Positions 1 to 64,000 of a stretch of DNA of 64,000 nt are shown here, piece by piece. The notes beneath the pieces were generated by a model. It had not been told where the DNA came from. It ran no database searches and saw nothing but the letters and a program-made list of their open reading frames with translations. Numbering within the stretch: position 1 is the stretch's first letter; each line of letters begins with the position of its first letter. The translations under genes were made by a program, and so were the position numbers. The DNA is from an uncultured Anaerolineae bacterium. Its GTDB lineage: Bacteria; Chloroflexota; Anaerolineae; JAFGEY01. The stretch is taken from NCBI GenBank assembly GCA_964481205.1, contig CAYZYE010000002.1:3532-67531 (forward strand), given 5' to 3'.

Positions 1-250
1 CTTTATGCACCTGCTCGATGCAACACAACACATGGCCGCCGGCGTGGACACATTGGGCGCAGCCCCGGACACCTGGCGCGCCGGCGACACGATCGTCCAG
101 CTGCACACCTTTTGGTACCCCGCCGAGGCCGGCGTCTATGCCGTCGAGTTGGGTTGGTACGCGCCGCCGGACGGCCCCCGGCTACCGGTAGACAACGCCG
201 GCGCGCCCGGCCAACGCATCCTCCTCGATCCGCTCAAGGTGTCGCCATGA
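1..250 (+). CDS. 3' fragment of a GT39-like membrane glycosyltransferase paralog; the gene starts upstream of the window, only the C-terminal domain is present
   Basis: The translated C-terminus (ELGWYAPPDGPRLPV...RILLDPLKV) matches the C-terminal domain of the 247..2541 and 7582..10080 proteins. The stop TGA at 248-250 overlaps the next start (ATGA). Confidence 0.5.
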   Translation, partial: FMHLLDATQHMAAGVDTLGAAPDTWRAGDTIVQLHTFWYPAEAGVYAVELGWYAPPDGPRLPVDNAGAPGQRILLDPLKVSP

Positions 251-2541
251 ACCGTGTTCTCTGCCGCCGCCCCGACCACATCGCCTCGATTTTGCTCCTC
301 CTCCTGTTCGGCTTGCTGATTTTCAGCATCGCCCTCAAGTCGCCGACTCTGGACGAGCAAAACCACATCGCCCGTGGGCTGGCCTGGCTAAAAACCGGCG
401 ATCTGCGCCTCAGCCAGGAGCACCCGCCGGGCGTCAACGCCTGGGAAGCGTGGCCGCTGCTGCTTGACCCAAACGTCAACCTGCCGTTAGACAACCCCAG
501 TTGGGCCAACGCCGAGTGGTATGGTTTTGCCGACCAACTGTTGTGGCGCGTCAACGACGGCGCGACGCGGGCGCGCATGCTCATGGCCGCGCGCGCGCCG
601 GTGATGTGGCTGACCTTGCTCCTCGCGGCGGTGGTCTATCGCTGGGCCAAAATGTTGAGCAACGGTTGGGGCGGCCTGTTGGCAATGAGCATGCTCATTT
701 TCGACCCCAACATCCTGGCCCACGGCCGCCTGACGACAACCGACATGGGCGTCACCTGCCTCGCCGTCGTCTCGATCTTTGCCCTGTGGCGGGCGCAGAA
801 CGTGGATCGCTGGCCGCGCTGGCTGTTTGCCGGCGCCACCCTGGGACTGGCGATGGGAACCAAGTTCTCGGCGCTGCTGCTGGCGCCGGTCATCGCCCTG
901 CTCGTCATTGCGGCCCGGACCAGCGCCAGGCCGCACCTGAGCATGCGGGAAAAAATGGGGCGACTCGCGATTTTGTTTGCAACAAGCCTGCTCGTCCTTT
1001 GGGCCGTGTACGGTTTCGAGTGGGGGACGAGCGACCTCTTGGGCAACTGGCCGCTGCCCGCGCCATCTTTTATCGACGGCCTCCACTCGATCCTCGAACG
1101 AACCGGCGGCGGCTCGACGGCCTTTTTGATCGGGCGCTATTCGGAGCGCGGCTGGTGGACTTTTTTTCCCATCGCGTTTGCGATCAAGACCCCGCTGCCG
1201 ACGCTGGCGTTGCTCGGCGCGGCGATCATCCTGGCGCTCAAATCGAAAACCTCGCCCGCCCCATACTCGCACCTCATCGTTCCGGCCCTGGCCTTTGGGG
1301 CGATGGCGATCGCCAGCGGGTTCAACATTGGCTACCGGCATATTTTACCCGTGCTGCCATTTTCGTACATTGCGGCCGGAGCACAGATCGCCAATCACAA
1401 GTCCATTCGCCGTTCACCGTTCGCCGTTCGCGGCCTGCTGCTGGCCGTCTGCTGCTTGCTGTTTGCCACTATCAACATCTTGCCCAACTATTTGGCCTTT
1501 TTCAACCTCGTCGCCGGCGGGCCGGGCAACGGCTATCGCTACCTGGTCGACTCGAACCTGGATTGGGGGCAAGACTTGCCCGCCCTGGCTCGATGGGTGA
1601 AACAACACAACGTTCAACGAATCAATTTGAGCTGGTTTGGCGCGGCGCATCCCGAAATGTACGATTTCGATTTCAACCCGCTGCCCGGATTTTGGCGTTT
1701 TGGCGGCGACCCGGCCGCGTATGGATTCAACCCCTATCGCCCGGCCCCCGGCATATACGCGATCAGCGCCAGCAACCTGCAAGGGATCAAACTCGCCGAC
1801 CGCGACACATTTGCCTGGTTTCGGGCGCAAGCGCCGCTTGACCACATTGGACATTCGATCTTGATCTATGAGGTCAAACCGGCCCCCCCGCCGCGTCAGG
1901 CGCTCGTGCTCCAAACGCCGATGACGCAGCTGTCCCAACCCGAACGCGCCCTGCTGCGCGAGGGCGCGTCCGTTCGACAATTCGACCCGGCAAGCGGGGC
2001 GATCTGGCCCGCCGTCGAGCGCGTCTGGTTTGTCACGCGCGAACCGTTGGCCTGGGGCAAAGCGGCGCGAAGAAAAGCGGGCTATGTCGTGACCGCCGGC
2101 GCTTGGAGCGAGGCCGAACCACGCTTCCGCCAGGCGCGTCCGTGCGACGCCGACACGCGCTTTGGGCGGCTGATCGCCTTGCGCCGCTACCAGGTGCCCA
2201 ACATGTCGCTCGCACGAGACGAAACGCTCACCGTGACCGCCTGGTGGACAGTCATCGACCGCCCGCGCCGCCCGGCCACGTCATTTGCACATCTGCTCGA
2301 CGCGCAGGGACGCTATGTCGCCGGGTGGGACGGCCTGACCGCGCCGGCGACGTGCTGGCAACCGGGCGATCTCGTCGAACAAATCTATGCCATCCCCCTC
2401 CCCGATGATTTGGCTCCGGCCAAGTATCAACTCGAAATCGGATGGTACGACGCCGAAAGCGTGCAACGCTGGCCGCTCACCGTCGGCGGCGCGCCCGGCG
2501 GCGACCGGCTGCTCATCGCCGACGTCGAGATCGGCCCGTAA
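247..2541 (+). CDS. Glycosyltransferase family 39 (PMT/ArnT-like, GT-C fold) polytopic membrane protein with a C-terminal extracytoplasmic domain
   Basis: Long ORF with many hydrophobic segments. A PMT-like DE motif (SPTLDEQNHIARG) lies in the first loop. It is a paralog of 7582..10080 (shared YRYLVDSNLDWGQDL block). The ATG at 247 overlaps the upstream stop. Confidence 0.75.
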   Translation: MNRVLCRRPDHIASILLLLLFGLLIFSIALKSPTLDEQNHIARGLAWLKTGDLRLSQEHPPGVNAWEAWPLLLDPNVNLPLDNPSWANAEWYGFADQLLWRVNDGATRARMLMAARAPVMWLTLLLAAVVYRWAKMLSNGWGGLLAMSMLIFDPNILAHGRLTTTDMGVTCLAVVSIFALWRAQNVDRWPRWLFAGATLGLAMGTKFSALLLAPVIALLVIAARTSARPHLSMREKMGRLAILFATSLLVLWAVYGFEWGTSDLLGNWPLPAPSFIDGLHSILERTGGGSTAFLIGRYSERGWWTFFPIAFAIKTPLPTLALLGAAIILALKSKTSPAPYSHLIVPALAFGAMAIASGFNIGYRHILPVLPFSYIAAGAQIANHKSIRRSPFAVRGLLLAVCCLLFATINILPNYLAFFNLVAGGPGNGYRYLVDSNLDWGQDLPALARWVKQHNVQRINLSWFGAAHPEMYDFDFNPLPGFWRFGGDPAAYGFNPYRPAPGIYAISASNLQGIKLADRDTFAWFRAQAPLDHIGHSILIYEVKPAPPPRQALVLQTPMTQLSQPERALLREGASVRQFDPASGAIWPAVERVWFVTREPLAWGKAARRKAGYVVTAGAWSEAEPRFRQARPCDADTRFGRLIALRRYQVPNMSLARDETLTVTAWWTVIDRPRRPATSFAHLLDAQGRYVAGWDGLTAPATCWQPGDLVEQIYAIPLPDDLAPAKYQLEIGWYDAESVQRWPLTVGGAPGGDRLLIADVEIGP

Positions 2542-2562
2542 TCCCCGCCTCTGCATTTTGCC

Positions 2563-2691
2563 TAGGGCTGTTCAATTCTAATTCGTGACTAAAGTCACCG
2601 CTGGTGAGGACTCGTCGCCGTAGGGGGACGACCAGCCAACGGCTCACCCAACGCGGTTTCAACCGCTGGATTGTAGAATTGAACAGCCCTG
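2563..2691. mobile_element. MITE-like repeat, family 1, copy 1 (short form). Terminal inverted repeats are CAGGGCTGTTCAATTCTAA ... TTGTAGAATTGAACAGCCCTG
   Basis: Near-identical copies occur at 29438..29600 and 49029..49201. It is flanked by the direct repeat GCATTTTGCC, a TSD-like duplication. Confidence 0.7.
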
Positions 2692-2697
2692 GCATTT

Positions 2698-2726
2698 TGC
2701 CAAAGCGCACCCAGGCGAGTATACTT
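2698..2726 (+). promoter_or_regulatory. Sigma70-like promoter candidate (TTGCCA-17-TATACT) for the 2770..10080 glycosyltransferase operon
   Basis: Hexamers read directly. An AAGAGG RBS precedes the ATG at 2770. Confidence 0.3.
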
Positions 2727-2769
2727 GTGTCCTACAACAGTCCCGCTTTCCTGAGATCAAGAGGCACCG

Positions 2770-5004
2770 ATGTTTACCGTAATATACCTTACCATATTGC
2801 TCTGCATCGACCTGGCGATCGCCTTGTTGCCGGCCGGCGATTGGCGCGCCGCGCTCGCCTTTGTGTTGCTGTGGGTCATGCCCGGCTATGCCTGGGGCCG
2901 GGCGCTCAAAAATCGCTGGCTGATCGGAATGGGCATTGGCGTTGGCGGCAACGTGCTGTTGATGTTGTTGCTCCATTACTGGCCCGGCCCGATCTCGTTT
3001 GGGCCGGCGCTGATCCTGTTTTCGCTATCCGCCTCGCTCCCGTTGTCGATGCGCCGCGTCGCGCCCAAAACGCCCCGAATCTCGCCTTACCTCATTGCCG
3101 TGCTACTCATCGGCGCATTGTTCCGGCTGCCCAACCTCGGCTACAGCGAATTTCAGGGCGACGAGGGAATCATTATGGTTCGCGCTGCCGCCGCGCTCAC
3201 CGGCGACGACGCCGAATTGTTTTTGCACCAAAAAGGGCCCGTCGAAATCTTGCTGCCGATGGCCGCCTGGACGCTCGGCGGCGCGCTCGACGAGTTTTGG
3301 GCGCGGTTGCCCTTTGCCTGGGCCGGTCTGCTGGGGCTGGCAACGATATTCGAGTTGGGACGGCGCTGGTTTGGCCCGGCCGGCGGGCTGGTCGCCGGGC
3401 TGCTGCTGGCGATCAATGGGTTTCACGTCGCCTTTGGCCGCATCGTCCAGTACCAGGATGTCGTGGTCTGGATGGGCTTGTTATCGCTCCTCGTCCTCGA
3501 CGAGTACCGCGTGCAGCGGCGACGGTGGGCGCTGCTGCTGGGCGCCGCTTTCCTGGCCGCCGGCGCGCTGGCCCATTACGACGCCATCCTCTTTGCCCCG
3601 GCCGCGGCCATGCTCGCCCTGCGCTGGACGCCGGGGCAACGATGGCGGTGGGTCGAGATCAAAGCGGGGCATTACCTCTATCCCTTACTCGTTGGTCTGA
3701 CAATCTTGGCAGTGTTCTATGTGCCATTCGTGCTCGATCCCAACTTTGGCAAGACCGCCAGCAACCTCGCCGGGGGGCGTGTGCGCGGCGGCCTGCATTT
3801 CAACGCCGGGCAAGCCTGGACAATGAGCACCGTCTACAATTCGAGCTATTACGTGATCGTGCTGCTGGCGCTGGCTCTGGCCTCACTGTGGGCGTGCAAA
3901 TCGCTGCCCCAGACGTGGTACGCCTGGGCGCTTTTTGCCGCGCCGTTCTTTTTCTACCTGATCATTGTTTTCGACCCGCGCACGCATCTCTACACCTGGT
4001 ACCCCGGCGCGGCGCTGCTCGCCGGCGCGGCCGCCGCCGGCCTGTGGAAACGCCTTCGCGGCGCAACCTGGCGCCGGGGTGTAATGACCGTGAGCGCGTT
4101 GATTTACATTCTCTTTGCCGGTTATACCTGGATAATGTTTATCGATCACCAGCCCGAATACCAGCGCACCTGGCCCGAAAACAAACGCCGCCTGTACTGG
4201 ACGACATATACCGCCATGCCGGTCTATGGACGTTTTGGCTTTCCGCACCGCGCCGGCTGGCACGCGATCGCCGCGCTGATCGCCGAGGGCGTGATCGAGG
4301 GGCGATATGCCAGCAACGAAGAACAGGAAATCACCGACTTTTACACCAGGCAAACCCCGCGCACGCACTGCGCCAAACCCAATGTGTACATTGTTGCCGA
4401 GCGGGTACAAGATCGAATCCGCATCGACTGGGACGAGCTGGAACGCGATTACACCCTGGCCGGCGTGGTCACGGCCTTTGGCGAGCCGCGCATCCGCTGG
4501 TACACGCCCGGCGACGTCGCCGAGGTGCTGCGCGTCGACCAGGCCGATTATCGCCAGTGGTGGACGCCGGAACAGGTCGCGCCGCCGGCCGCGCGCGGCC
4601 AACATCGCGTGCATTACGTGCTCGACGACCAGATCGAGTTACTCGGCTACGACCTGCGCGCCGGTCAGGCCAGGCCGGGCGGCTGGTTCGAGGTGACGCT
4701 GTATTGGCGCGCGTTGACGCCGCTGACGCGCAACAGCCAGGTTTTTGTCCACCTCTACGACGGGCAAACGCTGTGGGCGCAGCACGACGGCGCGCCAGAA
4801 TGCGCCGTCATGCCGACCACGCGCTGGGAGCCGGGGCAGGTGATCCCCGACCCGCACCTGGTTATGATCCGGCCCGACACGCCGGCCGGATCGATGTCGG
4901 TGCTGGTGGGAATGTACGACCTGCTGACCCTGGAACGACTGCCCACACCGGGCATGGTCAATAACCTCATTCCTCTGACCGAGATCGAGATTCAAGATGA
5001 GTGA
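2770..5004 (+). CDS. GT39/ArnT-like membrane glycosyltransferase (GT-C) with a C-terminal domain
   Basis: About 12 hydrophobic helices. An ArnT/PMT-type motif (YSEFQGDEGIIMVRAAAALTGDD) is present. The C-terminal ~110 aa are shared with the other paralogs. Confidence 0.7.
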   Translation: MFTVIYLTILLCIDLAIALLPAGDWRAALAFVLLWVMPGYAWGRALKNRWLIGMGIGVGGNVLLMLLLHYWPGPISFGPALILFSLSASLPLSMRRVAPKTPRISPYLIAVLLIGALFRLPNLGYSEFQGDEGIIMVRAAAALTGDDAELFLHQKGPVEILLPMAAWTLGGALDEFWARLPFAWAGLLGLATIFELGRRWFGPAGGLVAGLLLAINGFHVAFGRIVQYQDVVVWMGLLSLLVLDEYRVQRRRWALLLGAAFLAAGALAHYDAILFAPAAAMLALRWTPGQRWRWVEIKAGHYLYPLLVGLTILAVFYVPFVLDPNFGKTASNLAGGRVRGGLHFNAGQAWTMSTVYNSSYYVIVLLALALASLWACKSLPQTWYAWALFAAPFFFYLIIVFDPRTHLYTWYPGAALLAGAAAAGLWKRLRGATWRRGVMTVSALIYILFAGYTWIMFIDHQPEYQRTWPENKRRLYWTTYTAMPVYGRFGFPHRAGWHAIAALIAEGVIEGRYASNEEQEITDFYTRQTPRTHCAKPNVYIVAERVQDRIRIDWDELERDYTLAGVVTAFGEPRIRWYTPGDVAEVLRVDQADYRQWWTPEQVAPPAARGQHRVHYVLDDQIELLGYDLRAGQARPGGWFEVTLYWRALTPLTRNSQVFVHLYDGQTLWAQHDGAPECAVMPTTRWEPGQVIPDPHLVMIRPDTPAGSMSVLVGMYDLLTLERLPTPGMVNNLIPLTEIEIQDE

Positions 5005-7585
5005 GCCAGACGCGCGCAAGCACATCGAACGGGGTAACAACCCGCCGGGTCGCGCTGCGAACGCATTTTACAATAAATCTCGTATATTCATCAACACACA
5101 CTGGCCCGACCTGGCGGTCTTGATCGTGTACATTGTCCTCAGCCTGGCCATGTGCTGGCCGCTGCCCGCGCAGTTTGGCGCGCGTCTGGCGGGCGCGCAC
5201 TCGGACGCGCGCGTGTTTCAATGGAACAACTGGTGGATCAAGCAGGCCGTGTTGGCGCTAAAAAACCCAATGCGCACCGGCGCCATCTATTACCCCTCCG
5301 GCGCCTCGCTGTCGAGCCACAACACCAATTGGGTCAGTTCGCTGATCGCTTTGCCCCTCGATCTGCTTTTTGGCCCGGTGGCAGCCTACAACCTCACCTT
5401 TTTGCTCACCCTGTTCCTCGCCGCTTTTGCAATGTACCTGCTGGTGCGACACCTGACCCGGCAGCGCGGCGCGGCGCTGGTGGCCGGGCTGATTTTTGCC
5501 TTTTTCCCCTACCACCTCTCCGGCAACTGGGACGGGCAAATGAACCTCGCCAACATCCAATGGCTGCCCTTGTTCGCGCTCTTTTGCCTGCGCACGGTGC
5601 GCCGGCGCAGATGGCGCGACGCAGTGTGGGCCGGCATCTTTTTGGCCCTGTCCGGCCTCGACTGCCTGTTCTTCCCAATCTTTGCGGGCATGTGGGCGCT
5701 GATCTATGCGCTCTATGTGTTGTCGTTCGAGCGGCGCGCGCTCGACCGGCGGCTGTTCAAATTGGGCGGCGCCGGCGCGCTGGTCGCCCTGACGCTGCTC
5801 GCGCCGGTCATGATCCCGGCGCTGGCTGACGCCCGGCGCGGTTCGACCGAATCGGCGCTCAACTATTACGCCACGGAAAAATCGACCGACCTGCTGGCCT
5901 TTGTGCTGCCCAGCACACAGCACCCATTGCTGGGACGGCTCGTAGCCCCGATCTATGCCGGATTCCAGCACTGGCGTCCGGCGTTTCTGGGCGTAACGCC
6001 GCTGCTGCTGGCATTGTGGGGCCTGCTGCGCGGGCGCAAAAAAGCCGTCTTGTGGGGCGCGGCGCTGCTGTGGTTTGCGCTGCTGTCCCTGGGTACCACC
6101 TTGACCATTCAGGGCGTCGAATACACAAAAGTACCGATGCTTTACGATATTTTAACCAAATGGATTCCGGCGCTCAAGATCATCCGGCAGGCCAGCCGGT
6201 TCAACATCATGGTCATGTTTTCGCTGTCCGTCCTGGCAGGGCTGGGCTGCGCCGATCTGTGTGCGCGACGACACGGCGTCATCGCCGGCGCACTTGGGGC
6301 GATCATTTTGTTCGAGTACCTGGCCTGGCCCTGCCCCACCCTGCCCGCCGAGGTCTCGCCATTTTACACCCAACTGGCGCAAGAGACGGGCGATTTTGCG
6401 ATCCTCGAACTGCCGCTCGACGACTTTTACTCTCGCCGTTCGCTCTATGCGCAGACGATCCACGGCGCCAAATTGGTCAACGGCTACCTGGCCCGCGTCC
6501 CCGCCCACGCGCACGATTTTGTCCAGGGCAACGCGCTGCTGAAAAAGCTGTTCATCCGCATGGAGGTCGATCCCCGCCTGATCGACCTCGAACGCGAGAT
6601 CGGCCTGCTGCGCGCCAACGGCATCCGCTATGTCGTCATCCAAAAGCAGCCGCTCCCACCGCACCCGGCGGTCGAGGCCGGCGTGCAGGCCGGGTGGCGC
6701 GAGTTGTTCGGCCCGGACGTGTTTTACGAGGACGCGGACATTGCCGTCTACCGGCTGACTGCGCCCCGGCTGCCGCCCGCCGAGGCCGGCAAGCCGGTCA
6801 ACGACGACCTCGCGCTGGTCGAGGTGCAAACGCGCCGCGTCGAGGCGGCCGGGCGGCAGTGGCTGCGCGTCGATGTTTTGTGGAGCGCGCGGCAAAAAAT
6901 GACCCGCGATTACCGTTGCCAATTGTCTATCTTTGATGGTCAAGGAATTGAAACGACGTTCGACGATCTGATCTCGCCGCGTTTCCCCACCTCACGCTGG
7001 ACGCCGGGGCTGCTCGTCGCCGAACGCTATGCGTTGCCGATCCCGGCCGCGCTGCCGCCGGGCGAATACCGGCTGGCGATGACGCTTTCGGATGGCCGGC
7101 AAGAGACGGCATATACGACGTCGATCGTCGCGCCGCCAGAGGCGACATCGCTCAGTCCGGCGCTCGACGAGATGCAGGCCAGCGCCGACGTCACCTTTGC
7201 CGGCCGGCTGTGGCTGATCGGCTATACGGCGGCGCAGGACGGCGGGCAGCTCAAACTCGATCTGTACTGGCAGGCGCTGCGGGCCATGGCGGTCGATTAC
7301 AAAATGTTTGCGCACCTGATCGACCCCAACGACGATGCGATTGTCGCGCAGAGCGATTGGATGCCGCGCGACTGGTCTTATCCCACCTCATTGTGGGACC
7401 GCCGGGAAATGTTCATCGACCGGGTTGTGTTGGATGTCGGCGGCGTTGCCCCGGGCCAATACCGGCTGGCCCTGGGCGTGTACCGGCCGGGCGGTGATCG
7501 CCTGACGGCGGTGGACGGCGCGGGGCGCGAGATCGCGGACCATCGCGCGCTCATGGCGCAAATGGTCGAGGTGCGAGCGCCATGA
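4997..7585 (+). CDS. Polytopic membrane protein, putative GT-C glycosyltransferase, carrying two tandem copies of the family C-terminal domain
   Basis: The ATG at 4997 overlaps the upstream stop (ATGA). Hydrophobic N-terminal half. Two repeats of the W-rich ~100 aa domain at the C-terminus. Confidence 0.6.
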   Translation: MSEPDARKHIERGNNPPGRAANAFYNKSRIFINTHWPDLAVLIVYIVLSLAMCWPLPAQFGARLAGAHSDARVFQWNNWWIKQAVLALKNPMRTGAIYYPSGASLSSHNTNWVSSLIALPLDLLFGPVAAYNLTFLLTLFLAAFAMYLLVRHLTRQRGAALVAGLIFAFFPYHLSGNWDGQMNLANIQWLPLFALFCLRTVRRRRWRDAVWAGIFLALSGLDCLFFPIFAGMWALIYALYVLSFERRALDRRLFKLGGAGALVALTLLAPVMIPALADARRGSTESALNYYATEKSTDLLAFVLPSTQHPLLGRLVAPIYAGFQHWRPAFLGVTPLLLALWGLLRGRKKAVLWGAALLWFALLSLGTTLTIQGVEYTKVPMLYDILTKWIPALKIIRQASRFNIMVMFSLSVLAGLGCADLCARRHGVIAGALGAIILFEYLAWPCPTLPAEVSPFYTQLAQETGDFAILELPLDDFYSRRSLYAQTIHGAKLVNGYLARVPAHAHDFVQGNALLKKLFIRMEVDPRLIDLEREIGLLRANGIRYVVIQKQPLPPHPAVEAGVQAGWRELFGPDVFYEDADIAVYRLTAPRLPPAEAGKPVNDDLALVEVQTRRVEAAGRQWLRVDVLWSARQKMTRDYRCQLSIFDGQGIETTFDDLISPRFPTSRWTPGLLVAERYALPIPAALPPGEYRLAMTLSDGRQETAYTTSIVAPPEATSLSPALDEMQASADVTFAGRLWLIGYTAAQDGGQLKLDLYWQALRAMAVDYKMFAHLIDPNDDAIVAQSDWMPRDWSYPTSLWDRREMFIDRVVLDVGGVAPGQYRLALGVYRPGGDRLTAVDGAGREIADHRALMAQMVEVRAP

Positions 7586-10080
7586 GCAGACAAGGCGAAA
7601 TTTTTGTCGCCACGGCGCTGCTGGCGATCATGTTTGCCCTAATGATCACCAGCGCCGTGCAAAAATCACCCACCTATGACGAACAGGTTTATATCTCGCG
7701 CGGTTACGCCTTTGTCAAACGAGGCGACCTGCACATCCTGGTCGGCGAGCCGGTGCTGCTCAACGCGCTCAACGCGCTGCCGCTGCTGGCGCTGCCGGGC
7801 GTCCGTCTGCCCACCGGCCAACCGGCGTGGGCGGGCGACAATTTTCACCCCATCGCCGAGGCGTTCATGTGGCAGGTCAACGCCAACGCCGATCAAATGC
7901 TGTTCCTGGCCCGCGCGCCGACGATGCTGCTCGCGTTGCTGCTGGCCGTTTTTGTCTACCGCTGGGCGCGAGAGGCGTTCGGTCGCGCGGCGGCGCTGCT
8001 GTCACTGGCGCTGTGCGTGTTCGACCCCAACTTGCTCGCCCACGGGCGGCTGGCCGCCACAGATCTCGGCTCGACGGCGCTCATTTTCATCTGTACCTAT
8101 TGGCTGTGGCAATTGCTGCGCCGGCCGTCCTGGGGCAACGTGCTGTGGAGCGGCTTTTTTTTCGGGCTGGCGCAGGCCGCGCGATTTTCGGCGCTGCTCT
8201 TTGCGCCGGGCTTTGCCCTGCTCTTTGCCGCGCGCGTCCTCTCGCCGGCGCCTTTTGCGCTGCCCCGGCGCGGCGCAAGCGTCGAGGTGCGGCCAACGCC
8301 ATCCCCCCAGCCCCGGTGGAAGCGCCTGGTCTGGCTGGCGGCGGCCGGCGCGCTGATCGTGCTGATCGGTTATGCGACTTTGTGGGCTGTACACGGCTTT
8401 CAATGGACGCCGGTCCGTGGCGCGACGACCTGGCCCGTGCCGGCGGCATCTTTGTGGGAACAATTGCGCTACATTTCGGGGCGTCTGTCCGGCGACAAGG
8501 ATCCCGTGACCGGTTTTTTGCTGGGCGAGTTGTATGTGGGCGGCAAATGGCAATATTTTCCGGTGGCGTGGCTGCTAAAAACCCCGCTGCCGACATTGGC
8601 GCTGTGGCTGACCGCCGTTTTCGGCAGCCTCCGTTCTGCGCTGCGACGCGCCGGACCGGATCGCCGGCCGGGGTTGGCCCTCTGGCTGCCCCCGCTGCTC
8701 TATTTTTTGATTACCTTGAACAGCAAACTCAATCTTGGTTATCGCTACATTTTGCCCGTGCTGCCTTTTGCCATCGTGCTGGCCGGGCGGTGTGGAGCAT
8801 GGGCGGTCGAGCGCATCTCGACGCTGGGCGGAGAACGTCGCGCGCTGGCGACATCGTTGGCCGCGCTGGCGGTCGGCTGGGCGGTGTGGAGCGGGATCGA
8901 CATTTGGCCGCATTATCTGGCCTTTTTCAACGAGCTGGCCGGCGGCCCCGACGGAGGCTGGCGCTACCTGGTCGATTCAAACCTCGATTGGGGCCAAGAC
9001 CTCAAACTGCTCAAACGATGGGCAGACGAGCATCACGTCGCCAAGATCAAGCTGGCTTATTACGGCGAGGGCGTCCCCGCGTATTATGGGCTGGACATAG
9101 AGCCGCAAATTTGCTCCCCCGACCGCTGGCAGCACCCCCTGTACCACGATCTCTATTTCGACGACCCCGCGCCCGGCGTATACGCGATCAGCGCCAACCT
9201 GCTTCAGGGGCGCAATCTGGCGCGCCCGGAGACCTATCGCTGGTTCCGCGAGCGCGCCCCGGTGGACAAGGTGGGGTATTCGATTTTCATTTACGAGGTC
9301 CCCCGGTGGGGAGATGAGGCAGTGATCGCGCTGTCGGGGTTGTCGCCGCCGGACATTCGCGCCGAGGATTACGCGCTGCTCGGCGGCAATGATGTGCGCG
9401 TGCTGTGGTTCGACGCCGCGCGGTCGGCGCTTTTTCCGTCCGGCGATCAGCCCACGTTCTCGTTTGTGCCTGGTGAAATGGAAACGCCCCCGGCGCTCGT
9501 ACATTTGGGGGCAGGCGCTTTGCTTCGCTCAAGCACACTCCGCGACGGCCGCCCGCTGCGTATTTTCAAAAATATAGATCGTGTTGATGCGCTACGTTAC
9601 ATTGATTCCCTTGATTTCGCGGCCTGGTATATGCCCGCGTCGACATTTGCGCCCGGCGATCCGGCCGGGCATGGCGCGCCGTTGGGCGCGCCGGTGCGGT
9701 TTGGCTGTGTCGAATTGCTGGGCTATGAATCGAGCCAAAGCAATGCGCTGCCCGGCGAGAGGTTGACGTGGATCACGTACTGGCGCGTCGTCGAGCCGGC
9801 AGCAGAGCCGCTGACGCTGTTTGTCCACCTGCTCGACGCCGGCGGCGTCAATCGCGCGGGCGAGGATCGCGGGGACGTATGGTATGATAACTGGCGGCGC
9901 GGCGACGTATTTGCGCAGCTAGAAGAGATTCAGCTGCCGGCCGAGTTGGCGGCCGGACGTTATCAAGTCGAGATCGGCTGGTACACGCCGAGGACGATGG
10001 CGCGGCTGCCGGTGCTCAAAGAGGGGCAAGAGATCGCCGACCGGATATTGTTGGCGCCGGTGACGATAGCCGACCGGTGA
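7582..10080 (+). CDS. GT39 family membrane glycosyltransferase, paralog of 247..2541
   Basis: ATGA overlap with the upstream gene. Conserved blocks (DEQVYISRGYAF, WRYLVDSNLDWGQDL). Same C-terminal domain. Confidence 0.75.
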   Translation: MSRQGEIFVATALLAIMFALMITSAVQKSPTYDEQVYISRGYAFVKRGDLHILVGEPVLLNALNALPLLALPGVRLPTGQPAWAGDNFHPIAEAFMWQVNANADQMLFLARAPTMLLALLLAVFVYRWAREAFGRAAALLSLALCVFDPNLLAHGRLAATDLGSTALIFICTYWLWQLLRRPSWGNVLWSGFFFGLAQAARFSALLFAPGFALLFAARVLSPAPFALPRRGASVEVRPTPSPQPRWKRLVWLAAAGALIVLIGYATLWAVHGFQWTPVRGATTWPVPAASLWEQLRYISGRLSGDKDPVTGFLLGELYVGGKWQYFPVAWLLKTPLPTLALWLTAVFGSLRSALRRAGPDRRPGLALWLPPLLYFLITLNSKLNLGYRYILPVLPFAIVLAGRCGAWAVERISTLGGERRALATSLAALAVGWAVWSGIDIWPHYLAFFNELAGGPDGGWRYLVDSNLDWGQDLKLLKRWADEHHVAKIKLAYYGEGVPAYYGLDIEPQICSPDRWQHPLYHDLYFDDPAPGVYAISANLLQGRNLARPETYRWFRERAPVDKVGYSIFIYEVPRWGDEAVIALSGLSPPDIRAEDYALLGGNDVRVLWFDAARSALFPSGDQPTFSFVPGEMETPPALVHLGAGALLRSSTLRDGRPLRIFKNIDRVDALRYIDSLDFAAWYMPASTFAPGDPAGHGAPLGAPVRFGCVELLGYESSQSNALPGERLTWITYWRVVEPAAEPLTLFVHLLDAGGVNRAGEDRGDVWYDNWRRGDVFAQLEEIQLPAELAAGRYQVEIGWYTPRTMARLPVLKEGQEIADRILLAPVTIADR

Positions 10081-10123
10081 GAAAAAACAATTGCCGTGAA
10101 TAGTTGCGCGGCCGGCGCGACCT

Positions 10124-10152
10124 TGACAACAAACCACCTCCATTGTAGAATG
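10124..10152 (+). promoter_or_regulatory. Sigma70-like promoter candidate (TTGACA-17-TAGAAT) upstream of ridA, followed by an imperfect palindrome TGAATGA-C-TCGTTCA
   Basis: Read directly from sequence. Confidence 0.35.
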
Positions 10153-10219
10153 TCAACACGAACCTGGACGAGCAATTGAATGACTCGTTCACGTAATCCA
10201 ATTCACAGAGGAGCTGTCT

Positions 10220-10609
10220 ATGACACGTCAAGTTGTTTCTACCCCCCATGCGCCGGCGGCAGTCGGGCCGTATTCTCAAGCCATCAAGATCGACCAGCTG
10301 GTGTACACCGCCGGGCAGTTGGGTATGGACCCGCAAACCGGCAAACTGGTCTCCGGCGGCGTTCAGGCTCAAACCCGCCAGGCGCTCACCAACCTGCAAG
10401 CCGTTCTCGATGCCGCCGGTGCCTCGATGGACACGGTGATCAAGACCACCGTCTTTATGGACGACATGCATGATTTCCAGGCAATGAACCAGGTCTATGC
10501 CGAGTTCTTTGCCCAAGCGCCGCCGGCGCGCTCGGCGGTGCAGGCCGCGGCGCTCCCGCTGGGCGGGCTGGTCGAGATCGAAGCGGTTGCGGTCATCGAC
10601 CAATCATGA
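10220..10609 (+). CDS. ridA: RidA/YjgF family reactive-intermediate deaminase
   Basis: 129 aa with the typical RidA sequence (PAAVGPYSQA...TVFMDDMHDFQAMNQVYAEFF). An AGGAG RBS is present. Confidence 0.9.
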   Translation: MTRQVVSTPHAPAAVGPYSQAIKIDQLVYTAGQLGMDPQTGKLVSGGVQAQTRQALTNLQAVLDAAGASMDTVIKTTVFMDDMHDFQAMNQVYAEFFAQAPPARSAVQAAALPLGGLVEIEAVAVIDQS

Positions 10610-10619
10610 CCGAGACCTC

Positions 10620-12089
10620 ATGTTTGCCCGCCTGAACCTCGAACGGCTGGTCACGGCCATCGTACTCGTTGCCGTGTTTGCGATGGCCGTGCGTGTGCCG
10701 GCCAGCCCGGACACATGGTGGCACTTGCGCTGCGGCGAGGTGCAGTGGCAAACCCGCGCGGTGCTCAAATCCGATCTGTTTTCGCACACCGCGCAAGGCG
10801 CGCCCTGGGTCAACCAAAGCTGGCTGCCTCAATTGGCAATGTACGGCCTGTGGACACTGGGCGGCTTTCCAGCCCTGGCCCTGGCCGTCGCGGCCCTGGT
10901 TGCCGGCGCGGTCGCCCTGATTCTGGCCGCCTCTGAGGCGCCGGGGCGTTACGGTTACCTGTGGCGCGCCCTGGTCGTCATTTGGGCCGCCATCTCGACG
11001 GGGCGCGTGTGGGCGGCGCGCCCGCACCTGATCTCCTTTTTGCTCACCGCCGCGTGGCTCTATTTACTCGATCGACACCGCGCGGGCAAGCCGAAGGCGC
11101 TGTACTGGCTGCCAGGGCTGATGGCGCTGTGGGCCAACAGCCACGGCGGTTATATCGTCGGCTTTTTGCTGCTCTGCGCCGAGATCGGCGGCCAGGTATT
11201 GGACTGGCTGCCGGCGCGCCGAACGAGTTCACTCTGGCCGCGCATCAAGCCGTTCGTCCTCCTGACTCTGCTCGCGGCACTGGCGGCATCGATCAACCCA
11301 CAGGGTCTTGGTCTGCTCTTGTTTCCCTTTCAGACCTTGAGCAGCCCGGCTCAACAAAACTATGTCGCCGAATGGGCTTCGCCCGACTTTCACGCCGCCG
11401 ATATGCTGCCTTTTTTGGGGCTGCTTTTAGCCACGTGGAGCGCGCTGGTGTTCAGCACCCGGCCGGTCAACGGCGCCGAGTGGCTCCGGCTGCTGGGCTT
11501 TTCGGCGATGGCGCTCCGTTCGGGCCGCTATCTGGGATTGTGCGCCCTGGTCATGGCGCCACTGTTGGCGCAGCACGGCGCCGCCGCGCTGGCGCGATTT
11601 GGGTTGCCCGGCGGCAACAATGTTCGATCGCGGCCAACGCGAGGGCATCCGGCGATCAACTGGCTGCTGCTCGCGCTCATTGTAACCGCGTCCGTCCTCA
11701 AAATCGCCCGTCCCCTCGACGCCGCGCTGATCGAACGCATTCACCGGCAGTCCTTTCCCGTCGACGCCGTTGACTATATGCAGCAACGCCAACTGCCCGC
11801 CACGCTGTTCAACGAATACGCCTGGGGCGGATACCTGATTTGGCGTCACATTCCCGTCTTTATCGACGGGCGCGCCGACCCTTATGGCGATGCGCTGATC
11901 ACTGCCTATCGCAACGCCATTTCGGCACAGCCGGGCTGGGAGCAAACGCTAGATTCATCCGGCGTCCACACGGCATTGCTCGCCGCCAACAGCCCTCTGG
12001 CAATGGTGATGGAAACAAACGCCGGTTGGAAAAATGTGTACCGGGACGACATCGCCGTCCTTTATGTAAAAACACTCGCCCACCGTTGA
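10620..12089 (+). CDS. Polytopic integral membrane protein of unknown function, possibly GT-C-like
   Basis: About 490 aa, mostly hydrophobic helices. The start was chosen at the first ATG after the ridA stop. Confidence 0.55.
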   Translation: MFARLNLERLVTAIVLVAVFAMAVRVPASPDTWWHLRCGEVQWQTRAVLKSDLFSHTAQGAPWVNQSWLPQLAMYGLWTLGGFPALALAVAALVAGAVALILAASEAPGRYGYLWRALVVIWAAISTGRVWAARPHLISFLLTAAWLYLLDRHRAGKPKALYWLPGLMALWANSHGGYIVGFLLLCAEIGGQVLDWLPARRTSSLWPRIKPFVLLTLLAALAASINPQGLGLLLFPFQTLSSPAQQNYVAEWASPDFHAADMLPFLGLLLATWSALVFSTRPVNGAEWLRLLGFSAMALRSGRYLGLCALVMAPLLAQHGAAALARFGLPGGNNVRSRPTRGHPAINWLLLALIVTASVLKIARPLDAALIERIHRQSFPVDAVDYMQQRQLPATLFNEYAWGGYLIWRHIPVFIDGRADPYGDALITAYRNAISAQPGWEQTLDSSGVHTALLAANSPLAMVMETNAGWKNVYRDDIAVLYVKTLAHR

Positions 12090-12131
12090 TCGGAGACAAA
12101 CGCTGCGGCATAAAATACTTTATGTCAAAAT

Positions 12132-12163
12132 TGAATAGACAACGTAGGCGTTTGATGATATAA
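12132..12163 (+). promoter_or_regulatory. Promoter candidate TAGACA-17-TATAAT upstream of the FHA cluster
   Basis: Read directly from sequence. Confidence 0.3.
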
Positions 12164-12226
12164 TCGAATCCAGTGGCTACCCTGGGGGAGCTGATCGAGA
12201 TCATCCAGCCATTTTGGGAGCGCCAG

Positions 12227-13444
12227 ATGGCCCAGTACAAGTTCAAATGCCGCCCTTGCCCGCCCCACATCCGCCGACAATGTATCCAAGAAGCGCACGT
12301 CTCGCCTGCGGCAAAACGGATCATCATCCAATCATTTGAAGCAAGAACAGACACGCAAGCGACCTGGGATCTGCTGCAACACAATTGCCTGCTCGTCCGC
12401 CGCGAAAACATGCCCACCATCGCGCCGGTGTCACGCAAGGGAGGTTTGCGAGATCGCCTTTTTGGCCCAGAGCCGCCTCCTGCCCAGGAAGACAAAGCAT
12501 CTCAACAACCGCCCCCCAGCCAGCAGCTGCCCGTGGTCAAACCATACCAGCCGCGTTCCCCGGCTGCTGAACCCACAACGTCTCAGCCGACCACTCAAAC
12601 AGTCTCGCAGACCAGGTTCATCCGCACCCAACGCCCGGCCGATCGCGCCAGAACACCTACGCCTCGGACGGTTCATTTGCCCAGGCCGCAAACACCCGTT
12701 TCCAAGGCGCCAATCCTGCGCTATCCGCGCGCCCGGCAGCCGCACGTCGTTGCCAACGAACAACCCGGACCGAGAATACTGGTCTCGCAGGTGATCGGCC
12801 ACCGCATCTCGCTGCCCACCGACGGCGAGTTGGTGCTGGGGCGCTTTGATCCGTTCACCAAAATCAAGCCCGACATTGACTTGACATTTGAAGACCGGAT
12901 CACCAGGGGCATTTCGCGCCGCCACGCCCAAGTGATCGGTTGGCAAGGACACTATGCGATCAAGGATTTGGGCAGCACCTTTGGCACCTGGGTCAACGAC
13001 AAACGGTTGTCGCTAGAACAAAAACAACCCTTGCGCATCGGCGATATGATCCGGCTGGGTAATTGTGTCCTATTTCTGGACCGTCCGCCAAACCTATGGA
13101 AAACGCCGTTGTCTCTGGAACGCTGCTTTTTCTATTCCACGTTTTCGGGACAATACCTGGCCATCCCGGCCAAACCGGCGATCGTCATCGGGCGCGCCGA
13201 CGCCGGCCTGGGGTTCAAGCCGGACATCGATCTCGGCGCAGAAGAAGAAGCGGCGTCAGCCGTCTCACGACGACATGCCAGACTACTTTGGCGAAACGGG
13301 CAACTCGTCGTCCAAGATTTGGGCAGCACACAACACACCGCGATCGATGGACGCCAGGTGCCCATCGGCGCCAAGACGCCCATCTTGCCCGGACAGCATT
13401 TGTGGTTGGGGGGATACACCATCGCTTTTGATATGGTCGAGTGA
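12227..13444 (+). CDS. Twin FHA-domain protein with an N-terminal Cys-rich motif and a Pro-rich linker
   Basis: Two FHA-like segments (GRxDP...DIDL...SRRHA...GSTxGTWVN...GD.I.LG). The start is at ATG 12227 (GGGAG RBS). The track's alternative start is at 12173. Confidence 0.8.
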   Translation: MAQYKFKCRPCPPHIRRQCIQEAHVSPAAKRIIIQSFEARTDTQATWDLLQHNCLLVRRENMPTIAPVSRKGGLRDRLFGPEPPPAQEDKASQQPPPSQQLPVVKPYQPRSPAAEPTTSQPTTQTVSQTRFIRTQRPADRARTPTPRTVHLPRPQTPVSKAPILRYPRARQPHVVANEQPGPRILVSQVIGHRISLPTDGELVLGRFDPFTKIKPDIDLTFEDRITRGISRRHAQVIGWQGHYAIKDLGSTFGTWVNDKRLSLEQKQPLRIGDMIRLGNCVLFLDRPPNLWKTPLSLERCFFYSTFSGQYLAIPAKPAIVIGRADAGLGFKPDIDLGAEEEAASAVSRRHARLLWRNGQLVVQDLGSTQHTAIDGRQVPIGAKTPILPGQHLWLGGYTIAFDMVE

Positions 13445-13495
13445 TCTCGCCCCTACTGAAACACAACACACCATATTCCATTGAGGAGCATCACG

Positions 13496-14320
13496 ATGAA
13501 AGGCAGCACAGCCGCTATCGGCAACATGCCCCCAAGAATCATTTGGGAGCCAGACAACAAAGAAATGATCTTGATTTCGGGCGGTGAATTCTTGATGGGA
13601 CGAGACGACGGGCAGGATGACGAACGTCCGGCGCATACAGTTTATGTATTGCCATTCTACATCGACCGTTATCCTGTTACGCAACAAGAATACCATCGCT
13701 TTGTTCAGGCAACGGATCATCCGATCCCAAGGTACGATGTCGAGTGGGTCGATTCGAGCGCCTATAATTGGGACTCGGATACCCGCACGCCGCCGCCGGA
13801 CAAACTCGACCATCCCGTTGTCCTGGTCACCTGGGGCGACGCGCTGGCTTACAGCCAATGGGCGCAAAAACGCCTGCCCACCGAAGCCGAGTGGGAACGC
13901 GCGGCGCGCGGCACAGACGGACGTCGTTGGCCCTGGGGCGACAAACTGAAAGAGGAAAATTGCAACACCCGTTACCTCGATCTCGGCCAGACCACGCCCG
14001 TTCACCAGTTCTCCCCGCAAAGCGACACCCCTGAAGGAGTCGGAGATCTGATCGGCAACACCTGGGAGTGGACCGGATCACTTTACCGGCCATACCCATT
14101 TGACGAGAACGACGGGCGGCAGGACCCCAGCGCGCCGGGGTGGCGCGTCTTGCGCGGGGGGTCGTGGCTCAACGATTTTTCACAGGCCAATTCGACCACC
14201 CGGCTCGACGGCGACTTTTTGTTCTATACCAACGTCGGCTTTAGGTGCGCCATCTCGGTCAGCGTGGTCCAAGATGCGCTGTACGCAGCGTTTATCGATG
14301 AATGTCAAAGTTCATCTTGA
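13496..14320 (+). CDS. Formylglycine-generating-enzyme (FGE/SUMF1) domain protein
   Basis: FGE-sulfatase domain motifs (HPVVLVTWGDALAYSQWAQKRLPTEAEWERAARG, FRCA). AGGAG RBS. Confidence 0.8.
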   Translation: MKGSTAAIGNMPPRIIWEPDNKEMILISGGEFLMGRDDGQDDERPAHTVYVLPFYIDRYPVTQQEYHRFVQATDHPIPRYDVEWVDSSAYNWDSDTRTPPPDKLDHPVVLVTWGDALAYSQWAQKRLPTEAEWERAARGTDGRRWPWGDKLKEENCNTRYLDLGQTTPVHQFSPQSDTPEGVGDLIGNTWEWTGSLYRPYPFDENDGRQDPSAPGWRVLRGGSWLNDFSQANSTTRLDGDFLFYTNVGFRCAISVSVVQDALYAAFIDECQSSS

Positions 14321-14371
14321 TCCACTCAGACTCTGGTTCACGCCTGACCCAGTCGATCCTGGAGTGCATAC

Positions 14372-15160
14372 ATGCCGCAATACCTCAAATATCCAGACCC
14401 AATTCTGCCCCAACCGCGCGACATAGAGCCGCCTGGGCCGAGAATTCTCGTCTCCCAGGCGCTGGGACATCGCATTTTGCTGCCCGAAGATGGCGAACTT
14501 GTGCTGGGACGCTTTGACCCGACCTATAAAGTCAAACCGGACATCGATCTGACGGCTGAAGACAAAGCCGCGTGGGGCATTTCTCGACACCACGTGCGGC
14601 TTGTCGGCTGGCGGGGGCAATATGAAATCGAGGATATGGGGAGCAGCAACGGCACCTGGGTCAACGATGAACAAATCGAGTCCGGGCGCAAAGTCCCGCT
14701 CACGGTGGGCGACCAGGTACGCCTGGGCGGCAGCATTTTCTATTTCGACCGCCCGCCGACGATCTGGAAAATGCCCATCACCCGGCAACAAGGCTTTTTC
14801 TATGTCACCTTTACCGGACACTATTACCCGCTGCCCGGCCAAAAGACGATCCTGGTTGGACGTTCCGACTCTAAACTCGGTTTCAAGCCCGACATTGCGC
14901 TGAATGACGAAGACGAGTCGATCACCGTTGTCTCGCGCAAACACATCAAATTGACGCTTCGCGGCGAACAATACATGGTCGAGGATATGGGCAGCTCGTT
15001 TGGCACCAGGTTGGACGGGACCAAAGTCTACGCCGGGATCAAAATCCCCCTCCATCCAGGACAGCACTTGTGGCTGGGCGGATACACACTGGCCTTTGAT
15101 GTGATCGCCAAGCCGACCGCCCCGCCATCGACAGGCGCAAAAACAGCCCCACTGCTCTAG
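14372..15160 (+). CDS. Twin FHA-domain protein, paralog of 12227..13444 without the N-terminal extension
   Basis: Collinear similarity to the C-terminal 260 aa of 12227..13444 (PGPRILVSQ.LGHRI.LP.DGELVLGRFDP). Confidence 0.8.
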   Translation: MPQYLKYPDPILPQPRDIEPPGPRILVSQALGHRILLPEDGELVLGRFDPTYKVKPDIDLTAEDKAAWGISRHHVRLVGWRGQYEIEDMGSSNGTWVNDEQIESGRKVPLTVGDQVRLGGSIFYFDRPPTIWKMPITRQQGFFYVTFTGHYYPLPGQKTILVGRSDSKLGFKPDIALNDEDESITVVSRKHIKLTLRGEQYMVEDMGSSFGTRLDGTKVYAGIKIPLHPGQHLWLGGYTLAFDVIAKPTAPPSTGAKTAPLL

Positions 15161-15195
15161 TGGGGCTGTTTGGTGGGCCTTGCCGCGCGCCGTGC

Positions 15196-15810
15196 TTATT
15201 CTTCGATCCCCGCCAAATCGATCGCTGTGGCCGCAATCGGCGCCAAAGTTGTCAACATCTCTAAATCTCTGGCGTCAAAGGGCTGCCCGGAGAACTTGTT
15301 GACCACTTCGATCACGCCCAACATGATCCCGCGACTGATCAACGGCACGCAGGCCAAAGACTGGGTGCGAAATTGAAACGTACTGTCAACGGTCGACGAA
15401 AAACGCTCATCCTGAACAATGTCGTTGGCAATCACCGGCTCGCGATGCTCGACCACCCAGCCGGCGATCCCTTGCTCCCGCCGCATGCGGTGTCCTTGCA
15501 ACTTGGCCGCAAGCACGCCGCGAACCAACACAAAAACCAACTCGTCGGTATCGGGATCGAGCAAAATCAAAGACCCATCGGCCGCATCGACCACGCGCAA
15601 GGCCTCATACATGATCCGGTCCAACAAAGGCTGAAGCTGCTCTCGCGTATCCAAATTGGCAATCACCTGCTGCAACCCACGCACCGACTTGAGACAACCG
15701 CGCAAAGCGGCATTCTCTTCATCCAACTCTTGATTGTCTTGCTGCAACCGTTGATTTTCATCTTGCAGAAAACGCAATGTGGTAGACACAGCGCCAATGC
15801 CATCTGCCAT
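15196..15810 (-). CDS. GAF-domain protein with an N-terminal coiled coil
   Basis: GAF-like core. The start was set at MADGIG so the gene abuts the stop of the amidase gene. Confidence 0.65.
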   Translation of the reverse strand: MADGIGAVSTTLRFLQDENQRLQQDNQELDEENAALRGCLKSVRGLQQVIANLDTREQLQPLLDRIMYEALRVVDAADGSLILLDPDTDELVFVLVRGVLAAKLQGHRMRREQGIAGWVVEHREPVIANDIVQDERFSSTVDSTFQFRTQSLACVPLISRGIMLGVIEVVNKFSGQPFDARDLEMLTTLAPIAATAIDLAGIEE

Positions 15811-15811
15811 C

Positions 15812-16618
15812 TCAGCCTCCCTGTCGATACGTCCCCTCGATAAAACACTTGATCCCGTTGACAATGCCCGTCGCCACCCAAGCCGACCTTTTTGTCAACA
15901 AAACCCGGTCGGCGCGCATAAACCCAATCTCTATGATCGCGCCCGGCGTCTCGGGCGCAATTTCATAAAAAGCATGATATTCGGTCATATCATACGTAAT
16001 ACTGTTCTGGTGAAATGGAAGCCCTGTTGCTTCCTGATACCTGGCGATCAAACAAGAAACCAGGCGATCCTCGATATCGGGCACCAGGCTGGATGAAACC
16101 CGCGCCACCTTGAAACCCGACGCCTCGGCCACATTGCACGAATCGGCGTGAATCGAAACCAAAGCCGCGGCCTCGTACCCGTCCAGTTTGGGCGAAAACT
16201 CGGCCAACATTTCGGCATTGTACCCCGAAAGCGCCAGTTGAGAAACGACACGCTGGGCGACGTCGAGATTGATCTCGACCTCTTGCAGCCCATCCGGGCA
16301 AACAGCGCCGACATCGTTCTGCCAGTGTCCAACCACAATGCCGATCTTGAGCGGCCGCTGCTGCGCGGCAACCGAGGTTTGGGTCCTGGCCGGCAACGGG
16401 GTCATCAATGGCACGGCGGTCGGCGCCGGGATCATCGGCTGCGGCGTTTTCAGCGCCACCAACTGCGTCGCCGTCATCGAGTCGGCCACAGCCGCCGGAT
16501 TCTGCACCATCCAGGCCACGCGCAAACCCAAATAAATGATCGCCAGCAAGACAACAACCAGCGCGGCAATCAAAATCCGCTGCACGCCCTCGAGCATATT
16601 TCGACGAATCAACGACAT
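15812..16618 (-). CDS. N-acetylmuramoyl-L-alanine amidase (Amidase_3 family) with an N-terminal TM anchor
   Basis: Amidase_3 signature segments (KIGIVVGHWQND..., SIHADS, IEIGFM). Confidence 0.8.
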   Translation of the reverse strand: MSLIRRNMLEGVQRILIAALVVVLLAIIYLGLRVAWMVQNPAAVADSMTATQLVALKTPQPMIPAPTAVPLMTPLPARTQTSVAAQQRPLKIGIVVGHWQNDVGAVCPDGLQEVEINLDVAQRVVSQLALSGYNAEMLAEFSPKLDGYEAAALVSIHADSCNVAEASGFKVARVSSSLVPDIEDRLVSCLIARYQEATGLPFHQNSITYDMTEYHAFYEIAPETPGAIIEIGFMRADRVLLTKRSAWVATGIVNGIKCFIEGTYRQGG

Positions 16619-16645
16619 CTCTCAACCTGACCCCAATAAAAGGCT

Positions 16646-17779
16646 CTATTGTCCGGGCAAAAACGAAATTGGATTGCGCAAAACGCCCTTGTACCTTATC
16701 TCGAAATGCAAATGCGGCCCGGTCGAACGACCGGTGCTGCCGCGCGCGCCGATCAGCTGCCCGCGCTCGACCGACTCACCGGCATTGACATAAAACCCGT
16801 ACAAATGCGCGTAATATGTCACAAACCCATTTCCATGATCGATGACCACCAGATTGCCGTAACCATTGCTGTCCCAGGCGGCGTACATGACCACCCCGGC
16901 GTCCGAGGCAACGACGCCTTCGCCGTGCGCGCCGGCAATGTCGATCGCCCGATGAAGCTCCCAGTATCCCTGCGAAATATACCCGCCGGTCGGCCAAACC
17001 CAGTTGCCCGTCCCATGCTGGGCATCGGCAGGCGCCGAACCGCCAAAAGAATGGTGCAAACGCGGCTCGAACGTCTTGACGCCGCCGGGCACGATCAGCT
17101 TTTGCCCCGGCTCAACCAGCGGAGCGTCCGAGTCCAGACCATTGTACTCGCAATCGACGATCGCCGACGCCGGAACCTGATAGCGGGAGGCAATGTCGGC
17201 CAACGTTTCGCCGTCCGCAACCGTGTGATAAACGCCATCCACGGGCAAGATGGTCAATTCCTGCCCCGTATAGATCAAATCAGGTGCCTCTTCCAGCTCG
17301 TGATTGGCCCACAGCAGCGTGTTCGGTTTCAACCCAAAACGCCCGGCAATGGTCAAAAGATTGTCGCCGGCGGCCACGGTATAGGTGATCACCCCTTTGC
17401 GCGCGCGTTCCGGGATGATCGTCTGCGGCACCGCCGCAAGGAACAACCGCTGAACCAGGGTCACGCGGACAGGGGCAGCCGGAAGCGGTCGCTCGGCCTG
17501 CGTGCGCAGTTCTACCTTGCGTCCCAAACCATGCACATCCAGCGACGGCGTGCTAGTAGCCTGCTGTGTCGGCGCCCCGGTCGGATAAGCGACGTCAACG
17601 GGCGGCAAAAGCCGGGTCAGGTCAAGCCTGGGCCACATCACGGCGCACGCGATCAATAAAAGCAGGCCAATATGAAAAAATCCACGCGCCAGCAAAGGAT
17701 AAAAGGCAGACCTCATCCCCCGCAAGCGCGTGTTGAGCCAATCGAGACCGGCATAAAATGGCGGTTTACGCTCCACCAT
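16646..17779 (-). CDS. LysM-domain M23 family metallopeptidase
   Basis: Two LysM-like segments plus an M23 motif (HRAIDIAG...GYGNLVVIDHGNGFVTYYAHL...GSTGRSTGPHLHFEI). Confidence 0.85.
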   Translation of the reverse strand: MVERKPPFYAGLDWLNTRLRGMRSAFYPLLARGFFHIGLLLLIACAVMWPRLDLTRLLPPVDVAYPTGAPTQQATSTPSLDVHGLGRKVELRTQAERPLPAAPVRVTLVQRLFLAAVPQTIIPERARKGVITYTVAAGDNLLTIAGRFGLKPNTLLWANHELEEAPDLIYTGQELTILPVDGVYHTVADGETLADIASRYQVPASAIVDCEYNGLDSDAPLVEPGQKLIVPGGVKTFEPRLHHSFGGSAPADAQHGTGNWVWPTGGYISQGYWELHRAIDIAGAHGEGVVASDAGVVMYAAWDSNGYGNLVVIDHGNGFVTYYAHLYGFYVNAGESVERGQLIGARGSTGRSTGPHLHFEIRYKGVLRNPISFLPGQ

Positions 17780-17798
17780 AACTTTGGGTTTCCTTGGG

Positions 17799-19082
17799 TT
17801 AGACCGCCCCCTTGTTCAACATTGCCAAAAATTCGGCATTGTTTTCGGTGCTTGATATCCGATCGATCAAAACAGAGGTCGCATCGGCCATATCATACCC
17901 GGCGCCCTTTGGAGGCGATGTCATCAATTGAGCCAACATCCGTCTCATTAACCATACCCTAGATAGGGTACTTTTGTCAAGTAGCAATTCTTCACGCCGG
18001 GTGCTGGAACGGTCAATATCAAAAGCAGGATAAATCCGGCGCTCGGCCAGGCGCCGATTCAGATGCAACTCCATGTTGCCCGTACCCTTGAACTCTTCAT
18101 AGATCAGATCGTCCATGCGGCTGCCGGTATCGACCAGACAAGTCGCCACGATCGTCAGACTGCCGCCCTCCTCGATGTTCCTCGCCGCGCCGAAAAAATG
18201 CTTGGGCGGATAAAGCGCCGCCGGGTCCATACCGCCGGACAGGGTGCGCCCGCTGGGCGGGACAATCATATTATAAGAGCGCGTCAGGCGGGTGATCGAA
18301 TCCAACAAAATCACGACATCGCGCCCATCCTCGACCAACCGCTTGGCGCGATTCAAAGCCATTTCGGCGACGCGCACATGATCGCGCTCCGGCTCGTCAA
18401 AAGTCGAGGCCACAACCTCGGCGTCGACAGAGCGATCCATATCGGTGACTTCTTCGGGGCGTTCGCCGATCAGGCAGACCATCAAATGCACGTCATTATA
18501 ATTGGCCGTAATGCCATTGGCAATCTGTTTCAAGATCATCGTCTTGCCGGCTTTGGGCGGCGACACGATCAGCCCTCGCTGACCGCGGCCAATCGGCGAC
18601 ACCAAATTGATCATCCTCGGCGCGATCGGGTGTTTTCCCGTCTCCAAATCAAACCGCTCGTCGGGAAAAATGGGGGTCAACCGCTCGAAACGTGGACGTC
18701 GCTTGGCCTCTTCGGGGTCCAGGCCGTTCACCGCGTCGATGCGCAACAGGCCAAAATACTTTTCCGTGTCTTTGGGCGGGCGCACCTGACCGATGACCAT
18801 ATCGCCGGTGCGCAGACCAAAGCGCCGAATCTGGGACTGCGAGACGTAAATATCTTCCGAAGAGGGCAAAAAACCTCTGGGGCGCAAAAAACCCAGGCCT
18901 TCATCCACAACATCCAGGATACCGCCGCCAAAATTGTATCCCTGCTGTTCGGCCTGGGTGCGCAGCAAGCGCATAATCAAATCATATTTTTTGAGCCGGC
19001 TAAAGCCCGAAGTGCCCATCTCGCGGGCCAGATCGCGCAAATCTTGTAATGTTTTTAAATCCAATTCACCAAAGGATAACAT
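17799..19082 (-). CDS. rho: Transcription termination factor Rho
   Basis: Full-length match to Rho architecture with a Walker A motif ([11 protein letters not shown]). GGAG RBS. Confidence 0.95.
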
Positions 19083-20265
19083 AAAACAACTCCATACTAA
19101 TTGGCGGTCACGGTCATTGCGAACCCGCCGTACCGCGCCATAACTTCAAAAAAACAGGAACGCCAAAACGTGATCGGGCGCACCGCGCCCAACAAAGTCT
19201 CAATGGGGATAACTTGGCTGTGGCTAACGAGTTTTTTCTTGGAGCAAATTTCAACTTTTGGCTCTCTAATCCCTGACTTGGGTCAACAACCCGGCCCAAG
19301 ACAATGAAAACCATGATTGTTTGAAACGTCAGGAAGGCTCTGTTGGTTCCGGTTTAGTTGGGTCAGGCTTTGAGAACCAAAACGGGGCTGAGTCAAAGGG
19401 GCTTGCCTGGATCAAGATTCGCAGATTCTGCCATTCAAGAAAACCGCCTGGAAAAAAGTAGGATGTCGCAGAATGCTGCAATTTGCAAGAACGCAAACAG
19501 GTATCGTATAATGCCTGTATTATATCATCTTTTCCAAGACACGTCAAATGTCTATTATTTTTCTCAAAATAACACCAATTTCATCTCCCGCGCCAGAACC
19601 CACCGGCGAAATCAGGTTTACTTAACTTGCCTTAAATTTTGACCGGGTTTGCAACGCGCTGCAAACCGCTTCTCGCTCGTAGCTGTAGGTTATATTGGTA
19701 AAAAAAATCGAACATGTGGTACTAGAAACATCAAGGCAACACCGAGCGGGTGAAAACAACTTGCCAACTCGAAACGATTTTGCTACAATACACACGTTCA
19801 TCTCCTGAGCGTCTAGCCACCTGACCTGGACAAACCAGCCGGGCACATGCCCTAACTCTCAAATGTCCCTGTGCGCAGCGACATCTGCTGCATCAAGGCC
19901 TGAGAATTTGGGCGCTGTTTTATTTCTTGCATTACATCTGACAACCTTGTTTCGACGGCTCAACCTCATCGCTTTGGGCTAGGTGGCGAACGAGAATTCA
20001 GTGTATTGCCTCTTGTGCCGTTCTGGTGTAACCTCTCAATACAAGCTCATTTGGCCTGTGTACCTAACCCGTGAGATTTGTCTTTTGCGATAATTTTTCG
20101 CCCGACTTGACCGGGGCAGGTTCGCAATGAACATTCAACCACAGCAATGCGCCACACGACCACCGCAAGATCGGCGGGGCAGCGATGATTTTGCCCTGTT
20201 CGTCTGGCCTGCATCGAGTCTTTTATATCCAGGGGAGGAAAAGACAACCTTGTACCGGGAGCAAA
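19083..20265. promoter_or_regulatory. Candidate oriC / dnaA upstream region
   Basis: 1.2 kb with no coding potential between rho and dnaA. DnaA-box-like 9-mers TGGGGATAA and TGTGGCTAA lie at 19203-19225. An AT-rich stretch at 19500-19620 is a possible DUE. Promoter-like TTGCAA-18-TATAAT (19482-19511) and TTGCCA-17-TACAAT (19761-19789). Confidence 0.4.
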
Positions 20266-21657
20266 ATGATGGAAAACGCAAATAAGGTCTGGCAAGCAGC
20301 ATTGGGCGAGTTGGAACTGCAAATGACCAGGGCGACATTCAATACCTGGCTGAAACCGACCAAGGTTGTTGCCTATGACCAGGACAATCTCGTACTGGGG
20401 GTCCCCAACGGATACATCAAAGATTGGTTGGAAAATCGTTTGTATACCCCGATCCAGCGCACCGTGTCTGGCATTCTCGCCAAGCCCATCGACGTCCAAT
20501 TCATCGTCTGGCCTGACGAACAAGGGATCGAGCAGACAGATGATTTGCCGCTGCTGAACAACGAAAACACCACCCACACCGACTTGATGCAACCCGGCCC
20601 GGCCAACGGCAATGGGCATAAAACCAACGGCAACGGACACGCCTCACTCAACCCCAAATACACGTTCGACACCTTTGTCGTCGGCTCCAGCAACAGGCTT
20701 CCCCACGCCGCCGCGCTGGCCGTCGCCAACTCGCCGGCACAGGCCTACAACCCGCTCTTTTTGTACGGCGGCGTTGGCCTGGGAAAAACACACCTCTTGC
20801 ACGCCATCGGCCACAGCTGCCAGGCGCGCAACCTCAAAGTGCTGTACATCTCTTCGGAGCAATTTACCAACGACCTGATCACGGCGATCCGCACTCAGGA
20901 TACAGAAGCGTTCAGGAACAAATATCGCAACCCCGATGTCTTGCTCATCGACGATATTCAATTCATCGCCGGCAAAGAGAGCACGCAAGAAGAGTTTTTT
21001 CACACTTTTAACACGTTACACGCCGCAAACAAACAAATTGTATTGACCAGCGACCGCCCGCCCAAGGCCATCACCACCCTCGAAGAACGTTTGCGCTCGC
21101 GTTTTGAATGGGGACTCGCCGCCGATATTCAACCGCCAGATTTGGAAACCCGGATCGCGATTTTGCAGTTCAAAACCAGAGATCAGGGCTATGCGGTGTC
21201 GGAACAGATCATCAACCTCATCGCACAACAGGTCGTCAGCAACATCCGCGAGTTGGAAGGCGCACTCAACAAGATCGTCGCCTATGCGGACTTGATGCAG
21301 GTCACGCCAAGCGCAGAAACGCTCGAAATCGCGCTGCGCGACCTGGTTGCAGCGCCCAAAACGCTCACCACCTCTTTGGTGCTCAGCGCCGTAGCCAAAT
21401 TTTACCAGGTCAGCGAAGACGCGATCCGTGGACGAAAGCGCAACAAGGACATTGTCCGCCCCAGGCAAGTGGCAATGTACTTGATGCGCAAAGAAACCAA
21501 CTCGTCGCTGCCGGACATCGGCGCGGCGCTGGGAGGACGCGACCACACTACCGTGCTCTATGGAGTTGAAAAAATCAACGGCTTGCTCGAACAAGACAAC
21601 ACACTCAGAAGGCAAGTCATGACCATCCAGGACGTACTTTATCACAAAGCCAATTAG
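20266..21657 (+). CDS. dnaA: Chromosomal replication initiator DnaA
   Basis: Canonical DnaA N-terminus, AAA+ domain (GGVGLGKTHLLHAIG) and C-terminal DNA-binding domain. Confidence 0.95.
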   Translation: MMENANKVWQAALGELELQMTRATFNTWLKPTKVVAYDQDNLVLGVPNGYIKDWLENRLYTPIQRTVSGILAKPIDVQFIVWPDEQGIEQTDDLPLLNNENTTHTDLMQPGPANGNGHKTNGNGHASLNPKYTFDTFVVGSSNRLPHAAALAVANSPAQAYNPLFLYGGVGLGKTHLLHAIGHSCQARNLKVLYISSEQFTNDLITAIRTQDTEAFRNKYRNPDVLLIDDIQFIAGKESTQEEFFHTFNTLHAANKQIVLTSDRPPKAITTLEERLRSRFEWGLAADIQPPDLETRIAILQFKTRDQGYAVSEQIINLIAQQVVSNIRELEGALNKIVAYADLMQVTPSAETLEIALRDLVAAPKTLTTSLVLSAVAKFYQVSEDAIRGRKRNKDIVRPRQVAMYLMRKETNSSLPDIGAALGGRDHTTVLYGVEKINGLLEQDNTLRRQVMTIQDVLYHKAN

Positions 21658-22364
21658 GCGTTTCCAGAAAAATAACTACCCTGCGTTGCTCTCGCCAGAT
21701 TTGGCAATCCAAGCCGCGCATTCTGGAATAATTTCAAGAGTTATGCGGTTTGTGTTTGAGCCTTTCTAGAACGAAACTTGGGTAATCTGTCATTCTGAGC
21801 CAGCCGTCGCAGGCGGCGCAGTGAAGAATCTTGTGGCTTGAATTTGACATACAAAAAGAGATTCCCTTCGACTGCGCTCAGGGCAGACTTTGTCGCTCCG
21901 CTCCTCACAATGACGGTCCCAGAAAAGTCTTGCTCTAGTACCAGAAAGTCCCAACCATCGAGTTATTGGATAGAACGAGTTGTTTTTTGATATATTTCAG
22001 GCGCAAAACGCCCTCTATGACTCGAACCGCGTAACTCCGGCCAAGATTATCACGCTTGCAATGTGACTTTCTGGCTTGGCGTTTCTATTTGATGCAAGGA
22101 TACCATAGGCATACTGGATACACACCCAACGTGGTTCGGATTAAGGCTGCTCTAGCCGCGTAATCCAAACCGGGCACCCCGCGAAATCCTCCCAGGAGAC
22201 CGCTGAAAAACCCAAGATTAACCAATGACGCAGAGATCATCTTGTATTTGCAAATATCAACAATACTACTCGATGTTTTGTTTCTTTGCGTTCTCTGCGG
22301 TTGGCGGATGCACTGGGAGTTTTTCAGCACACTCTCAGGTCGCTTGACCGGCAAGGACAAGATA

Positions 22365-23159
22365 ATGGTCAACCCACTACCCCATCTCGAAAATTTGGCC
22401 GAGCGATTGGTCGAAGGCACCATCGCCCGCATGCTGGGCGCCCAGGTGCAGCCGCTCGAGGTGGCGCGACGCATTGCGCGAGCCATGGAAGACGGCCAGG
22501 TGATCAACCCCCAGGGCGAGATCGTCGTCCCCAACGAATACCACGTTGCTCTGCACCCCAAAGACCTGTCAGCGATGAACCGATTCCAAGACGCCCTCGA
22601 AACCGAATTGACCCAATACATCTCGAACCTGGCGCGTCAGGCCGGCGCGACAATGGTCGGTCGCCCGCGCGTGACCATCGCCGCGAACCCGGCCACGCCC
22701 TTGAAACATGTGCGCGTGACGGCCCAAGTGGTCAGCGCGCGTCATGGCGCCATCGACGTCACCCACACGCAAGAAATGCCCGCCGTGGCCGCGCTCGCCC
22801 GCGACATCCCTGCTTTTGTCCTTTATGACGGCTATCGACGCATGCCGATCAACGAGGCCATCGTCACCATTGGCCGCAGCCTGGACAACGAGATCATTTT
22901 GGACGACAAACGGGTTTCGCGCCAACACGCGCAACTTCGCCGCCGATACGACCAATACGTACTCTATGACCTCGACTCGACGGGCGGCACCACGGTCAAC
23001 GGCCTGCGCGTGCGAGAGGCCGTTCTACAGCCCGGCGATGTCCTCGCCTTTGCCGGGGTCAAAATCCGGTTCGAGCATACGGCCACGCCATTCGTGCCCA
23101 AAGAAGAACTGGCCTCCGGCGCAACGCGAATCTTGCCTCCCAGAGGAACGCACAAATGA
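22365..23159 (+). CDS. fhaA: FhaA-like protein: DUF3662-type N-terminal domain plus C-terminal FHA
   Basis: Architecture and FHA motif (TIGRSLDNEIILDDKRVSRQHAQL...GTTVNG). The start is ATG 22365 after an AAGGACAAG RBS. Confidence 0.8.
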   Translation: MVNPLPHLENLAERLVEGTIARMLGAQVQPLEVARRIARAMEDGQVINPQGEIVVPNEYHVALHPKDLSAMNRFQDALETELTQYISNLARQAGATMVGRPRVTIAANPATPLKHVRVTAQVVSARHGAIDVTHTQEMPAVAALARDIPAFVLYDGYRRMPINEAIVTIGRSLDNEIILDDKRVSRQHAQLRRRYDQYVLYDLDSTGGTTVNGLRVREAVLQPGDVLAFAGVKIRFEHTATPFVPKEELASGATRILPPRGTHK

Positions 23160-23605
23160 CCGCCAACCTATCCATTTTACTGCTGCGCATCTTGTCCGCA
23201 GGACTCTTGTACGCTTTTTTGACCGGCGCGGTGATCATAATATGGCGCGATTGGCGCGCCGTCGCCCGGCAAATGGAACGCAAAGGCGAAACGGCAACAC
23301 GCTCGCTGGGGCGGCTGATCGTCGTTCGCGCCGGCAAAACACAGCTGATCCAGGGCGAGGCCATCCCCCTGAACGTCATCACCCGCCTGGGACGCGCGCC
23401 GGCCAACACGGTTGCCATTCAAGATGCGTTTGCCTCCTCGGAACACGCCCTGCTTGCTTTGCGCAATGGCCGGTGGTGGCTACAAGACCTGAACAGTCGC
23501 AACGGCACACTGCTCAACGAAGAAAAATTGACCGCCTCGGCCATCGTGTCAACCGGCGACGTGATCGGCATCGGCGAGGTCAGATTGCGAATCGATTTAG
23601 GATGA
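23156..23605 (+). CDS. fhaB: FhaB-like membrane-anchored FHA domain protein
   Basis: One TM helix then an FHA domain (GRAPANTVAIQDAFASSEHALL...SRNGTLLNEEKL). The ATG overlaps the fhaA stop. Confidence 0.75.
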   Translation: MTANLSILLLRILSAGLLYAFLTGAVIIIWRDWRAVARQMERKGETATRSLGRLIVVRAGKTQLIQGEAIPLNVITRLGRAPANTVAIQDAFASSEHALLALRNGRWWLQDLNSRNGTLLNEEKLTASAIVSTGDVIGIGEVRLRIDLG

Positions 23606-23617
23606 AAAAGGAGCAAA

Positions 23618-24499
23618 TTGATGAACCCCATACCCAACGCCATCATTGGCGGCAGCGGACTGTACCAGCTGGAAGGCCTGACCGGCGTCCAGAAGCTCGA
23701 CATTGACACCCCGTTCGGCAAACCCTCCGACACGATCATTGCCGGCCAATTGGATGGGATCGGGGTGGCCTTTTTGCCTCGCCACGGGCGCGGGCACCGC
23801 ATTTCGCCCACCGAACTGCCCGCGCGAGCCAATATCTGGGCACTCAAAAGCCTGGGCGTCCAGCGGATCATTGCCAGCAGCGCGTGCGGCTCGCTCAAAG
23901 AACAAATCGCCCCGCGCCACATCGTCATCCCCGACCAACTCTACGACCGCACGCGCCACCGCCGGCCGCACACCTTTTTCGATGGCGGCATCGTCGCCCA
24001 TATTGGCTTTGCCGAACCGTTTTGCCCCACGCTGCGCCAAATTCTGATCGACGGCGTTCAGGCGGCCGGGGCCATCGTCCACGACGGCGGAACGATGGTG
24101 GTGATCGAAGGCCCCCAATTTTCCACCAAAGCCGAATCCAACATTTACCGCCGCCTGGGCTTTGACACCATCGGCATGACCGCCCTGCCAGAGGCCAAAC
24201 TGGCCCGCGAAGCCGAGATTTGCTACGCCTCGATGAACCTGGTCACAGACTATGACGTGTGGCGCGCCGGACACGACCAAGTCACAGTCGAAATGGTGAT
24301 CGCCAACATGCAGGCCAACCTGGAAACGGCCAAAAACATCATCCGCTATGCCCTGCCCAAAATGAACGCCCTCGACGCCGCACCCGCTTGCGGCTGCCCG
24401 AACGCGCTGGCCGGGGCGATCATTACCCACCCGGCGCACATTCCGGCGCACAAAAAAGAGCAGCTCGGGCTGCTGATCGAAAAATATGTCCACGACTAG
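23618..24499 (+). CDS. mtnP: S-methyl-5'-thioadenosine phosphorylase (purine nucleoside phosphorylase family 2)
   Basis: MTAP-type motifs (IIGGSGLY, LPRHGRGHRISP, VIEGPQFSTKAESN). Confidence 0.85.
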   Translation: MMNPIPNAIIGGSGLYQLEGLTGVQKLDIDTPFGKPSDTIIAGQLDGIGVAFLPRHGRGHRISPTELPARANIWALKSLGVQRIIASSACGSLKEQIAPRHIVIPDQLYDRTRHRRPHTFFDGGIVAHIGFAEPFCPTLRQILIDGVQAAGAIVHDGGTMVVIEGPQFSTKAESNIYRRLGFDTIGMTALPEAKLAREAEICYASMNLVTDYDVWRAGHDQVTVEMVIANMQANLETAKNIIRYALPKMNALDAAPACGCPNALAGAIITHPAHIPAHKKEQLGLLIEKYVHD

Positions 24500-25814
24500 C
24501 GCCATCGAGACGCCGGGCGTCTCCACGCGACAACGTCATATCCGATGGGGCGAGTTGAGCCTGCTCATTTTGGCGCTCTTGTTCATGCTCACCGGCTTTG
24601 TCACCCTGTCCCTGGTCGAACAAAAACAAGTCACGCCGCGCTATATCGCACCGACAGTCGTCTTTGGCACGCTGGCAACCATCGCCTGGGCGACGTTGAA
24701 CTGGCGACTGCCCAACCACGACGCGCTCTTGTTCCCGATCACAATGTTATTGTGCGGCTGGGGGCTGGTCGAAGTCGCGCGCCTGCAAGAAACCTTTTTG
24801 CCCCGGCAGCTGATCTGGGTTTGCGCGGGTGTGACCGTCATGACACTCATCGCTGCGCTGCCTTATCGTTGGTATTGGCTCGACCGCTACCGCTACTTGT
24901 GGCTGTTTGGCGGGCTGGGCTTTTTGGCGCTTACCGTCATCTGGGGCGTCAATCCGCTGGGCGCCGGCGACCGGCTGTGGTTGAGCGTAGGCCGGCTGTT
25001 CTACTTTCAACCCTCCGAATTTCTCAAAATCGCGCTGGTCATCTTTTTAGCCAGCTATCTGGCCGAAAAACGCGAGTTGCTCGTTCTCACCCACATGCGC
25101 GTTGGCCGATGGCGCTTGCCGCCGCTGCCTTACCTCATCCCGCTGCTGCTGATGTGGGGATTCTCACTGCTGCTGTTGGTCTGGCAGCAAGACCTGGGCG
25201 CGGCGATGCTCTTTTTCGGCGCCTTTTTGTCCATGCTGTATGCCGCGACCGAGCGCCAACTGTACGTCGCCATCGGGCTAGGCATGCTCGTCCTGGCCGC
25301 GATTGCCGGATACGCGCTGTTCGATCGCGTGCAGCTGCGCGGCGACATCTGGCTCGACCCCTGGGCCGACCCACGCGGCAACGCCTACCAGATCGTCCAA
25401 TCGCTGCTGGCCTTTGCCAGCGGAGGCGTGCTCGGCGCCGGCGTCGGCCTGGGACACCCCACCCCCTATATCCCGGTCGTCCACACCGACTTTGTCTTTG
25501 CCGCCATCGGCGAAGAATGGGGTTTGCTCGGCGGCGTCGGCGTGATCTTGGCGCTGCTGCTGCTCGTGACGCGCGGTTTGCGGACGGCCATGCGCGCGCC
25601 GACGCCATTCACCGCATTGTTGGCCGTCGGCCTGGCCTCGCTGTTGGGTTGGCAAAGCCTGATCATCCTCGGCGGCACGCTGAAACTAATTCCTCTGACC
25701 GGCATTACCCTGCCTTTTGTCAGCTATGGCGGCAGTTCGATGCTGATCGCTTGCGCGATGGTGGGACTGTTGCTCCGCGTCTCCGGGCATAGCGACACAG
25801 GAGCACAGCGATGA
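24486..25814 (+). CDS. rodA: SEDS family peptidoglycan glycosyltransferase (RodA/FtsW)
   Basis: Ten hydrophobic helices and the SEDS C-terminal block (IPLTGITLPFVSYGGSSM). Overlaps the mtnP end. Confidence 0.85.
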   Translation: MSTTSAIETPGVSTRQRHIRWGELSLLILALLFMLTGFVTLSLVEQKQVTPRYIAPTVVFGTLATIAWATLNWRLPNHDALLFPITMLLCGWGLVEVARLQETFLPRQLIWVCAGVTVMTLIAALPYRWYWLDRYRYLWLFGGLGFLALTVIWGVNPLGAGDRLWLSVGRLFYFQPSEFLKIALVIFLASYLAEKRELLVLTHMRVGRWRLPPLPYLIPLLLMWGFSLLLLVWQQDLGAAMLFFGAFLSMLYAATERQLYVAIGLGMLVLAAIAGYALFDRVQLRGDIWLDPWADPRGNAYQIVQSLLAFASGGVLGAGVGLGHPTPYIPVVHTDFVFAAIGEEWGLLGGVGVILALLLLVTRGLRTAMRAPTPFTALLAVGLASLLGWQSLIILGGTLKLIPLTGITLPFVSYGGSSMLIACAMVGLLLRVSGHSDTGAQR

Positions 25815-27229
25815 ACCGCCGTCCCGTGGGGCTGTCGCGCGCCATCGGCCAACTGAACGCCGTGCTGACGGTTTGTTTTGTCCTGATGACCGTGGGTTTG
25901 GGCTACTGGGGATTGGTCCGCGCGCCGGCATTGATCGAACGCGACGACAACCCGCGCAAGATTGAAGACGAACGCCGCATCCGGCGGGGCGACATCCTCG
26001 ACCGGCGCGGCCGGCCGCTGGTGCGTAGCCAGGCAGGGGCGTTGGGCACCTGGGAACGCATTTACGCGGCCCCCGCCGCTGCGCCGGTGGTCGGCTATTA
26101 CTCGATCAATCACGGCACCGGCGGCATCGAAAGCGCGTATGACACCAGCATTCGCGGCGAACGCGCCCTCGGCCCCATCCAACAACTCGAGGCCAACCTG
26201 CTGCACCTCTATTCTGCCGGCGTCAGCGTGACCCTGACCCTCGATCTGGCGCTTGAGCAAACCGCCGACCACTCTCTCGGCGAATGGCCGGGCGCCATCG
26301 TGCTGCTCGACGTGCGTAGCGGCGACATTTTGGCGATGGTCAGCCACCCCACGTTCGATCCAAACACGCTAGAGGCGGACTGGCCGCAGCTGCAATACGC
26401 GGCCAATAACCCGCTGCTCAACCGCGCCGCGCAGGGATTGTACCCGCCCGGCCTGATCTTTCAGACGATCACCATGGCGGCGATTATGGAAGAAGGATTG
26501 GCCGGACCAACGACAGTTTTCACCGACCGGGCCGGCGTGATCATGACCGTCGATCCGCCCATCGCCTGCCCGGACGACCCGCCCAGGACCCGGTTCACCC
26601 TGTTCGAGGCCTATACCTGGCCGTGCAACGTGTTGTTTGCCCGCCTGGGGCTGGAAATGGGCGGCGAAAAACTGGCCGATTTTGCCACGCGCCTGGGCGT
26701 TGGGCTCCCCGTCGATTTGCCCATCCCGGTCGCGGCCGGTCAAATCCTCGAACGCGGCATCTGGAGTGACTTGCTTGCCGCGCGCACGGCGATGGGCCAA
26801 GGCGAATTGTTGGTCACGCCGCTCGAAATGGCGCTCGTCGTCGCGACGATTGCCAATGACGGCGCGCGTCCCGCGCCGAGGCTCGTCCTCGACGTCGGCG
26901 GGGAGCCGGGCGCGCCCCCCGGAGACCCCCATCCGGCGCTGGATGTCAAGGTCGCCCAACAGCTCCAAACCATTTTGAGGCAAGCGTTTGCCGTGGGCTA
27001 TCCGGGCGCGTCAGCGATCGACATCGCCGGGCGGGGCGGGACAGCAAAAAGCGGCCGCGCCGGAGCGCCGCCGCACGCCTGGTTTATCGGTTTTGCGCCG
27101 AGCCGGCAGCCGCGCTATGCGGTCGCCGTCATCGCCGAGCACGGCGGCGACGGGTGGGCCGTCGCTGCGCCGATCGCGGTCCAAGTGCTGGGTCAGGCCA
27201 TCCAGGAACAGGCAAAAACAACGCCCTGA
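25811..27229 (+). CDS. pbpA: Penicillin-binding protein 2-like transpeptidase (PbpA-type)
   Basis: N-terminal TM anchor and a transpeptidase domain. Class B PBP. ATGA overlap with the rodA stop. Confidence 0.85.
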   Translation: MNRRPVGLSRAIGQLNAVLTVCFVLMTVGLGYWGLVRAPALIERDDNPRKIEDERRIRRGDILDRRGRPLVRSQAGALGTWERIYAAPAAAPVVGYYSINHGTGGIESAYDTSIRGERALGPIQQLEANLLHLYSAGVSVTLTLDLALEQTADHSLGEWPGAIVLLDVRSGDILAMVSHPTFDPNTLEADWPQLQYAANNPLLNRAAQGLYPPGLIFQTITMAAIMEEGLAGPTTVFTDRAGVIMTVDPPIACPDDPPRTRFTLFEAYTWPCNVLFARLGLEMGGEKLADFATRLGVGLPVDLPIPVAAGQILERGIWSDLLAARTAMGQGELLVTPLEMALVVATIANDGARPAPRLVLDVGGEPGAPPGDPHPALDVKVAQQLQTILRQAFAVGYPGASAIDIAGRGGTAKSGRAGAPPHAWFIGFAPSRQPRYAVAVIAEHGGDGWAVAAPIAVQVLGQAIQEQAKTTP

Positions 27230-27295
27230 TCCTGGATGCTCCAGGGGGATTGGCAAATTCTCCTCTTGGGTTGACGCTTGATCAATCGCGCCAAA

Positions 27296-29377
27296 TTACT
27301 GCCCCAGCGCCTCCAGCGCCTCCTCGCGGCGATTGATCGCCCACTCGTAATCGCCGTCGATCTCGATCGCGCGATCAAAGGCCATGATCGCCTCTTGATA
27401 GCGCTGCGCGTCGACCAACAGTTGCCCCTTGTGCGCATAGGCCCAACTGTACTGATCGTCGAGCAAAATGGCCTCGTCAAACGCGGCAATGGCTTCATCA
27501 TAACGCGCTTGCAGGCGCAGCGTTTCGCCCTTTTCAGCCCAAACCCAGGGCAAAGTCGGATCCACCTCGGTGGCCCGATCCAGAGCGGCTATGGCGTCCG
27601 TCAGACGCTCCAGTTGCCGGAGCGTCTGACCAATACTGCCCAGCGCCCAGGCATAGCGCGGCTGCAAGTCGATGGCCCGTTCAAAAGCCGCCAGCGCCTC
27701 CTCGTACTCGCCGGTCTGGCGCAGCGTTTCGCCCTTTTGCGCCCACACCCAGGACATTTGATCATTCAACTTGATGGCCTGGTTCAGCGCCACCAGCGAT
27801 TCCTCATAACGGTTGGTATGGCGCAGCGCAAGCCCCAGGTTGCCCCAGGCCCAGGGATAATCTTTATCCAGGCTAACCGCCTGCTGAAACGCCTCGACGG
27901 CCTCTGGATAACGCTTGAGCAGCCGCAAACTCTCGCCTTTTTCACCCCAAATCCAGGCGATGGCGCTGTCGGCCTGGATCGCCCGCTCGATGGTCTCGAC
28001 CGCCTGTTCATATTGCTCCGACATGCGCAGGGCTTGAGCCATACTTCCCCAGGCCCAGGCATAATCTGGGTCCAGCTCGACCGCACGCCGAAAAGCCGCA
28101 ATCGAATCATCATACCGTTCCATTTGACGCAGTGTTTCCCCTTTGGAACCCCAGGCCCAGGCATAGTCCGCGTCGAGTTCAATCGCCTCGACCAATGCGG
28201 CCAGCGCATCCTCGTAACGTTTGGCCTGTCGCAGCGCCTCGCCGCGATGCGCCCAAGACCAGGAATAATCGCGCCGGATCTCGAGGGCGCGCGCAAAGGC
28301 GTCCTCGGCCTGATCAAAGTCCCCATTTTGGCGATACGCCTCGCCCAAATGCGCCCAGGCCCAGTCGTTGTCCTGAACCAGCTGCACCGCGCTTTGAAAA
28401 GCGGCGATCGCTTGATCATAGCGACCCAATTCACGCAGGGCTTCGCCTTTTTCGGCCCAGACCCAACTTTCCGGATCGAGGGCCAGGGCGCGTTCGAGCG
28501 GTGCCAAAGCTTCCTGGTATCGATCTACCTGGCGATAGGCCTGCCCCAGGCTGGCCAGCGCCCAGGCATAGTTGGGGTCAACGGTAATGGCTTCCAAAAA
28601 GGCGGCGATCGCTTCATTAAAGCGGTCCAGTTGGCGCAACGCCTCGCCTTTGCTGGCCCATGCCCAGGCATATTGGGCATCGACGGAAACAGCGCGGTCC
28701 AGCGCCTCGACCGCCTCGTCGTATTGACCGGCCACCCGCAACGCCTCGCCCTTGTGCGCCCACGCCCAGGCGTAATCGGGGTCCAGCTCGATGGCGTGAT
28801 CGAACGCCGCCATCGCCTGGTCATAACGCCGCGCCTGGGTCAACGTCTCGCCCTTTTCTGCCCAGGCCCAGGCATTGTCCGGCTCGGCGCTCAATACCTG
28901 CTCGAATACATCCAACGCATCTTCAATTTGCCCATTTTGACGCAGCGCCTGCCCTTTGCTCGACAGCGCCCAAATGTTTTCGGGGTTGATTTCGATGGCC
29001 AGATCAAAATATTCGAGCGACTCTTGATAGCGCCCCATCTCACGCATCGACTCGGCGAGATGCGCCCAGGCCCACTCGTATTGGGGATCGATCTCGACCG
29101 CGCGTTGAAAGGAAGAGATTGCGCGCTCGTATTGGCCCGCCTCGCGCAGCGTCTCGCCGCGATGCGCCCAGGCCCAATCGTATTTGGGATTAAGCTCCAA
29201 AGCGCGATCAAAGGCCGAGACGGCCAAATCGTATTGGCCTTGCTCGCGCAAAGACTCGCCGCGCCTGGCCCAATCTTGGGCAAACTGTGCGCTGTGCCCC
29301 GCCGAAAGGATATTCAAATGCGCCTTGACTGACTTGGGTGATTTTGGTTTAGACCACTTGTCTACCTGACCGGTCAT
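27296..29377 (-). CDS. Tetratricopeptide repeat protein with ~20 highly regular TPR units
   Basis: 34-aa repeats of the pattern D..YAWAWA.KGEAL...RY.EA..AFD.A.ELDP. The start is at MTGQVDK with an AGGAGA RBS. The ORF extension further upstream runs into the MITE. Confidence 0.85.
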   Translation of the reverse strand: MTGQVDKWSKPKSPKSVKAHLNILSAGHSAQFAQDWARRGESLREQGQYDLAVSAFDRALELNPKYDWAWAHRGETLREAGQYERAISSFQRAVEIDPQYEWAWAHLAESMREMGRYQESLEYFDLAIEINPENIWALSSKGQALRQNGQIEDALDVFEQVLSAEPDNAWAWAEKGETLTQARRYDQAMAAFDHAIELDPDYAWAWAHKGEALRVAGQYDEAVEALDRAVSVDAQYAWAWASKGEALRQLDRFNEAIAAFLEAITVDPNYAWALASLGQAYRQVDRYQEALAPLERALALDPESWVWAEKGEALRELGRYDQAIAAFQSAVQLVQDNDWAWAHLGEAYRQNGDFDQAEDAFARALEIRRDYSWSWAHRGEALRQAKRYEDALAALVEAIELDADYAWAWGSKGETLRQMERYDDSIAAFRRAVELDPDYAWAWGSMAQALRMSEQYEQAVETIERAIQADSAIAWIWGEKGESLRLLKRYPEAVEAFQQAVSLDKDYPWAWGNLGLALRHTNRYEESLVALNQAIKLNDQMSWVWAQKGETLRQTGEYEEALAAFERAIDLQPRYAWALGSIGQTLRQLERLTDAIAALDRATEVDPTLPWVWAEKGETLRLQARYDEAIAAFDEAILLDDQYSWAYAHKGQLLVDAQRYQEAIMAFDRAIEIDGDYEWAINRREEALEALGQ

Positions 29378-29437
29378 TGGGTCTCCTGTACAACACATGG
29401 TGAAAAGCGCCAAACTTGAGATCAGTACAGGGCTGTT

Positions 29438-29600
29438 CAATTCTAATGTGTGACTAAAGTCACCGCTGGCGGGCTGAAGCCGGGCGTCCCACCTGCGTGG
29501 ACGCCACCGTCGGCGGGGCCTCGTCGCCGTAGGGGGACGACCAGCCAACGGCTCGCCAAGCGCGGTTTCAACCGCTGGATTGTAGAATTGAACAGCCCTG
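29438..29600. mobile_element. MITE-like repeat, family 1, copy 2 (long form with an internal GGCGTCC...GGACGCC hairpin)
   Basis: Same TIRs as copy 1. Flanked by a 9-bp direct repeat AGATCAGTA on both sides. Confidence 0.75.
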
Positions 29601-29741
29601 AGATCAGTATAACATCAAACCCCACGCGGGTCAAAAAAACAATGACCTACTGCCGGGCAAAAATGCGAAACCTTGCTAGCCCCTTACACGTAATACCATT
29701 ACAGTGAAACACATGCCCAAGTTATCAAGGAGTCATTCGAA

Positions 29742-30167
29742 ATGCAAAGAACAATGGTCGTTTCAAAACAAGACCCCGGCTGGCTGATGCAGCTTTTGTG
29801 GTTTGCCTTGATCGGTTGGTGGTTTGGCGAGTTGTGGATCGCCGCCGCCTGGTTCCTGACGATCACCATCATCGGCGCGCCGCTGGGAGTGGCAATGCTC
29901 AACCTGTTGCCGCAAATCATCGCCTTGCGCGGACACCGCACCGGCATCGAGGTCATCCAGATGGGCAAACAGGCAGTGATCAAGCGCCATAGACACATAC
30001 CACAACGCAACATTCTCTTGCGCATCGTCTATTTTGTGCTGATCGGGTGGTGGGTCAGCGCGCTGTGGATCGAGATCGCCTATGCGCTCAGTCTGACGAT
30101 CATCGGTCTGCCGATTGGTTTTTGGATGTTCGACCGGGTTCCGGCGCTGGTATCTCTGCGCCGGTAA
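29742..30167 (+). CDS. yccF: YccF (DUF307) family inner membrane protein
   Basis: Internally duplicated LIGWW...IIG.P.G hydrophobic repeats typical of YccF. AAGGAG RBS. Confidence 0.75.
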   Translation: MQRTMVVSKQDPGWLMQLLWFALIGWWFGELWIAAAWFLTITIIGAPLGVAMLNLLPQIIALRGHRTGIEVIQMGKQAVIKRHRHIPQRNILLRIVYFVLIGWWVSALWIEIAYALSLTIIGLPIGFWMFDRVPALVSLRR

Positions 30168-30206
30168 CGGATACACACAAAACAAATCTCGAAAGGAGGC
30201 TCATCG

Positions 30207-30574
30207 TGAGCGAAAAACAAGTTGAATTCAAGGATGTCGAAATCGAAGAACCGGTGGTTCAAGAACCACCCAAGAAAAAGGCGGCCAGCGAAAGCGTGAC
30301 CAAAGCGATCAATAGCTTTATGGAAACGCTGGAATCCGCGCTCAGTGGACGCGGCAACTCGGTGATGGTTCGCGTCAATGACGAAGCATTGGCCAAGTTG
30401 GACATGCTGGTCCAGGCCGGCATCTGCAAGAGCCGTTCAGAAAGCGCCGCATTCCTTTTGCAGCGCGGCATCGAGGGCAGCGCCAAGCTGTTCGATCGCA
30501 TCGAGTCGGTGACGGCCAAGATCACCAAACTGCGCGCAGACCTGTTGTCCTCGGTACAAGAACTGGACAAATAG
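30207..30574 (+). CDS. Small ribbon-helix-helix (CopG/Arc/MetJ-like) protein, candidate regulator
   Basis: GTG start after an AGGAGG RBS. An RHH-like segment (NSVMVRVNDEALAKLDMLVQAGICKSRSESAAFLLQRGIEG). The ORF-track start at 30047 overlaps yccF and was not used. Confidence 0.5.
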
Positions 30575-30586
30575 TCCGCCAGTGTT

Positions 30587-30637
30587 CCCCCCTGAACGCG
30601 CCTGGGCAGATATTTTGCCCAGGCGCGTTTTTTTGAC
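30587..30637 (+). terminator. Rho-independent terminator
   Basis: Perfect hairpin AACGCGCCTGGGCA...TGCCCAGGCGCGTT followed by TTTTTTT. Confidence 0.65.
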
Positions 30638-30703
30638 TTTGGCAAGAGCATAGTGGTATGATATAATCCAGGTGAGCACATTTACCGGGCAAGGAGGAAA
30701 AAA

Positions 30704-31132
30704 ATGAATCAATCCAAGGCCGCTGGCGGCATAGCGATCACGATCATGGGTCTCGTTTTTCTTTGTGTGGGCGGCATCCTCGGCGGATTTGGCGTGCTGT
30801 ACACATTGGCCGCCTTTGACGAAACCGCCGCCAACCCCGGCGGGCGACTGGCTATGGGCATCGGCATGATTGCCGTCGGGCTGATCATCTGGTCGGCGGC
30901 GGCAGTGGGCGCGTTCCTGGCCTGGCGTCGAATGCAGCCCAAACCGGAAACCAAGATCACGATCAAGCAAGAGGTCGAACTGACCGGCGACATTGACCTG
31001 GCCTCATTGAAATGCGACAAATGCAACGCCACATTGGACAAAGACGCCGTCACCGTGCAACAAGGCGCCCTGCTGATCTCTTGCCCCTACTGCGGCGCAA
31101 CCTATCAAGTGATCGAAGAACCCAAGTGGTAA
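30704..31132 (+). CDS. Small membrane protein with a C-terminal CxxC...CxxC zinc-ribbon
   Basis: Two N-terminal TM helices. The C-terminus reads KCDKCNATLD...SCPYCGATYQV. AAGGAGG RBS. Confidence 0.5.
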   Translation: MNQSKAAGGIAITIMGLVFLCVGGILGGFGVLYTLAAFDETAANPGGRLAMGIGMIAVGLIIWSAAAVGAFLAWRRMQPKPETKITIKQEVELTGDIDLASLKCDKCNATLDKDAVTVQQGALLISCPYCGATYQVIEEPKW

Positions 31133-31181
31133 AAATACCCAATACCAGTACCCGATCATTTTCTGATCTGAGGAGTGAGTC

Positions 31182-32864
31182 ATGAACTGGAAACGACTGT
31201 TCCTGGTTGTCTGCTTGCTGGGCGCACTGTTTGTCGGTGCCGCCCCCAAAGCGGCAGCGCAGGCCTATCGATTCACGGTCGATCGCAACATATCGCACGT
31301 CTACGCCAACAGCGACGGCTCGGCCACCATTGAATACGCCCTCACTTTTAGCTGCGCCCCCGGCGCGCACCCCATCGACATCATTGACGTTGGGCTGCCC
31401 AACAACAGCTATGACCTCGACTCGGCCCAGGCCTGGTTTAGTCCTGGCGCCGGCGGAGAGAAACGACACGCACTGACGAAAATCTATAAATCGTCCGAAG
31501 TCGCGATCGGCGTCGAAGTCCACCTGGGACAATACACGATCAAACCGGGCAGCCAGGGCACGCTCATGTTCCGAATCACGGTCAGGGAAATGGTCTATGC
31601 AGACAGCAAAGACCAGGATTACGCCAGCCTCGAATTTGCGCCCACATTTTACGGCAAAAAATACACCCGGGGCGAAACCTACCTCGAAATCAACTTGCAC
31701 TTTCCCCCCGGCTTGAGCAAAGAAGAACCGCGCTATCACAAGGAACAATATCACAAAGCAACAGTGCAAGACGGGCGATTCGTGTTCACCTACATCTATC
31801 CCAACGCCACCGGTTATGAAACCCACCGGCACGGCATCTCGTTCCCGCGCAAATATGTGGACAAGGTCTACAAAGCGCCGCTAATGATCGGCGGACGCCC
31901 CTTTGACGAGTGGGTCAACATTGTAGTCGAAAAGATCAGCGGCTTTACCTGTTTTGGCGGCATGGTGCTGTTCTTTATCCTCTCATCGGCGATCAGCGCC
32001 GCGCAAAGCAAAAAGCGCAAGATGAAATACCTGCCCCCGGCGCTCTCGGTCGAAGGCGTGGGGATCAAACGCGGCCTCACCGCCGTCGAAGCCGCGATCT
32101 TGCTCGAAACGCCGCTCGACAAAGTGATGACCATGATCCTGTTCGGCATCCTCAAGAAAAAAGGCGTCGTCGTCCTGAGCGAAAACCCGCTCAAACTGGA
32201 AAAGGTCGAGCCCGCGCCCAAAGTCAAATGGCGCGACTATGAAACGACCTTTTTGGAAAGCATCAAAAGCAACGGCAAACTCGACGAGAAAAAACTGCAA
32301 AAAATGGTCGTCGCCTTGATCAAAAACCTCAACAAAAAACTCAAAGGCTTTAGCCGCAAAGAAACGGTCGATTATTACAAAACCATTGTCGATCGCGCGT
32401 GGAAACAGGTTCAGGCCGACACCACGCCGGAGGTCAAATCCAGGCACTTTGATCAGGGACTAGAGTGGATGATGCTCGACAAGAACTTTGACGAACGCAC
32501 CGAAAAAACCTTTCAAAGCGGGCCGGTGTACATGCCGCCCTGGTGGGCCTATTACCGCCCCTGGCGTTCGCGCGTCAACACGTCGCGCATCGGCGGCGGA
32601 ACGGGGTCGCCCGGTCGCAGCGGCGGCAAAGCAGTGACCCTGCCCACTTTGCCCGGCTCGGCCTTTGCCGGCGCCATCGTCAGCGGCATCGAAACCACCG
32701 CCGGCGGCATCGTCAGCAAAGTAGAAAACTTTACCGGCGGCATCACCAGGCGCACCAACCCACCGCCGGTCAGCTCGAGCGGCGGCGGCAGCAGCTCTGG
32801 TGGATGCGCTTGCGCTTGCGCCTGCGCCGGATGCGCCTGCGCCTGCGCCGGTGGCGGGCGGTAA
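31182..32864 (+). CDS. Signal-peptide-bearing membrane protein with a DUF2207-like layout, ending in a Gly/Ser-rich tail with a (Cys-Ala)n repeat (GCACACACAGCACACAGGGR)
   Basis: N-terminal signal peptide and a central TM helix. The tail is encoded by a (TGCGCY)n hexanucleotide repeat at 32806-32850. GAGGAG RBS. Confidence 0.6.
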   Translation: MNWKRLFLVVCLLGALFVGAAPKAAAQAYRFTVDRNISHVYANSDGSATIEYALTFSCAPGAHPIDIIDVGLPNNSYDLDSAQAWFSPGAGGEKRHALTKIYKSSEVAIGVEVHLGQYTIKPGSQGTLMFRITVREMVYADSKDQDYASLEFAPTFYGKKYTRGETYLEINLHFPPGLSKEEPRYHKEQYHKATVQDGRFVFTYIYPNATGYETHRHGISFPRKYVDKVYKAPLMIGGRPFDEWVNIVVEKISGFTCFGGMVLFFILSSAISAAQSKKRKMKYLPPALSVEGVGIKRGLTAVEAAILLETPLDKVMTMILFGILKKKGVVVLSENPLKLEKVEPAPKVKWRDYETTFLESIKSNGKLDEKKLQKMVVALIKNLNKKLKGFSRKETVDYYKTIVDRAWKQVQADTTPEVKSRHFDQGLEWMMLDKNFDERTEKTFQSGPVYMPPWWAYYRPWRSRVNTSRIGGGTGSPGRSGGKAVTLPTLPGSAFAGAIVSGIETTAGGIVSKVENFTGGITRRTNPPPVSSSGGGSSSGGCACACACAGCACACAGGGR

Positions 32865-32892
32865 ACATTACATATCGTAAAGGAGCGATCCA

Positions 32893-34260
32893 ATGTCTAT
32901 CCTTTCTCAACTCAAGCGATTTTTTACCTCGGAACAGCCGCTCGAAAAAGCCATGTACCAATATCGCACCCCGCCCGACGCCGAGGAACGTTTTCGGCTG
33001 CATCTGCGCGTCGAAGCAGACGGCACCGGCATCCTGGTGATCAACGCCTCCAAAGTGCTGCACCTCAACCAGACGGCCACCGAAATGGCAAAAATGATCC
33101 TCGAAGAACTGCCCGCCGAACAAGCCGCCAAACAAATGGCCCGCCGCTACCGGGTCACGCAAGCGCAGGCGCTGGCCGATTACCGGTCACTGCACGACAA
33201 AATCTTTGTCCTGAGCCGCACCGACGAGGTTTGCCCGATCACCTACCTCGATGTGCAGCGCATCGACCCTTTCAAAACCCCCGCCTCGGCGCCCTACCGG
33301 ATGGACCTGGCCCTCACCTATGCCTGCAACGACAACTGTGCGCACTGTTATGTGGCCCGCCCACGCGATTTTCCAACCATGAGCGTGGACAAGTGGAAAA
33401 AGGTGATCGACCGCTGCTGGGATGTGGGCATTCCGCACATCACCTTTACCGGCGGCGAAGCGACACTCTATCCGGGACTGCGCGAACTGGTCGAATACGC
33501 CGAGGATGTGGGACTCGTAACCGGCCTGCTGACCAATGGGCGCAAACTCGCCGACCGCGCCTACCTCGACGGGCTGATCGAGGCCGGCCTCGATCACGTC
33601 CAAATCACCCTCGAATCGCACGACGAGGCAATTCACGACCGGATGGTCGGCGCCGAGGGCGCGTGGCAAGAAACGATGGCCGGGATCAAAAACGCCGTCG
33701 ATGCCGACATTTACATGATGACCAACACCACCCTCACCGACCTCAACGCGCCCACGATTGAAGACACGATCGACCTGCTCGCCGGACTGGGCGTACCCAC
33801 CGTCGCCTGCAACGGCCTGATCTTTGCCGGCAAAGGCGTCGACGTCGGCATCGGCATCCCCGAACACGACCTGGAACCGATCATGGCCCAGGTGCAGGCA
33901 CGAGCCAAGGCGCACGAACTGCGCCTGATCTGGTACACCCCCACCCGCTACTGCGAGTTCAACCCGTTGGAACACGACCTGGGCGTCAAAGGCTGCTCGG
34001 CGGCAAAATACAACATGTGCGTCGAACCAAACGGCGACGTGCTGCCCTGCCAGAGCTATTTCCAAAGCATGGGCAACATCCTCACCGACCCGTGGGAGAG
34101 CATTTGGAACAGCGCGCTGGCCAACTCGATCCGCAACCGCGACTGGCTGCCCGACGAATGTCTCGACTGCCCCGACAAAGAAATCTGCGGCGGCGGCTGC
34201 CCGCTATATGCCGCCGAAGGCGAATACCAATGCCGCGACAGCCAGAACACGGCGGGGTGA
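32893..34260 (+). CDS. Radical SAM / SPASM-domain enzyme with an N-terminal PqqD-like RRE domain (RiPP-maturase-like)
   Basis: CxxxCxxC motif (CNDNCAHC) about 145 aa in. C-terminal Cys-rich SPASM region (CLDCPDKEICGGGCP). The N-terminal 100 aa resemble PqqD/RRE (KVLHLNQTATEMAKMILEELP). AAAGGAG RBS 28 nt after the upstream stop. Confidence 0.85.
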   Translation: MSILSQLKRFFTSEQPLEKAMYQYRTPPDAEERFRLHLRVEADGTGILVINASKVLHLNQTATEMAKMILEELPAEQAAKQMARRYRVTQAQALADYRSLHDKIFVLSRTDEVCPITYLDVQRIDPFKTPASAPYRMDLALTYACNDNCAHCYVARPRDFPTMSVDKWKKVIDRCWDVGIPHITFTGGEATLYPGLRELVEYAEDVGLVTGLLTNGRKLADRAYLDGLIEAGLDHVQITLESHDEAIHDRMVGAEGAWQETMAGIKNAVDADIYMMTNTTLTDLNAPTIEDTIDLLAGLGVPTVACNGLIFAGKGVDVGIGIPEHDLEPIMAQVQARAKAHELRLIWYTPTRYCEFNPLEHDLGVKGCSAAKYNMCVEPNGDVLPCQSYFQSMGNILTDPWESIWNSALANSIRNRDWLPDECLDCPDKEICGGGCPLYAAEGEYQCRDSQNTAG

Positions 34261-34312
34261 GAGCCGATGAAAAAAATGGACGCGCCCCGGCAATGACCTG
34301 GGTAAAAATCTA

Positions 34313-35749
34313 ATGTCAACACAAACCCACCACCTGCATTGGACCCGCCAAGACCAACAACAAAACCCATACCCGCTCCTGCCCTTTGATGTCCCAACCG
34401 GCACGGCGCAGATCACGATCACCTACAACGTCCTCCCAACCTCACCCGAAACCCCCCAGACGCAAAACATCATCGATCTGGGGCTGTTCGATCCGCGCGG
34501 GCACAGCTTTCTCGACGCGCCGGGATTTCGCGGCTGGAGCGGCGGCGCGCGTTCGACGATCACCATCTCGGCCCACCAGGCCACACCCGGCTATTTACCC
34601 GGCCCCATCCAGGCGGGAACCTGGCGCGTGCTGCTGGGCCTGTACCGGATCGCCCCGCAAGGATGCGATCTGGCGATCACGATCACCCTGCAACCGGGCG
34701 ATCCCACGCCCACCGCGCCGCCGGCGTACCCGTCGCCGGGCGTGTTACGCGACCGTCCGGGCTGGTACCGGGGCGACCTGCACTGCCACACCCACCATTC
34801 CGACGCCACCGGCAGCGTCGCCGATCTGGTACAGGCCGCGCGCAGCCAAAACCTCGACTTTATCGCCGTCACCGACCACAACACGATCAGCCACCTGCCC
34901 GATTTGGCGCGGCAGCAAAGCCCGGCGCTGCTGCTGATCCCCGGCATCGAGATCACCACCTATCGCGGGCACGCCAACGTGTGGGGCGTCCGCGAGTGGA
35001 TCGACTTTCGCGCCACCGGCGACGCCGAAATGCGCCGCATCCGCGAGCACGTGTATGCCCTGGGACTGCCCTTTTCGATCAACCATCCCAAACACAACGG
35101 CCCGGCCTGGATGTTCGATGATCTGTTTGACGCCGACGCGGTCGAAGCGTGGCAAGGGCCATGGTGGCTGGGCAACCATGAATCACTGGCCTTTTGGGAA
35201 CGCCTGCTGCGACAGGGCAAACGCATCCCCCTGGTCGGCGGCAGCGACAAGCACCAAAAACCATTCACCGGCGAACTGACGCGCCACGAGGTCGGCATGC
35301 CGACAACCTGGGTCTATGCCCAAAACCTCTCCGAGCGCGCCATCCTGGAAGGCATTCGCGCCGGACACGTGTTTGTCTCCCAATCGCCGCTTGGGCCGCG
35401 CATCGAGTGTACGGCCCAAGCGGGCGGCCAAACCGCAATGCTCGGCGACGAACTAGCCGTCGCTCCGGGACGCGCCATCGACCTGACCTGCCGCATCACC
35501 GGCGGCGCGTCATGCGCCGAAAACGGCGGCCTCTTGCGCGTGATAGACAAAAACGGCGAGACGCGCCGCGTCCGCATTGACGCCGACGACTGGCGCTACA
35601 CCTGGCAGATACGCGCCCACCACCAGGACCACAACTATGTGCGCGTCGAGGTCGTCAAAGCAACCACCGCCCCCCCGGATCAAGACCCGGCACCCTTGGT
35701 TTGCGCGCTCGGCAATCCCATCTATATTCGAGCGCCAAGCCAGGCCTAA
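34313..35749 (+). CDS. PHP-domain (CehA/McbA-like) metallohydrolase with an N-terminal beta-rich domain
   Basis: PHP motif GDLHCHTHHSD, then DFIAVTDHN and IEIT, with a later GGSDKH. Confidence 0.7.
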   Translation: MSTQTHHLHWTRQDQQQNPYPLLPFDVPTGTAQITITYNVLPTSPETPQTQNIIDLGLFDPRGHSFLDAPGFRGWSGGARSTITISAHQATPGYLPGPIQAGTWRVLLGLYRIAPQGCDLAITITLQPGDPTPTAPPAYPSPGVLRDRPGWYRGDLHCHTHHSDATGSVADLVQAARSQNLDFIAVTDHNTISHLPDLARQQSPALLLIPGIEITTYRGHANVWGVREWIDFRATGDAEMRRIREHVYALGLPFSINHPKHNGPAWMFDDLFDADAVEAWQGPWWLGNHESLAFWERLLRQGKRIPLVGGSDKHQKPFTGELTRHEVGMPTTWVYAQNLSERAILEGIRAGHVFVSQSPLGPRIECTAQAGGQTAMLGDELAVAPGRAIDLTCRITGGASCAENGGLLRVIDKNGETRRVRIDADDWRYTWQIRAHHQDHNYVRVEVVKATTAPPDQDPAPLVCALGNPIYIRAPSQA

Positions 35750-35792
35750 ATGTTCGGGCGGCGACGGCCTGGTCCGAGCAACAAAGCAGATC

Positions 35793-37742
35793 ATGATACA
35801 CCAGACAGCACAGCGTACAAAACCACATTCATCGATCCACTGGACATTGCTGATCATTTTGCTGATCGGCGCCTGGTTCAGATGGGCCTCACTGGGACGA
35901 ATGAACGACATGCTTCACTATGACGAAGCCTACAACGGCATCGACGCCGCCTCACTGCTCGACGCCCCGCGCCTCACCCCATTCTTTCCAGACAACTTTG
36001 GGCGAGAAAGCGGCTGGCACTATTTGGCCGCGCCGTTCATCGCCATCTGGGGCGCGACCCCTTTTTCCATGCGCCTCCTCTCGACAATGCTCGGCATCCT
36101 CACCCTGGCCGCCATTTACCCGCTAGGCCAGGAATTGCTTGGCCCAACCGGCGCAACGTGGAGCGCGGCCTCGTTGGCCGTGCTCTATTGGCACGTACAC
36201 ATCAGCCAATTGGCCCTGCGCGCCATCCTCTTCCCCTTACTCGGCGTCCTGGCGCTGGCCTGCCTGCTCAACGCGCGCCGCACAAACACCCGCCGGGCCT
36301 GGCTGTGCGGTGGACTGTTTCTCGGCTTGATGGCCTATTCCTATTTTTCTGCCCTGTTGTGGATAATATACACCGTTCTTTCACTGTTGGCATGGACAAG
36401 ATCGTCGGAACGGCGGCGGGGCGCGCTCATCGCCCTGACAATCGCCGCCGTCCTCGCGCTGCCCCTCGTCATCTATACCATCCGCGACCCCGCGCACACG
36501 CTCACGCGCACCAACACCGTCGCTGCCGCCTCGATGACCCAGATTGCCAACAACTCGCTGCTCTGGGCCAAAGCCTGGTTCGAGACAGGCGACACAATTC
36601 CCGAATTCAACCTCAAAGGCCGCCCGATCCTCGACCCATACCTGGGGACACTCGTCCTCGCCGGGCTGGCCGGGTTGTTCCTGGCCGTCCGCCGCAAATG
36701 GGACAGCCTCTGGCTGCTCGGATTGGCCCTTTTTGCCATGCTGCCCTCGATTTTGAGCGAAAACGCGCCCCACTTTTTACGCGCCGTCGGGCTGACGATC
36801 CCCATCTCTCTCCTGACCGGCGCCGGCGCGCAGACAGCGCAGCGTCTTGTGCAGCGCATTTCCGGCCGGAACACACTCGCGCTCCTGCTCCCCCTGGCCC
36901 TGTTGTCTGCCAGCGGCGCAATTGCCTACCGCGACTTTCACCAACGCTGGCTCAACCACCCAGAAACATTCTGGTTTATGGAAGAACACGTCAATCGCGC
37001 CGCCAACTTTATCAAAGCAAACACCGCCGGCGCGATGCCGGTCTACTTGGCGCCATTTGCGCCCGGACACCCCGTAGTGATCTTGCGCAGCCGCGACCTC
37101 GCGCCGCGCTACGTCGGCACGTTTGACCCGCAGCAATGTCTCGTCATCGCCGACCGCCCCGCCATCTATGTCGCGCTGACCCAATATCAGCCCGAATTCG
37201 AGCAAACCATGTCCAAATGGCTCGAGATGACGATCCTTGACCAGGATCGAAACGCGGCCGGCAAGAGACCGCGATACACCGTTTTTCGGGCCGCGCCGCG
37301 CGCCGACGCGCCGCTCGCCGGCAAAACGACATTCATGTTCGCCGACACTTTGCGCCTGCGCGCGATACAACCCATTTCAGACACCGCCCGTCCGGGGCAG
37401 CGCATCCCCATCCTGCTCGCCCTCGACACCAGGCGCCCCCTCAAGCGCCCGTACAGCGTCTTTGTGCATCTCTACGGCGACCCGGCGCCCGCCCAGGGCG
37501 GCGCAATCTGGGGCTATGGCGACAGCCAACTCTGCGTCTCGTACCCCACCAACTTTTGGCGGCCCGGCGAAAGCGTGCTGCAACAATTTACACTCAACGT
37601 CGCACCCAACACGCCACCCGGCGATTACGACATTGCCGTGGGCGTATACGAAAGCCCGGCCGGCGCGAGGCTGCCCGTCACCAACCCGGAATCGCCACCC
37701 GCCGATTATATCCTCTTGAAAACGATCCATGTCCAACAATGA
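35793..37742 (+). CDS. GT39/ArnT-like membrane glycosyltransferase paralog with the family C-terminal domain
   Basis: A YDEAYNG loop motif after the first TM, many TM helices, and the shared C-terminal domain (SVFVHLYGDP...WRPGESV...PGDYDIAVGVY). Confidence 0.7.
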   Translation: MIHQTAQRTKPHSSIHWTLLIILLIGAWFRWASLGRMNDMLHYDEAYNGIDAASLLDAPRLTPFFPDNFGRESGWHYLAAPFIAIWGATPFSMRLLSTMLGILTLAAIYPLGQELLGPTGATWSAASLAVLYWHVHISQLALRAILFPLLGVLALACLLNARRTNTRRAWLCGGLFLGLMAYSYFSALLWIIYTVLSLLAWTRSSERRRGALIALTIAAVLALPLVIYTIRDPAHTLTRTNTVAAASMTQIANNSLLWAKAWFETGDTIPEFNLKGRPILDPYLGTLVLAGLAGLFLAVRRKWDSLWLLGLALFAMLPSILSENAPHFLRAVGLTIPISLLTGAGAQTAQRLVQRISGRNTLALLLPLALLSASGAIAYRDFHQRWLNHPETFWFMEEHVNRAANFIKANTAGAMPVYLAPFAPGHPVVILRSRDLAPRYVGTFDPQQCLVIADRPAIYVALTQYQPEFEQTMSKWLEMTILDQDRNAAGKRPRYTVFRAAPRADAPLAGKTTFMFADTLRLRAIQPISDTARPGQRIPILLALDTRRPLKRPYSVFVHLYGDPAPAQGGAIWGYGDSQLCVSYPTNFWRPGESVLQQFTLNVAPNTPPGDYDIAVGVYESPAGARLPVTNPESPPADYILLKTIHVQQ

Positions 37743-39099
37743 CGCCCGCAGAACGACCAGACGGAGGATGTGTGTGCAAAATACAATCGCAATTATTGCC
37801 AAAATATCGTCTAAAATCGAACCGGCGCTCATCGCCTACCGGCGAGACTGGCACAAGTACGCGGAAACGGGCTGGTGCGAGTTTCGCACCGCGTCGCTGA
37901 TCGCCCGGCGGCTGACCGAACTGGGCTACCGGGTCCACCTGGGGCGCGAGGTGATCGACGAGGCCGGGCGGATGGGCGTGCCCGATCACGACATTTTGCA
38001 ATCTCGCTGGCAGCGCGCGCAAGCGCAGGGCGGCGACCCCGAATTTCTGCCCCTGCTCGAGGAGGGATTCACCGGCGTGGTCGGCGTGTTGAAAAACGGC
38101 GCCGGCCCCACGGTGGGGATTCGCTTTGACATTGACGCCAACGAGCTGCAAGAAAGCGCCGCCGAGACGCATCGCCCGGCGCGAGAGGGATTCGCCTCGA
38201 TTCACCCAGAGGCCACGCATGCCTGCGGTCACGACGGACACGCCGCCGTTGGCCTGGGCGTCGCCGACGTGCTGGCGCGGCTGCAACCCAGTTGGCGCGG
38301 CGTCATCAAGTTGATCTTTCAACCCGCCGAGGAAGGCGTGCGCGGCGCCAGGGCAATGGTCGACGCCGGCGTCGTCGACGACGTCGATGTGCTGCTGGCG
38401 CACCATCTGTACAGCGGCGTGAAACCGGGGCTGGTCACGGGCGGCAAAGGCGGATACCTGAGCACCACCAAGTTCGACGCCTTGTTCACCGGCGCGCCGG
38501 CGCATGCCGCCGGCGCGCCTCACGCGGGCAAAAACGCGCTGTTGGCCGCAGCAACCGCCGTCCTCAACCTCTATGCCCTCCCCCGCCACCGCGAAGGCGT
38601 GACCCGCGTCAATGTAGGGCGGCTACAAGCCGGCAGCGGGCGCAACGTGATCCCGTCGCACGCGCACCTGGTCATCGAAACACGCGGCGCAAGCAACGCA
38701 TTGAACGCCTATATGTACGATTATGCGATCCGCATCCTCGAATCGGCTGCGCAAATGCACGACTGCACCCTCGAAATCAAGCCAATGGGCGCGGCCCAGG
38801 GCGCCGACAGCAGCCCGGAACTGGCCGGGCGGGTCGAACAAATCGCATTGCAGTTTGGCGAATTTACCCTGAAACCGTCAGAGAACGGCGGCGGAAGCGA
38901 AGACTATACCTGGATGATGCGCCGCGTGCAAGAAAACGGCGGTCAGGCGACCTTTATCGCCCTCGGCGCCGACATCGCGGACGGCGAGTCTGGCCTGGGG
39001 CACCACACCGCCGAGTTTGATTTTGACGAACGCGCGCTGGCCCAGGCGGTCAGACTGCTTTCGGCGGTCGCCGTGGATTCATTGGCGCTGGCAGAATAA
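37729..39099 (+). CDS. M20D family amidohydrolase (N-acyl-amino acid amidohydrolase / hippuricase-like)
   Basis: Metal-binding segments (HACGHDGH, FQPAEEG). The start is uncertain (37729 or 37768). Confidence 0.8.
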   Translation: MSNNDARRTTRRRMCVQNTIAIIAKISSKIEPALIAYRRDWHKYAETGWCEFRTASLIARRLTELGYRVHLGREVIDEAGRMGVPDHDILQSRWQRAQAQGGDPEFLPLLEEGFTGVVGVLKNGAGPTVGIRFDIDANELQESAAETHRPAREGFASIHPEATHACGHDGHAAVGLGVADVLARLQPSWRGVIKLIFQPAEEGVRGARAMVDAGVVDDVDVLLAHHLYSGVKPGLVTGGKGGYLSTTKFDALFTGAPAHAAGAPHAGKNALLAAATAVLNLYALPRHREGVTRVNVGRLQAGSGRNVIPSHAHLVIETRGASNALNAYMYDYAIRILESAAQMHDCTLEIKPMGAAQGADSSPELAGRVEQIALQFGEFTLKPSENGGGSEDYTWMMRRVQENGGQATFIALGADIADGESGLGHHTAEFDFDERALAQAVRLLSAVAVDSLALAE

Positions 39100-39142
39100 C
39101 CCCCACATCCTGTGGAAAACCTGTGGACATTGTGGATAACTC

Positions 39143-39167
39143 GGCGCTTTTCCACCCAAAAGCGCCG
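39143..39167 (+). terminator. Stem-loop GGCGCTTTT-CCACCC-AAAAGCGCC downstream of the amidohydrolase gene (terminator candidate, no U-tract)
   Basis: Perfect 9-bp stem read directly. Confidence 0.3.
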
Positions 39168-39178
39168 GTTATGGAAAA

Positions 39179-39254
39179 GGATGTGTTTCATTTGCTTTGT
39201 AGGTCGCCCGCAAGGGGCGATGCTACAAACGCCCAAACCATTTGAAACACATCC
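39179..39254. repeat. Repeat family 2, copy A: imperfect TIRs GGATGTGTTTCA...TGAAACACATCC around a conserved hairpin core GTAGGTCGCCCGCAAGGGGCGATGCTAC
   Basis: Related copies at 44045..44153, 48837..48938 and 49202..49368. Confidence 0.5.
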
Positions 39255-39277
39255 CATTGAAAAGGAAAGGAAAACGT

Positions 39278-41824
39278 GTGGTCAAAAAACCAATTGTACA
39301 CATGATCGGCAACGCGCACATCGATCCGGTGTGGTTGTGGCGTCTGGGAGAGGGACGCCAGGAGGTTTTATCAACCTATCGCGCGGCCATTGAACGCATC
39401 GGGGAAACGCCGGGCTTTATTTTCAGCAGCGGCGGCGCGATCACCTATCGCTGGGTGCAAAAAGACGACCCCGAACTGTTTGCCGCCATCCGGCACTGCG
39501 TCGCCGACGGCAGTTGGTCGATCGTCAGCGGTTGGATGATCCAGCCCGACTGCAACATCCCCGGCGGCGAATCGTTCGTCCGTCAGGGGCTATACGGGCA
39601 ACGCGCCATCGAGGAAATGTTTGGCGTGCGCGCCGCCACCGGCTATAACGTCGATTCATTTGGACACGCCGGCAGTTTGCCGCAAATACTGCGTGGCTGC
39701 GGGCTGAGCAATTATATCTTTTTTCGCCCCGCCCCCGGCGTCGAAAAAGAGCTGCCCGGCAACCTCTTTTGGTGGGAAAGCGACGACGGTTCACGAGTGC
39801 TGACCAGCCGCCCGCCGCTGCACTATCCCAGCCACGACGGCGACATTATGGAACGCATCGACGCGGCGGCGGCGCAAGCCCCGGTCGATGTGGGACACGT
39901 GCTGTGCTTTTACGGCGTCGGCAACCACGGCGGCGGGCCGAGCAAAGCCAATATTGCCTCCATTCTGGCCGCCATGCAGCGCGCCGGCGGGCCAGAGGTG
40001 CGTTTTGGCGCCACCGATGCCTTTTTCGACCTTGTGCGCGCCGGCGGCGCCGACCTGCCCGTGCTGCACGACGAACTGCAACATCACGCGCGCGGCTGCT
40101 ATACCGCCGTCTCCAAAATAAAGTGGTACAACCGCAAATGCGAAAACGCCCTGCTCTGCGCCGAAAAGTTTGCCGCGCTGGCGCATCGCTACTGCGGCCT
40201 GGACTATCCCCAGGCGTCGCTAGAGCAAGCCTGGGAAAACGTCCTGTTTAACCAATTTCACGACATTCTGGCCGGCACCAGCTTGCGCCAGGCGTGCCAG
40301 GACGTGTACGAGGATTACGAAACCAGTTTGCGCATCGCCAACCAGTCGCTTGATCGCGCGCTGGCGGCCTTGTGTACCCGGATCGACACGCGCGGCCTGG
40401 ACCGGCCCTTGATCGTCTTTAATCCACACCCCTGGGATGTGGTCGCCCCCACCGAGGCCGTGGCGACCCCCACCCGGCGTTGGAACCAAGATTGGCGCGG
40501 GCAATTTCGCCCCGGCATCGTCCACCTGACCGACGACCGGGGGAAACCCGTGCCTTGCCAGGTCACAGCGGTCGAACATGACGGCGGATATTACTTGCTG
40601 CATCTGTCCTTTATCGCCGACCTGCCCGCGCTGGGCTATCGCTGCTACAATCTGGACATCCCGCGCGACGCGCCCACCTGGCCGGGAACGGCCACGAGGG
40701 CCGGTGCTATCGGGGAAATGAACCACGCAACCGGGGCCGCGGTACAGAGGGGCGCAAAACCGGGGGAGCTGATCCTGGAAAATCAACACCTGCGCCTCGC
40801 CTTTGACCCAGACAGCGGTTGGCTGACCAGTTTGTACGACAAGGAGAATGTGGTCGAACTGCTTGGCGGCCCGGGGGGTGTGCCACTGGTCATCGACGAT
40901 CCGAGCGACACCTGGAGCCACGACCTGGTCTCGTTCGACCGGGTGATCGGCAAATTCGAGGCCGGGGGGCAGGTCGCCGGCAGGTCGCCGGCGCATATCG
41001 CTGCCGGCGCGCCGGTGCGACAAAGCGTGCGGATAGTCAGCCGGTGGAACTGCTCGACGATCACGATTGATTATATCTTGTACGACAATGATCGCCAGGT
41101 CTACATCGACATGACCGTTGATTGGCACGAGCAGCTCAAAATGCTCAAACTGGCATTCCCGCTGGCGCTAGAGAACGCGACAAGCAGGTCGTCGATCCCT
41201 TATGGCAGCATCCAACGCGAGGGGGACGGCGGCGAAGAGCCGTGCCAAAGTTGGGTCGATGTCAGCGGCAGCATCGACGGGCAACCTTACGGCCTGGCCT
41301 TGCTCAACGACAGCAAATACGGCTATGACGCGCTCGACGGCGAGCTGCGGATGAGTATTCTACGCAGCCCGGTGTTTGCCTTTCACCAGCCGCGCCAGAT
41401 CGAGCCGGGCGTGACCTATCACTATACCGATCAGGGAGAACAGTTTGTGCGTCTGGCGCTGCTGCCGCACGCCGGCGGCTGGCAAGAGGGCGATCTCGTG
41501 CGCCGCGCCGCGTTGTTGAACGCGCCGCCGGTCGCGCGGGAGGTCGATCCGCACGCAGGGGAATGGCCGTTGGCCTTGTCATTTTTGCGCTGTTCAGCGC
41601 CCAACGTCGCGATCACGACGCTCAAACGCGCCCAAGAGGGCGACGCGCTGATCTTGCGTGGTTACGAGACGATTGGAAAAGAAACGATCGCCAGAATCGA
41701 ACTGGGACACGAAAACGCCGGCTGGCCCGTCGCCTGGAAAGCGCACGAGATCAAGACGCTGAAATTAGCGGTGGGCGCGAGCAAGCCGGTCGAGGTCAAT
41801 ATGCTTGAGGAAAACCAATCATAG
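39278..41824 (+). CDS. Glycoside hydrolase family 38 alpha-mannosidase
   Basis: GH38 N-terminal motif (KKPIVHMIGNAHIDPVWLW) and a long collinear match across the protein. GTG start after an AGGAAAGGAAAAC RBS. The ATG at 39242 lies inside the repeat element and is probably not the start. Confidence 0.85.
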   Translation: MVKKPIVHMIGNAHIDPVWLWRLGEGRQEVLSTYRAAIERIGETPGFIFSSGGAITYRWVQKDDPELFAAIRHCVADGSWSIVSGWMIQPDCNIPGGESFVRQGLYGQRAIEEMFGVRAATGYNVDSFGHAGSLPQILRGCGLSNYIFFRPAPGVEKELPGNLFWWESDDGSRVLTSRPPLHYPSHDGDIMERIDAAAAQAPVDVGHVLCFYGVGNHGGGPSKANIASILAAMQRAGGPEVRFGATDAFFDLVRAGGADLPVLHDELQHHARGCYTAVSKIKWYNRKCENALLCAEKFAALAHRYCGLDYPQASLEQAWENVLFNQFHDILAGTSLRQACQDVYEDYETSLRIANQSLDRALAALCTRIDTRGLDRPLIVFNPHPWDVVAPTEAVATPTRRWNQDWRGQFRPGIVHLTDDRGKPVPCQVTAVEHDGGYYLLHLSFIADLPALGYRCYNLDIPRDAPTWPGTATRAGAIGEMNHATGAAVQRGAKPGELILENQHLRLAFDPDSGWLTSLYDKENVVELLGGPGGVPLVIDDPSDTWSHDLVSFDRVIGKFEAGGQVAGRSPAHIAAGAPVRQSVRIVSRWNCSTITIDYILYDNDRQVYIDMTVDWHEQLKMLKLAFPLALENATSRSSIPYGSIQREGDGGEEPCQSWVDVSGSIDGQPYGLALLNDSKYGYDALDGELRMSILRSPVFAFHQPRQIEPGVTYHYTDQGEQFVRLALLPHAGGWQEGDLVRRAALLNAPPVAREVDPHAGEWPLALSFLRCSAPNVAITTLKRAQEGDALILRGYETIGKETIARIELGHENAGWPVAWKAHEIKTLKLAVGASKPVEVNMLEENQS

Positions 41825-41835
41825 GGGCAGGTAAA

Positions 41836-42048
41836 ATGTTTCCATCACACAGCGTGGTCATTCCGATCATTGATTATGAACTCTGCCAGGCCTGCCGCAA
41901 GTGCGTGGCATCGCAGCACTGCCGGTTCAAAGCCTTTGTGCGCATCGACAAGGAGGAACCGCCATTCATCGATGTGTCTCGCTGCGGCGGGTGCTACGAC
42001 TGCGTACCGCACTGCCCCAACCAGGCGATCAAGTTGCCGGACAAGTGA
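41836..42048 (+). CDS. Small ferredoxin-like protein (two Cys clusters: CQACRKC...C and CGGCYDCVPHCP)
   Basis: Cys spacing fits a 2x[4Fe-4S] ferredoxin pattern. 70 aa. Confidence 0.45.
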   Translation: MFPSHSVVIPIIDYELCQACRKCVASQHCRFKAFVRIDKEEPPFIDVSRCGGCYDCVPHCPNQAIKLPDK

Positions 42049-43947
42049 TCATTCGCCCGACCACTGCGGGTAATAGGTGGACAGCCACGAGTACGGAAAG
42101 TCTTGCATCGACTCGCTCTCGTCGGGGTTTTCGACACCGACGACATAGACGTGATTTTCGCCGTCGATATAGGCAATCTGCGCCCCATCTGGGCTAAAGG
42201 CCGCCTCGGCCCGCAAATGCTCCTCGTCTGCGTGATCGGTGACGGCAATCAGCGTCGCTTCGCCGCCGTCGCGGCCGATCACATAAATGCTCCGCGTCAA
42301 CGGAAAGACCCACTCGACATTGGACATTGCCGAAAAAACCACCCACTCGCCGTCGGGCGACCACTGCGGGGCACTCGCGCATTGACCGTTCCCGGGCCAG
42401 ATCACCTCCAGACCCGAACCGTCAGAATGAATACGCGCCAGATCGCAGTTGCGATGAAAAACGATCCATTCTCCGTCTGGACTCCAGGACGGGGCCGTAT
42501 TGTTTTCGGTTGAGGTAATTTGGCGCAAATCGGTGCCATCGGCGTTGACAATGAAAAGCGAGTGCCCAGCGACTTCGCCGGCGTCAGAGCGAATGCCGCT
42601 CACCACCAGTTGCCGGCCTTCAGGACTCCAAGACACATCGTTGATGTGTTGAAATCCGGCGTCCTGCAGAATCTTGGTTGGCGCTTTTTCTTCCAGCAGC
42701 GAATAGATACACAAACCGTTCCCCAACCCGTCCCACTCGCACGGCGCGACGCGAACGGCTTCCTCGTCCGAACCGTCCCCCGGCAACGTCTCGTCTTCGC
42801 CGAGACCGAGAACGATCAGCGCCGCCCCAACAGCGACCGCCGCCACGACCAGCAGCGCAATCACGCCCCCGGCCCAGGCCCACCAGGGAATTTTTCGCTT
42901 TTTGGGCAGAACCCTGGTTGCCGGCACCGCCGGCTCTGGCTCGACCTGAGTAACACTGGCTTGGACCGCCGGCGGCGGCTTGGGTTCAACGACGGTTTTT
43001 GGCGGCGCCGCCTCGACCGCTGGCGCCGTCTCGATCGGCAGCGGCGCAAACGCATCCAGTTTTTCGACCGGCGACAGAGACGGCGGCATGCGCTGGTCAA
43101 AGCCCAAAATGTCGGTCAATGGCACGGCCTGCGCCGCCCGCTTGAGCGCCGCGCTCATTTCACCGCAACTCTGGTATCGATCCTGCGGGTCTTTGGCCAA
43201 GGCCTTGAGGATGACCAGCTCGATCTGTTCGGGAATAGCCGGATTGACCAGCCGAGGCATCGGCAGCGGCTCGGTGATGTGTTTGATCACCACCGCCATC
43301 GGCGTTTCGGCGTCAAAAGGCACGCGCCCGGTCAACATCTCGTACAAGACCACGCCGAGCGAGTAAATATCGGCGCGGTGGTCGGCCTTTTTGCCCTGTC
43401 CCTGCTCAGGCGACATGTAGGCCGGTGTGCCCACGCCCACGCCAGAAGCGGTCAGCTGCACCGATCCCTCGACCATCTTGGCCAGACCGAAATCCATCAG
43501 CAGCGCCCAGTCACCTCGATCCATCAACACATTCGACGGCTTGACGTCGCGATGAATGATCCCCTGCTCGTGAGCATAATCGAGCGCCTGAGCCAAATGT
43601 TCAATGATCTCGATCGCCCGTTCGGTTTCCACCGCTCCGGCCACGATCATATCTTTGAGCGTGCCGGCGGGCACATATTTCATCGCAATAAAAGTATAGT
43701 CGCCTTCCCGGCCAAAATCATAGACCGGCAAAATGTGAGGGTGTTCCAACCGCGCCACGGCCTTGGCTTCGCGAATAAAGCGTTCGGCAAAGCCCTGCTC
43801 ATGTACGTAATAAGGAGGCAGCACCTTGATCGCCACGTATCGCTCCAGCGACGGCTGAAAGGCCTTGAATACCGAAGCCATGCCGCCCTGTCCCAACGGT
43901 TCGATAATGCGATATTGTCCCAAAGTTTGTCCGGTTAAATCTTGCAT
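42049..43947 (-). CDS. Ser/Thr protein kinase with a TM helix and an extracellular PD40/TolB-like beta-propeller
   Basis: Hanks kinase motifs (GQGGMASVFKA, HRDVKPSN, DFGLAK). One TM helix. Repeated SWSPDGEW / FSPDG motifs at the C-terminus. The start is at MQDLTG with a GGAGGA RBS. Confidence 0.85.
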   Translation of the reverse strand: MQDLTGQTLGQYRIIEPLGQGGMASVFKAFQPSLERYVAIKVLPPYYVHEQGFAERFIREAKAVARLEHPHILPVYDFGREGDYTFIAMKYVPAGTLKDMIVAGAVETERAIEIIEHLAQALDYAHEQGIIHRDVKPSNVLMDRGDWALLMDFGLAKMVEGSVQLTASGVGVGTPAYMSPEQGQGKKADHRADIYSLGVVLYEMLTGRVPFDAETPMAVVIKHITEPLPMPRLVNPAIPEQIELVILKALAKDPQDRYQSCGEMSAALKRAAQAVPLTDILGFDQRMPPSLSPVEKLDAFAPLPIETAPAVEAAPPKTVVEPKPPPAVQASVTQVEPEPAVPATRVLPKKRKIPWWAWAGGVIALLVVAAVAVGAALIVLGLGEDETLPGDGSDEEAVRVAPCEWDGLGNGLCIYSLLEEKAPTKILQDAGFQHINDVSWSPEGRQLVVSGIRSDAGEVAGHSLFIVNADGTDLRQITSTENNTAPSWSPDGEWIVFHRNCDLARIHSDGSGLEVIWPGNGQCASAPQWSPDGEWVVFSAMSNVEWVFPLTRSIYVIGRDGGEATLIAVTDHADEEHLRAEAAFSPDGAQIAYIDGENHVYVVGVENPDESESMQDFPYSWLSTYYPQWSGE

Positions 43948-44044
43948 CAGAATCCTCCCCCTCCCACCCACACGCAGATATGTGCCTCCCACCAGCTACC
44001 ATTTTAACACGTTCTGATGTTAAATTCAAGCAGCACTTGCGCAA

Positions 44045-44153
44045 GGATGTATTTCACTTTTGGGGCGAAACCGATCACATTCGGTTTGTTCAGCCGCCCT
44101 CCCCACAGGTCGCCCACGAGGGGCGATGCTACGGACGCCTAAATTCTGAAACT
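44045..44153. repeat. Repeat family 2, copy B
   Basis: GGATGTATTTCAC terminus and a GGTCGCCCACGAGGGGCGATGCTAC core. Confidence 0.45.
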
Positions 44154-44228
44154 CGCTTGGTTGATTTGGCGCGATTGTGGTATACTCGTACATGCTTCAA
44201 CCAAACACAATACTCGCGGAGTGGAACG

Positions 44229-45899
44229 ATGAAATTGGTTACAGTAGCGGAAATGAAACGCCTGGAACAGGCCGCCGATGCCAAAGGGCATTCTTTTGCC
44301 GAGATGATGGAACAAGCCGGACGCGCCGTGGCGCTCGAGATCGCCAAACAGACGCCTGTCAAAGGCAAAATTGTTTTGGTGCTGGTCGGCCCCGGCAACA
44401 ATGGCGGTGATGGCCTGGTGGCGGCGCGCTATCTCAAGGAAGCGGGCGCACAAATCGTCTGCTATATGTTGAAACCGCGCCCCGAGGGAGACACAAACCT
44501 CAAGCTGGTCCAAGAACACAATATCGCCTGTTTGCTCCTGGACGACGATCGTGAGCACAAGATGCTCCGTAAAGTATTGCAAAGCGTCGATATAATCATA
44601 GATGCGCTCCTGGGCACCGGCGTCTCCCGGCCAATCGACGGCGCGCTCAAGGACATCCTCGACGTGGTGCGCCAGACCGTGCAAGCGCGGCGACCGGCGC
44701 AAACCATCGCCTGGACGGCGTTGGCGCCGCCGTCCAGGCCGGCCGATCAGCCGATCCCCGCACCGTTCATCGTTGCCATTGACACGCCCAGCGGCCTCAA
44801 CTGCGATACAGGCGAGATCGACGCTGCCGCCCTGACCGCCGACCTCACCATCGCTCTGGCCGCGCCCAAACGCGGCCATTTCCGCTTCCCCGGCGCGGCC
44901 GCGCTGGGCCGGCTGGTCGTCGCCGATATTGGCATCGACCCCGGGCTGGTCGCCGAAACGTTGGCCGGTATCCCGGTCGATGTGGCGACGGCGAAAATGG
45001 CTGGCGCGTTGCTGCCCGAACGCCCCCCGCAGGCGCACAAGGGCACATTTGGCAAGGCGATGGTCGTTGCCGGTTCGGTCAATTACACCGGCGCGCCTTA
45101 TCTGGCCGCCGCGGCGGCGGCCCGGGTCGGCGCCGGGCTGGTGACGTTGGCGCCGCCGCAACCGCTGCACGCCATTTTGGCCGGCAAACTGGTCGAGGCG
45201 ACATTTTTGCTCTTGCCGCACAGCATGGGCGTGTTGAACGTCAATGCCGTTCCGGTGTTGAGCAAAAACCTCAAGGGGTACACGGCGATGCTTCTTGGAC
45301 CGGGGCTAGGTCAAGACAAAGAAACGGTATCTTTTGTTCATAAATTGCTCGATATGGCCCCGTCGTCACCGCCACCCATCGGTTTTCGACGCGGCCGGGA
45401 ATCATCAGCGCCGGTCACGCTTCCCGCGCTGGTGATCGATGCCGACGGCCTCAACGCCCTGGCTAAAATCGACAGATGGTGGGAATACCTGCCGCCGCAC
45501 AGCATCCTCACCCCGCATCCCGGTGAAATGGCGCGCTTGACCAGCAGTGAGAACGAGAATCGGGAGCGCATCGCCCTGGCCGCCGAAAAGGCCGCCGCAT
45601 GGCAGCAAATCGTCGTCCTCAAAGGGGCGTACACGGTCATCGCAGCGCCAGATGGGGCGATCGCGGCGCTGCCTTTTGCCAACCCGGCCCTGTCGACGGC
45701 CGGCAGCGGCGACGTTTTGGCGGGCTGCATTGTGGGGTTGTTGGCGCAAGGGCTGGCTCCATTCGAGGCTGCCGTCTGCGGCGCGTATCTCCACGGGTTG
45801 GCCGGCGCGCGCGTGGCGGCCCGGTTGGGCGTGGCGGGGACGCTGGCCGGCGATCTGTTGCCGGAACTGCCCGGCGCCATCGCCAGCCTGAAAATGTGA
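44229..45899 (+). CDS. nnr: Bifunctional NAD(P)H-hydrate repair enzyme Nnr (epimerase plus ADP-dependent dehydratase)
   Basis: YjeF-N motif (LVLVGPGNNGGDG) and the YjeF-C carbohydrate kinase domain (GSGDVLAG). Confidence 0.85.
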   Translation: MKLVTVAEMKRLEQAADAKGHSFAEMMEQAGRAVALEIAKQTPVKGKIVLVLVGPGNNGGDGLVAARYLKEAGAQIVCYMLKPRPEGDTNLKLVQEHNIACLLLDDDREHKMLRKVLQSVDIIIDALLGTGVSRPIDGALKDILDVVRQTVQARRPAQTIAWTALAPPSRPADQPIPAPFIVAIDTPSGLNCDTGEIDAAALTADLTIALAAPKRGHFRFPGAAALGRLVVADIGIDPGLVAETLAGIPVDVATAKMAGALLPERPPQAHKGTFGKAMVVAGSVNYTGAPYLAAAAAARVGAGLVTLAPPQPLHAILAGKLVEATFLLLPHSMGVLNVNAVPVLSKNLKGYTAMLLGPGLGQDKETVSFVHKLLDMAPSSPPPIGFRRGRESSAPVTLPALVIDADGLNALAKIDRWWEYLPPHSILTPHPGEMARLTSSENENRERIALAAEKAAAWQQIVVLKGAYTVIAAPDGAIAALPFANPALSTAGSGDVLAGCIVGLLAQGLAPFEAAVCGAYLHGLAGARVAARLGVAGTLAGDLLPELPGAIASLKM

Positions 45900-45900
45900 T

Positions 45901-46830
45901 ATGGACGCGCCAACCCCGCTCGCATTGGCGGCGCCGTTCATCACCATCCTGGTCTTGCTGCTCACCGGCGCGGGGATGCGCCGCTGGGGGATGGTCACGC
46001 CAGAGGGCGCGCGGCAAATGAGCAGCCTGGTGCTCAACGTGTCGCTGCCGCCCTTGATTTTCATCACCCTGGCCGCCGAGATCACGCCCCAAGAGCTGGG
46101 GCAGGCGCCGGCCCTCATTGTCTTGGGCATCGCCGGCACATTGCTCGGCTATGCCGTGGCGACGCTGCTGGGCCGCCTGCCCATATTTTCGGCCAGCGAC
46201 CGCCCAACGCTGCAAGCGATGACGGCGCTGACCAATACCGCTTTTATCGGCTATCCATTGTGCCGGGCGCTGCTGGGCGGGCAAGGGCTATTGTACGCGG
46301 TATTGTACGATGTTGGTTTGACGTTGGTGATGAGCACATTGAGTATCTGGTTACTCAGCCGTGGCGGTCAACGCGGCGGCTGGCAAGACCTGGCGCGCAG
46401 TCCAATGATGTGGGCGCTGCTGCTTGGTGTGGTTTGGGGTTTGTGCGGTTGGTCGATCCCCGCCTGGCTGCGGCAACCACTCGAGACATTGGGACAATGC
46501 ACCACGCCGCTGGCGCTCTTGACCGTGGGTATGCTGATCCGGCCGGCGCCGGCGGCAAAGCCAAAGAGTTTTTGGCGATTGACGGCGTTGTCTGTGGCGC
46601 GCCTCATCATCACGCCGGCATTGATCATGGGACTGGTGATCATGTTCAAGGTCAACCGCGTGACCGCCATCGTCGCCATTTTGCAGACCGCAATGCCCAC
46701 CGCCATTTGCACAACGGCGATGGTGCAACAGTACGGCGGCGACGGCGAGTTGGCGGCAGCGGGCGTCGTCTGGACGACAATGTTGTCCTTGATCACTTTG
46801 CCGGTGTGGAGCGTGAGCCTGGTCAGGTGA
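45901..46830 (+). CDS. AEC (auxin efflux carrier) family transporter
   Basis: About 10 TM helices. Typical AEC N- and C-terminal repeat halves. Confidence 0.75.
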   Translation: MDAPTPLALAAPFITILVLLLTGAGMRRWGMVTPEGARQMSSLVLNVSLPPLIFITLAAEITPQELGQAPALIVLGIAGTLLGYAVATLLGRLPIFSASDRPTLQAMTALTNTAFIGYPLCRALLGGQGLLYAVLYDVGLTLVMSTLSIWLLSRGGQRGGWQDLARSPMMWALLLGVVWGLCGWSIPAWLRQPLETLGQCTTPLALLTVGMLIRPAPAAKPKSFWRLTALSVARLIITPALIMGLVIMFKVNRVTAIVAILQTAMPTAICTTAMVQQYGGDGELAAAGVVWTTMLSLITLPVWSVSLVR

Positions 46831-47013
46831 AAAAAAGTTGGTGTTGGGCCGCCGTTCATCGACGCTGTGAGCGGTGATAGGATCGATAGATCAAAGGAGG
46901 TTTGTATGCCGGAACTGACAGACGGGTGTGTCAAGCCCGCAGGCGGGCCAGTGTTGCCCGCGCCAAAAGCAGCTGTCCCGGTTGCGGGAACAGCACCATC
47001 ACAGGAGGTCAAA

Positions 47014-47607
47014 ATGTTAGCGCGCGTTGGTCAAAAAGCCATTGATTTTGAAGCCACGGCCTTTGTCGCCGGAACGGGATTCAAACCGGTCAAACTGTCC
47101 GACTATGAGGGTAAATGGGTTGTGCTCTGTTTCTATCCGGGTGATTTCACCTTTGTTTGACCGACCGAATTGGCAGCGGTCGCTGCCCTTTATGCGGATT
47201 TTCAGGCGCTGGGTGTCGAGATATTGTCCTTGAGCACCGACAGTCGCTTTGTACACAAAATCTGGCAAGAACAAGAACTATCCAAGATGGTCGATGGCGG
47301 GGTGCCTTTTCCGATGCTCTCGGACGGCGGCGGCAAGATCGGCGCCGTCTATGGCGTGTACGATGAAATGGCCGGCGTCGACATCAGAGGACGGTTCATC
47401 ATCGATCCCGACTTTGTCATTCGGGCGATGGAAGTGCTGACCCCAGAAGTGGGACGCAACCCGGCCGAGTTGCTCCGGCAGATCAAGGCTTTCCAACACG
47501 TGCGCGAGACGGGTCAGGTCACTCCGTCGGGGTGGCAGCCCGGAGGGACCACACTCACACCAGGGCCGGATTTGGTGGGCGCGGTGTGGAAAGTTTGGAA
47601 ACCATAA
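47014..47607 (+). CDS. Peroxiredoxin (AhpC/TSA family) with an in-frame TGA at the peroxidatic Cys position: candidate selenocysteine-containing peroxiredoxin (PrxU-like)
   Basis: The reading frame is continuous across the TGA at 47158-47160: ...[14 protein letters not shown]-[TGA][14 protein letters not shown].... Canonical Prx blocks follow ([19 protein letters not shown]). AGGAGG RBS before the ATG. Confidence 0.7.
47171..47190 (+). promoter_or_regulatory. Candidate bacterial SECIS hairpin GGCAGCGGUCGCUGCC, starting ~12 nt after the UGA
   Basis: Perfect inverted repeat with a GGU-containing apical region. It resembles the E. coli fdhF SECIS upper stem-loop. Confidence 0.45.
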
Positions 47608-47751
47608 GCGCCGGCGAGTGAATTTGCCTGCCAGGCGGGAGGCGGCCCAACACCCGGCCTCTCGGTATTATTTTTCAAACGGCCCCCACCCGGCAACATT
47701 GGGTGGGGGTTGACCATTAGCGGTGCTATTGGCGCAAAAAAGGGAGTAAAT

Positions 47752-48834
47752 ATGAAGTCCAAGATCGGAATCGGTGTTCTCAGCCACGCACACGGGCATG
47801 CAAACGTATATTGCGATGTGATGCGGCGCTTTGAGGACGTGGAATTGATCGCCACCTGGGACGACAATGAGGCGCGGGGTAAAAAAGCCGCGCAAGCATA
47901 CGGGTTGCAATACCGCTCTCGCGCCGACGATGTGATCCAGGACCCCAAGATCGATGCGCTGATCGTGACTTGCGAGACCAACCGCCACGCCGAATTCATC
48001 GAGCGCGCTGCCGCAGCGGGCAAACACATTTTGTGTCAAAAGCCCATGGCGACGACGTTGGCGGATTGTGATCGGATCATTGACGCGGTGCGCAAACACG
48101 GGGTCAAGTTTAGCATGGCTTTCCAAATGCGTCATGACCCGGTCAACCAAAAGATCAAGGAACTGCTCGATCAAGGCGCAGTGGGCAACGTTGCCATCGT
48201 CCGCCGCCGGCACGCGATCAATGTGTTGCTCAATCCGGCTTTTTTCAACGGCCCCACGCGCTGGCACATCGACCCCGTGGCCAACGTGGGCATGTTTTTC
48301 GACGACGCCAGCCACGCCGCCGATTGGTTTTTGTGGATGTTGGGTATGCCGCGCAGCGTGAGCGCCGAGATCGACAATGTTGTGACCCACGTTGCGCCCG
48401 ATGACAATGGCATTGCCGTGTACCGCTTTCAAAAGGGCGAGATTGGCATTTTACTCAACTCGTCGACCACCGTGGCGGCGATCAGTACCACCGAGATTTA
48501 CGGCGATCAAGGCACTATTGTGCAGGATTACGGCGATCAGCCAGGCGCGATCACGCCTCGACCCAAGGGCGTCGCCCCGCTGCGGCTGATCCGTCAAGGG
48601 GACAAGGAATGGACCGAGTTTCCGTTTGCCATCCCGGCAAGCCAACGCGAGCGTCTGGCCAACGTGCCCCGCCCCTTTGTCGATTACGTGCGCGGCCTCA
48701 CCGGGCAGACGATCAGCGCCCAAGAGGGCCGCCAGTCGGTCGAGATGGTGCTTGGCGCATACCGGTCGGCGCAAGAAGGCCGGCGGATCACCTTTTCCAC
48801 CGGGGAGAGGGCAACCCACCCGGACCAGATTTGA
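47752..48834 (+). CDS. Gfo/Idh/MocA family NAD(P)-dependent oxidoreductase
   Basis: Rossmann N-terminus (KIGIGVLSHAHGH) and family-typical length. AAGGGAG RBS. Confidence 0.8.
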   Translation: MKSKIGIGVLSHAHGHANVYCDVMRRFEDVELIATWDDNEARGKKAAQAYGLQYRSRADDVIQDPKIDALIVTCETNRHAEFIERAAAAGKHILCQKPMATTLADCDRIIDAVRKHGVKFSMAFQMRHDPVNQKIKELLDQGAVGNVAIVRRRHAINVLLNPAFFNGPTRWHIDPVANVGMFFDDASHAADWFLWMLGMPRSVSAEIDNVVTHVAPDDNGIAVYRFQKGEIGILLNSSTTVAAISTTEIYGDQGTIVQDYGDQPGAITPRPKGVAPLRLIRQGDKEWTEFPFAIPASQRERLANVPRPFVDYVRGLTGQTISAQEGRQSVEMVLGAYRSAQEGRRITFSTGERATHPDQI

Positions 48835-48836
48835 CG

Positions 48837-48938
48837 AGTGTATTTCACCTTTATGGCGAACCCGGGCCTCGGAATTTCTATTCCGAGGCTGCGGAATCCC
48901 CATTCCGCCGTCACCCCCTGACCCCCAAAGTGAAATAT
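48837..48938. repeat. Repeat family 2-related element, copy C (GTATTTCAC...GTGAAATA termini, internal hairpins)
   Basis: Termini match copies A and B. The inside carries CCTCGGAAT/ATTCCGAGG and GCGGAAT/ATTCCGC stems. Confidence 0.4.
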
Positions 48939-49028
48939 GCCCGGTTTGATATTCCCCTTGTCAACGGGCTTGCAGTTGTGATACAATACAATTGGGTGTG
49001 TCTCAAACAAGTCAAGTTGGTAGGATAG

Positions 49029-49201
49029 CAGGGCTGTTCAATTCTACAATCCAGCGGTTGAAACCGCGCTTGGCGAGCCGTTTGCTGGTCGTCCCCCTAC
49101 GGCGACGAGTCCACGCCAGTGATGGCGTCCACGCAGGTAGGACGCCCGGCTTCAGCCCGCCAGCAGTGACTTTAGTCACAAATTAGAATTGAACAGCCCT
49201 G
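49029..49201. mobile_element. MITE-like repeat, family 1, copy 3 (long form, inverted orientation)
   Basis: Same TIRs. Flanked by a 10-bp direct repeat GGTAG(G/C)ATAG. It is inserted into a family 2 repeat. Confidence 0.75.
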
Positions 49202-49368
49202 GGTAGCATAGCCCCTCGTGGGCGCTTGATGGGCCACCCAGCGGGCACAAGTCCTTACACCAGAAGCGTGCTGCTTGCGCCGGACCGGCTCGCCGACGGG
49301 GATTTGACAATCCCCTTGGAGCGCAGCCGATGAGGGGCTATGCTACAGACGCCCAAATCATCTTGTGC
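49202..49368. repeat. Repeat family 2-related sequence, copy D, split into a long inverted pair (GTAGCATAGCCCCTC ... GAGGGGCTATGCTAC)
   Basis: Core motif present twice in opposite orientation, about 100 nt apart. Confidence 0.4.
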
Positions 49369-49395
49369 CCGGTCAACAATCCTTGAGGTGAGAGC

Positions 49396-50262
49396 ATGGA
49401 AATCAATCTTGCTGATGAACGCGCCTTGCTGCTCAACGCGCAACTCTCGATGGAGCAGGCCCAAGGTCGCGCCTGGGGCAACAAACTCGACGCCTTTGGC
49501 AAACTGCTTCGCGTCGCCACTTTTTTTTCACGGCCCGCGGACGACGATTTCGACCTGGTTTACAAGGAACAACGCTACCAACCGTTTTGGCACATTGTTT
49601 GTACATCACATTACGAATACGAACGCAGCAAGCAGTACAAACTGGCCGTCAGCGGCCCGCAGGTCCAATCGGTCACGATCGAAGGGATGAGTTTTGACGC
49701 GGCCAACGGCTCTGTGGCCTTGACCGGGCTGGAATACTGCCGCGAAGAGATGCGCCGCGAGGTATTGATCGACGGGTTTACCAATCAAGCCGATCCGGGG
49801 CTGGCCGAATACCTCAAATTTGAAGCAACCGAGATCCCCGAAGAAAATTTGGATGACCTGGCTACCGAGAAAACGATCGTGGTGCCGCCGCAGGCGCGCG
49901 CGTCGGCCGTGGTCCGCGATATTTTGATCGGGATGATTAAAAGCATCCAGGCAGACCGCATCATCGAGGATCGGATCGATGTGGAACGGGTGGACTTGTA
50001 CTATCGCCCGGTCTATGCATTTCAATACCGGTGGCGCTCCAAAGAGCGCGAAGCGATCATTGAATACGACGGGGTGACGGGCAAACTGCAAACCGATGGC
50101 AAGACATTTCAACAATATGTCGGCAAGATCGTCGATCCCGAATTTCTGTTCGATATCGGGCTGGACACCATCGACCTGCTGGTGCCGGGCGGTGGACTGG
50201 CGATCAAATTGGCGAGAAAAGGCATTCAAGTGGCCCAGAGCCATAAAAAGGAACAAACATGA
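49396..50262 (+). CDS. Hypothetical protein
   Basis: 288-aa ORF with a GAGGTGAG RBS. No family recognised. Confidence 0.5.
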   Translation: MEINLADERALLLNAQLSMEQAQGRAWGNKLDAFGKLLRVATFFSRPADDDFDLVYKEQRYQPFWHIVCTSHYEYERSKQYKLAVSGPQVQSVTIEGMSFDAANGSVALTGLEYCREEMRREVLIDGFTNQADPGLAEYLKFEATEIPEENLDDLATEKTIVVPPQARASAVVRDILIGMIKSIQADRIIEDRIDVERVDLYYRPVYAFQYRWRSKEREAIIEYDGVTGKLQTDGKTFQQYVGKIVDPEFLFDIGLDTIDLLVPGGGLAIKLARKGIQVAQSHKKEQT

Positions 50263-50290
50263 TGCGTTTTGCCGCAAACAAAAGGAGACA

Positions 50291-51133
50291 ATGATGTCCA
50301 AATCGGGAAAAAAATCAGAGACGCAAACGCTGTCTCAAGACGTCAAGGCCAAGTCTCACAAGATCAAAACCAAAGTCTATGAACGCGAGTTGCGAAAACT
50401 GCACGTCGAGTTGGTCAAGCTGCAAGAATGGGTCAAGGCCCAGGGTCTCAAGGTCGTCGTCATTTTTGAGGGGCGTGACGCGGCCGGCAAAGGGGGCGTG
50501 ATCAAACGCATCACCGAAACGCTCAACCCGCGTTACTGCCGCGTGGTGGCGCTGGGCGTTCCCACCGAACGGGAAAAAAGCCAGTGGTACTTTCAACGCT
50601 ATGTCGCCCACCTCCCTGCCGGAGGCGAGATCGTGCTTTTTGACCGGAGCTGGTACAATCGCGCCCTGGTCGAACACGTGATGGGCTTTTGCACCCAGAC
50701 GGAATATCGCGAGTTTCTGCGTTCTTGCCCCGAATTCGAGCGGATGTTGATTCGTTCGGGCCTGATCTTGATCAAGTACTGGTTTTCGGTCAGCGATGAA
50801 GAACAGGAACAACGTTTCCAGGCGCGGATCAACGACCGCGCCAAACGGTGGAAGCTCAGCCCGATGGACCTGGAAGCGCGCACCAAGTGGGTCGAATACT
50901 CGAAAGCCAAAGATACAATGTTTGCCTCAACCGACATCAAACAATCGCCGTGGTACGTGGTCAATGCAGACAATAAAAAACTGGCCCGGCTCAACTGTAT
51001 CCACCATCTGCTGGGGATGATCCCCTACCAGGACTTGACGCCAGAGCCGATCGATCTGCCGCCGCGCCAACCGGACGGAGGATATGTCCGCCCGCCGTTT
51101 ACGGATCAAACCTTTGTGCCAGAGGTGTACTAG
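50291..51133 (+). CDS. Polyphosphate kinase 2 (PPK2) family protein
   Basis: Walker A (GRDAAGKGG) and the PPK2 lid region (DRSWYNRALVEHV). AAAGGAG RBS. Confidence 0.85.
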   Translation: MMSKSGKKSETQTLSQDVKAKSHKIKTKVYERELRKLHVELVKLQEWVKAQGLKVVVIFEGRDAAGKGGVIKRITETLNPRYCRVVALGVPTEREKSQWYFQRYVAHLPAGGEIVLFDRSWYNRALVEHVMGFCTQTEYREFLRSCPEFERMLIRSGLILIKYWFSVSDEEQEQRFQARINDRAKRWKLSPMDLEARTKWVEYSKAKDTMFASTDIKQSPWYVVNADNKKLARLNCIHHLLGMIPYQDLTPEPIDLPPRQPDGGYVRPPFTDQTFVPEVY

Positions 51134-51185
51134 GGAAAAACCCGAGATTAACCGCCACATCACGCCCAACCAGGGAGCATAAAGA

Positions 51186-51620
51186 ATGCAAGCTCAGGAC
51201 ATTATGCGTTCCAAAGTACAATATGTTTCCGAGACAACGACGCTGCGCGAACTCAGCCACGCCTTTCGCCGTTACAGCGTGACCACCCTGGCCGTTGTCG
51301 ATGACCAAACGCGCCTGGTTGGCGTCGTCAACGAAGACGACTTGCTGCGGGCAATGATGCCCAGCTATTCCGAGCTGCATGACAACCTGAATTACATGCA
51401 GGATTACGAATACCTCGAAGATCGCGCCCAAGAAGTAGAAAACCTGGCGGTGCGCGAGATTATGATCAGAGGCACCATCAGCGTGCCGCCGACCGCGCCG
51501 CTGCTGCGGTTGGTGTCGCTCTTTTTGCTAAAATCCTATTCGCACATTCCGGTGGTCGATCGCGGCAAGATCATCGGCGTGGTCACCCGAACCGACATTT
51601 GCGAACTGATGTTCAACTAG
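51186..51620 (+). CDS. CBS domain pair protein
   Basis: Two CBS motifs (LAVVDDQTRLVGVVNEDDLL; IPVVDRGKIIGVVTRTDI). Confidence 0.8.
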   Translation: MQAQDIMRSKVQYVSETTTLRELSHAFRRYSVTTLAVVDDQTRLVGVVNEDDLLRAMMPSYSELHDNLNYMQDYEYLEDRAQEVENLAVREIMIRGTISVPPTAPLLRLVSLFLLKSYSHIPVVDRGKIIGVVTRTDICELMFN

Positions 51621-51635
51621 CCGCGCACAACACAA

Positions 51636-51700
51636 AAAGGCCCGTGTCGACGCTCTCACCCACCGGTGAGTTGCCAACACGGGCCTTTTGCACTGCCCAA
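51636..51700. terminator. Bidirectional terminator-like long hairpin (AAAAGGCCCGTGT...ACACGGGCCTTTTG) between convergent genes
   Basis: 13-bp perfect stem flanked by A/T runs. Confidence 0.5.
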
Positions 51701-51747
51701 GATCACGGCCGCAAAAACAAGCGGCCGCAAAAACAAGCGCCAAAAAG

Positions 51748-52140
51748 CTAGCGTTTGGTGTACTGGGGCGCTTTGCGTGCGCGCTTGAGACCTGGCTTTT
51801 TCCGCTCCTTGACACGGGGGTCGCGGGTCAAAAAGCCGCCTTTGCGCAGCACCGGACGCAGTTCGGGGTCACTCTTGAGCAATGCGCGCGCCAACCCCTG
51901 GCGAACGGCCCCTGCCTGCCCGGTCATACCACCGCCCTGAACGTGTACGCTGACGAAAAAGTTACCCGCCAGCCCGGTCGCCTCCAACGGCCCTCTCAAC
52001 ACATTTGTGTCGCCAAAGCGAGAAAAATAGGCCTCGACCGGCCGATCGTTGATCATGATCTGGCCCAACTCGCCGTCGGTGTACAACCGTACCCGCGCCG
52101 TCGCTGCTTTTCGTCGCCCAACACCTTCATAATATGCCAT
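51748..52140 (-). CDS. rpsI: 30S ribosomal protein S9
   Basis: Full-length S9 sequence ending in ...APQYTKR. Confidence 0.95.
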   Translation of the reverse strand: MAYYEGVGRRKAATARVRLYTDGELGQIMINDRPVEAYFSRFGDTNVLRGPLEATGLAGNFFVSVHVQGGGMTGQAGAVRQGLARALLKSDPELRPVLRKGGFLTRDPRVKERKKPGLKRARKAPQYTKR

Positions 52141-52195
52141 CTGCTTCTCCTAACCTGGATAAATCAAAACCAAACAAGACCGCGCCGGTCAGTCC

Positions 52196-52624
52196 CTAAA
52201 ACTCGAAAGCCTTGGGCTGCTGCGCCTGATGTGGATGCTCCGAACCGGCATACACTTTGAGCTTTTTGATGATTTTACGCCCCAGCCGGTTGTGCGGCAA
52301 CATCCCCTTGACCGCTTGCTTGATCACCAAATCGGGATGCCGCTTGAGCTGCTCGCGCAAATTGCGCTCCTTGAGACCGCCAATGTATCCAGAGTGACGA
52401 TAATACATCTTTTGATCCAACTTGCGCCCGGTCACTCGGATCTTGTCCGCATTGACAACAATCACAAAATCTCCCAAGTCAAGGTGGGGGCTAAAAGCAA
52501 CCTTGTGCTTGCCTCGTAAAACCTGCGCTATTTTAGACGCCAACCGGCCCAAAGTTTTTCCTTCAGCATCAACGACATACCACTCGCGTTGAATATCACC
52601 TGTCTTTACCATAAATGTCTTCAC
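52196..52624 (-). CDS. rplM: 50S ribosomal protein L13
   Basis: Full-length L13 sequence. Confidence 0.95.
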
Positions 52625-52636
52625 CTTGATACTCCT

Positions 52637-53404
52637 TCAATAATGTACCGCCATCAGGCATAACCCATTTGCCGGCGCCGTGGGGCCGGCCATACTGCGC
52701 CTGGCCGAGGCCAGACGGATCGCAAACTCGTCTGTAGACAGAGCGCCTCTCCCCACCCGAAGCAGTGTACCCACAATGCTTCGAACCATTCGGTAGAGGA
52801 ATGCGTTTGCCGTGATCTCGAAATAAAGCACATCCCCTTTACCCGTCCACGCGCTCCGAATCACCCGCCGCACCGTGTTTGTCCCCTGTGGCGGGCGGCC
52901 AAACGTTGCAAAATCATGTTCGCCCAACAACGATCGCGCCGCTTGCGCCATCGCCGCCACATCAAGCGGCTGCGGAACCCAATGCGCGGTTCGCCGCAGC
53001 AACGGCATTCTGATCGGATGACGCCAAATGGTATACCGGTACGTCCGGCTCGTCGCGCTGTAGCGGGGATGAAACCCCGCATCGGCCTCGGACAAGGACA
53101 AAACAGCAACGTCGCGAGCGAGAACCGCATTCCAGCCCCGGTGCAAAGCCGCAAGCGGACGATTCCAATGGACGCGAAAAGCGATCACCTGCCCCTGGGC
53201 ATGCACGCCGCTGTCGGTGCGCCCGGCGCCAACCACCCGAACCGGTGTTTGCGTGATTCGGGCCAGCGCCGCTTCCAACTCGCCCTGAACGGTGCGCTGC
53301 CCAACCTGAATCTGAAACCCACAAAAATCAGTGCCGTCATAAGCAACCGTCGCGCGGCAAAACAGCGTATCCTGCGCTCCGGCGACCGGCACGCTAGCCC
53401 TCAA
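52637..53404 (-). CDS. truA: tRNA pseudouridine(38-40) synthase TruA
   Basis: TruA motifs (GRTDSGVHA). Confidence 0.85.
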   Translation of the reverse strand: MRASVPVAGAQDTLFCRATVAYDGTDFCGFQIQVGQRTVQGELEAALARITQTPVRVVGAGRTDSGVHAQGQVIAFRVHWNRPLAALHRGWNAVLARDVAVLSLSEADAGFHPRYSATSRTYRYTIWRHPIRMPLLRRTAHWVPQPLDVAAMAQAARSLLGEHDFATFGRPPQGTNTVRRVIRSAWTGKGDVLYFEITANAFLYRMVRSIVGTLLRVGRGALSTDEFAIRLASARRSMAGPTAPANGLCLMAVHY

Positions 53405-53930
53405 CCAACTCGATCAAGGCCATCTTGGCCGCATCGCCTTTGCGCATACCAAGCTTGAAAATGCGAGTGTACCCACCGGGTCGATCCTGATACCGCGGCC
53501 CCAACTCGTCAAACAACCGCCGCACCACCGCCGGCTCGTTCAATTTGGCCGCAGCCTGACGCCGCGCATGCACACCCATACCCCGCACCACCGCCTCCAA
53601 CTCGGCGTCCCTGGCCTCGCGCTCTTGCTCGGTCAGGCCGGCCTCTTGTGCCGCCTCGACCAAAGCCAACAACTTTTGCGCACGCTTTTTCTGCACCAAC
53701 GCGGCAAGCCCCTGTTCATCTTGGGACCTGGCGAGACTGAGGATCGTCTCGGTCTGCCCGCGCCGCGAGAGCGTGATCAGTTTTTCTGCCTGCCCCCGAA
53801 TCGCGCGCGCTTTGGCGTCGGTGGTCTGCACGCGCCCATGTTTGAACAGCGCAGTGATCAAATTCCGGTACAACGCTTTTCTATGTCCGCCGGAGCGGCT
53901 CAATCTTTTTCCTGCTACACGATGCCTCAT
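53394..53930 (-). CDS. rplQ: 50S ribosomal protein L17, with an internal insertion
   Basis: MRHRVAGKRLSR...YTRIFKLGMRKGD. Confidence 0.9.
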   Translation of the reverse strand: MRHRVAGKRLSRSGGHRKALYRNLITALFKHGRVQTTDAKARAIRGQAEKLITLSRRGQTETILSLARSQDEQGLAALVQKKRAQKLLALVEAAQEAGLTEQEREARDAELEAVVRGMGVHARRQAAAKLNEPAVVRRLFDELGPRYQDRPGGYTRIFKLGMRKGDAAKMALIELVEG

Positions 53931-53950
53931 CTTCAAACTCTCTCTTTACT

Positions 53951-54898
53951 CTAAAACTCGTATTCGCCTTCAGCCAAAAAGCCCTTTTCAACCAGTTTGT
54001 CGTTCAATTCGACCAACGATTTGACCCCAAAGTTGCGGATCGCCAACATTTCGTCGGTGCCCTTGGCCATCTTGTCCAACACTTCGCCAACCTGGGTGAT
54101 CCCGGTCCGTTTCAGACAGTTGTAGACGCGCACGCTCAAGTCCAATTCTTCGATCGGCGTGTCATGTTGCGATGCAACCTCTTCCTCTTCTTCGACGATG
54201 ACCGGTTCTTCGACCACAATGGCCTCGACGCCGGCAAAAATCGCCAGATGGCGCACCAACAGTTGCGCCGCCTTGCTCAATGCGTCTTGCGGGCGAATGG
54301 TGCCGTCGGTCCAAATTTCCAGAGTCAGCCGATCAAAGTTGGTCATCTGCCCAACGCGCGCCGGGTCTACATCGTAATTCACTTTGCGCACCGGACTGAA
54401 AATGGCATCGACCGGCAGTTCACCGATGGGCAACTTGGTACGTTCCCCGGTCGGCGAATACCCCCGCCCCACCTCAACCGTCATTTCAATGTCCAACTCG
54501 GTATCGGGCAAATCGACGGTGAACAATTCGAGATCGGGGTTCACCACTTCGACCTCTGGCGGGCACTTCAAATCGCCGGCGGTCACTGTACCGGCGCCGC
54601 GCACCGGCAGTTGAAGCCGCATCGGCTCATCTGCATACATTTTGAAACGGATCTGTTTGACATTCAACAACAACACAATGAGGTCTTGACGAACGCCCGG
54701 AATCGTCGAAAACTCGTGTGGCACATCTTCCACCCGAATCGATGTCACGGCGGCGCCGATCAGAGACGACAACAACACCCGTCTCAACGCATTACCCAAT
54801 GTCGTCCCATAGCCGTTTTCCAGCGGGCTGATCACAAACCGACCATACTGTTGAGTCCCAACTTCACATTCGATTGTGGGCAATACCAAATTCAACAA
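53951..54898 (-). CDS. rpoA: DNA-directed RNA polymerase subunit alpha
   Basis: Full-length RpoA including the alpha-CTD. Confidence 0.95.
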   Translation of the reverse strand: MLNLVLPTIECEVGTQQYGRFVISPLENGYGTTLGNALRRVLLSSLIGAAVTSIRVEDVPHEFSTIPGVRQDLIVLLLNVKQIRFKMYADEPMRLQLPVRGAGTVTAGDLKCPPEVEVVNPDLELFTVDLPDTELDIEMTVEVGRGYSPTGERTKLPIGELPVDAIFSPVRKVNYDVDPARVGQMTNFDRLTLEIWTDGTIRPQDALSKAAQLLVRHLAIFAGVEAIVVEEPVIVEEEEEVASQHDTPIEELDLSVRVYNCLKRTGITQVGEVLDKMAKGTDEMLAIRNFGVKSLVELNDKLVEKGFLAEGEYEF

Positions 54899-54988
54899 TG
54901 CACACCCTCCTCACTCCGCAATACTGCGGCGCTGACGATCCAGCGTCCTGATCGCATCACGACCAATGACACTGCATCTCAAACCTCG

Positions 54989-55627
54989 CTACCGGCTGTA
55001 AAATTCGACAACGAGCTGCTCGTTCAAAGCCAGATCGATCTGATCGCGCGCCGGGTATTCGACAACGCGGCCGGTCATATCCATAGGATCGAACGACAAC
55101 CAGGGTGGCACGGCCTTGGCGGCGCCCGCCTCGGCCAGGTCCTTGAAATACGTCGAACTGCGGCTGGTTGGATGAATGGAAACCACATCCCCCGGCTTGA
55201 GCAGCGCAGACGGAATATCGCAACGCCGGCCATTGAGATCAAAATGCCCGTGAGAGACCAGCTGCCGCGCCTGAACGCGAGACACGGCCAATCCCAAACG
55301 ATAGACGACGTTGTCCAGACGCGACTCGAGAATGACCATCAAGTTGGTACCCGTCATCCCCTTCCGGCGCATCGCTTCCTTGTAATAACGACGGAACTGC
55401 CTTTCGAGCACGCCATAAATGCGGCGCATTTTTTGTTTTTCTCGCAACTGCATTGCATAAGCCGTTGCGCGCCGCCGGCGGAACATGTGTTCGCGGCCAC
55501 GCTCGCCCGGTGGATATGCGCGCCGCTCCATCGCACACTTTGGCGAAAAGCAACGCTCGCCCTTGAGAAATAGCTTGGCGCCTTCTCGCCGGCACAACTT
55601 GCACGCTGGCCCAATATATCTTGCCAT
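54989..55627 (-). CDS. rpsD: 30S ribosomal protein S4
   Basis: [16 protein letters not shown]... with a zinc-finger N-terminus. Confidence 0.95.
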
Positions 55628-55785
55628 TCTGCCTCCTACTTGTCAGTAGATGGAAAACCTAGACACCACAAAGAATACAAACATATCTTGTTATTTGTAA
55701 AATTCGCTGACTAGAGTTATTCGTAATCGATATACCCGCGTCTACAAGCCCGGCCTGCAAACGCCTTCAACATAATGACCAAGTC

Positions 55786-56190
55786 CTACATCCGTCGTTT
55801 CTTGGGCGGGCGACAACCATTATGCGGAATCGGCGTCACATCCGTGATCGTCCGCACCCGCAGCCCCGACGCCTGCAATGCCCGGATGGCCGACTCGCGT
55901 CCTGGGCCAGGCCCTTTGACAAAGACCTGAACCTCGCGCATCCCATTGTCCATCGCCTTTTTGGCGGCGTCTTCGGCAGCCATACGCGCCGCATAAGGCG
56001 TGCTCTTTTTCGAGCCGCTGTACCCGACGGTGCCGCCGCTTGCCCAAATAACGGTATTACCCTGCAAATCGGTCATGGTGATAATCGTGTTGTTAAACGT
56101 CGCATGAATATGCGCCTGCCCAGAAGGCACATTCTTGCGGACACGTCGAGCGCCTGATGACCTGCGGGACCTCTCTCTAGCTCGCGCCAT
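55786..56190 (-). CDS. rpsK: 30S ribosomal protein S11
   Basis: MARARERS...[25 protein letters not shown]. Confidence 0.95.
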
Positions 56191-56227
56191 ACTTTCCTCC
56201 TCTGGAAAACAATCGTCAAAAATCGCG

Positions 56228-56617
56228 CTATTTCTTTTTTGCGCCGCGACGGCGGCCGCGCCCGGCCACAGTCTTTTTTGGGCCTTTGCGCGTGCGCGCA
56301 TTGGTCTTGGTTCGCTGACCATGTACAGGCAGCCCGCGCCGGTGCCGCAAACCACGATAGCAGCCGATCTCCATCAGCCGCTTGATATTCATACTCACTT
56401 CGCGGCGCAAATCGCCCTCAACTCGATAATTGCGCGCAATCACTTCGCGCAACCGGGCGATCTCGTCTTCGGCCAGGTCCCGCACACGAGTATCCGGGCT
56501 TACGCCAGACTGTGACAATATCTCGTTGCTTACAGAACGGCCAATGCCATAAATATAGGTCAGTCCGATCTCGACTCGCTTGTTACGTGGCAGGTCTACG
56601 CCAGCAATACGCGCCAT
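56228..56617 (-). CDS. rpsM: 30S ribosomal protein S13
   Basis: [35 protein letters not shown]. Confidence 0.95.
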
Positions 56618-56628
56618 ACTCTTCCTCC

Positions 56629-56742
56629 TTAGCCCTGTCGCTGCTTGTGACGAGGATTTTGACAAATCACCCGCAAAACCCCACGCCGTTTTATGATTTT
56701 ACACTTGGGACAACGACGTTTTACCGAAGATGAAACTTTCAT
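56629..56742 (-). CDS. rpmJ: 50S ribosomal protein L36
   Basis: Found by hand translation (the ORF is too short for the track): [47 protein letters not shown]. Confidence 0.85.
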
Positions 56743-56754
56743 CACCAAACCTCC

Positions 56755-57534
56755 TCAATTTCCATTCAAACACGTTAAAATCTCGGGCGCGCCCTCGGTA
56801 ATGGCGATCGTGTGTTCAAAATGAGCCGACAATTTGCCGTCGGCCGTCTCGACCGTCCACCCATCGCTCAAAACCTGCGTTTTCCAGGTGCCCATATTGA
56901 CCATCGGCTCCAAAGCCAGCGTCATCCCCGGCCTGAGCAAATAATCGCGCATCTTGGGCGCGTAATAATTTGGCACCTGCGGGTCTTCGTGCATCGCCCT
57001 GCCGATCCCGTGCCCGGTGTACTCGCGCACCACCTGGTAGCCCTGCGACCGCGCATAGGTCTCGACGGCGCGAGAAATATCGCCGGTCCGGTTGCCCGGC
57101 CAGGCCTGCGCAATGCACAATTCGAGCGCCCTTTTGGTCACATCCAACAACCGCTGTGCCTGCTCGCTGATGCGCCCCACCGGCAAAGTGATCGCCCCAT
57201 CGCCCTGATAGCCTTTGTAAATCGTCCCCACATCAATGCTAATGATGTCGCCCTCTTGCAAAACACAATCCGGGCGGGGAATCCCATGCACAATTTCCTG
57301 ATTGATCGAAGCGCATATCGAGGCGGGAAAATCGTTCACCCCGCTATACGGATACCCCAAAAACGACGGCGTCGCGTTATGCTGGCGGATGATCCGGTCT
57401 GCAATATCGTTGAGCTGCTGGGTCGTCACCCCAGGAGCCACCGTATCGGCCATCGCCTCCCAGACAACGGCCACAATGCGGTTGGCCTCGCGCATCAAAT
57501 CCAATTCGCGCTTTTTTTTGATAATGATCGCCAT
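56755..57534 (-). CDS. map: Methionine aminopeptidase type I
   Basis: Full-length MetAP with metal-binding His/Asp/Glu blocks. Confidence 0.9.
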   Translation of the reverse strand: MAIIIKKKRELDLMREANRIVAVVWEAMADTVAPGVTTQQLNDIADRIIRQHNATPSFLGYPYSGVNDFPASICASINQEIVHGIPRPDCVLQEGDIISIDVGTIYKGYQGDGAITLPVGRISEQAQRLLDVTKRALELCIAQAWPGNRTGDISRAVETYARSQGYQVVREYTGHGIGRAMHEDPQVPNYYAPKMRDYLLRPGMTLALEPMVNMGTWKTQVLSDGWTVETADGKLSAHFEHTIAITEGAPEILTCLNGN

Positions 57535-57535
57535 A

Positions 57536-58201
57536 TTACGCCCGCGCCCGAATCACCTCGATCAAGGCCGCGTAAACGTCCTCGACATCGTTTTCACCGT
57601 CTACCTGGGCCAACACCCCCAGCGATCGATAATATTCGATCAATGGCCGCGTTTGCCTGATATAGACATCAATACGGTTCTTTTGCGTTTCCGGCGTATC
57701 ATCGGGACGTTGGTACAACTCGCCGCCGCACACATCGCACACCCCCGCCGCCTTGGGCGGGCTATAAAGCTCGTGATAAACCGCCTTGCACTGCCGGCAC
57801 GTCCATCGACCGGCCAAACGCTTCAACAACACATCCTCGGCAACGTGAATATACGGCGCCAACGATATCTTGGCGCCCTGCTCGGCCAGCGCCTGGTCCA
57901 GAGCTTGCGCCTGCGCCAGTGTACGCGGAAACCCGTCCAAAATCACTCCCTGGGCGCAATCGGGATGGGCCAAACGCGCCATCACCATCCGAATCGTCAC
58001 CTCATCGGGCACCAACTCGCCCTGGTCCATAAAAGACCGGGCCAACAAACCCAACTCGGTCTTTTTACCCAGGTTTTCGCGAAACAAGTCCCCGCTCGAA
58101 ACGTGTACCAAACCCAGCTGCTCGACCAGCAACGCAGCCTGCGTGCCCTTGCCCGCGCCCGGCGCACCCAACAAGACCAGGTACATTGGTTTCTGAGACA
58201 T
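57536..58201 (-). CDS. adk: Adenylate kinase with a zinc-binding lid (CxxC...CxxC)
   Basis: GAPGAGKGTQ P-loop. Lid with CRQC...CDVCG. Confidence 0.95.
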   Translation of the reverse strand: MSQKPMYLVLLGAPGAGKGTQAALLVEQLGLVHVSSGDLFRENLGKKTELGLLARSFMDQGELVPDEVTIRMVMARLAHPDCAQGVILDGFPRTLAQAQALDQALAEQGAKISLAPYIHVAEDVLLKRLAGRWTCRQCKAVYHELYSPPKAAGVCDVCGGELYQRPDDTPETQKNRIDVYIRQTRPLIEYYRSLGVLAQVDGENDVEDVYAALIEVIRARA

Positions 58202-58212
58202 ACGGCGCTCCC

Positions 58213-59544
58213 CTACTTGATAAACCCTTCATAGTGACGCATCAACAACTGCGCCTCCAACTGCTTCATCGTATCCAGCACCACGCCCACGGCGATCAGC
58301 AAACCAGAACTGGAAATAAGCATCGAAGACGAATAGCGCACCCCAGAAATGTTGAACAACCCAAGCACCGAATTTACCAGCCATGGCGTGACCGCCACCG
58401 CGCCCAAAAACAACGCGCCAACAAAGGTAATTCGCTGCAAAACACCGTTGAGATAGTCCAATGTGCGCCGACCCGGACGGATGCCGGGAATAAAACCACC
58501 CTGTTTTTGCAGCGTCTCGGACATATTTTGCTGTTCAAAGATCATCTGGGTGTAAAAATAGGTAAACAAGACCACCATCACAAAATAAGACAACCAATAC
58601 CACGGACTGTTCCCGCCAAAAATACTGTATATGGTATTAGCCGTCTGGCTGATCCACGCCGTCTCTGAATTGACAAAATAAGACGAGATCACACCGGGAA
58701 ACATTAGCAACGACTGGGCAAAAATGAGCGGAATCATCCCCGCCGAGTTGACGCGCAACGGGATGAATGTACTCTGCCCGCCGGCAATGCGCAAACGATT
58801 GCCACGCATCCCCAAGACGCGCTTGCCATATTGAACCGGAATGCGTCGCTGCCCTTCTTGCACATAGACAATCACCACAATCGTCAAAATGGTCACAGCG
58901 ACAAACGTAACCAGTTCGATCCACTGCTCGCTGGCGATCAATGAGGCCAGGCGATTTGGCGTCCTGGACACAATCCCGCCAAAAATAATGATCGACAACC
59001 CGTTGCCAATACCATCGTTGGTGATCAATTCGCCCAGCCAGATCGCAAACATTGTTCCCGCCGTCAGCGTGCATAACGTCGAAATCGTCGGCAGCAACGC
59101 CTCCGGCGTAAAACCAAAGTTTTCAGGAGCAATGACCTGGTATTGCGCCTGCAAGATGCGCACCTGAGCATACGCTTGCAACATGGTCAATGGAACGGCC
59201 AACAAGTACTGGTAACGCTCCAACTTTTCACGACCATTGCGCTCTTGCTGCATCTTTTCCAAAGCCGGGATGATTGGTATGAGCAGCTGAAAGATAATAT
59301 TGGCCGTAATATACGGCGAGACGCCCAACATCATCACCGAAAAGTTGGTCATTGCCCCGCCAGAAAACATGTCCAGCAAATTGATCAGCTGGTTTTCCTG
59401 AGCGATCTTTTGCAGCACGCTCCGGTCGATATTTGGCAGCGGCACATGCGCGCCCAGGCGGTAAATCACCAAAATCAAAAAGGTGATCAATAACTTGCGC
59501 CGCAAATCGGGCAACTTGAAGGCGTTTATCACACCTCGTAACAT
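58213..59544 (-). CDS. secY: Preprotein translocase subunit SecY
   Basis: 10 TM helices. Canonical SecY sequence. Confidence 0.95.
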   Translation of the reverse strand: MLRGVINAFKLPDLRRKLLITFLILVIYRLGAHVPLPNIDRSVLQKIAQENQLINLLDMFSGGAMTNFSVMMLGVSPYITANIIFQLLIPIIPALEKMQQERNGREKLERYQYLLAVPLTMLQAYAQVRILQAQYQVIAPENFGFTPEALLPTISTLCTLTAGTMFAIWLGELITNDGIGNGLSIIIFGGIVSRTPNRLASLIASEQWIELVTFVAVTILTIVVIVYVQEGQRRIPVQYGKRVLGMRGNRLRIAGGQSTFIPLRVNSAGMIPLIFAQSLLMFPGVISSYFVNSETAWISQTANTIYSIFGGNSPWYWLSYFVMVVLFTYFYTQMIFEQQNMSETLQKQGGFIPGIRPGRRTLDYLNGVLQRITFVGALFLGAVAVTPWLVNSVLGLFNISGVRYSSSMLISSSGLLIAVGVVLDTMKQLEAQLLMRHYEGFIK

Positions 59545-59594
59545 GGTTCTCTCCTCGAAAAATCACACCCTTGACCAACGCCGGCTTGCGAATC

Positions 59595-60050
59595 TCAGCC
59601 TTGCGCGTCTATCGCCAAGACCTCCACCGCGCCGCCGGCCGCCTCGATCTTGGCCCTGGCCGACGCAGAAAAACGATGAGCCTTGACCGTCAAAGCGCGA
59701 TCCAATTCGCCATCGCCCAAAATGACGATTGGCGCGGTGGCTTTTTTGATCACACCCACCCCGGCCAGCGTCTCGGGCGTCACCTCGCCCTCAAAACCGG
59801 TCAGACTGGACAGGTTGACCGCAACATAATTCACACGGCTGCGGTTGCGAAACCCCCGCTTGTAAGGCAAGCGGCGCACCAGGGGCAGCTGCCCACCCTC
59901 AAAATAGGGGCCTTTGCCGCCGCCAGAGCGAGCATTTTGCCCTTTTGTGCCCCGACCGGCGGTCTTGCCTTTTCCGGCGGCAATGCCTCGGCCTTTGCGG
60001 GTACGTCGTTTCTTTGCCCCACGAGCGGGCCGCAAATCATGTAACTTCAT
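59595..60050 (-). CDS. rplO: 50S ribosomal protein L15
   Basis: [22 protein letters not shown]... Confidence 0.9.
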
Positions 60051-60107
60051 CCTCTATATCCCTCCAACACGATCCTTCGCAACATCGTGCCTGTTGACCT
60101 GCAAATC

Positions 60108-60296
60108 CTACTCGACAGTTTCTACCTGAACCAGGTGGCTGACGGCGCGAATCATCCCCTGCATCACCGGGGTGCTCTCGACCTGAACCACATCTCCCAG
60201 CCGCTTAAGCCCCAACGCACGCAACGTGCCCTTTTGCCGCCGGGGATAGCCAATCTGGCTCTTGACATACTTGACGCGCAACTTTATGCTACTCAT
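60108..60296 (-). CDS. rpmD: 50S ribosomal protein L30
   Basis: MSSIKLRVKYVKSQIGYPRRQKGTLRALGL. The start was chosen at the internal Met of the track ORF. Confidence 0.85.
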   Translation of the reverse strand: MSSIKLRVKYVKSQIGYPRRQKGTLRALGLKRLGDVVQVESTPVMQGMIRAVSHLVQVETVE

Positions 60297-60813
60297 TTTT
60301 CTGACTCCAAAGCGGGCTGGTCTCAGAAACAGCAACCCCACGCATACGGGCCACATCCTCCGGGCTTCGCAGCGCGCGCAGCCCCTTTAACGTCGCCATC
60401 ACCACATTGAGCACATTCGAGCTGCCCAAAGACTTGGACAAAACGTCCTTGACCCCGGCCGCCTCGACAATCGCGCGCACCCCGCCGCCGGCGATAACGC
60501 CCGTTCCGCGAGAGGCCGGCCGCAACAAAACCTTGGCCCCGGCGTGCTCGGTAATGATCTCGTGCGGGATCGTCGAGCCGGCCAAAGACACCAACTTCAT
60601 ATCCTGACGAGCATGCTCCGACGCTTTGCGAATCGCATCGGGCACGGTTCGCGCCTTGCCCATGCCCACGCCCACCCGGCCGTTATTGTCACCGACAACC
60701 ATGACCACGCGAAAACCAAAACGACGACCACCCTTGATCACCTTGGCGACGCGAACAATATCCACCACTCGTTCGTCTAATTCTTCAACTTGCTCAAATC
60801 TCCGTCTTGCCAT
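60289..60813 (-). CDS. rpsE: 30S ribosomal protein S5
   Basis: MARRRFEQVEELDERVVDIVRVAKVIKGGRRF. AGGAGG RBS. Confidence 0.9.
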   Translation of the reverse strand: MARRRFEQVEELDERVVDIVRVAKVIKGGRRFGFRVVMVVGDNNGRVGVGMGKARTVPDAIRKASEHARQDMKLVSLAGSTIPHEIITEHAGAKVLLRPASRGTGVIAGGGVRAIVEAAGVKDVLSKSLGSSNVLNVVMATLKGLRALRSPEDVARMRGVAVSETSPLWSQKNE

Positions 60814-60876
60814 CGTTCCTCCTGATTGCTCGATCCCGGTGCGAGCAGCAATATCACCCTCAGAACGCGCCCGCAA

Positions 60877-61239
60877 TTAGAATTGCAAGCCATTCTCACG
60901 AGAAGCATCGGCCAGTGCCTTGACCCGACCGTGATACTTGTATCCACCCCGGTCGAAAACAACCGTTGTCACCCCATTCGACAATGCCTTTTCAGCCAGA
61001 CGCTTGCCCACCAACTTGGCCTGTTCAGTCTTGCTCAATTCCGAAACCTGATCGCGAATATCCGAATCCAGCGTAGATGCCGCAATCAACGTCCTACCAG
61101 AAATATCATCAATTATCTGCGCGTAAATATGTTTCAAACTGCGAAAAACACTCAGACGCGGCACATCAGGGGTCCCAGAAATTTTCTTTCTTACCCGCAC
61201 ATGACGCCGATTGCGTGCAGCCCTACGTGTTTCTTTCAT
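60877..61239 (-). CDS. rplR: 50S ribosomal protein L18
   Basis: [22 protein letters not shown]... Confidence 0.9.
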
Positions 61240-61434
61240 CTAGTTCCTCCTAACCCGGACAGAGCCGGAGCCACACAGGATGCTTGCCTGACCAAACACT
61301 TGCCCAACAACCAAGCCTCCCCAACCCGGACAAATCAGAACCCCCGTCGATCGCGCGCCTGCCGGAACAGCGCCCCGCAGCGATGAGAAATGGGCGCGAT
61401 CTCGAGCAAGAGTTGCTGCTTGCCCCGCATTTAT

Positions 61435-61980
61435 TTAACCGATCTTGCCAGCCTTACCGGCTTTACGGCGCACGTACTCGCCCCGATAACGTACCCCTTT
61501 GCCCTTGTACGGCTCTGGGGGACGCCAGGCGCGAATGTCGGCCGCAACCTGCCCCACCACCTCTTTGTCAATACCCGAAACGGTGATCGTCGTACCACGG
61601 TTCTCGATCGTAAAGCTGACATCCGGCGGCGGAACAACTTCGACCGCGTGCGAGTGTCCCAAAAACAGCACCAGGTTGTTCTGTCGCATCACCGCGCGAT
61701 ACCCGACACCGACAATTTCCAACACTTTGCTAAAACCATCACTGACGCCAACGACCATATTATTGATTAAAGCCCGTGTTAACCCGTGCAACGCCCTGTG
61801 CTGCCGCTGATCTGAGGGGCGGTCAACCACAATCTGACCATCTCGGAGCAAAATGCGCATCTCGGGATGAAACGACTTTTCAAGCGCGCCCTTTGCCCCC
61901 GTCACCTTGACGGTACTGCCCTTAATCTCAACTTTGACCCCAGACGGCACCGGAATGGGCATCTTGCCAATTCGTGACAC
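61435..61980 (-). CDS. rplF: 50S ribosomal protein L6
   Basis: MSRIGKMPIPVPSGVKVEIKG... GTG start. Confidence 0.9.
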   Translation of the reverse strand: MSRIGKMPIPVPSGVKVEIKGSTVKVTGAKGALEKSFHPEMRILLRDGQIVVDRPSDQRQHRALHGLTRALINNMVVGVSDGFSKVLEIVGVGYRAVMRQNNLVLFLGHSHAVEVVPPPDVSFTIENRGTTITVSGIDKEVVGQVAADIRAWRPPEPYKGKGVRYRGEYVRRKAGKAGKIG

Positions 61981-62147
61981 CGCAAATACCTCCTAACCTG
62001 GAAAACCCAGACCCAATAAGGACAGGCGTCATGACCGAAATCCTGCCACAAAAACAAGCATTTCGCGGCTTTGACGCCAACCCGGACAGGGCCGGACCAA
62101 AATATGTGCCCTGAAGGCACTCACCGACTGATCACGCCCAGATCGTG

Positions 62148-62552
62148 CTACCAAACGTAGCACATCACCTCGCCGCCCACACCGGCCTTGCGCGCCTGAC
62201 GGTCGGTCACAAGCCCTCTGGACGTAGACAAGATCGCAATCCCCAAACCACTCAACACCCAGGGGATTTCTTTTTTGCCTGCATACACCCGGCATCCCGG
62301 CTTGCTGACGCGCTTGAGGCCAACGATGACCGATTTGCGCGTCTTGCGCTCGCCCACGTACTTGAGCCAAATACGAACCTTGGGCTGTGGACGCTCGGGA
62401 ATCACATCATAATTCTGGATAAAACCTTCGTCTTTGAGGATACGCACAATCGCCAATTTGAGCTTGGAACTCGGCATCACCACCGACGTATGCCCGGCCT
62501 GGATTGCATTTCTGATCCGAGTCAACATATCCGCAATTGGGTCTGTCATCAT
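62148..62552 (-). CDS. rpsH: 30S ribosomal protein S8
   Basis: [16 protein letters not shown]... Confidence 0.9.
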
Positions 62553-62582
62553 AATCTTTTTACTCCGCCTTTGTCGCCCAGC

Positions 62583-62765
62583 TTACCAACTGGCCTTCAC
62601 TACACCAGGGATTTGCCCCTTTAACGCCATTTCCCGAAAACAAATTCGGCACAACTTGAAGCGACGCATATACCCTCGCGGGCGTCCACAAATTTGGCAG
62701 CGATTTCTCACGCGCACCTTGTACTTGCGACGTTCCTCTCGATACGGCATACAAGTTTTTGACAC
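62583..62765 (-). CDS. rpsZ: 30S ribosomal protein S14, zinc-binding type Z
   Basis: 61-aa form with [20 protein letters not shown]. Confidence 0.9.
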
Positions 62766-62777
62766 ATCACCCTCCTT

Positions 62778-63332
62778 TTATTGTGAACGCTGTGCAAACG
62801 GCATGCCCAACAACGCCAACAAATGACGTCCCTCTTGATCACTCTGAGCAGTGGTCACGATCGTGATCCCCATACCGCGTATCTTGTCGATCTTGTCGTA
62901 ACTGATCTCTGGGAACACCAACTGCTCGCGCAGTCCCACCGCATAATTTCCATGCCCATCAAAGGCATCGGGCGAAATGCCGCGAAAGTCGCGCCGGCGA
63001 GGCAAAGCAACGTTCATCAACCGGTCCAAAAAAGCCCACATCCGGTCCCCGCGCAACGTCACCTTGACGCCAATTTGCCGCCCTTCACGAAGCTTGAACC
63101 CGGCAATAGAAGTACGCGCCTTGGTCACAACCGGCTGCTGCCCGGTAATCGTCCGCACATCTTCCACCGCGGCGTCCAACGCCTTGGCATTCTGCAATGC
63201 CTCACCCACGCCAATATTGATCACAACCTTTTCCAGGCGCGGCACCTGCATGACATTTTCATATTCAAACGCTTTGATCATCTCATCGACCACTTGGGTC
63301 CTGTAACGCTCTTTTAATCTCGGTATAGCCAT
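62778..63332 (-). CDS. rplE: 50S ribosomal protein L5
   Basis: [10 protein letters not shown]...[10 protein letters not shown]. The start was chosen at the internal Met of the track ORF. Confidence 0.9.
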
Positions 63333-63354
63333 CGATCGCTTACTCCCCGCAAAC

Positions 63355-63678
63355 TCAGTCGAACTGGGCTTTGCACTTTTTGCAAACACGCTGTCGTCGA
63401 CCATTTTCACCCCGGACATACCCGACGCGAGTACGTTCCTGGCAACTGGGACAGACCAACATCACGTTCGATATATCGATCGGCGCCTCAAGCTCGATCC
63501 GCCCGCCTTGCGTCTGCTGGCGTCCCGCCGGAATGGGGCGCTGGTGCTTGATCACAATATTCACACCCTCCACCACAATCCTATTCTTTCTCGGATCGAC
63601 CACGCGAACCGTGCCCCGACGATCTCGGTCCTCCCCACGAATCACTTCTACTGTATCTCCTGCTTTAATCCTCACCAT
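63355..63678 (-). CDS. rplX: 50S ribosomal protein L24 with a C-terminal zinc-ribbon extension (CPSC...CKKC)
   Basis: KOW-domain N-terminus ([17 protein letters not shown]) plus a Cys4 tail. Confidence 0.9.
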
Positions 63679-63724
63679 GTTCCTCCCGAGGCGAATTCTC
63701 TTGCCTCATTCTGCACCCAAGACG

Positions 63725-64000
63725 CTACAGCACTTCTGGAGCCAAAGAGACGATTCGCATAAACCCTTTTTCTCGCAACTCTCGAGCCACCGGGCCAAAA
63801 ATGCGCGTACCCCTTGGGTTTTGGGTCAACGGATCCAAAACGACGGCCGCGTTATCGTCAAAGCGAATGGTCGAACCATCGGGACGTTTGATCTCTCTTT
63901 TGGTGCGAACAATGACCGCACGAATCACCTCGCCCTTTTTCACCGAAGCGGTAGGCGAGGCCTGCTTTACCGAAGCAATGATCACATCGCCAACGGCGCC
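63725..64000 (-). CDS. rplN: 50S ribosomal protein L14, partial; the 5' end lies beyond the window
   Basis: The C-terminal L14 sequence (...[11 protein letters not shown]...[10 protein letters not shown]) is present. The N-terminus is not in the window. Confidence 0.85.

Follow-up and report, generated by a model that had tools for sequence, protein, structure and literature searches.

The stretch of DNA analysed here in its entirety, the window, comprises 64,000 nucleotides of a contig from an uncultured Anaerolineae bacterium. Between its genes for an M20 peptidase and a GH38 protein lies a short element, copy A, that the first-pass annotation had grouped with three others (copies B, C and D) into a dispersed repeat family, referred to here as family 2. 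The family is real, since its core block recurs as it does not in shuffled sequence, copy A is bounded by an inverted repeat, and copies B and C have a module in common. All four elements are members, although several details of their original description proved wrong. The copies and their parts are the following.

Copy A, short form: 39179..39254, + strand, 76 nt, neighbours M20 peptidase and GH38 genes; perfect 12-nt inverted repeat, GGATGTGTTTCA at 39179-39190 and TGAAACACATCC at 39243-39254
Copy A, interior: GTAG...CTAC hairpin at 39199-39226; conserved block at 39201-39237
Copy A, putative target duplication: TATGGAAAA at 39170..39178 and CATTGAAAA at 39255-39263, 7/9 identical
Copy B, long form: 44045..44158, + strand, neighbours Ser/Thr kinase and Nnr genes; left end GGATGTATTTCA at 44045-44056
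Copy B, interior: module GGCGAAACCG..TTGTTCAGCCGCC at 44064-44098; conserved block at 44107-44143
Copy B, degenerate right end: TGAAACTCGC, from 44147
Copy C, core-less: 48836..48942, + strand, neighbours (as for copy D) Gfo/Idh/MocA gene and hypothetical gene; left end GAGTGTATTTCA, right end TGAAATATGCCC
Copy D, left part: 48994..49028, + strand; GGGTGTGTCTCA at 48994-49005 is probably the real left end of the copy
Family-1 MITE splitting copy D: 49029..49201, 10-bp duplication GGTAG(G/C)ATAG, not part of family 2; the duplicated target at its insertion point is GGTAGGATAG, 49019-49028
Copy D, right part: 49202..49376, + strand; inverted core arm at 49203-49227 (minus-strand match), GGGGAT-TTGACA-ATCCCC hairpin, direct block at 49322-49357; degenerate right end, 20 nt upstream of the ATG at 49396
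Possible degenerate remnant: 29650..29719, + strand; right-end-like TGAAACACATGC at 29705-29716, a weak case with one terminus only

Copy A had been thought to overlap the annotated ATG of the GH38 gene, but it contains no in-frame ATG; its only in-frame start is a TTG at 39242, within the right inverted repeat. A GTG at 39278 is preceded by AAAGGAAAGGA and leaves six residues ahead of the match to the GH38 N-terminal domain. Repeats that abut ribosome-binding sites or promoters can pull start-codon calls inward, and the TTG at 39242 is an example. Copy B sits between divergent promoter-like sites. Copy C begins 1 nt past the Gfo/Idh/MocA stop codon, and a promoter-like site (48958-48987) lies between copies C and D. 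A core was said to be common to A, B and D, and a 24-nt block is indeed present in all three, but D is without the 5' half GTAGGTCGCCC and has GCGCAGCCGATGAG. The GTAGCATAGCCCC arm of copy D (49203-49227) is an inverted second core, detected by nhmmer; the direct core at 49322-49376 follows some 95 nt downstream. Despite its missing core, copy C is a member of the family because it has a 22-nt left-end module, TGTATTTCAYYTTNNNGGCGAA, in common with B (0.06 expected by chance). A + strand gene begins about 30 nt downstream of the possible remnant, a family-1 MITE lies some 100 nt away, and a profile of the core run with nhmmer detects no core in the remnant.

Other repeated sequences occur in the window. 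Three direct repeats, TGTGGAAAA, TGTGGACAT and TGTGGATAA, at 11- and 9-nt spacing occupy 39111-39139, upstream of copy A and directly behind the M20 peptidase stop codon. The last of them matches the complement of the DnaA-box consensus TTATCCACA exactly, and the repeats could be a cluster of DnaA boxes or the binding site of another factor. The stretch from 39140 to 39169, between the M20 peptidase gene and copy A, forms a stem-loop, CGGCGCTTTT-CCACCC-AAAAGCGCCG, that is terminator-like, yet followed by only a weak T-run. A long gene on the minus strand (27296-29614) is built of periodic repeats of 102 nt, or 34 residues (D1-D7 of the repeat finder), and probably encodes a TPR-type protein. 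Diverged direct repeats with 71-79% identity in large open reading frames (1440-1575 and 8865-9000; 12764-13004 and 14432-14672) probably reflect paralogous neighbour genes, three consecutive frames of ~750-870 aa being present at 2.7-10 kb.

Copies, neighbours and host lineage

The 24-nt block GGGGCKATGCTACRRACGCCYAAA that forms the core of family 2 occurs three times in the window, each time on the + strand, with a chance expectation of 0. In the form GGGGCGATGCTACAAACGCCCAAA, with up to three mismatches, it is found at 39214-39237 (A), 44120-44143 (B) and 49334-49357 (D), and not once in 100 dinucleotide-preserving shuffles of the window. A repeat finder recovers the same core independently (its family D18). 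Further copies, whose absence would have spoken against the family, do exist. A degenerate 24-nt pattern searched against JGI metagenomes matched eight contigs, all from sample 3300028026, and one of the eight corresponds to copy D. The other seven, all short, contain ten more core copies, so counted with an nhmmer profile of the core: one each in L004 to L008 and L011, and four in L009. With A, B and D this gives 13 core copies, which together with the core-less copy C are dispersed over the window and the seven contigs. The same JGI sample and ENA assembly ERZ27262672 also hold contigs identical to the window. Since the metagenome copies were fetched with the core block as query, the dominance of this block over other parts of the element is partly built in, and core-less members such as C would be missed. 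Three contigs (L004, L011 and L009) end inside the repeat, as expected of a multicopy element, and repeats of this family do break metagenome assemblies.

Family 2 appears to be specific to its host lineage. Its degenerate 24-nt block has no true match in 185,579 species-representative genomes, a collection from which the host genome is absent; the sole candidate, L001, is a chance match inside an alphaproteobacterial coding sequence, in the same gene as L010 and L012. Viral contigs scanned with the left end and with the right end gave no match to either. The nearest relatives are Anaerolineae metagenome-assembled genomes with only 66% identity in Nnr, so that the host belongs to an uncultured and poorly sampled Anaerolineae lineage. 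In about 33 kb around nnr in these relatives the core profile detects no member of the family, and synteny at nnr differs; their nnr loci thus add nothing on covariation. At the strain level, the intergenic region with copy B is identical in an independent ENA contig, L014, which represents one other strain that retains B. No empty site or presence-absence polymorphism was found, L014 being the only other strain-level contig, and exact-protein look-ups of the M20 peptidase (flanking A) and the Gfo/Idh/MocA protein (flanking C) for empty sites returned no records. The copies are potential strain markers.

The copies outside the window have the following neighbours.

L004: copy 3' of rplA
L005: copy 3' of mreB
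L008: copy 3' of a DUF4349 gene, convergent with an M23 peptidase gene
L009: copies beside a response regulator-HD gene and AAA ATPase and TetR genes

Family 2 had been proposed to act as a regulatory RNA in 5' leaders, a proposal that does not fit the variety of positions in which it is found, nor the genes beside it, which are functionally unrelated. Probable leader positions are those of A, D and the L009 copy at 6802, and A and the latter lie 23-50 nt from start codons. By contrast, a -35-like hexamer of a predicted promoter follows shortly after the end of B, L006, L007 and the L009 copy at 585, and C, L004 and L008 lie 3' of genes. A strand bias relative to neighbouring genes, also raised by the first-pass annotation, does emerge: wherever the neighbours are co-directional (A, D, L004, L005 and L006), the repeat is in sense orientation, five times out of five (p of about 0.03, in a small sample).

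Termini, hairpins and nested elements

Family 2 elements are small and without coding capacity, measuring 76 nt in A, about 90 nt in L004 and L008, and less than about 400 nt in the long forms. The short form (A, L004 and L008; 76-95 nt) reads GGGTGTGTTTCATTTGCTTT, then either GTAGGTCGCCC or ATGGCCACCCGTCTATGCGCCGCCC, then RCRAG and finally GGGGCKATGCTACGGACGCCCAAACCATTTGAAACACACCC, and is bounded by 12-nt terminal inverted repeats, GGGTGTGTTTCA...TGAAACACACCC. This terminal 12-mer is kept with at most one mismatch at eight element ends across loci. Its two arms are identical at 12 of 12 positions in A and at 11 of 12 in L008, while B, C and D have degenerate right ends. The inverted termini ascribed to A, B and C are therefore perfect in A, but those of B and C match only in part at the right. 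L008 is flanked on both sides by AAAACAAAA, a 9/9 direct repeat, and deleting the element together with one copy of AAAACAAAA restores a stop codon, a spacer and a terminator hairpin. Among positions of the window, the chance frequency of a 9/9 match at such spacing is 8e-6, and that of a match of 7/9 or better is 0.0023. Of the complete copies, only two have clean duplications (9/9 in L008, 7/9 in A), and none is convincing in B, C or D, with nothing found for B and ambiguous candidates for C and D.

Inside the element, a GC-rich stem-loop adjoins an invariant GCTAC, that is GTAG on the opposite strand, in all 12 aligned copies. Copy A as a whole folds into a long hairpin (-37.8 kcal/mol, z = -6.7). 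A conserved hairpin core with a GNRA-like loop had been described, and neither part of this description agrees with the sequences. When the A-type structure was tested on an ungapped alignment of 12 copies, the universal stem shrank to four inner pairs, GCCC/GGGC, which do not vary in any copy, whereas the outer ten pairs are unpaired in two to nine of the 12. The extended hairpin, with a stem of 7+4 bp, occurs in three copies (A, B and the L009 copy at 1042); the other nine have the 4-bp stem. Since only the latter is universal, the extended hairpin is a trait of one subfamily rather than of the family. A G-to-T change in the sixth pair is uncompensated in five of the six copies that carry it, the proportion of paired cells in the 12-copy alignment (65.5%) compares with 64.1% in shuffles, and covariation is not significant, with a score of 0.120 versus 0.093 in shuffles and 19 of 500 shuffles scoring as high. 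On the minus strand the fold is nearly as strong. The loop has five nucleotides, RCRAG, and is closed by a C-G pair, so that it is a pentaloop and no GNRA tetraloop. As to other roles for the core, a terminator was rejected, there being no T-run after the hairpin on either strand, and so was a sigma-70 or sigma-54 promoter, for which the spacings of the motifs noted by eye (TATGCT, and TTGACA/TTGGCA in the hairpin loop) are wrong.

The long copies B and D are mosaics, and two further MITE-like families, both with CAGGGC termini and 8-10 bp duplications, are nested with family 2. Family 1 has an 18-nt inverted repeat, CAGGGCTGTTCAATTCTA, a length of about 175 bp and clean 9-10 bp duplications, and one of its copies is internally deleted. 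Copies of these two families are found as follows.

Family-1 MITE: window 2563-2693, 29428-29605 and 49029-49201; L008 1324-1429; L009 831-1002
Third MITE-like family: L006 392-575, L007 1289-1412 and L005 1-117, with CAGGGCAATYGCAYCT(TGAC...) inverted repeats of up to ~39 nt

The family-1 duplications are AGATCAGTA at 29428-29605, GCATTTTGCC at about 2563-2693 and ATGGCCACCC in L009, and two of the insertions, that in L009 and that at 49029-49201, fall within copies of family 2. In L006 and L007 the relation is the reverse: the core and right end of family 2 are enclosed by an outer element with CAGGGCAATYGCAYCT termini. The outer element of L006 has CAGGGCAATTGCATCT inverted repeats and an 8/8 duplication, GTATTTTG, with the core inside; the -35 hexamer of the promoter that follows overlaps with this duplication. 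In L005 (1-117) the outer family occurs without the family 2 core, with an inverted repeat of about 39 nt. The central GCAATTGC of the third-family termini is itself palindromic. At about 225-300 of L011 (minus strand) a 19-nt unit, GGGATTCYGCGCTGGAATA, is repeated three to four times in tandem. Hairpins of the type GGAAT-N4-ATTCC occur beside this array, in L005 and in copy C (48863-48909), which has two such unrelated hairpins and a fold with z = -5.2.

The long copies contain a hairpin module in which the inner pairs and the loop are conserved and the outer pairs differ, yet remain complementary: GGGGAT-TTGACA-ATCCCC, CCTGGAT-TTGGCA-ATCCAGG and GCCGGAT-CTGGCG-ATCCGGC. Between L006 (463-479) and L009 (about 1100-1125, minus strand) the stems are kept and the loop is inverted, CTGGCG versus CGCCAG, which implies a flip-flop inversion of the palindrome at the DNA level. 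In another rearrangement, the stretch that separates two CTATGC repeats is missing from one L009 copy. Palindromic modules are thus rearranged at the DNA level, like those of BIMEs and of nested MITEs. Nested MITE insertion, deletion between short direct repeats and inversion of palindromic modules are shown, as far as comparison of the copies goes, to have given rise to the long mosaics B, D, L005-L007 and L011.

Mobile element or functional unit

How did these copies arise? In our view family 2 probably consists of small, non-coding interspersed repeats, MITE-like and mosaic, that are specific to one lineage, spread in trans and affect genes incidentally. Of the original suggestion of a MITE, a REP-like regulatory RNA element or both, the MITE-like part holds and the regulatory RNA part is not supported. 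The former is based on the terminal inverted repeats, the 9-bp direct repeats at two copies, the many dispersed copies within one lineage and the nesting with other MITEs. A DDE-type transposase that recognises the terminal repeats would have moved the copies in trans, generating a 9-bp target duplication upon insertion into AT-rich intergenic DNA beside promoters, terminators and ribosome-binding sites. Neither a transposase gene nor a full-length insertion sequence with family 2 ends was seen on the contigs examined. The sense orientation of all five co-directional copies is not what a DDE-mobilised MITE predicts. The GTAG-tagged internal block, unchanged in all 12 aligned copies, also counts against this reading, although in part its invariance is a matter of ascertainment.

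Effects on neighbouring genes would be incidental, a strong hairpin being added to a leader or a 3' end, or upstream promoter DNA being displaced, and we infer that they amount to no shared regulatory function. The copies do mark remodelled regulatory DNA in this uncultured Anaerolineae lineage. Before the gene at 49396, for example, a leader of about 400 nt consists almost wholly of nested repeats, and in L006 the insertion falls exactly at a -35 hexamer.

It is possible, though unlikely, that family 2 is a REP or REPIN system, in which the GTAG-tagged stem-loop is the functional unit and a RAYT-like HUH tyrosine transposase would cut it and copy it in single-stranded form. The unit would then be read on the minus strand, as GTAG-CATMGCCCC-loop-GGGCG, and the outer inverted repeats would be secondary. 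The invariance of GCTAC speaks for such a system, and A-type copies form an imperfect GTAG...CTAC palindrome of 28 nt. Moreover, cores occur as inverted pairs in D and L009, as in REPINs and BIMEs, and the hairpin module exchanges its stem residues for complementary ones (GGGG/CCCC, CCTG/CAGG, GCCG/CGGC). Alternative complementary stem bases are likewise a feature of GTAG REP subfamilies, and GTAG repeats have been reported in Chloroflexi (Di Nocera et al. 2013, PMC3733652). The sense-strand bias, too, would fit strand-specific transposition of single-stranded DNA. However, the stem beside GTAG has only 4 bp in nine of 12 copies, with the remainder unpaired, below the 5-13 bp range of GTAG REPs (PMC3733652). 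Terminal inverted repeats and 9-bp duplications are, moreover, foreign to REPs mobilised by RAYTs, and no RAYT gene was seen on the contigs examined.

A related and rather improbable scenario is that the invariant block of about 34 nt, CGCCC-RCRAG-GGGC-KATGCTAC-GGACGCCCAAA, is itself the selected unit, either a site recognised by a RAYT-like HUH nuclease of Anaerolineae or a transcribed RNA module, carried as a passenger on several MITE scaffolds. If so, this sense-oriented, GTAG-tagged block would spread one functional motif beside many promoters and leaders.

We regard it as quite doubtful that family 2 functions as a structured RNA whose conserved block and hairpins work at the RNA level, be it as cis-regulatory leader, as mRNA stabiliser or as small RNA, with MITE scaffolds as mere carriers. 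The uniform sense orientation of A, D, L004, L005 and L006 (p of about 0.03) would suit an RNA, as would the strong folds, the G-T (G-U) pairs in the sense-strand stems and the location of A, D and the L009 copy at 6802 within probable 5' untranslated regions. Yet covariation falls short of significance, the hairpin has been lost from most copies and the fold of the minus strand is almost equally strong. A location ahead of a predicted promoter or between convergent genes is found for several copies, the neighbouring genes are unrelated, and a 173-bp MITE insertion as well as internal deletions are tolerated. Upstream of nnr the element is missing in relatives. Finally, Rfam yields no match at the gathering score over the whole window and nothing relevant even at E <= 10 over 38900-49500; a search for tRNAs and tmRNAs found none.

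That the inverted 12-mers or the GCAATTGC-type palindromes are protein-binding sites on DNA, such as operators or sites of nucleoid-associated proteins upstream of promoters, is very improbable: the inverted-repeat symmetry would be in keeping with it, as would the short distance, from a few nucleotides to a few tens, at which -35-like hexamers follow B, L006, L007 and the L009 copy at 585, but the spacing of half-sites is long and variable (52-70 nt), copies also lie in leaders and 3' of genes, and the closeness of L006 to its promoter follows from the insertion site, since the duplicated target overlaps the -35 hexamer.

On the preferred reading the flagged sequence is an ordinary kind of bacterial "junk" repeat, though of a new family, and not a conserved regulatory RNA.

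Relation to known systems

The ends and duplications of the mobile elements discussed here may point to their relatives. In the ISfinder family table, IS1 elements have ends of the form GGnnnTG and duplications of 8-9 bp, and ISAs1 elements have CAGGG ends and duplications of 8-10 bp. Family 2, with its GGGTGTG and GGATGTG ends, has a compatible duplication length, and we take IS1 to be a possible lead for it. For the family-1 MITE and the outer element of L006, both with CAGGGC ends and compatible duplication lengths, a comparable lead would be ISAs1.

Nothing seen in family 2 adds to the known biology of MITEs and REPs; only a functional role of the GTAG-tagged block would change this. Hairpin-rich MITEs of bacteria include Correia/NEMIS of Neisseria, ERIC of enterobacteria, RUP of Streptococcus pneumoniae and Nezha of cyanobacteria (PMC3733652). 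Like family 2, these are non-coding elements of ~70-300 bp with terminal inverted repeats and short target duplications (the latter seen at two copies of family 2), present in tens to hundreds of intergenic copies that fold as whole elements into a long hairpin and are inserted beside promoters and within transcripts. Family 2 differs from them in that it has no sequence similarity to any, short terminal repeats (12-20 nt), a GTAG-tagged internal stem-loop and a heavily mosaic make-up, with at least two other families nested. With the GTAG REPs, REPINs and BIMEs (PMC3733652; PMC3337134) it has in common an extragenic location, an invariant GTAG beside a GC-rich stem-loop, subfamilies with alternative complementary stem bases, inverted dimers and BIME-like mosaics with short motifs. 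Unlike these, however, family 2 has a stem of only 4 bp in most copies, and the elements in which its units lie have terminal inverted repeats and duplications of 8-10 bp.

Follow-up and report, generated by a model that had tools for sequence, protein, structure and literature searches.

The interval from 46906 to 47607 of the window (the whole 64,000-nucleotide stretch that was analysed, from an uncultured Anaerolineae bacterium) is very probably a functional selenoprotein gene, judging from comparisons of its sequence with orthologous loci. Its predicted product is a PrxU-family peroxiredoxin with a thioredoxin fold, in which selenocysteine (Sec) is encoded by an in-frame UGA. A preliminary description of the same DNA had proposed a Sec-containing peroxiredoxin of the PrxU kind together with a bacterial SECIS, and this reading was borne out by the score against the family model NF040737, by the retention of TGA across orthologs and by a covarying downstream hairpin. 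We consider the comparative data decisive because they combine TGA in 79 of 80 orthologous loci with covariation of the hairpin, and we infer that the source organism decodes this UGA as Sec. The features discussed below are listed in Table 1.

Table 1. Positions in the window of the prxU gene and of the elements within and around it.
Feature	Position	Strand	Remarks
Shine-Dalgarno (SD) sequence AAAGGAGG of upstream start	46893..46900	+	5 nt before ATG 46906, from sequence
prxU CDS, long form	46906..47607	+	233 aa; Sec is codon 85; TAA stop 47605-47607
N-terminal arm motif M-x6-C8-V-x-P-x-x-G-P-[IVL]	46906..46953	+	Cys8 TGT 46927-46929
Internal SD GGAGG (47004-47008) and in-frame ATG (47014-47016)	47004..47016	+	would give 197-aa arm-less form
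Cys75 codon TGT in VVLCFYPGD	47128..47130	+	10 residues before Sec; 81/81 sequences
Active-site segment P78-G-D-F-T82-F-V-U85-P-T-E (PxxxTxxU)	47137..47169	+	motif invariant, 81 sequences
UGA codon, Sec85, predicted peroxidatic residue	47158..47160	+	TGA in 79/80 species-representative loci
SECIS upper hairpin, stem GGCAGC/GCUGCC, loop GGUC (47178-47181)	47172..47187	+	starts 11 nt after UGA
V205-T206-P-S-G-W at canonical resolving-Cys (VCP) site	47518..47535	+	Thr here; from translation

Reading frame, family and the UGA codon

As had been described, the reading frame is uninterrupted across the TGA; read from the sequence, it is open throughout except for this codon, as far as the TAA stop. 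The gene start required correction. It had been placed at 47014, which is an internal start, and the coding sequence begins at the SD-preceded ATG 46906; the long form spans the PrxU profile from one end to the other. With U entered as C for scoring, the 233-aa form reached 371.3 bits against the peroxi_PrxU equivalog NF040737 (Sec-containing thioredoxin-dependent peroxiredoxin; cutoff 270 bits), covering profile positions 2-230 of 233, and the 197-aa short form reached 358.7 bits, while the score against the AhpC equivalog TIGR03137 was below threshold (180.7-181.5 bits vs. a cutoff of 272). Pfam domains AhpC-TSA (PF00578, 1.7e-37) and 1-cysPrx_C were found in the product, the closest solved structures are those of AhpC and Prx2, which match at E about 1e-45 and align at the Cp position, and tblastn matched residues 1-233 in most of 80 genomes.

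The PrxU family is already known and widespread, and the window gene is an ordinary member of it. Carriers of prxU include an isolate, Desulfothermobacter acidiphilus (L028). Sec-peroxiredoxins had been called rare, which they are not: a scan for relatives returned at least 600 matching stretches, at least 587 of them encoding relatives, and the family has its own curated NCBIfam model. Reviews place the Sec-Prx family among the experimentally verified selenoproteins (PMC13188914, PMC1794560); in the part of the former that cites Söhling et al. (2001), Sec-Prx (TxxU) appears as an experimentally verified bacterial selenoprotein, and PxxxTxxU is given as its motif (PMC13188914). No partner gene was kept in the neighborhood of prxU across the 80 loci. 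ORFs resembling Fur/PerR, rubrerythrin and FAD-oxidoreductases, recognized by eye, were each present at no more than 8 of the 80 prxU loci, and none was present in this window.

In translation the codon reads FYPGDFTFV-[TGA]-PTELAAVAA, in agreement with the active-site context FYPGDFTFV-U-PTELAA reported previously. In alignments with AhpC and Prx2, Sec85 falls on their peroxidatic Cys, the conserved Arg corresponds to R161, and the Thr and Arg columns are invariant in our alignment (A2); the AF2 model of a homolog in the Cys form (P0008) has a pLDDT of 85. Among 80 GTDB species representatives, drawn from Chloroflexota, Desulfobacterota, Acidobacteriota, Ignavibacteria, Zixibacteria and others, the aligned codon is TGA in 79 and TGC in one (L058), and conservation of the ORF extends to either side of the TGA in the orthologous loci. 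Relatives with TGC and no conserved hairpin had been named in the preliminary description as evidence that would speak against Sec, and the opposite was found, with TGA nearly universal and the hairpin conserved. A nonsense mutation, or a sequencing or assembly error changing TGC to TGA in a Cys-peroxiredoxin, is consequently very unlikely. Such an event would require a single base, as TGA is one base from TGC or TGT, and L058 combines the same hairpin with TGC; however, the occurrence of TGA at the exact codon in 79 of 80 independent species-level genomes effectively refutes it, protein-level conservation persists 3′ of the TGA, and the downstream hairpin is maintained by selection at synonymous sites.

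Reading of TGA as Trp or Gly under an alternative genetic code would also keep the frame open. In 46 of 120 homologs among the matches listed, W stands at the Sec position (DFTFVWPTE). However, these W calls are all metagenome entries (lgn/jgi/ena), the top-ranked ones being on contigs of about 1-2 kb, and Trp at this catalytic Cys/Sec site would abolish activity. TGA is moreover a normal stop in the window, where it ends 7 of 17 genes whose ends match curated family profiles, and RpoA places the source organism in the Anaerolineae. We regard an alternative code as extremely improbable, and many of the DFTFVWPTE proteins in databases are apparently products of code-4 gene calling in which TGA was translated as Trp.

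If the organism had lost its Sec machinery, UGA would terminate translation and an otherwise intact prxU, descended from a Sec-using lineage, would be a recently inactivated relic. Evolutionary loss of the Sec trait and of selenoproteins has been documented (PMC1794560). ARAGORN found no tRNA, and hence no tRNA-Sec, in the 64-kb window, and NCBIfam scans found selA, selB and selD absent among its 29 largest ORFs. Nevertheless, sel genes are rarely expected in 64 kb, so that their absence from the window says little. The ORF, both starts, the arm, the active site and the perfect SECIS are all intact, and a near-identical copy of the gene from another metagenome sample (L081) keeps the TGA and the same hairpin, which makes a relic unlikely. 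Selenoproteins have been reported in Chloroflexi (PMC1794560, PMC5736913), which is support at the level of the lineage only. A scan of the window for further selenoprotein genes with in-frame TGA codons returned only antisense frames or adjacent genes sharing a frame, its sensitivity being limited, as the filter missed prxU itself. In our reading of the prxU sequence, the source organism is probably a selenium user with a Sec-based peroxide defense.

The hairpin downstream of the UGA

The preliminary description had noted a perfect inverted repeat about 12 nt downstream of the TGA. The repeat (GGCAGC-GGTC-GCTGCC) is present and also appears in the MFE fold, and the spacing is 11 nt rather than 12; it is the same in all 80 loci, which align here without gaps. 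The stem comprises 6-7 bp. Among 74 distinct sequences the loop is GGUC in 39 and AGUU in 33, and its central G-U is invariant (81/81). In a set of 79 distinct hairpin sequences, 78 of which carry TGA, 94% of stem cells are paired. The covariation score was 0.345, compared with 0.185±0.012 after shuffling (0/500) and at most 0.169 in slid registers. Four of the seven pairs vary on both sides, with compensatory changes in 70 cells: pair 17:26 occurs as A-U (14), G-C (56-61) or G-U (4) with no mispairs, and pair 20:23 is either G-C (39-40) or A-U (33-37).

Part of this stem is dictated by the encoded Ala-Ala-Val-Ala-Ala, as GCN GCN GUN GCN GCN is inherently self-complementary, and one could therefore regard the hairpin as a by-product of coding, with readthrough driven by other means. 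The RNAalifold consensus, which retains just three pairs, and the lack of a match in Rfam, scanned over the whole window at the gathering threshold and over 46900-47700 at E <= 10, are in keeping with this view; the latter scan gave a sub-threshold chance match to twister-sister on the minus strand. However, the covarying sites are synonymous third positions, which are free under coding, and those of the stem are limited to purines on the 5′ side and pyrimidines on the 3′ side. For each third-position column of the stem, the top mutual-information partner is its predicted pairing partner (0.92, 0.50 and 0.37 bits, as opposed to at most 0.16 with any other third position). Strong/weak correlations between stem columns and other third positions were near zero, and these two controls ruled out GC content as the source of covariation. 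Between the UGA and the hairpin lie the P-T-E codons, whose third positions vary freely. The pattern is also relaxed in true Cys forms, in which the closing pair is broken in 2 of 5, compared with 1 of the 79 distinct sequences; in the TGC ortholog L058 the hairpin is still perfect. We conclude that a mere by-product of coding is highly improbable and favor a SECIS.

The window sequence alone supports the significance of the hairpin only partly. The local folding energy of the single sequence is unremarkable (z = 0.03), and the window contains, on both strands together, 52 perfect hairpins with 6-bp stems and 4-nt loops, among which that of prxU alone has an RGUY loop. By chance, a TGA followed after 11 nt by such a hairpin would be expected in about 0.8 cases, estimated as 52 hairpins × 1/64. 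One further combination of a TGA, 11 nt and a perfect hairpin was seen on the minus strand near 33593-33607 and was rejected, as a radical SAM gene with strong matches to protein families occupies the opposite strand.

If the hairpin works as in the established Sec pathway of bacteria, SelB·GTP·Sec-tRNA(Sec) would bind it as the ribosome meets the UGA, leading to selenocysteine insertion. Recoding would thus yield a protein of 233 aa (197 aa if translation begins at the internal ATG) instead of a truncation of 84 residues.

N-terminal arm, two start sites and the resolving thiol

The replacement of the usual resolving-Cys context VCP by VTPSGW, described previously, holds for the whole family: the consensus is EVtPsGW, no Cys column exists in 81 sequences, and AhpC and Prx2 chains have VCPA at the aligned C-terminal position. 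Two other cysteines are conserved. Cys75 is found in every sequence and also in arm-less Cys forms (L086 and L087), and in AhpC and Prx2 the aligned position is Phe. Cys8, present in 80 of 81 sequences, lies in an N-terminal arm that is 36 residues long in the window gene and its 80 closest relatives and in which the conserved motif is followed by a variable Pro/Ala-rich linker reaching to about 47013. The homologous upstream start is preceded by an SD sequence in 79 of 83 loci, with the arm Cys usually 7 codons later. In 84 of 85 loci the arm is read in frame without interruption, its invariant residues use all synonymous codons (TGT 45, TGC 39, etc.), and the distance from Cys to Sec is confined to 74-78 codons. 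These patterns indicate that the arm is under selection at the protein level. In the AF2 model of P0008, residues 11-20 also have a pLDDT of 85, with a strand at residues 14-16.

General Prx chemistry suggests that Thr82 and Arg161 would activate the selenolate of Sec85, which would reduce H2O2 or an organic hydroperoxide and become a selenenic acid; a thiol would resolve this acid to a selenenylsulfide that is then reduced by a thioredoxin-type reductant. The invariant Cys8 on the length-constrained arm is, as a hypothesis only, the most likely resolving thiol, with Cys75 or an external thiol as alternatives, and the arm Cys may thus replace the missing C-terminal resolving Cys. If Cys8 does resolve, the tether would represent a topology outside the standard Prx classes. 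In the reviews citing the original PrxU description we found no mechanistic detail, and our literature search, reviews included, found no description of an N-terminal Cys arm with dual starts.

The internal SD and start are kept in 79 of 85 loci, 71 of them with the full GGAGG, in the arrangement GGAGG-N5/8-ATG. The GGAGG occurs in three codon registers, in which it encodes different residues, and peaks at the internal-start position in 75 of 85 genes, compared with at most 26 of 85 at other sites. True short-form genes start at the position homologous to the internal ATG. It is conceivable, and we suggest it tentatively as the less probable case, that two PrxU isoforms are made from one ORF via the two starts: a long form in which the Cys8 tether supplies the resolving thiol, and a short form consisting of an arm-less core of the 1-Cys type, the ratio of which could tune oligomer recycling.

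An apparent resemblance between the arm and the N-terminal part of vertebrate Prx4 was dismissed. When the full-length sequence is aligned to 3QPM, Cys falls on Cys and AGG on AGG, but an arm-only family profile did not recover Prx4 and had an unrelated best match in the PDB (E = 0.55), indicating coincidence.

Annotation and comparison with known systems

As a Sec-peroxiredoxin, the gene is of import mainly for annotation. Gene callers routinely cut PrxU genes in two at the TGA, as had been anticipated for this one: the public annotation of the same contig holds only a truncated 145-aa call (P0044), and the 145-aa call of the L081 copy is identical to P0044 and 99% identical to the window translation. 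With copies either split in this way or mistranslated with Trp, selenoproteins are systematically under-reported in MAGs of Anaerolineae and many other anaerobes. The N-terminal Cys arm and internal start are scientifically more interesting than the identity as Sec-Prx. If confirmed, they would define how members of the widespread PrxU family are recycled and would contribute a clear example of programmed dual initiation in bacteria.

The window gene belongs to the same equivalog family (NF040737) as PrxU of Eubacterium (Peptoclostridium) acidaminophilum. The two share Sec in place of the peroxidatic Cys in TxxU, the lack of a C-terminal resolving Cys and a SECIS directly 3′ of the UGA. They differ in that the window gene comes from an uncultured member of the Anaerolineae rather than the Clostridia, and in that it and its 80 closest relatives bear the 36-residue Cys arm and the internal second start. 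The E. acidaminophilum protein is reportedly about 203 aa long and would match the short form.

The hairpin had been likened to that of E. coli fdhF, and this comparison is apt: both have the 11-nt spacing from the UGA and a GGUC loop with exposed G-U, and both lie inside the coding sequence (5,419 of 5,426 E. coli genomes contain the fdhF sequence used for the comparison). In E. coli, a bulged U in the upper stem is important for SelB binding. Unlike the fdhF element, the 6-7 bp stem of prxU is perfect and without a bulged U, and there is no conserved lower stem around the UGA, given the free variation of third positions in the stretch from the UGA to the hairpin. By analogy, the prxU element would work like the fdhF SECIS, with an architecture that is not an exact copy of it.

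Finally, typical 2-Cys peroxiredoxins of the AhpC/Prx1 type (Amphibacillus xylanus AhpC, 1WE0; human Prx2, 1QMV) have the same fold as the prxU product, as well as the DFTFVxPTE loop, the conserved Arg and the 1-cysPrx_C C-terminal domain. In contrast to them, the prxU product is predicted to have Sec for the peroxidatic Cys, and it has Thr206 for the resolving Cys of VCP, Cys75 where they carry Phe, and an extra N-terminal arm.

Reading frame and in-frame TGA of prxU

The preliminary description placed a peroxiredoxin gene at 47014-47607. Translating this frame, we found the TGA to be its sole interruption, and both the residues around it, FYPGDFTFV-[TGA]-PTELAAVAA, and VTPSGW at the C-terminal motif position were as described. 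The proposed start was not retained, as the frame stays open upstream to ATG 46906 and encodes a 233-aa product. Scored against the NCBIfam PrxU profile (cutoff 270), it reaches 371.3 bits and covers the model over its whole length (positions 2-230 of 233); the 197-aa form beginning at 47014 scores 358.7 bits and covers positions 35-230 only. PrxU is the only equivalog model passed, the AhpC equivalog giving 181 bits against a cutoff of 272. The gene should be annotated as a CDS at 46906-47607 with a transl_except for Sec at 47158-47160.

Features of prxU and of the surrounding window
Feature	Position	Strand	Basis
Upstream Shine-Dalgarno (SD), AAAGGAGG	46893-46900, 5 nt before ATG 46906	+	sequence reading
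prxU CDS, long form, 233 aa, Sec at codon 85	46906-47607	+	ORF reading and PrxU profile
Cys8 codon within arm motif	46927-46929 (arm 46906-46953)	+	translation
Internal SD GGAGG and in-frame ATG	47004-47008; ATG 47014	+	sequence reading
Cys75 codon	47128-47130	+	translation
In-frame TGA (Sec codon)	47158-47160	+	frame reading
Hairpin GGCAGC-GGTC-GCTGCC, perfect inverted repeat	47172-47187, 11 nt after TGA	+	sequence
C-terminal motif VTPSGW	47518-47535	+	translation
Four consecutive large ORFs, 809/744/862/832 aa	112-10080	+	ORF calling
Two FHA-domain proteins	12173-13444 and 22242-23159		
dnaA	20185-21657		
Radical SAM/SPASM-domain protein	32893-34260 (region 31182-35749)	+	weak similarity to PqqE, SbtM peptide maturases
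PknB-type Ser/Thr kinase fused to TolB-like β-propeller region	42049-43992	-	

Scanning one genome per GTDB species, we found at least 587 relatives, and codons were compared in the best 80 of these (65-81% identity), which come mostly from Anaerolineae and other Chloroflexota, the remainder including Desulfobacterota, Acidobacteriota, Ignavibacteria, Zixibacteria and Bacillota. The pattern that would speak against Sec, relatives having TGC and no hairpin, was looked for among them; TGA occupies exactly the homologous codon in 79 of the 80 loci, the hairpin is conserved, and protein-level conservation runs on past the TGA in the family alignment. The only TGC ortholog, L058:3247 (Acidobacteriota MAG JBMFRA010000021.1), retains a perfect hairpin, GGCGGC-GGTC-GCCGCC, which would fit a recent interconversion of Sec and Cys. 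Since TGA is the ordinary stop of 7 of the 17 family-matched genes of the window, reassignment of this codon in the genetic code is excluded.

Automated callers split the gene, as had been anticipated: a 145-aa C-terminal fragment, P0044, was called on the source contig. Orthologs appear in the database either as such 145-aa fragments (87-99% identity, P0044 included) or as 'full-length' proteins reading DFTFVWPTE. W was found at the Sec position in 46 of 120 database homologs among the matches listed (P0001-P0007, P0010 and others), and Arg in P0046. The DFTFVWPTE entries, on short metagenome contigs, look like TGA read as Trp by code-4 gene calling, and like a systematic mis-annotation of selenoproteins.

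Conservation and covariation of the hairpin

The perfect inverted repeat reported just downstream of the TGA was confirmed. Taken alone, it is not statistically remarkable: single-sequence folding gave a z-score of 0.03, and the window contains 52 perfect hairpins with a 6-bp stem and a 4-nt loop, among which that of prxU alone has an RGUY loop. The case is carried by the comparative data. In 81 sequences, aligned without gaps around the TGA and hairpin, the loop reads either GGUC or AGUU and its central G-U is invariant; across the 79 distinct sequences, 94% of stem cells are paired. Three stem pairs are formed between third positions of Leu, Ala and Val codons, where changes are synonymous; the paired columns covary, with G-C 61, A-U 14, G-U 4 and no mispairs at columns 24:33, and G-C 40, A-U 37, G-U 1 and one mispair at columns 27:30. 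The covariation score was 0.345, compared with 0.185±0.012 after shuffling (0/500), and was at most 0.169 in any slid register, including ±3, where codon phase is kept. Genome GC content as the source of this third-position covariation was refuted by two controls: the top mutual-information partner of every stem third-position column was its predicted partner (0.92, 0.50 and 0.37 bits; others at most 0.16), and strong/weak correlations of the stem columns with other third positions were approximately zero. Between UGA and hairpin, the Pro-Thr-Glu codons vary freely at their third bases, and a lower stem is therefore not conserved.

In genuine Cys-form relatives the hairpin is relaxed, the closing pair being broken in 2 of 5 versus 1 of 79 distinct TGA-set sequences; in this small sample (n=5) the stem is degraded in two and still perfect in one. 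No Rfam match to the hairpin was found in scans of the window and around prxU. Its spacing and loop are the same as in the E. coli fdhF SECIS (UGA + 11 nt + GGUUGCA[GGUC]UGCACC, confirmed in 5,419 of 5,426 E. coli genomes), which differs in having a bulged U. With the PrxU equivalog passed, the TGA kept and the hairpin covarying, the proposed PrxU-type Sec-peroxiredoxin is upheld, and prxU is very probably a genuine PrxU-family selenoprotein gene carrying an fdhF-like SECIS.

A second TGA followed after 11 nt by a perfect 6-bp hairpin, at about 33593-33607 on the minus strand, is antisense to the radical SAM gene; approximately 0.8 are expected by chance, and we judged it coincidental.

Two start sites and an N-terminal cysteine

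Of 83 loci, 79 have an SD ahead of the upstream start. ATG 47014, although not the gene start, belongs to a conserved internal start: in 79 of 85 homologous loci (L001-L085) a GGAGG-type SD precedes an in-frame ATG, GTG or TTG just ahead of the Prx core. The spacing is either 5 or 8 nt in 69 of these, and the full GGAGG is present in 71. This SD is conserved as nucleotide sequence across three codon registers (coding QEV, KEA, LEA, KGG, RRE and others). Where the dominant register is used, Glu is encoded by GAG without exception, whereas 55% of Glu codons elsewhere in these genes are GAA, and GGAGG is found at the internal-start position in 75 of 85 genes compared with at most 26 at any other position. 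Two genes that truly lack the arm, L086 and L087, are Cys forms, and their starts lie at the homologous site. Two conserved SD-bearing starts suggest that a long, arm-bearing isoform and a short one may be produced.

The arm motif around Cys8 is M-x6-C-V-x-P-x-x-G-P-[IVL], and a linker of variable sequence joins it to the core. The arm is uninterrupted and in frame in 84 of 85 loci, with its invariant residues encoded by all synonymous codons (TGT 45, TGC 39, etc.). Conserved Cys/Sec columns number exactly three in the alignment of 81 family sequences, namely Cys8 (80/81), Cys75 (81/81) and Sec85, and the canonical C-terminal resolving position holds Cys in none. The distance from Cys8 to Sec is restricted to 74-78 residues, and the arm is retained in Cys-form relatives. 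In the AlphaFold2 prediction for P0008, a Cys-form homolog (pLDDT 85, pTM 0.85), pLDDT was 85 for arm residues 11-20, with a β-strand at 14-16, 58-68 for the linker and 68 for the active-site loop. We infer that prxU may give two isoforms and that the arm Cys8 is the likeliest resolving thiol; alternatively, though less probably, this role may fall to Cys75, which is present also in arm-less forms, or to an external thiol. A likeness of the arm to the Prx4 N-terminal region found no support from an arm-only family profile.

N-terminal signal peptides in the PrxU-family proteins P0041, P0045 and P0049-P0052 (263-275 aa) would imply exported versions. In P0041 the CV-x-P arm motif directly follows the signal peptide, and the NCBI entry for P0050, from Neorhodopirellula pilleata, carries the name PrxU.

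Genomic context and relation to known peroxiredoxins

The window is core chromosome (dnaA, rho, rpoA, rpsD, secY, ftsW, PBP2), and its RpoA is closest to those of 'Anaerolineae bacterium' MAGs (76-81% identity). We found no tRNA and saw no other selenoprotein candidates in the window, and selA, selB and selD were absent among its 29 largest ORFs. Sec decoding in the source genome is thus our inference; Chloroflexi are on record as having selenoproteins (PMC1794560, PMC5736913). No conserved neighbour of prxU was found in 80 loci, Fur/PerR-, rubrerythrin- and FAD-oxidoreductase-like ORFs (judged by eye) each occurring in at most 8.

Elsewhere, the block at 112-10080 is GC-richer (~64% vs ~56% outside it), and its four ORFs gave no NCBIfam match at E ≤ 1e-5. 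The radical SAM/SPASM gene is flanked by a 560-aa ORF without a family match and a CehA/McbA-family metallohydrolase, and this region could be a peptide-modification cluster. The ftsW and PBP2 genes lie apart from the kinase gene.

The prxU product contains the Pfam domains AhpC-TSA (1.7e-37), Redoxin and 1-cysPrx_C. Among solved structures it comes closest to the typical 2-Cys peroxiredoxins Amphibacillus AhpC (1WE0) and human Prx2 (E ~1e-45), whose peroxidatic Cys aligns with the TGA and whose resolving Cys aligns with Thr206. Sec-peroxiredoxins, previously described as rare, are instead common: besides the relatives counted here, the family (TxxU) is among the experimentally verified bacterial selenoproteins (PMC13188914, PMC9312934, both citing Söhling et al., 2001), was the fifth most frequent in a 2006 census (PMC1794560) and has a curated NCBI equivalog model. 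The proposal thus holds, but for a kind of gene that was known before; the dual-start, N-terminal-Cys architecture is the sole part that may be new.
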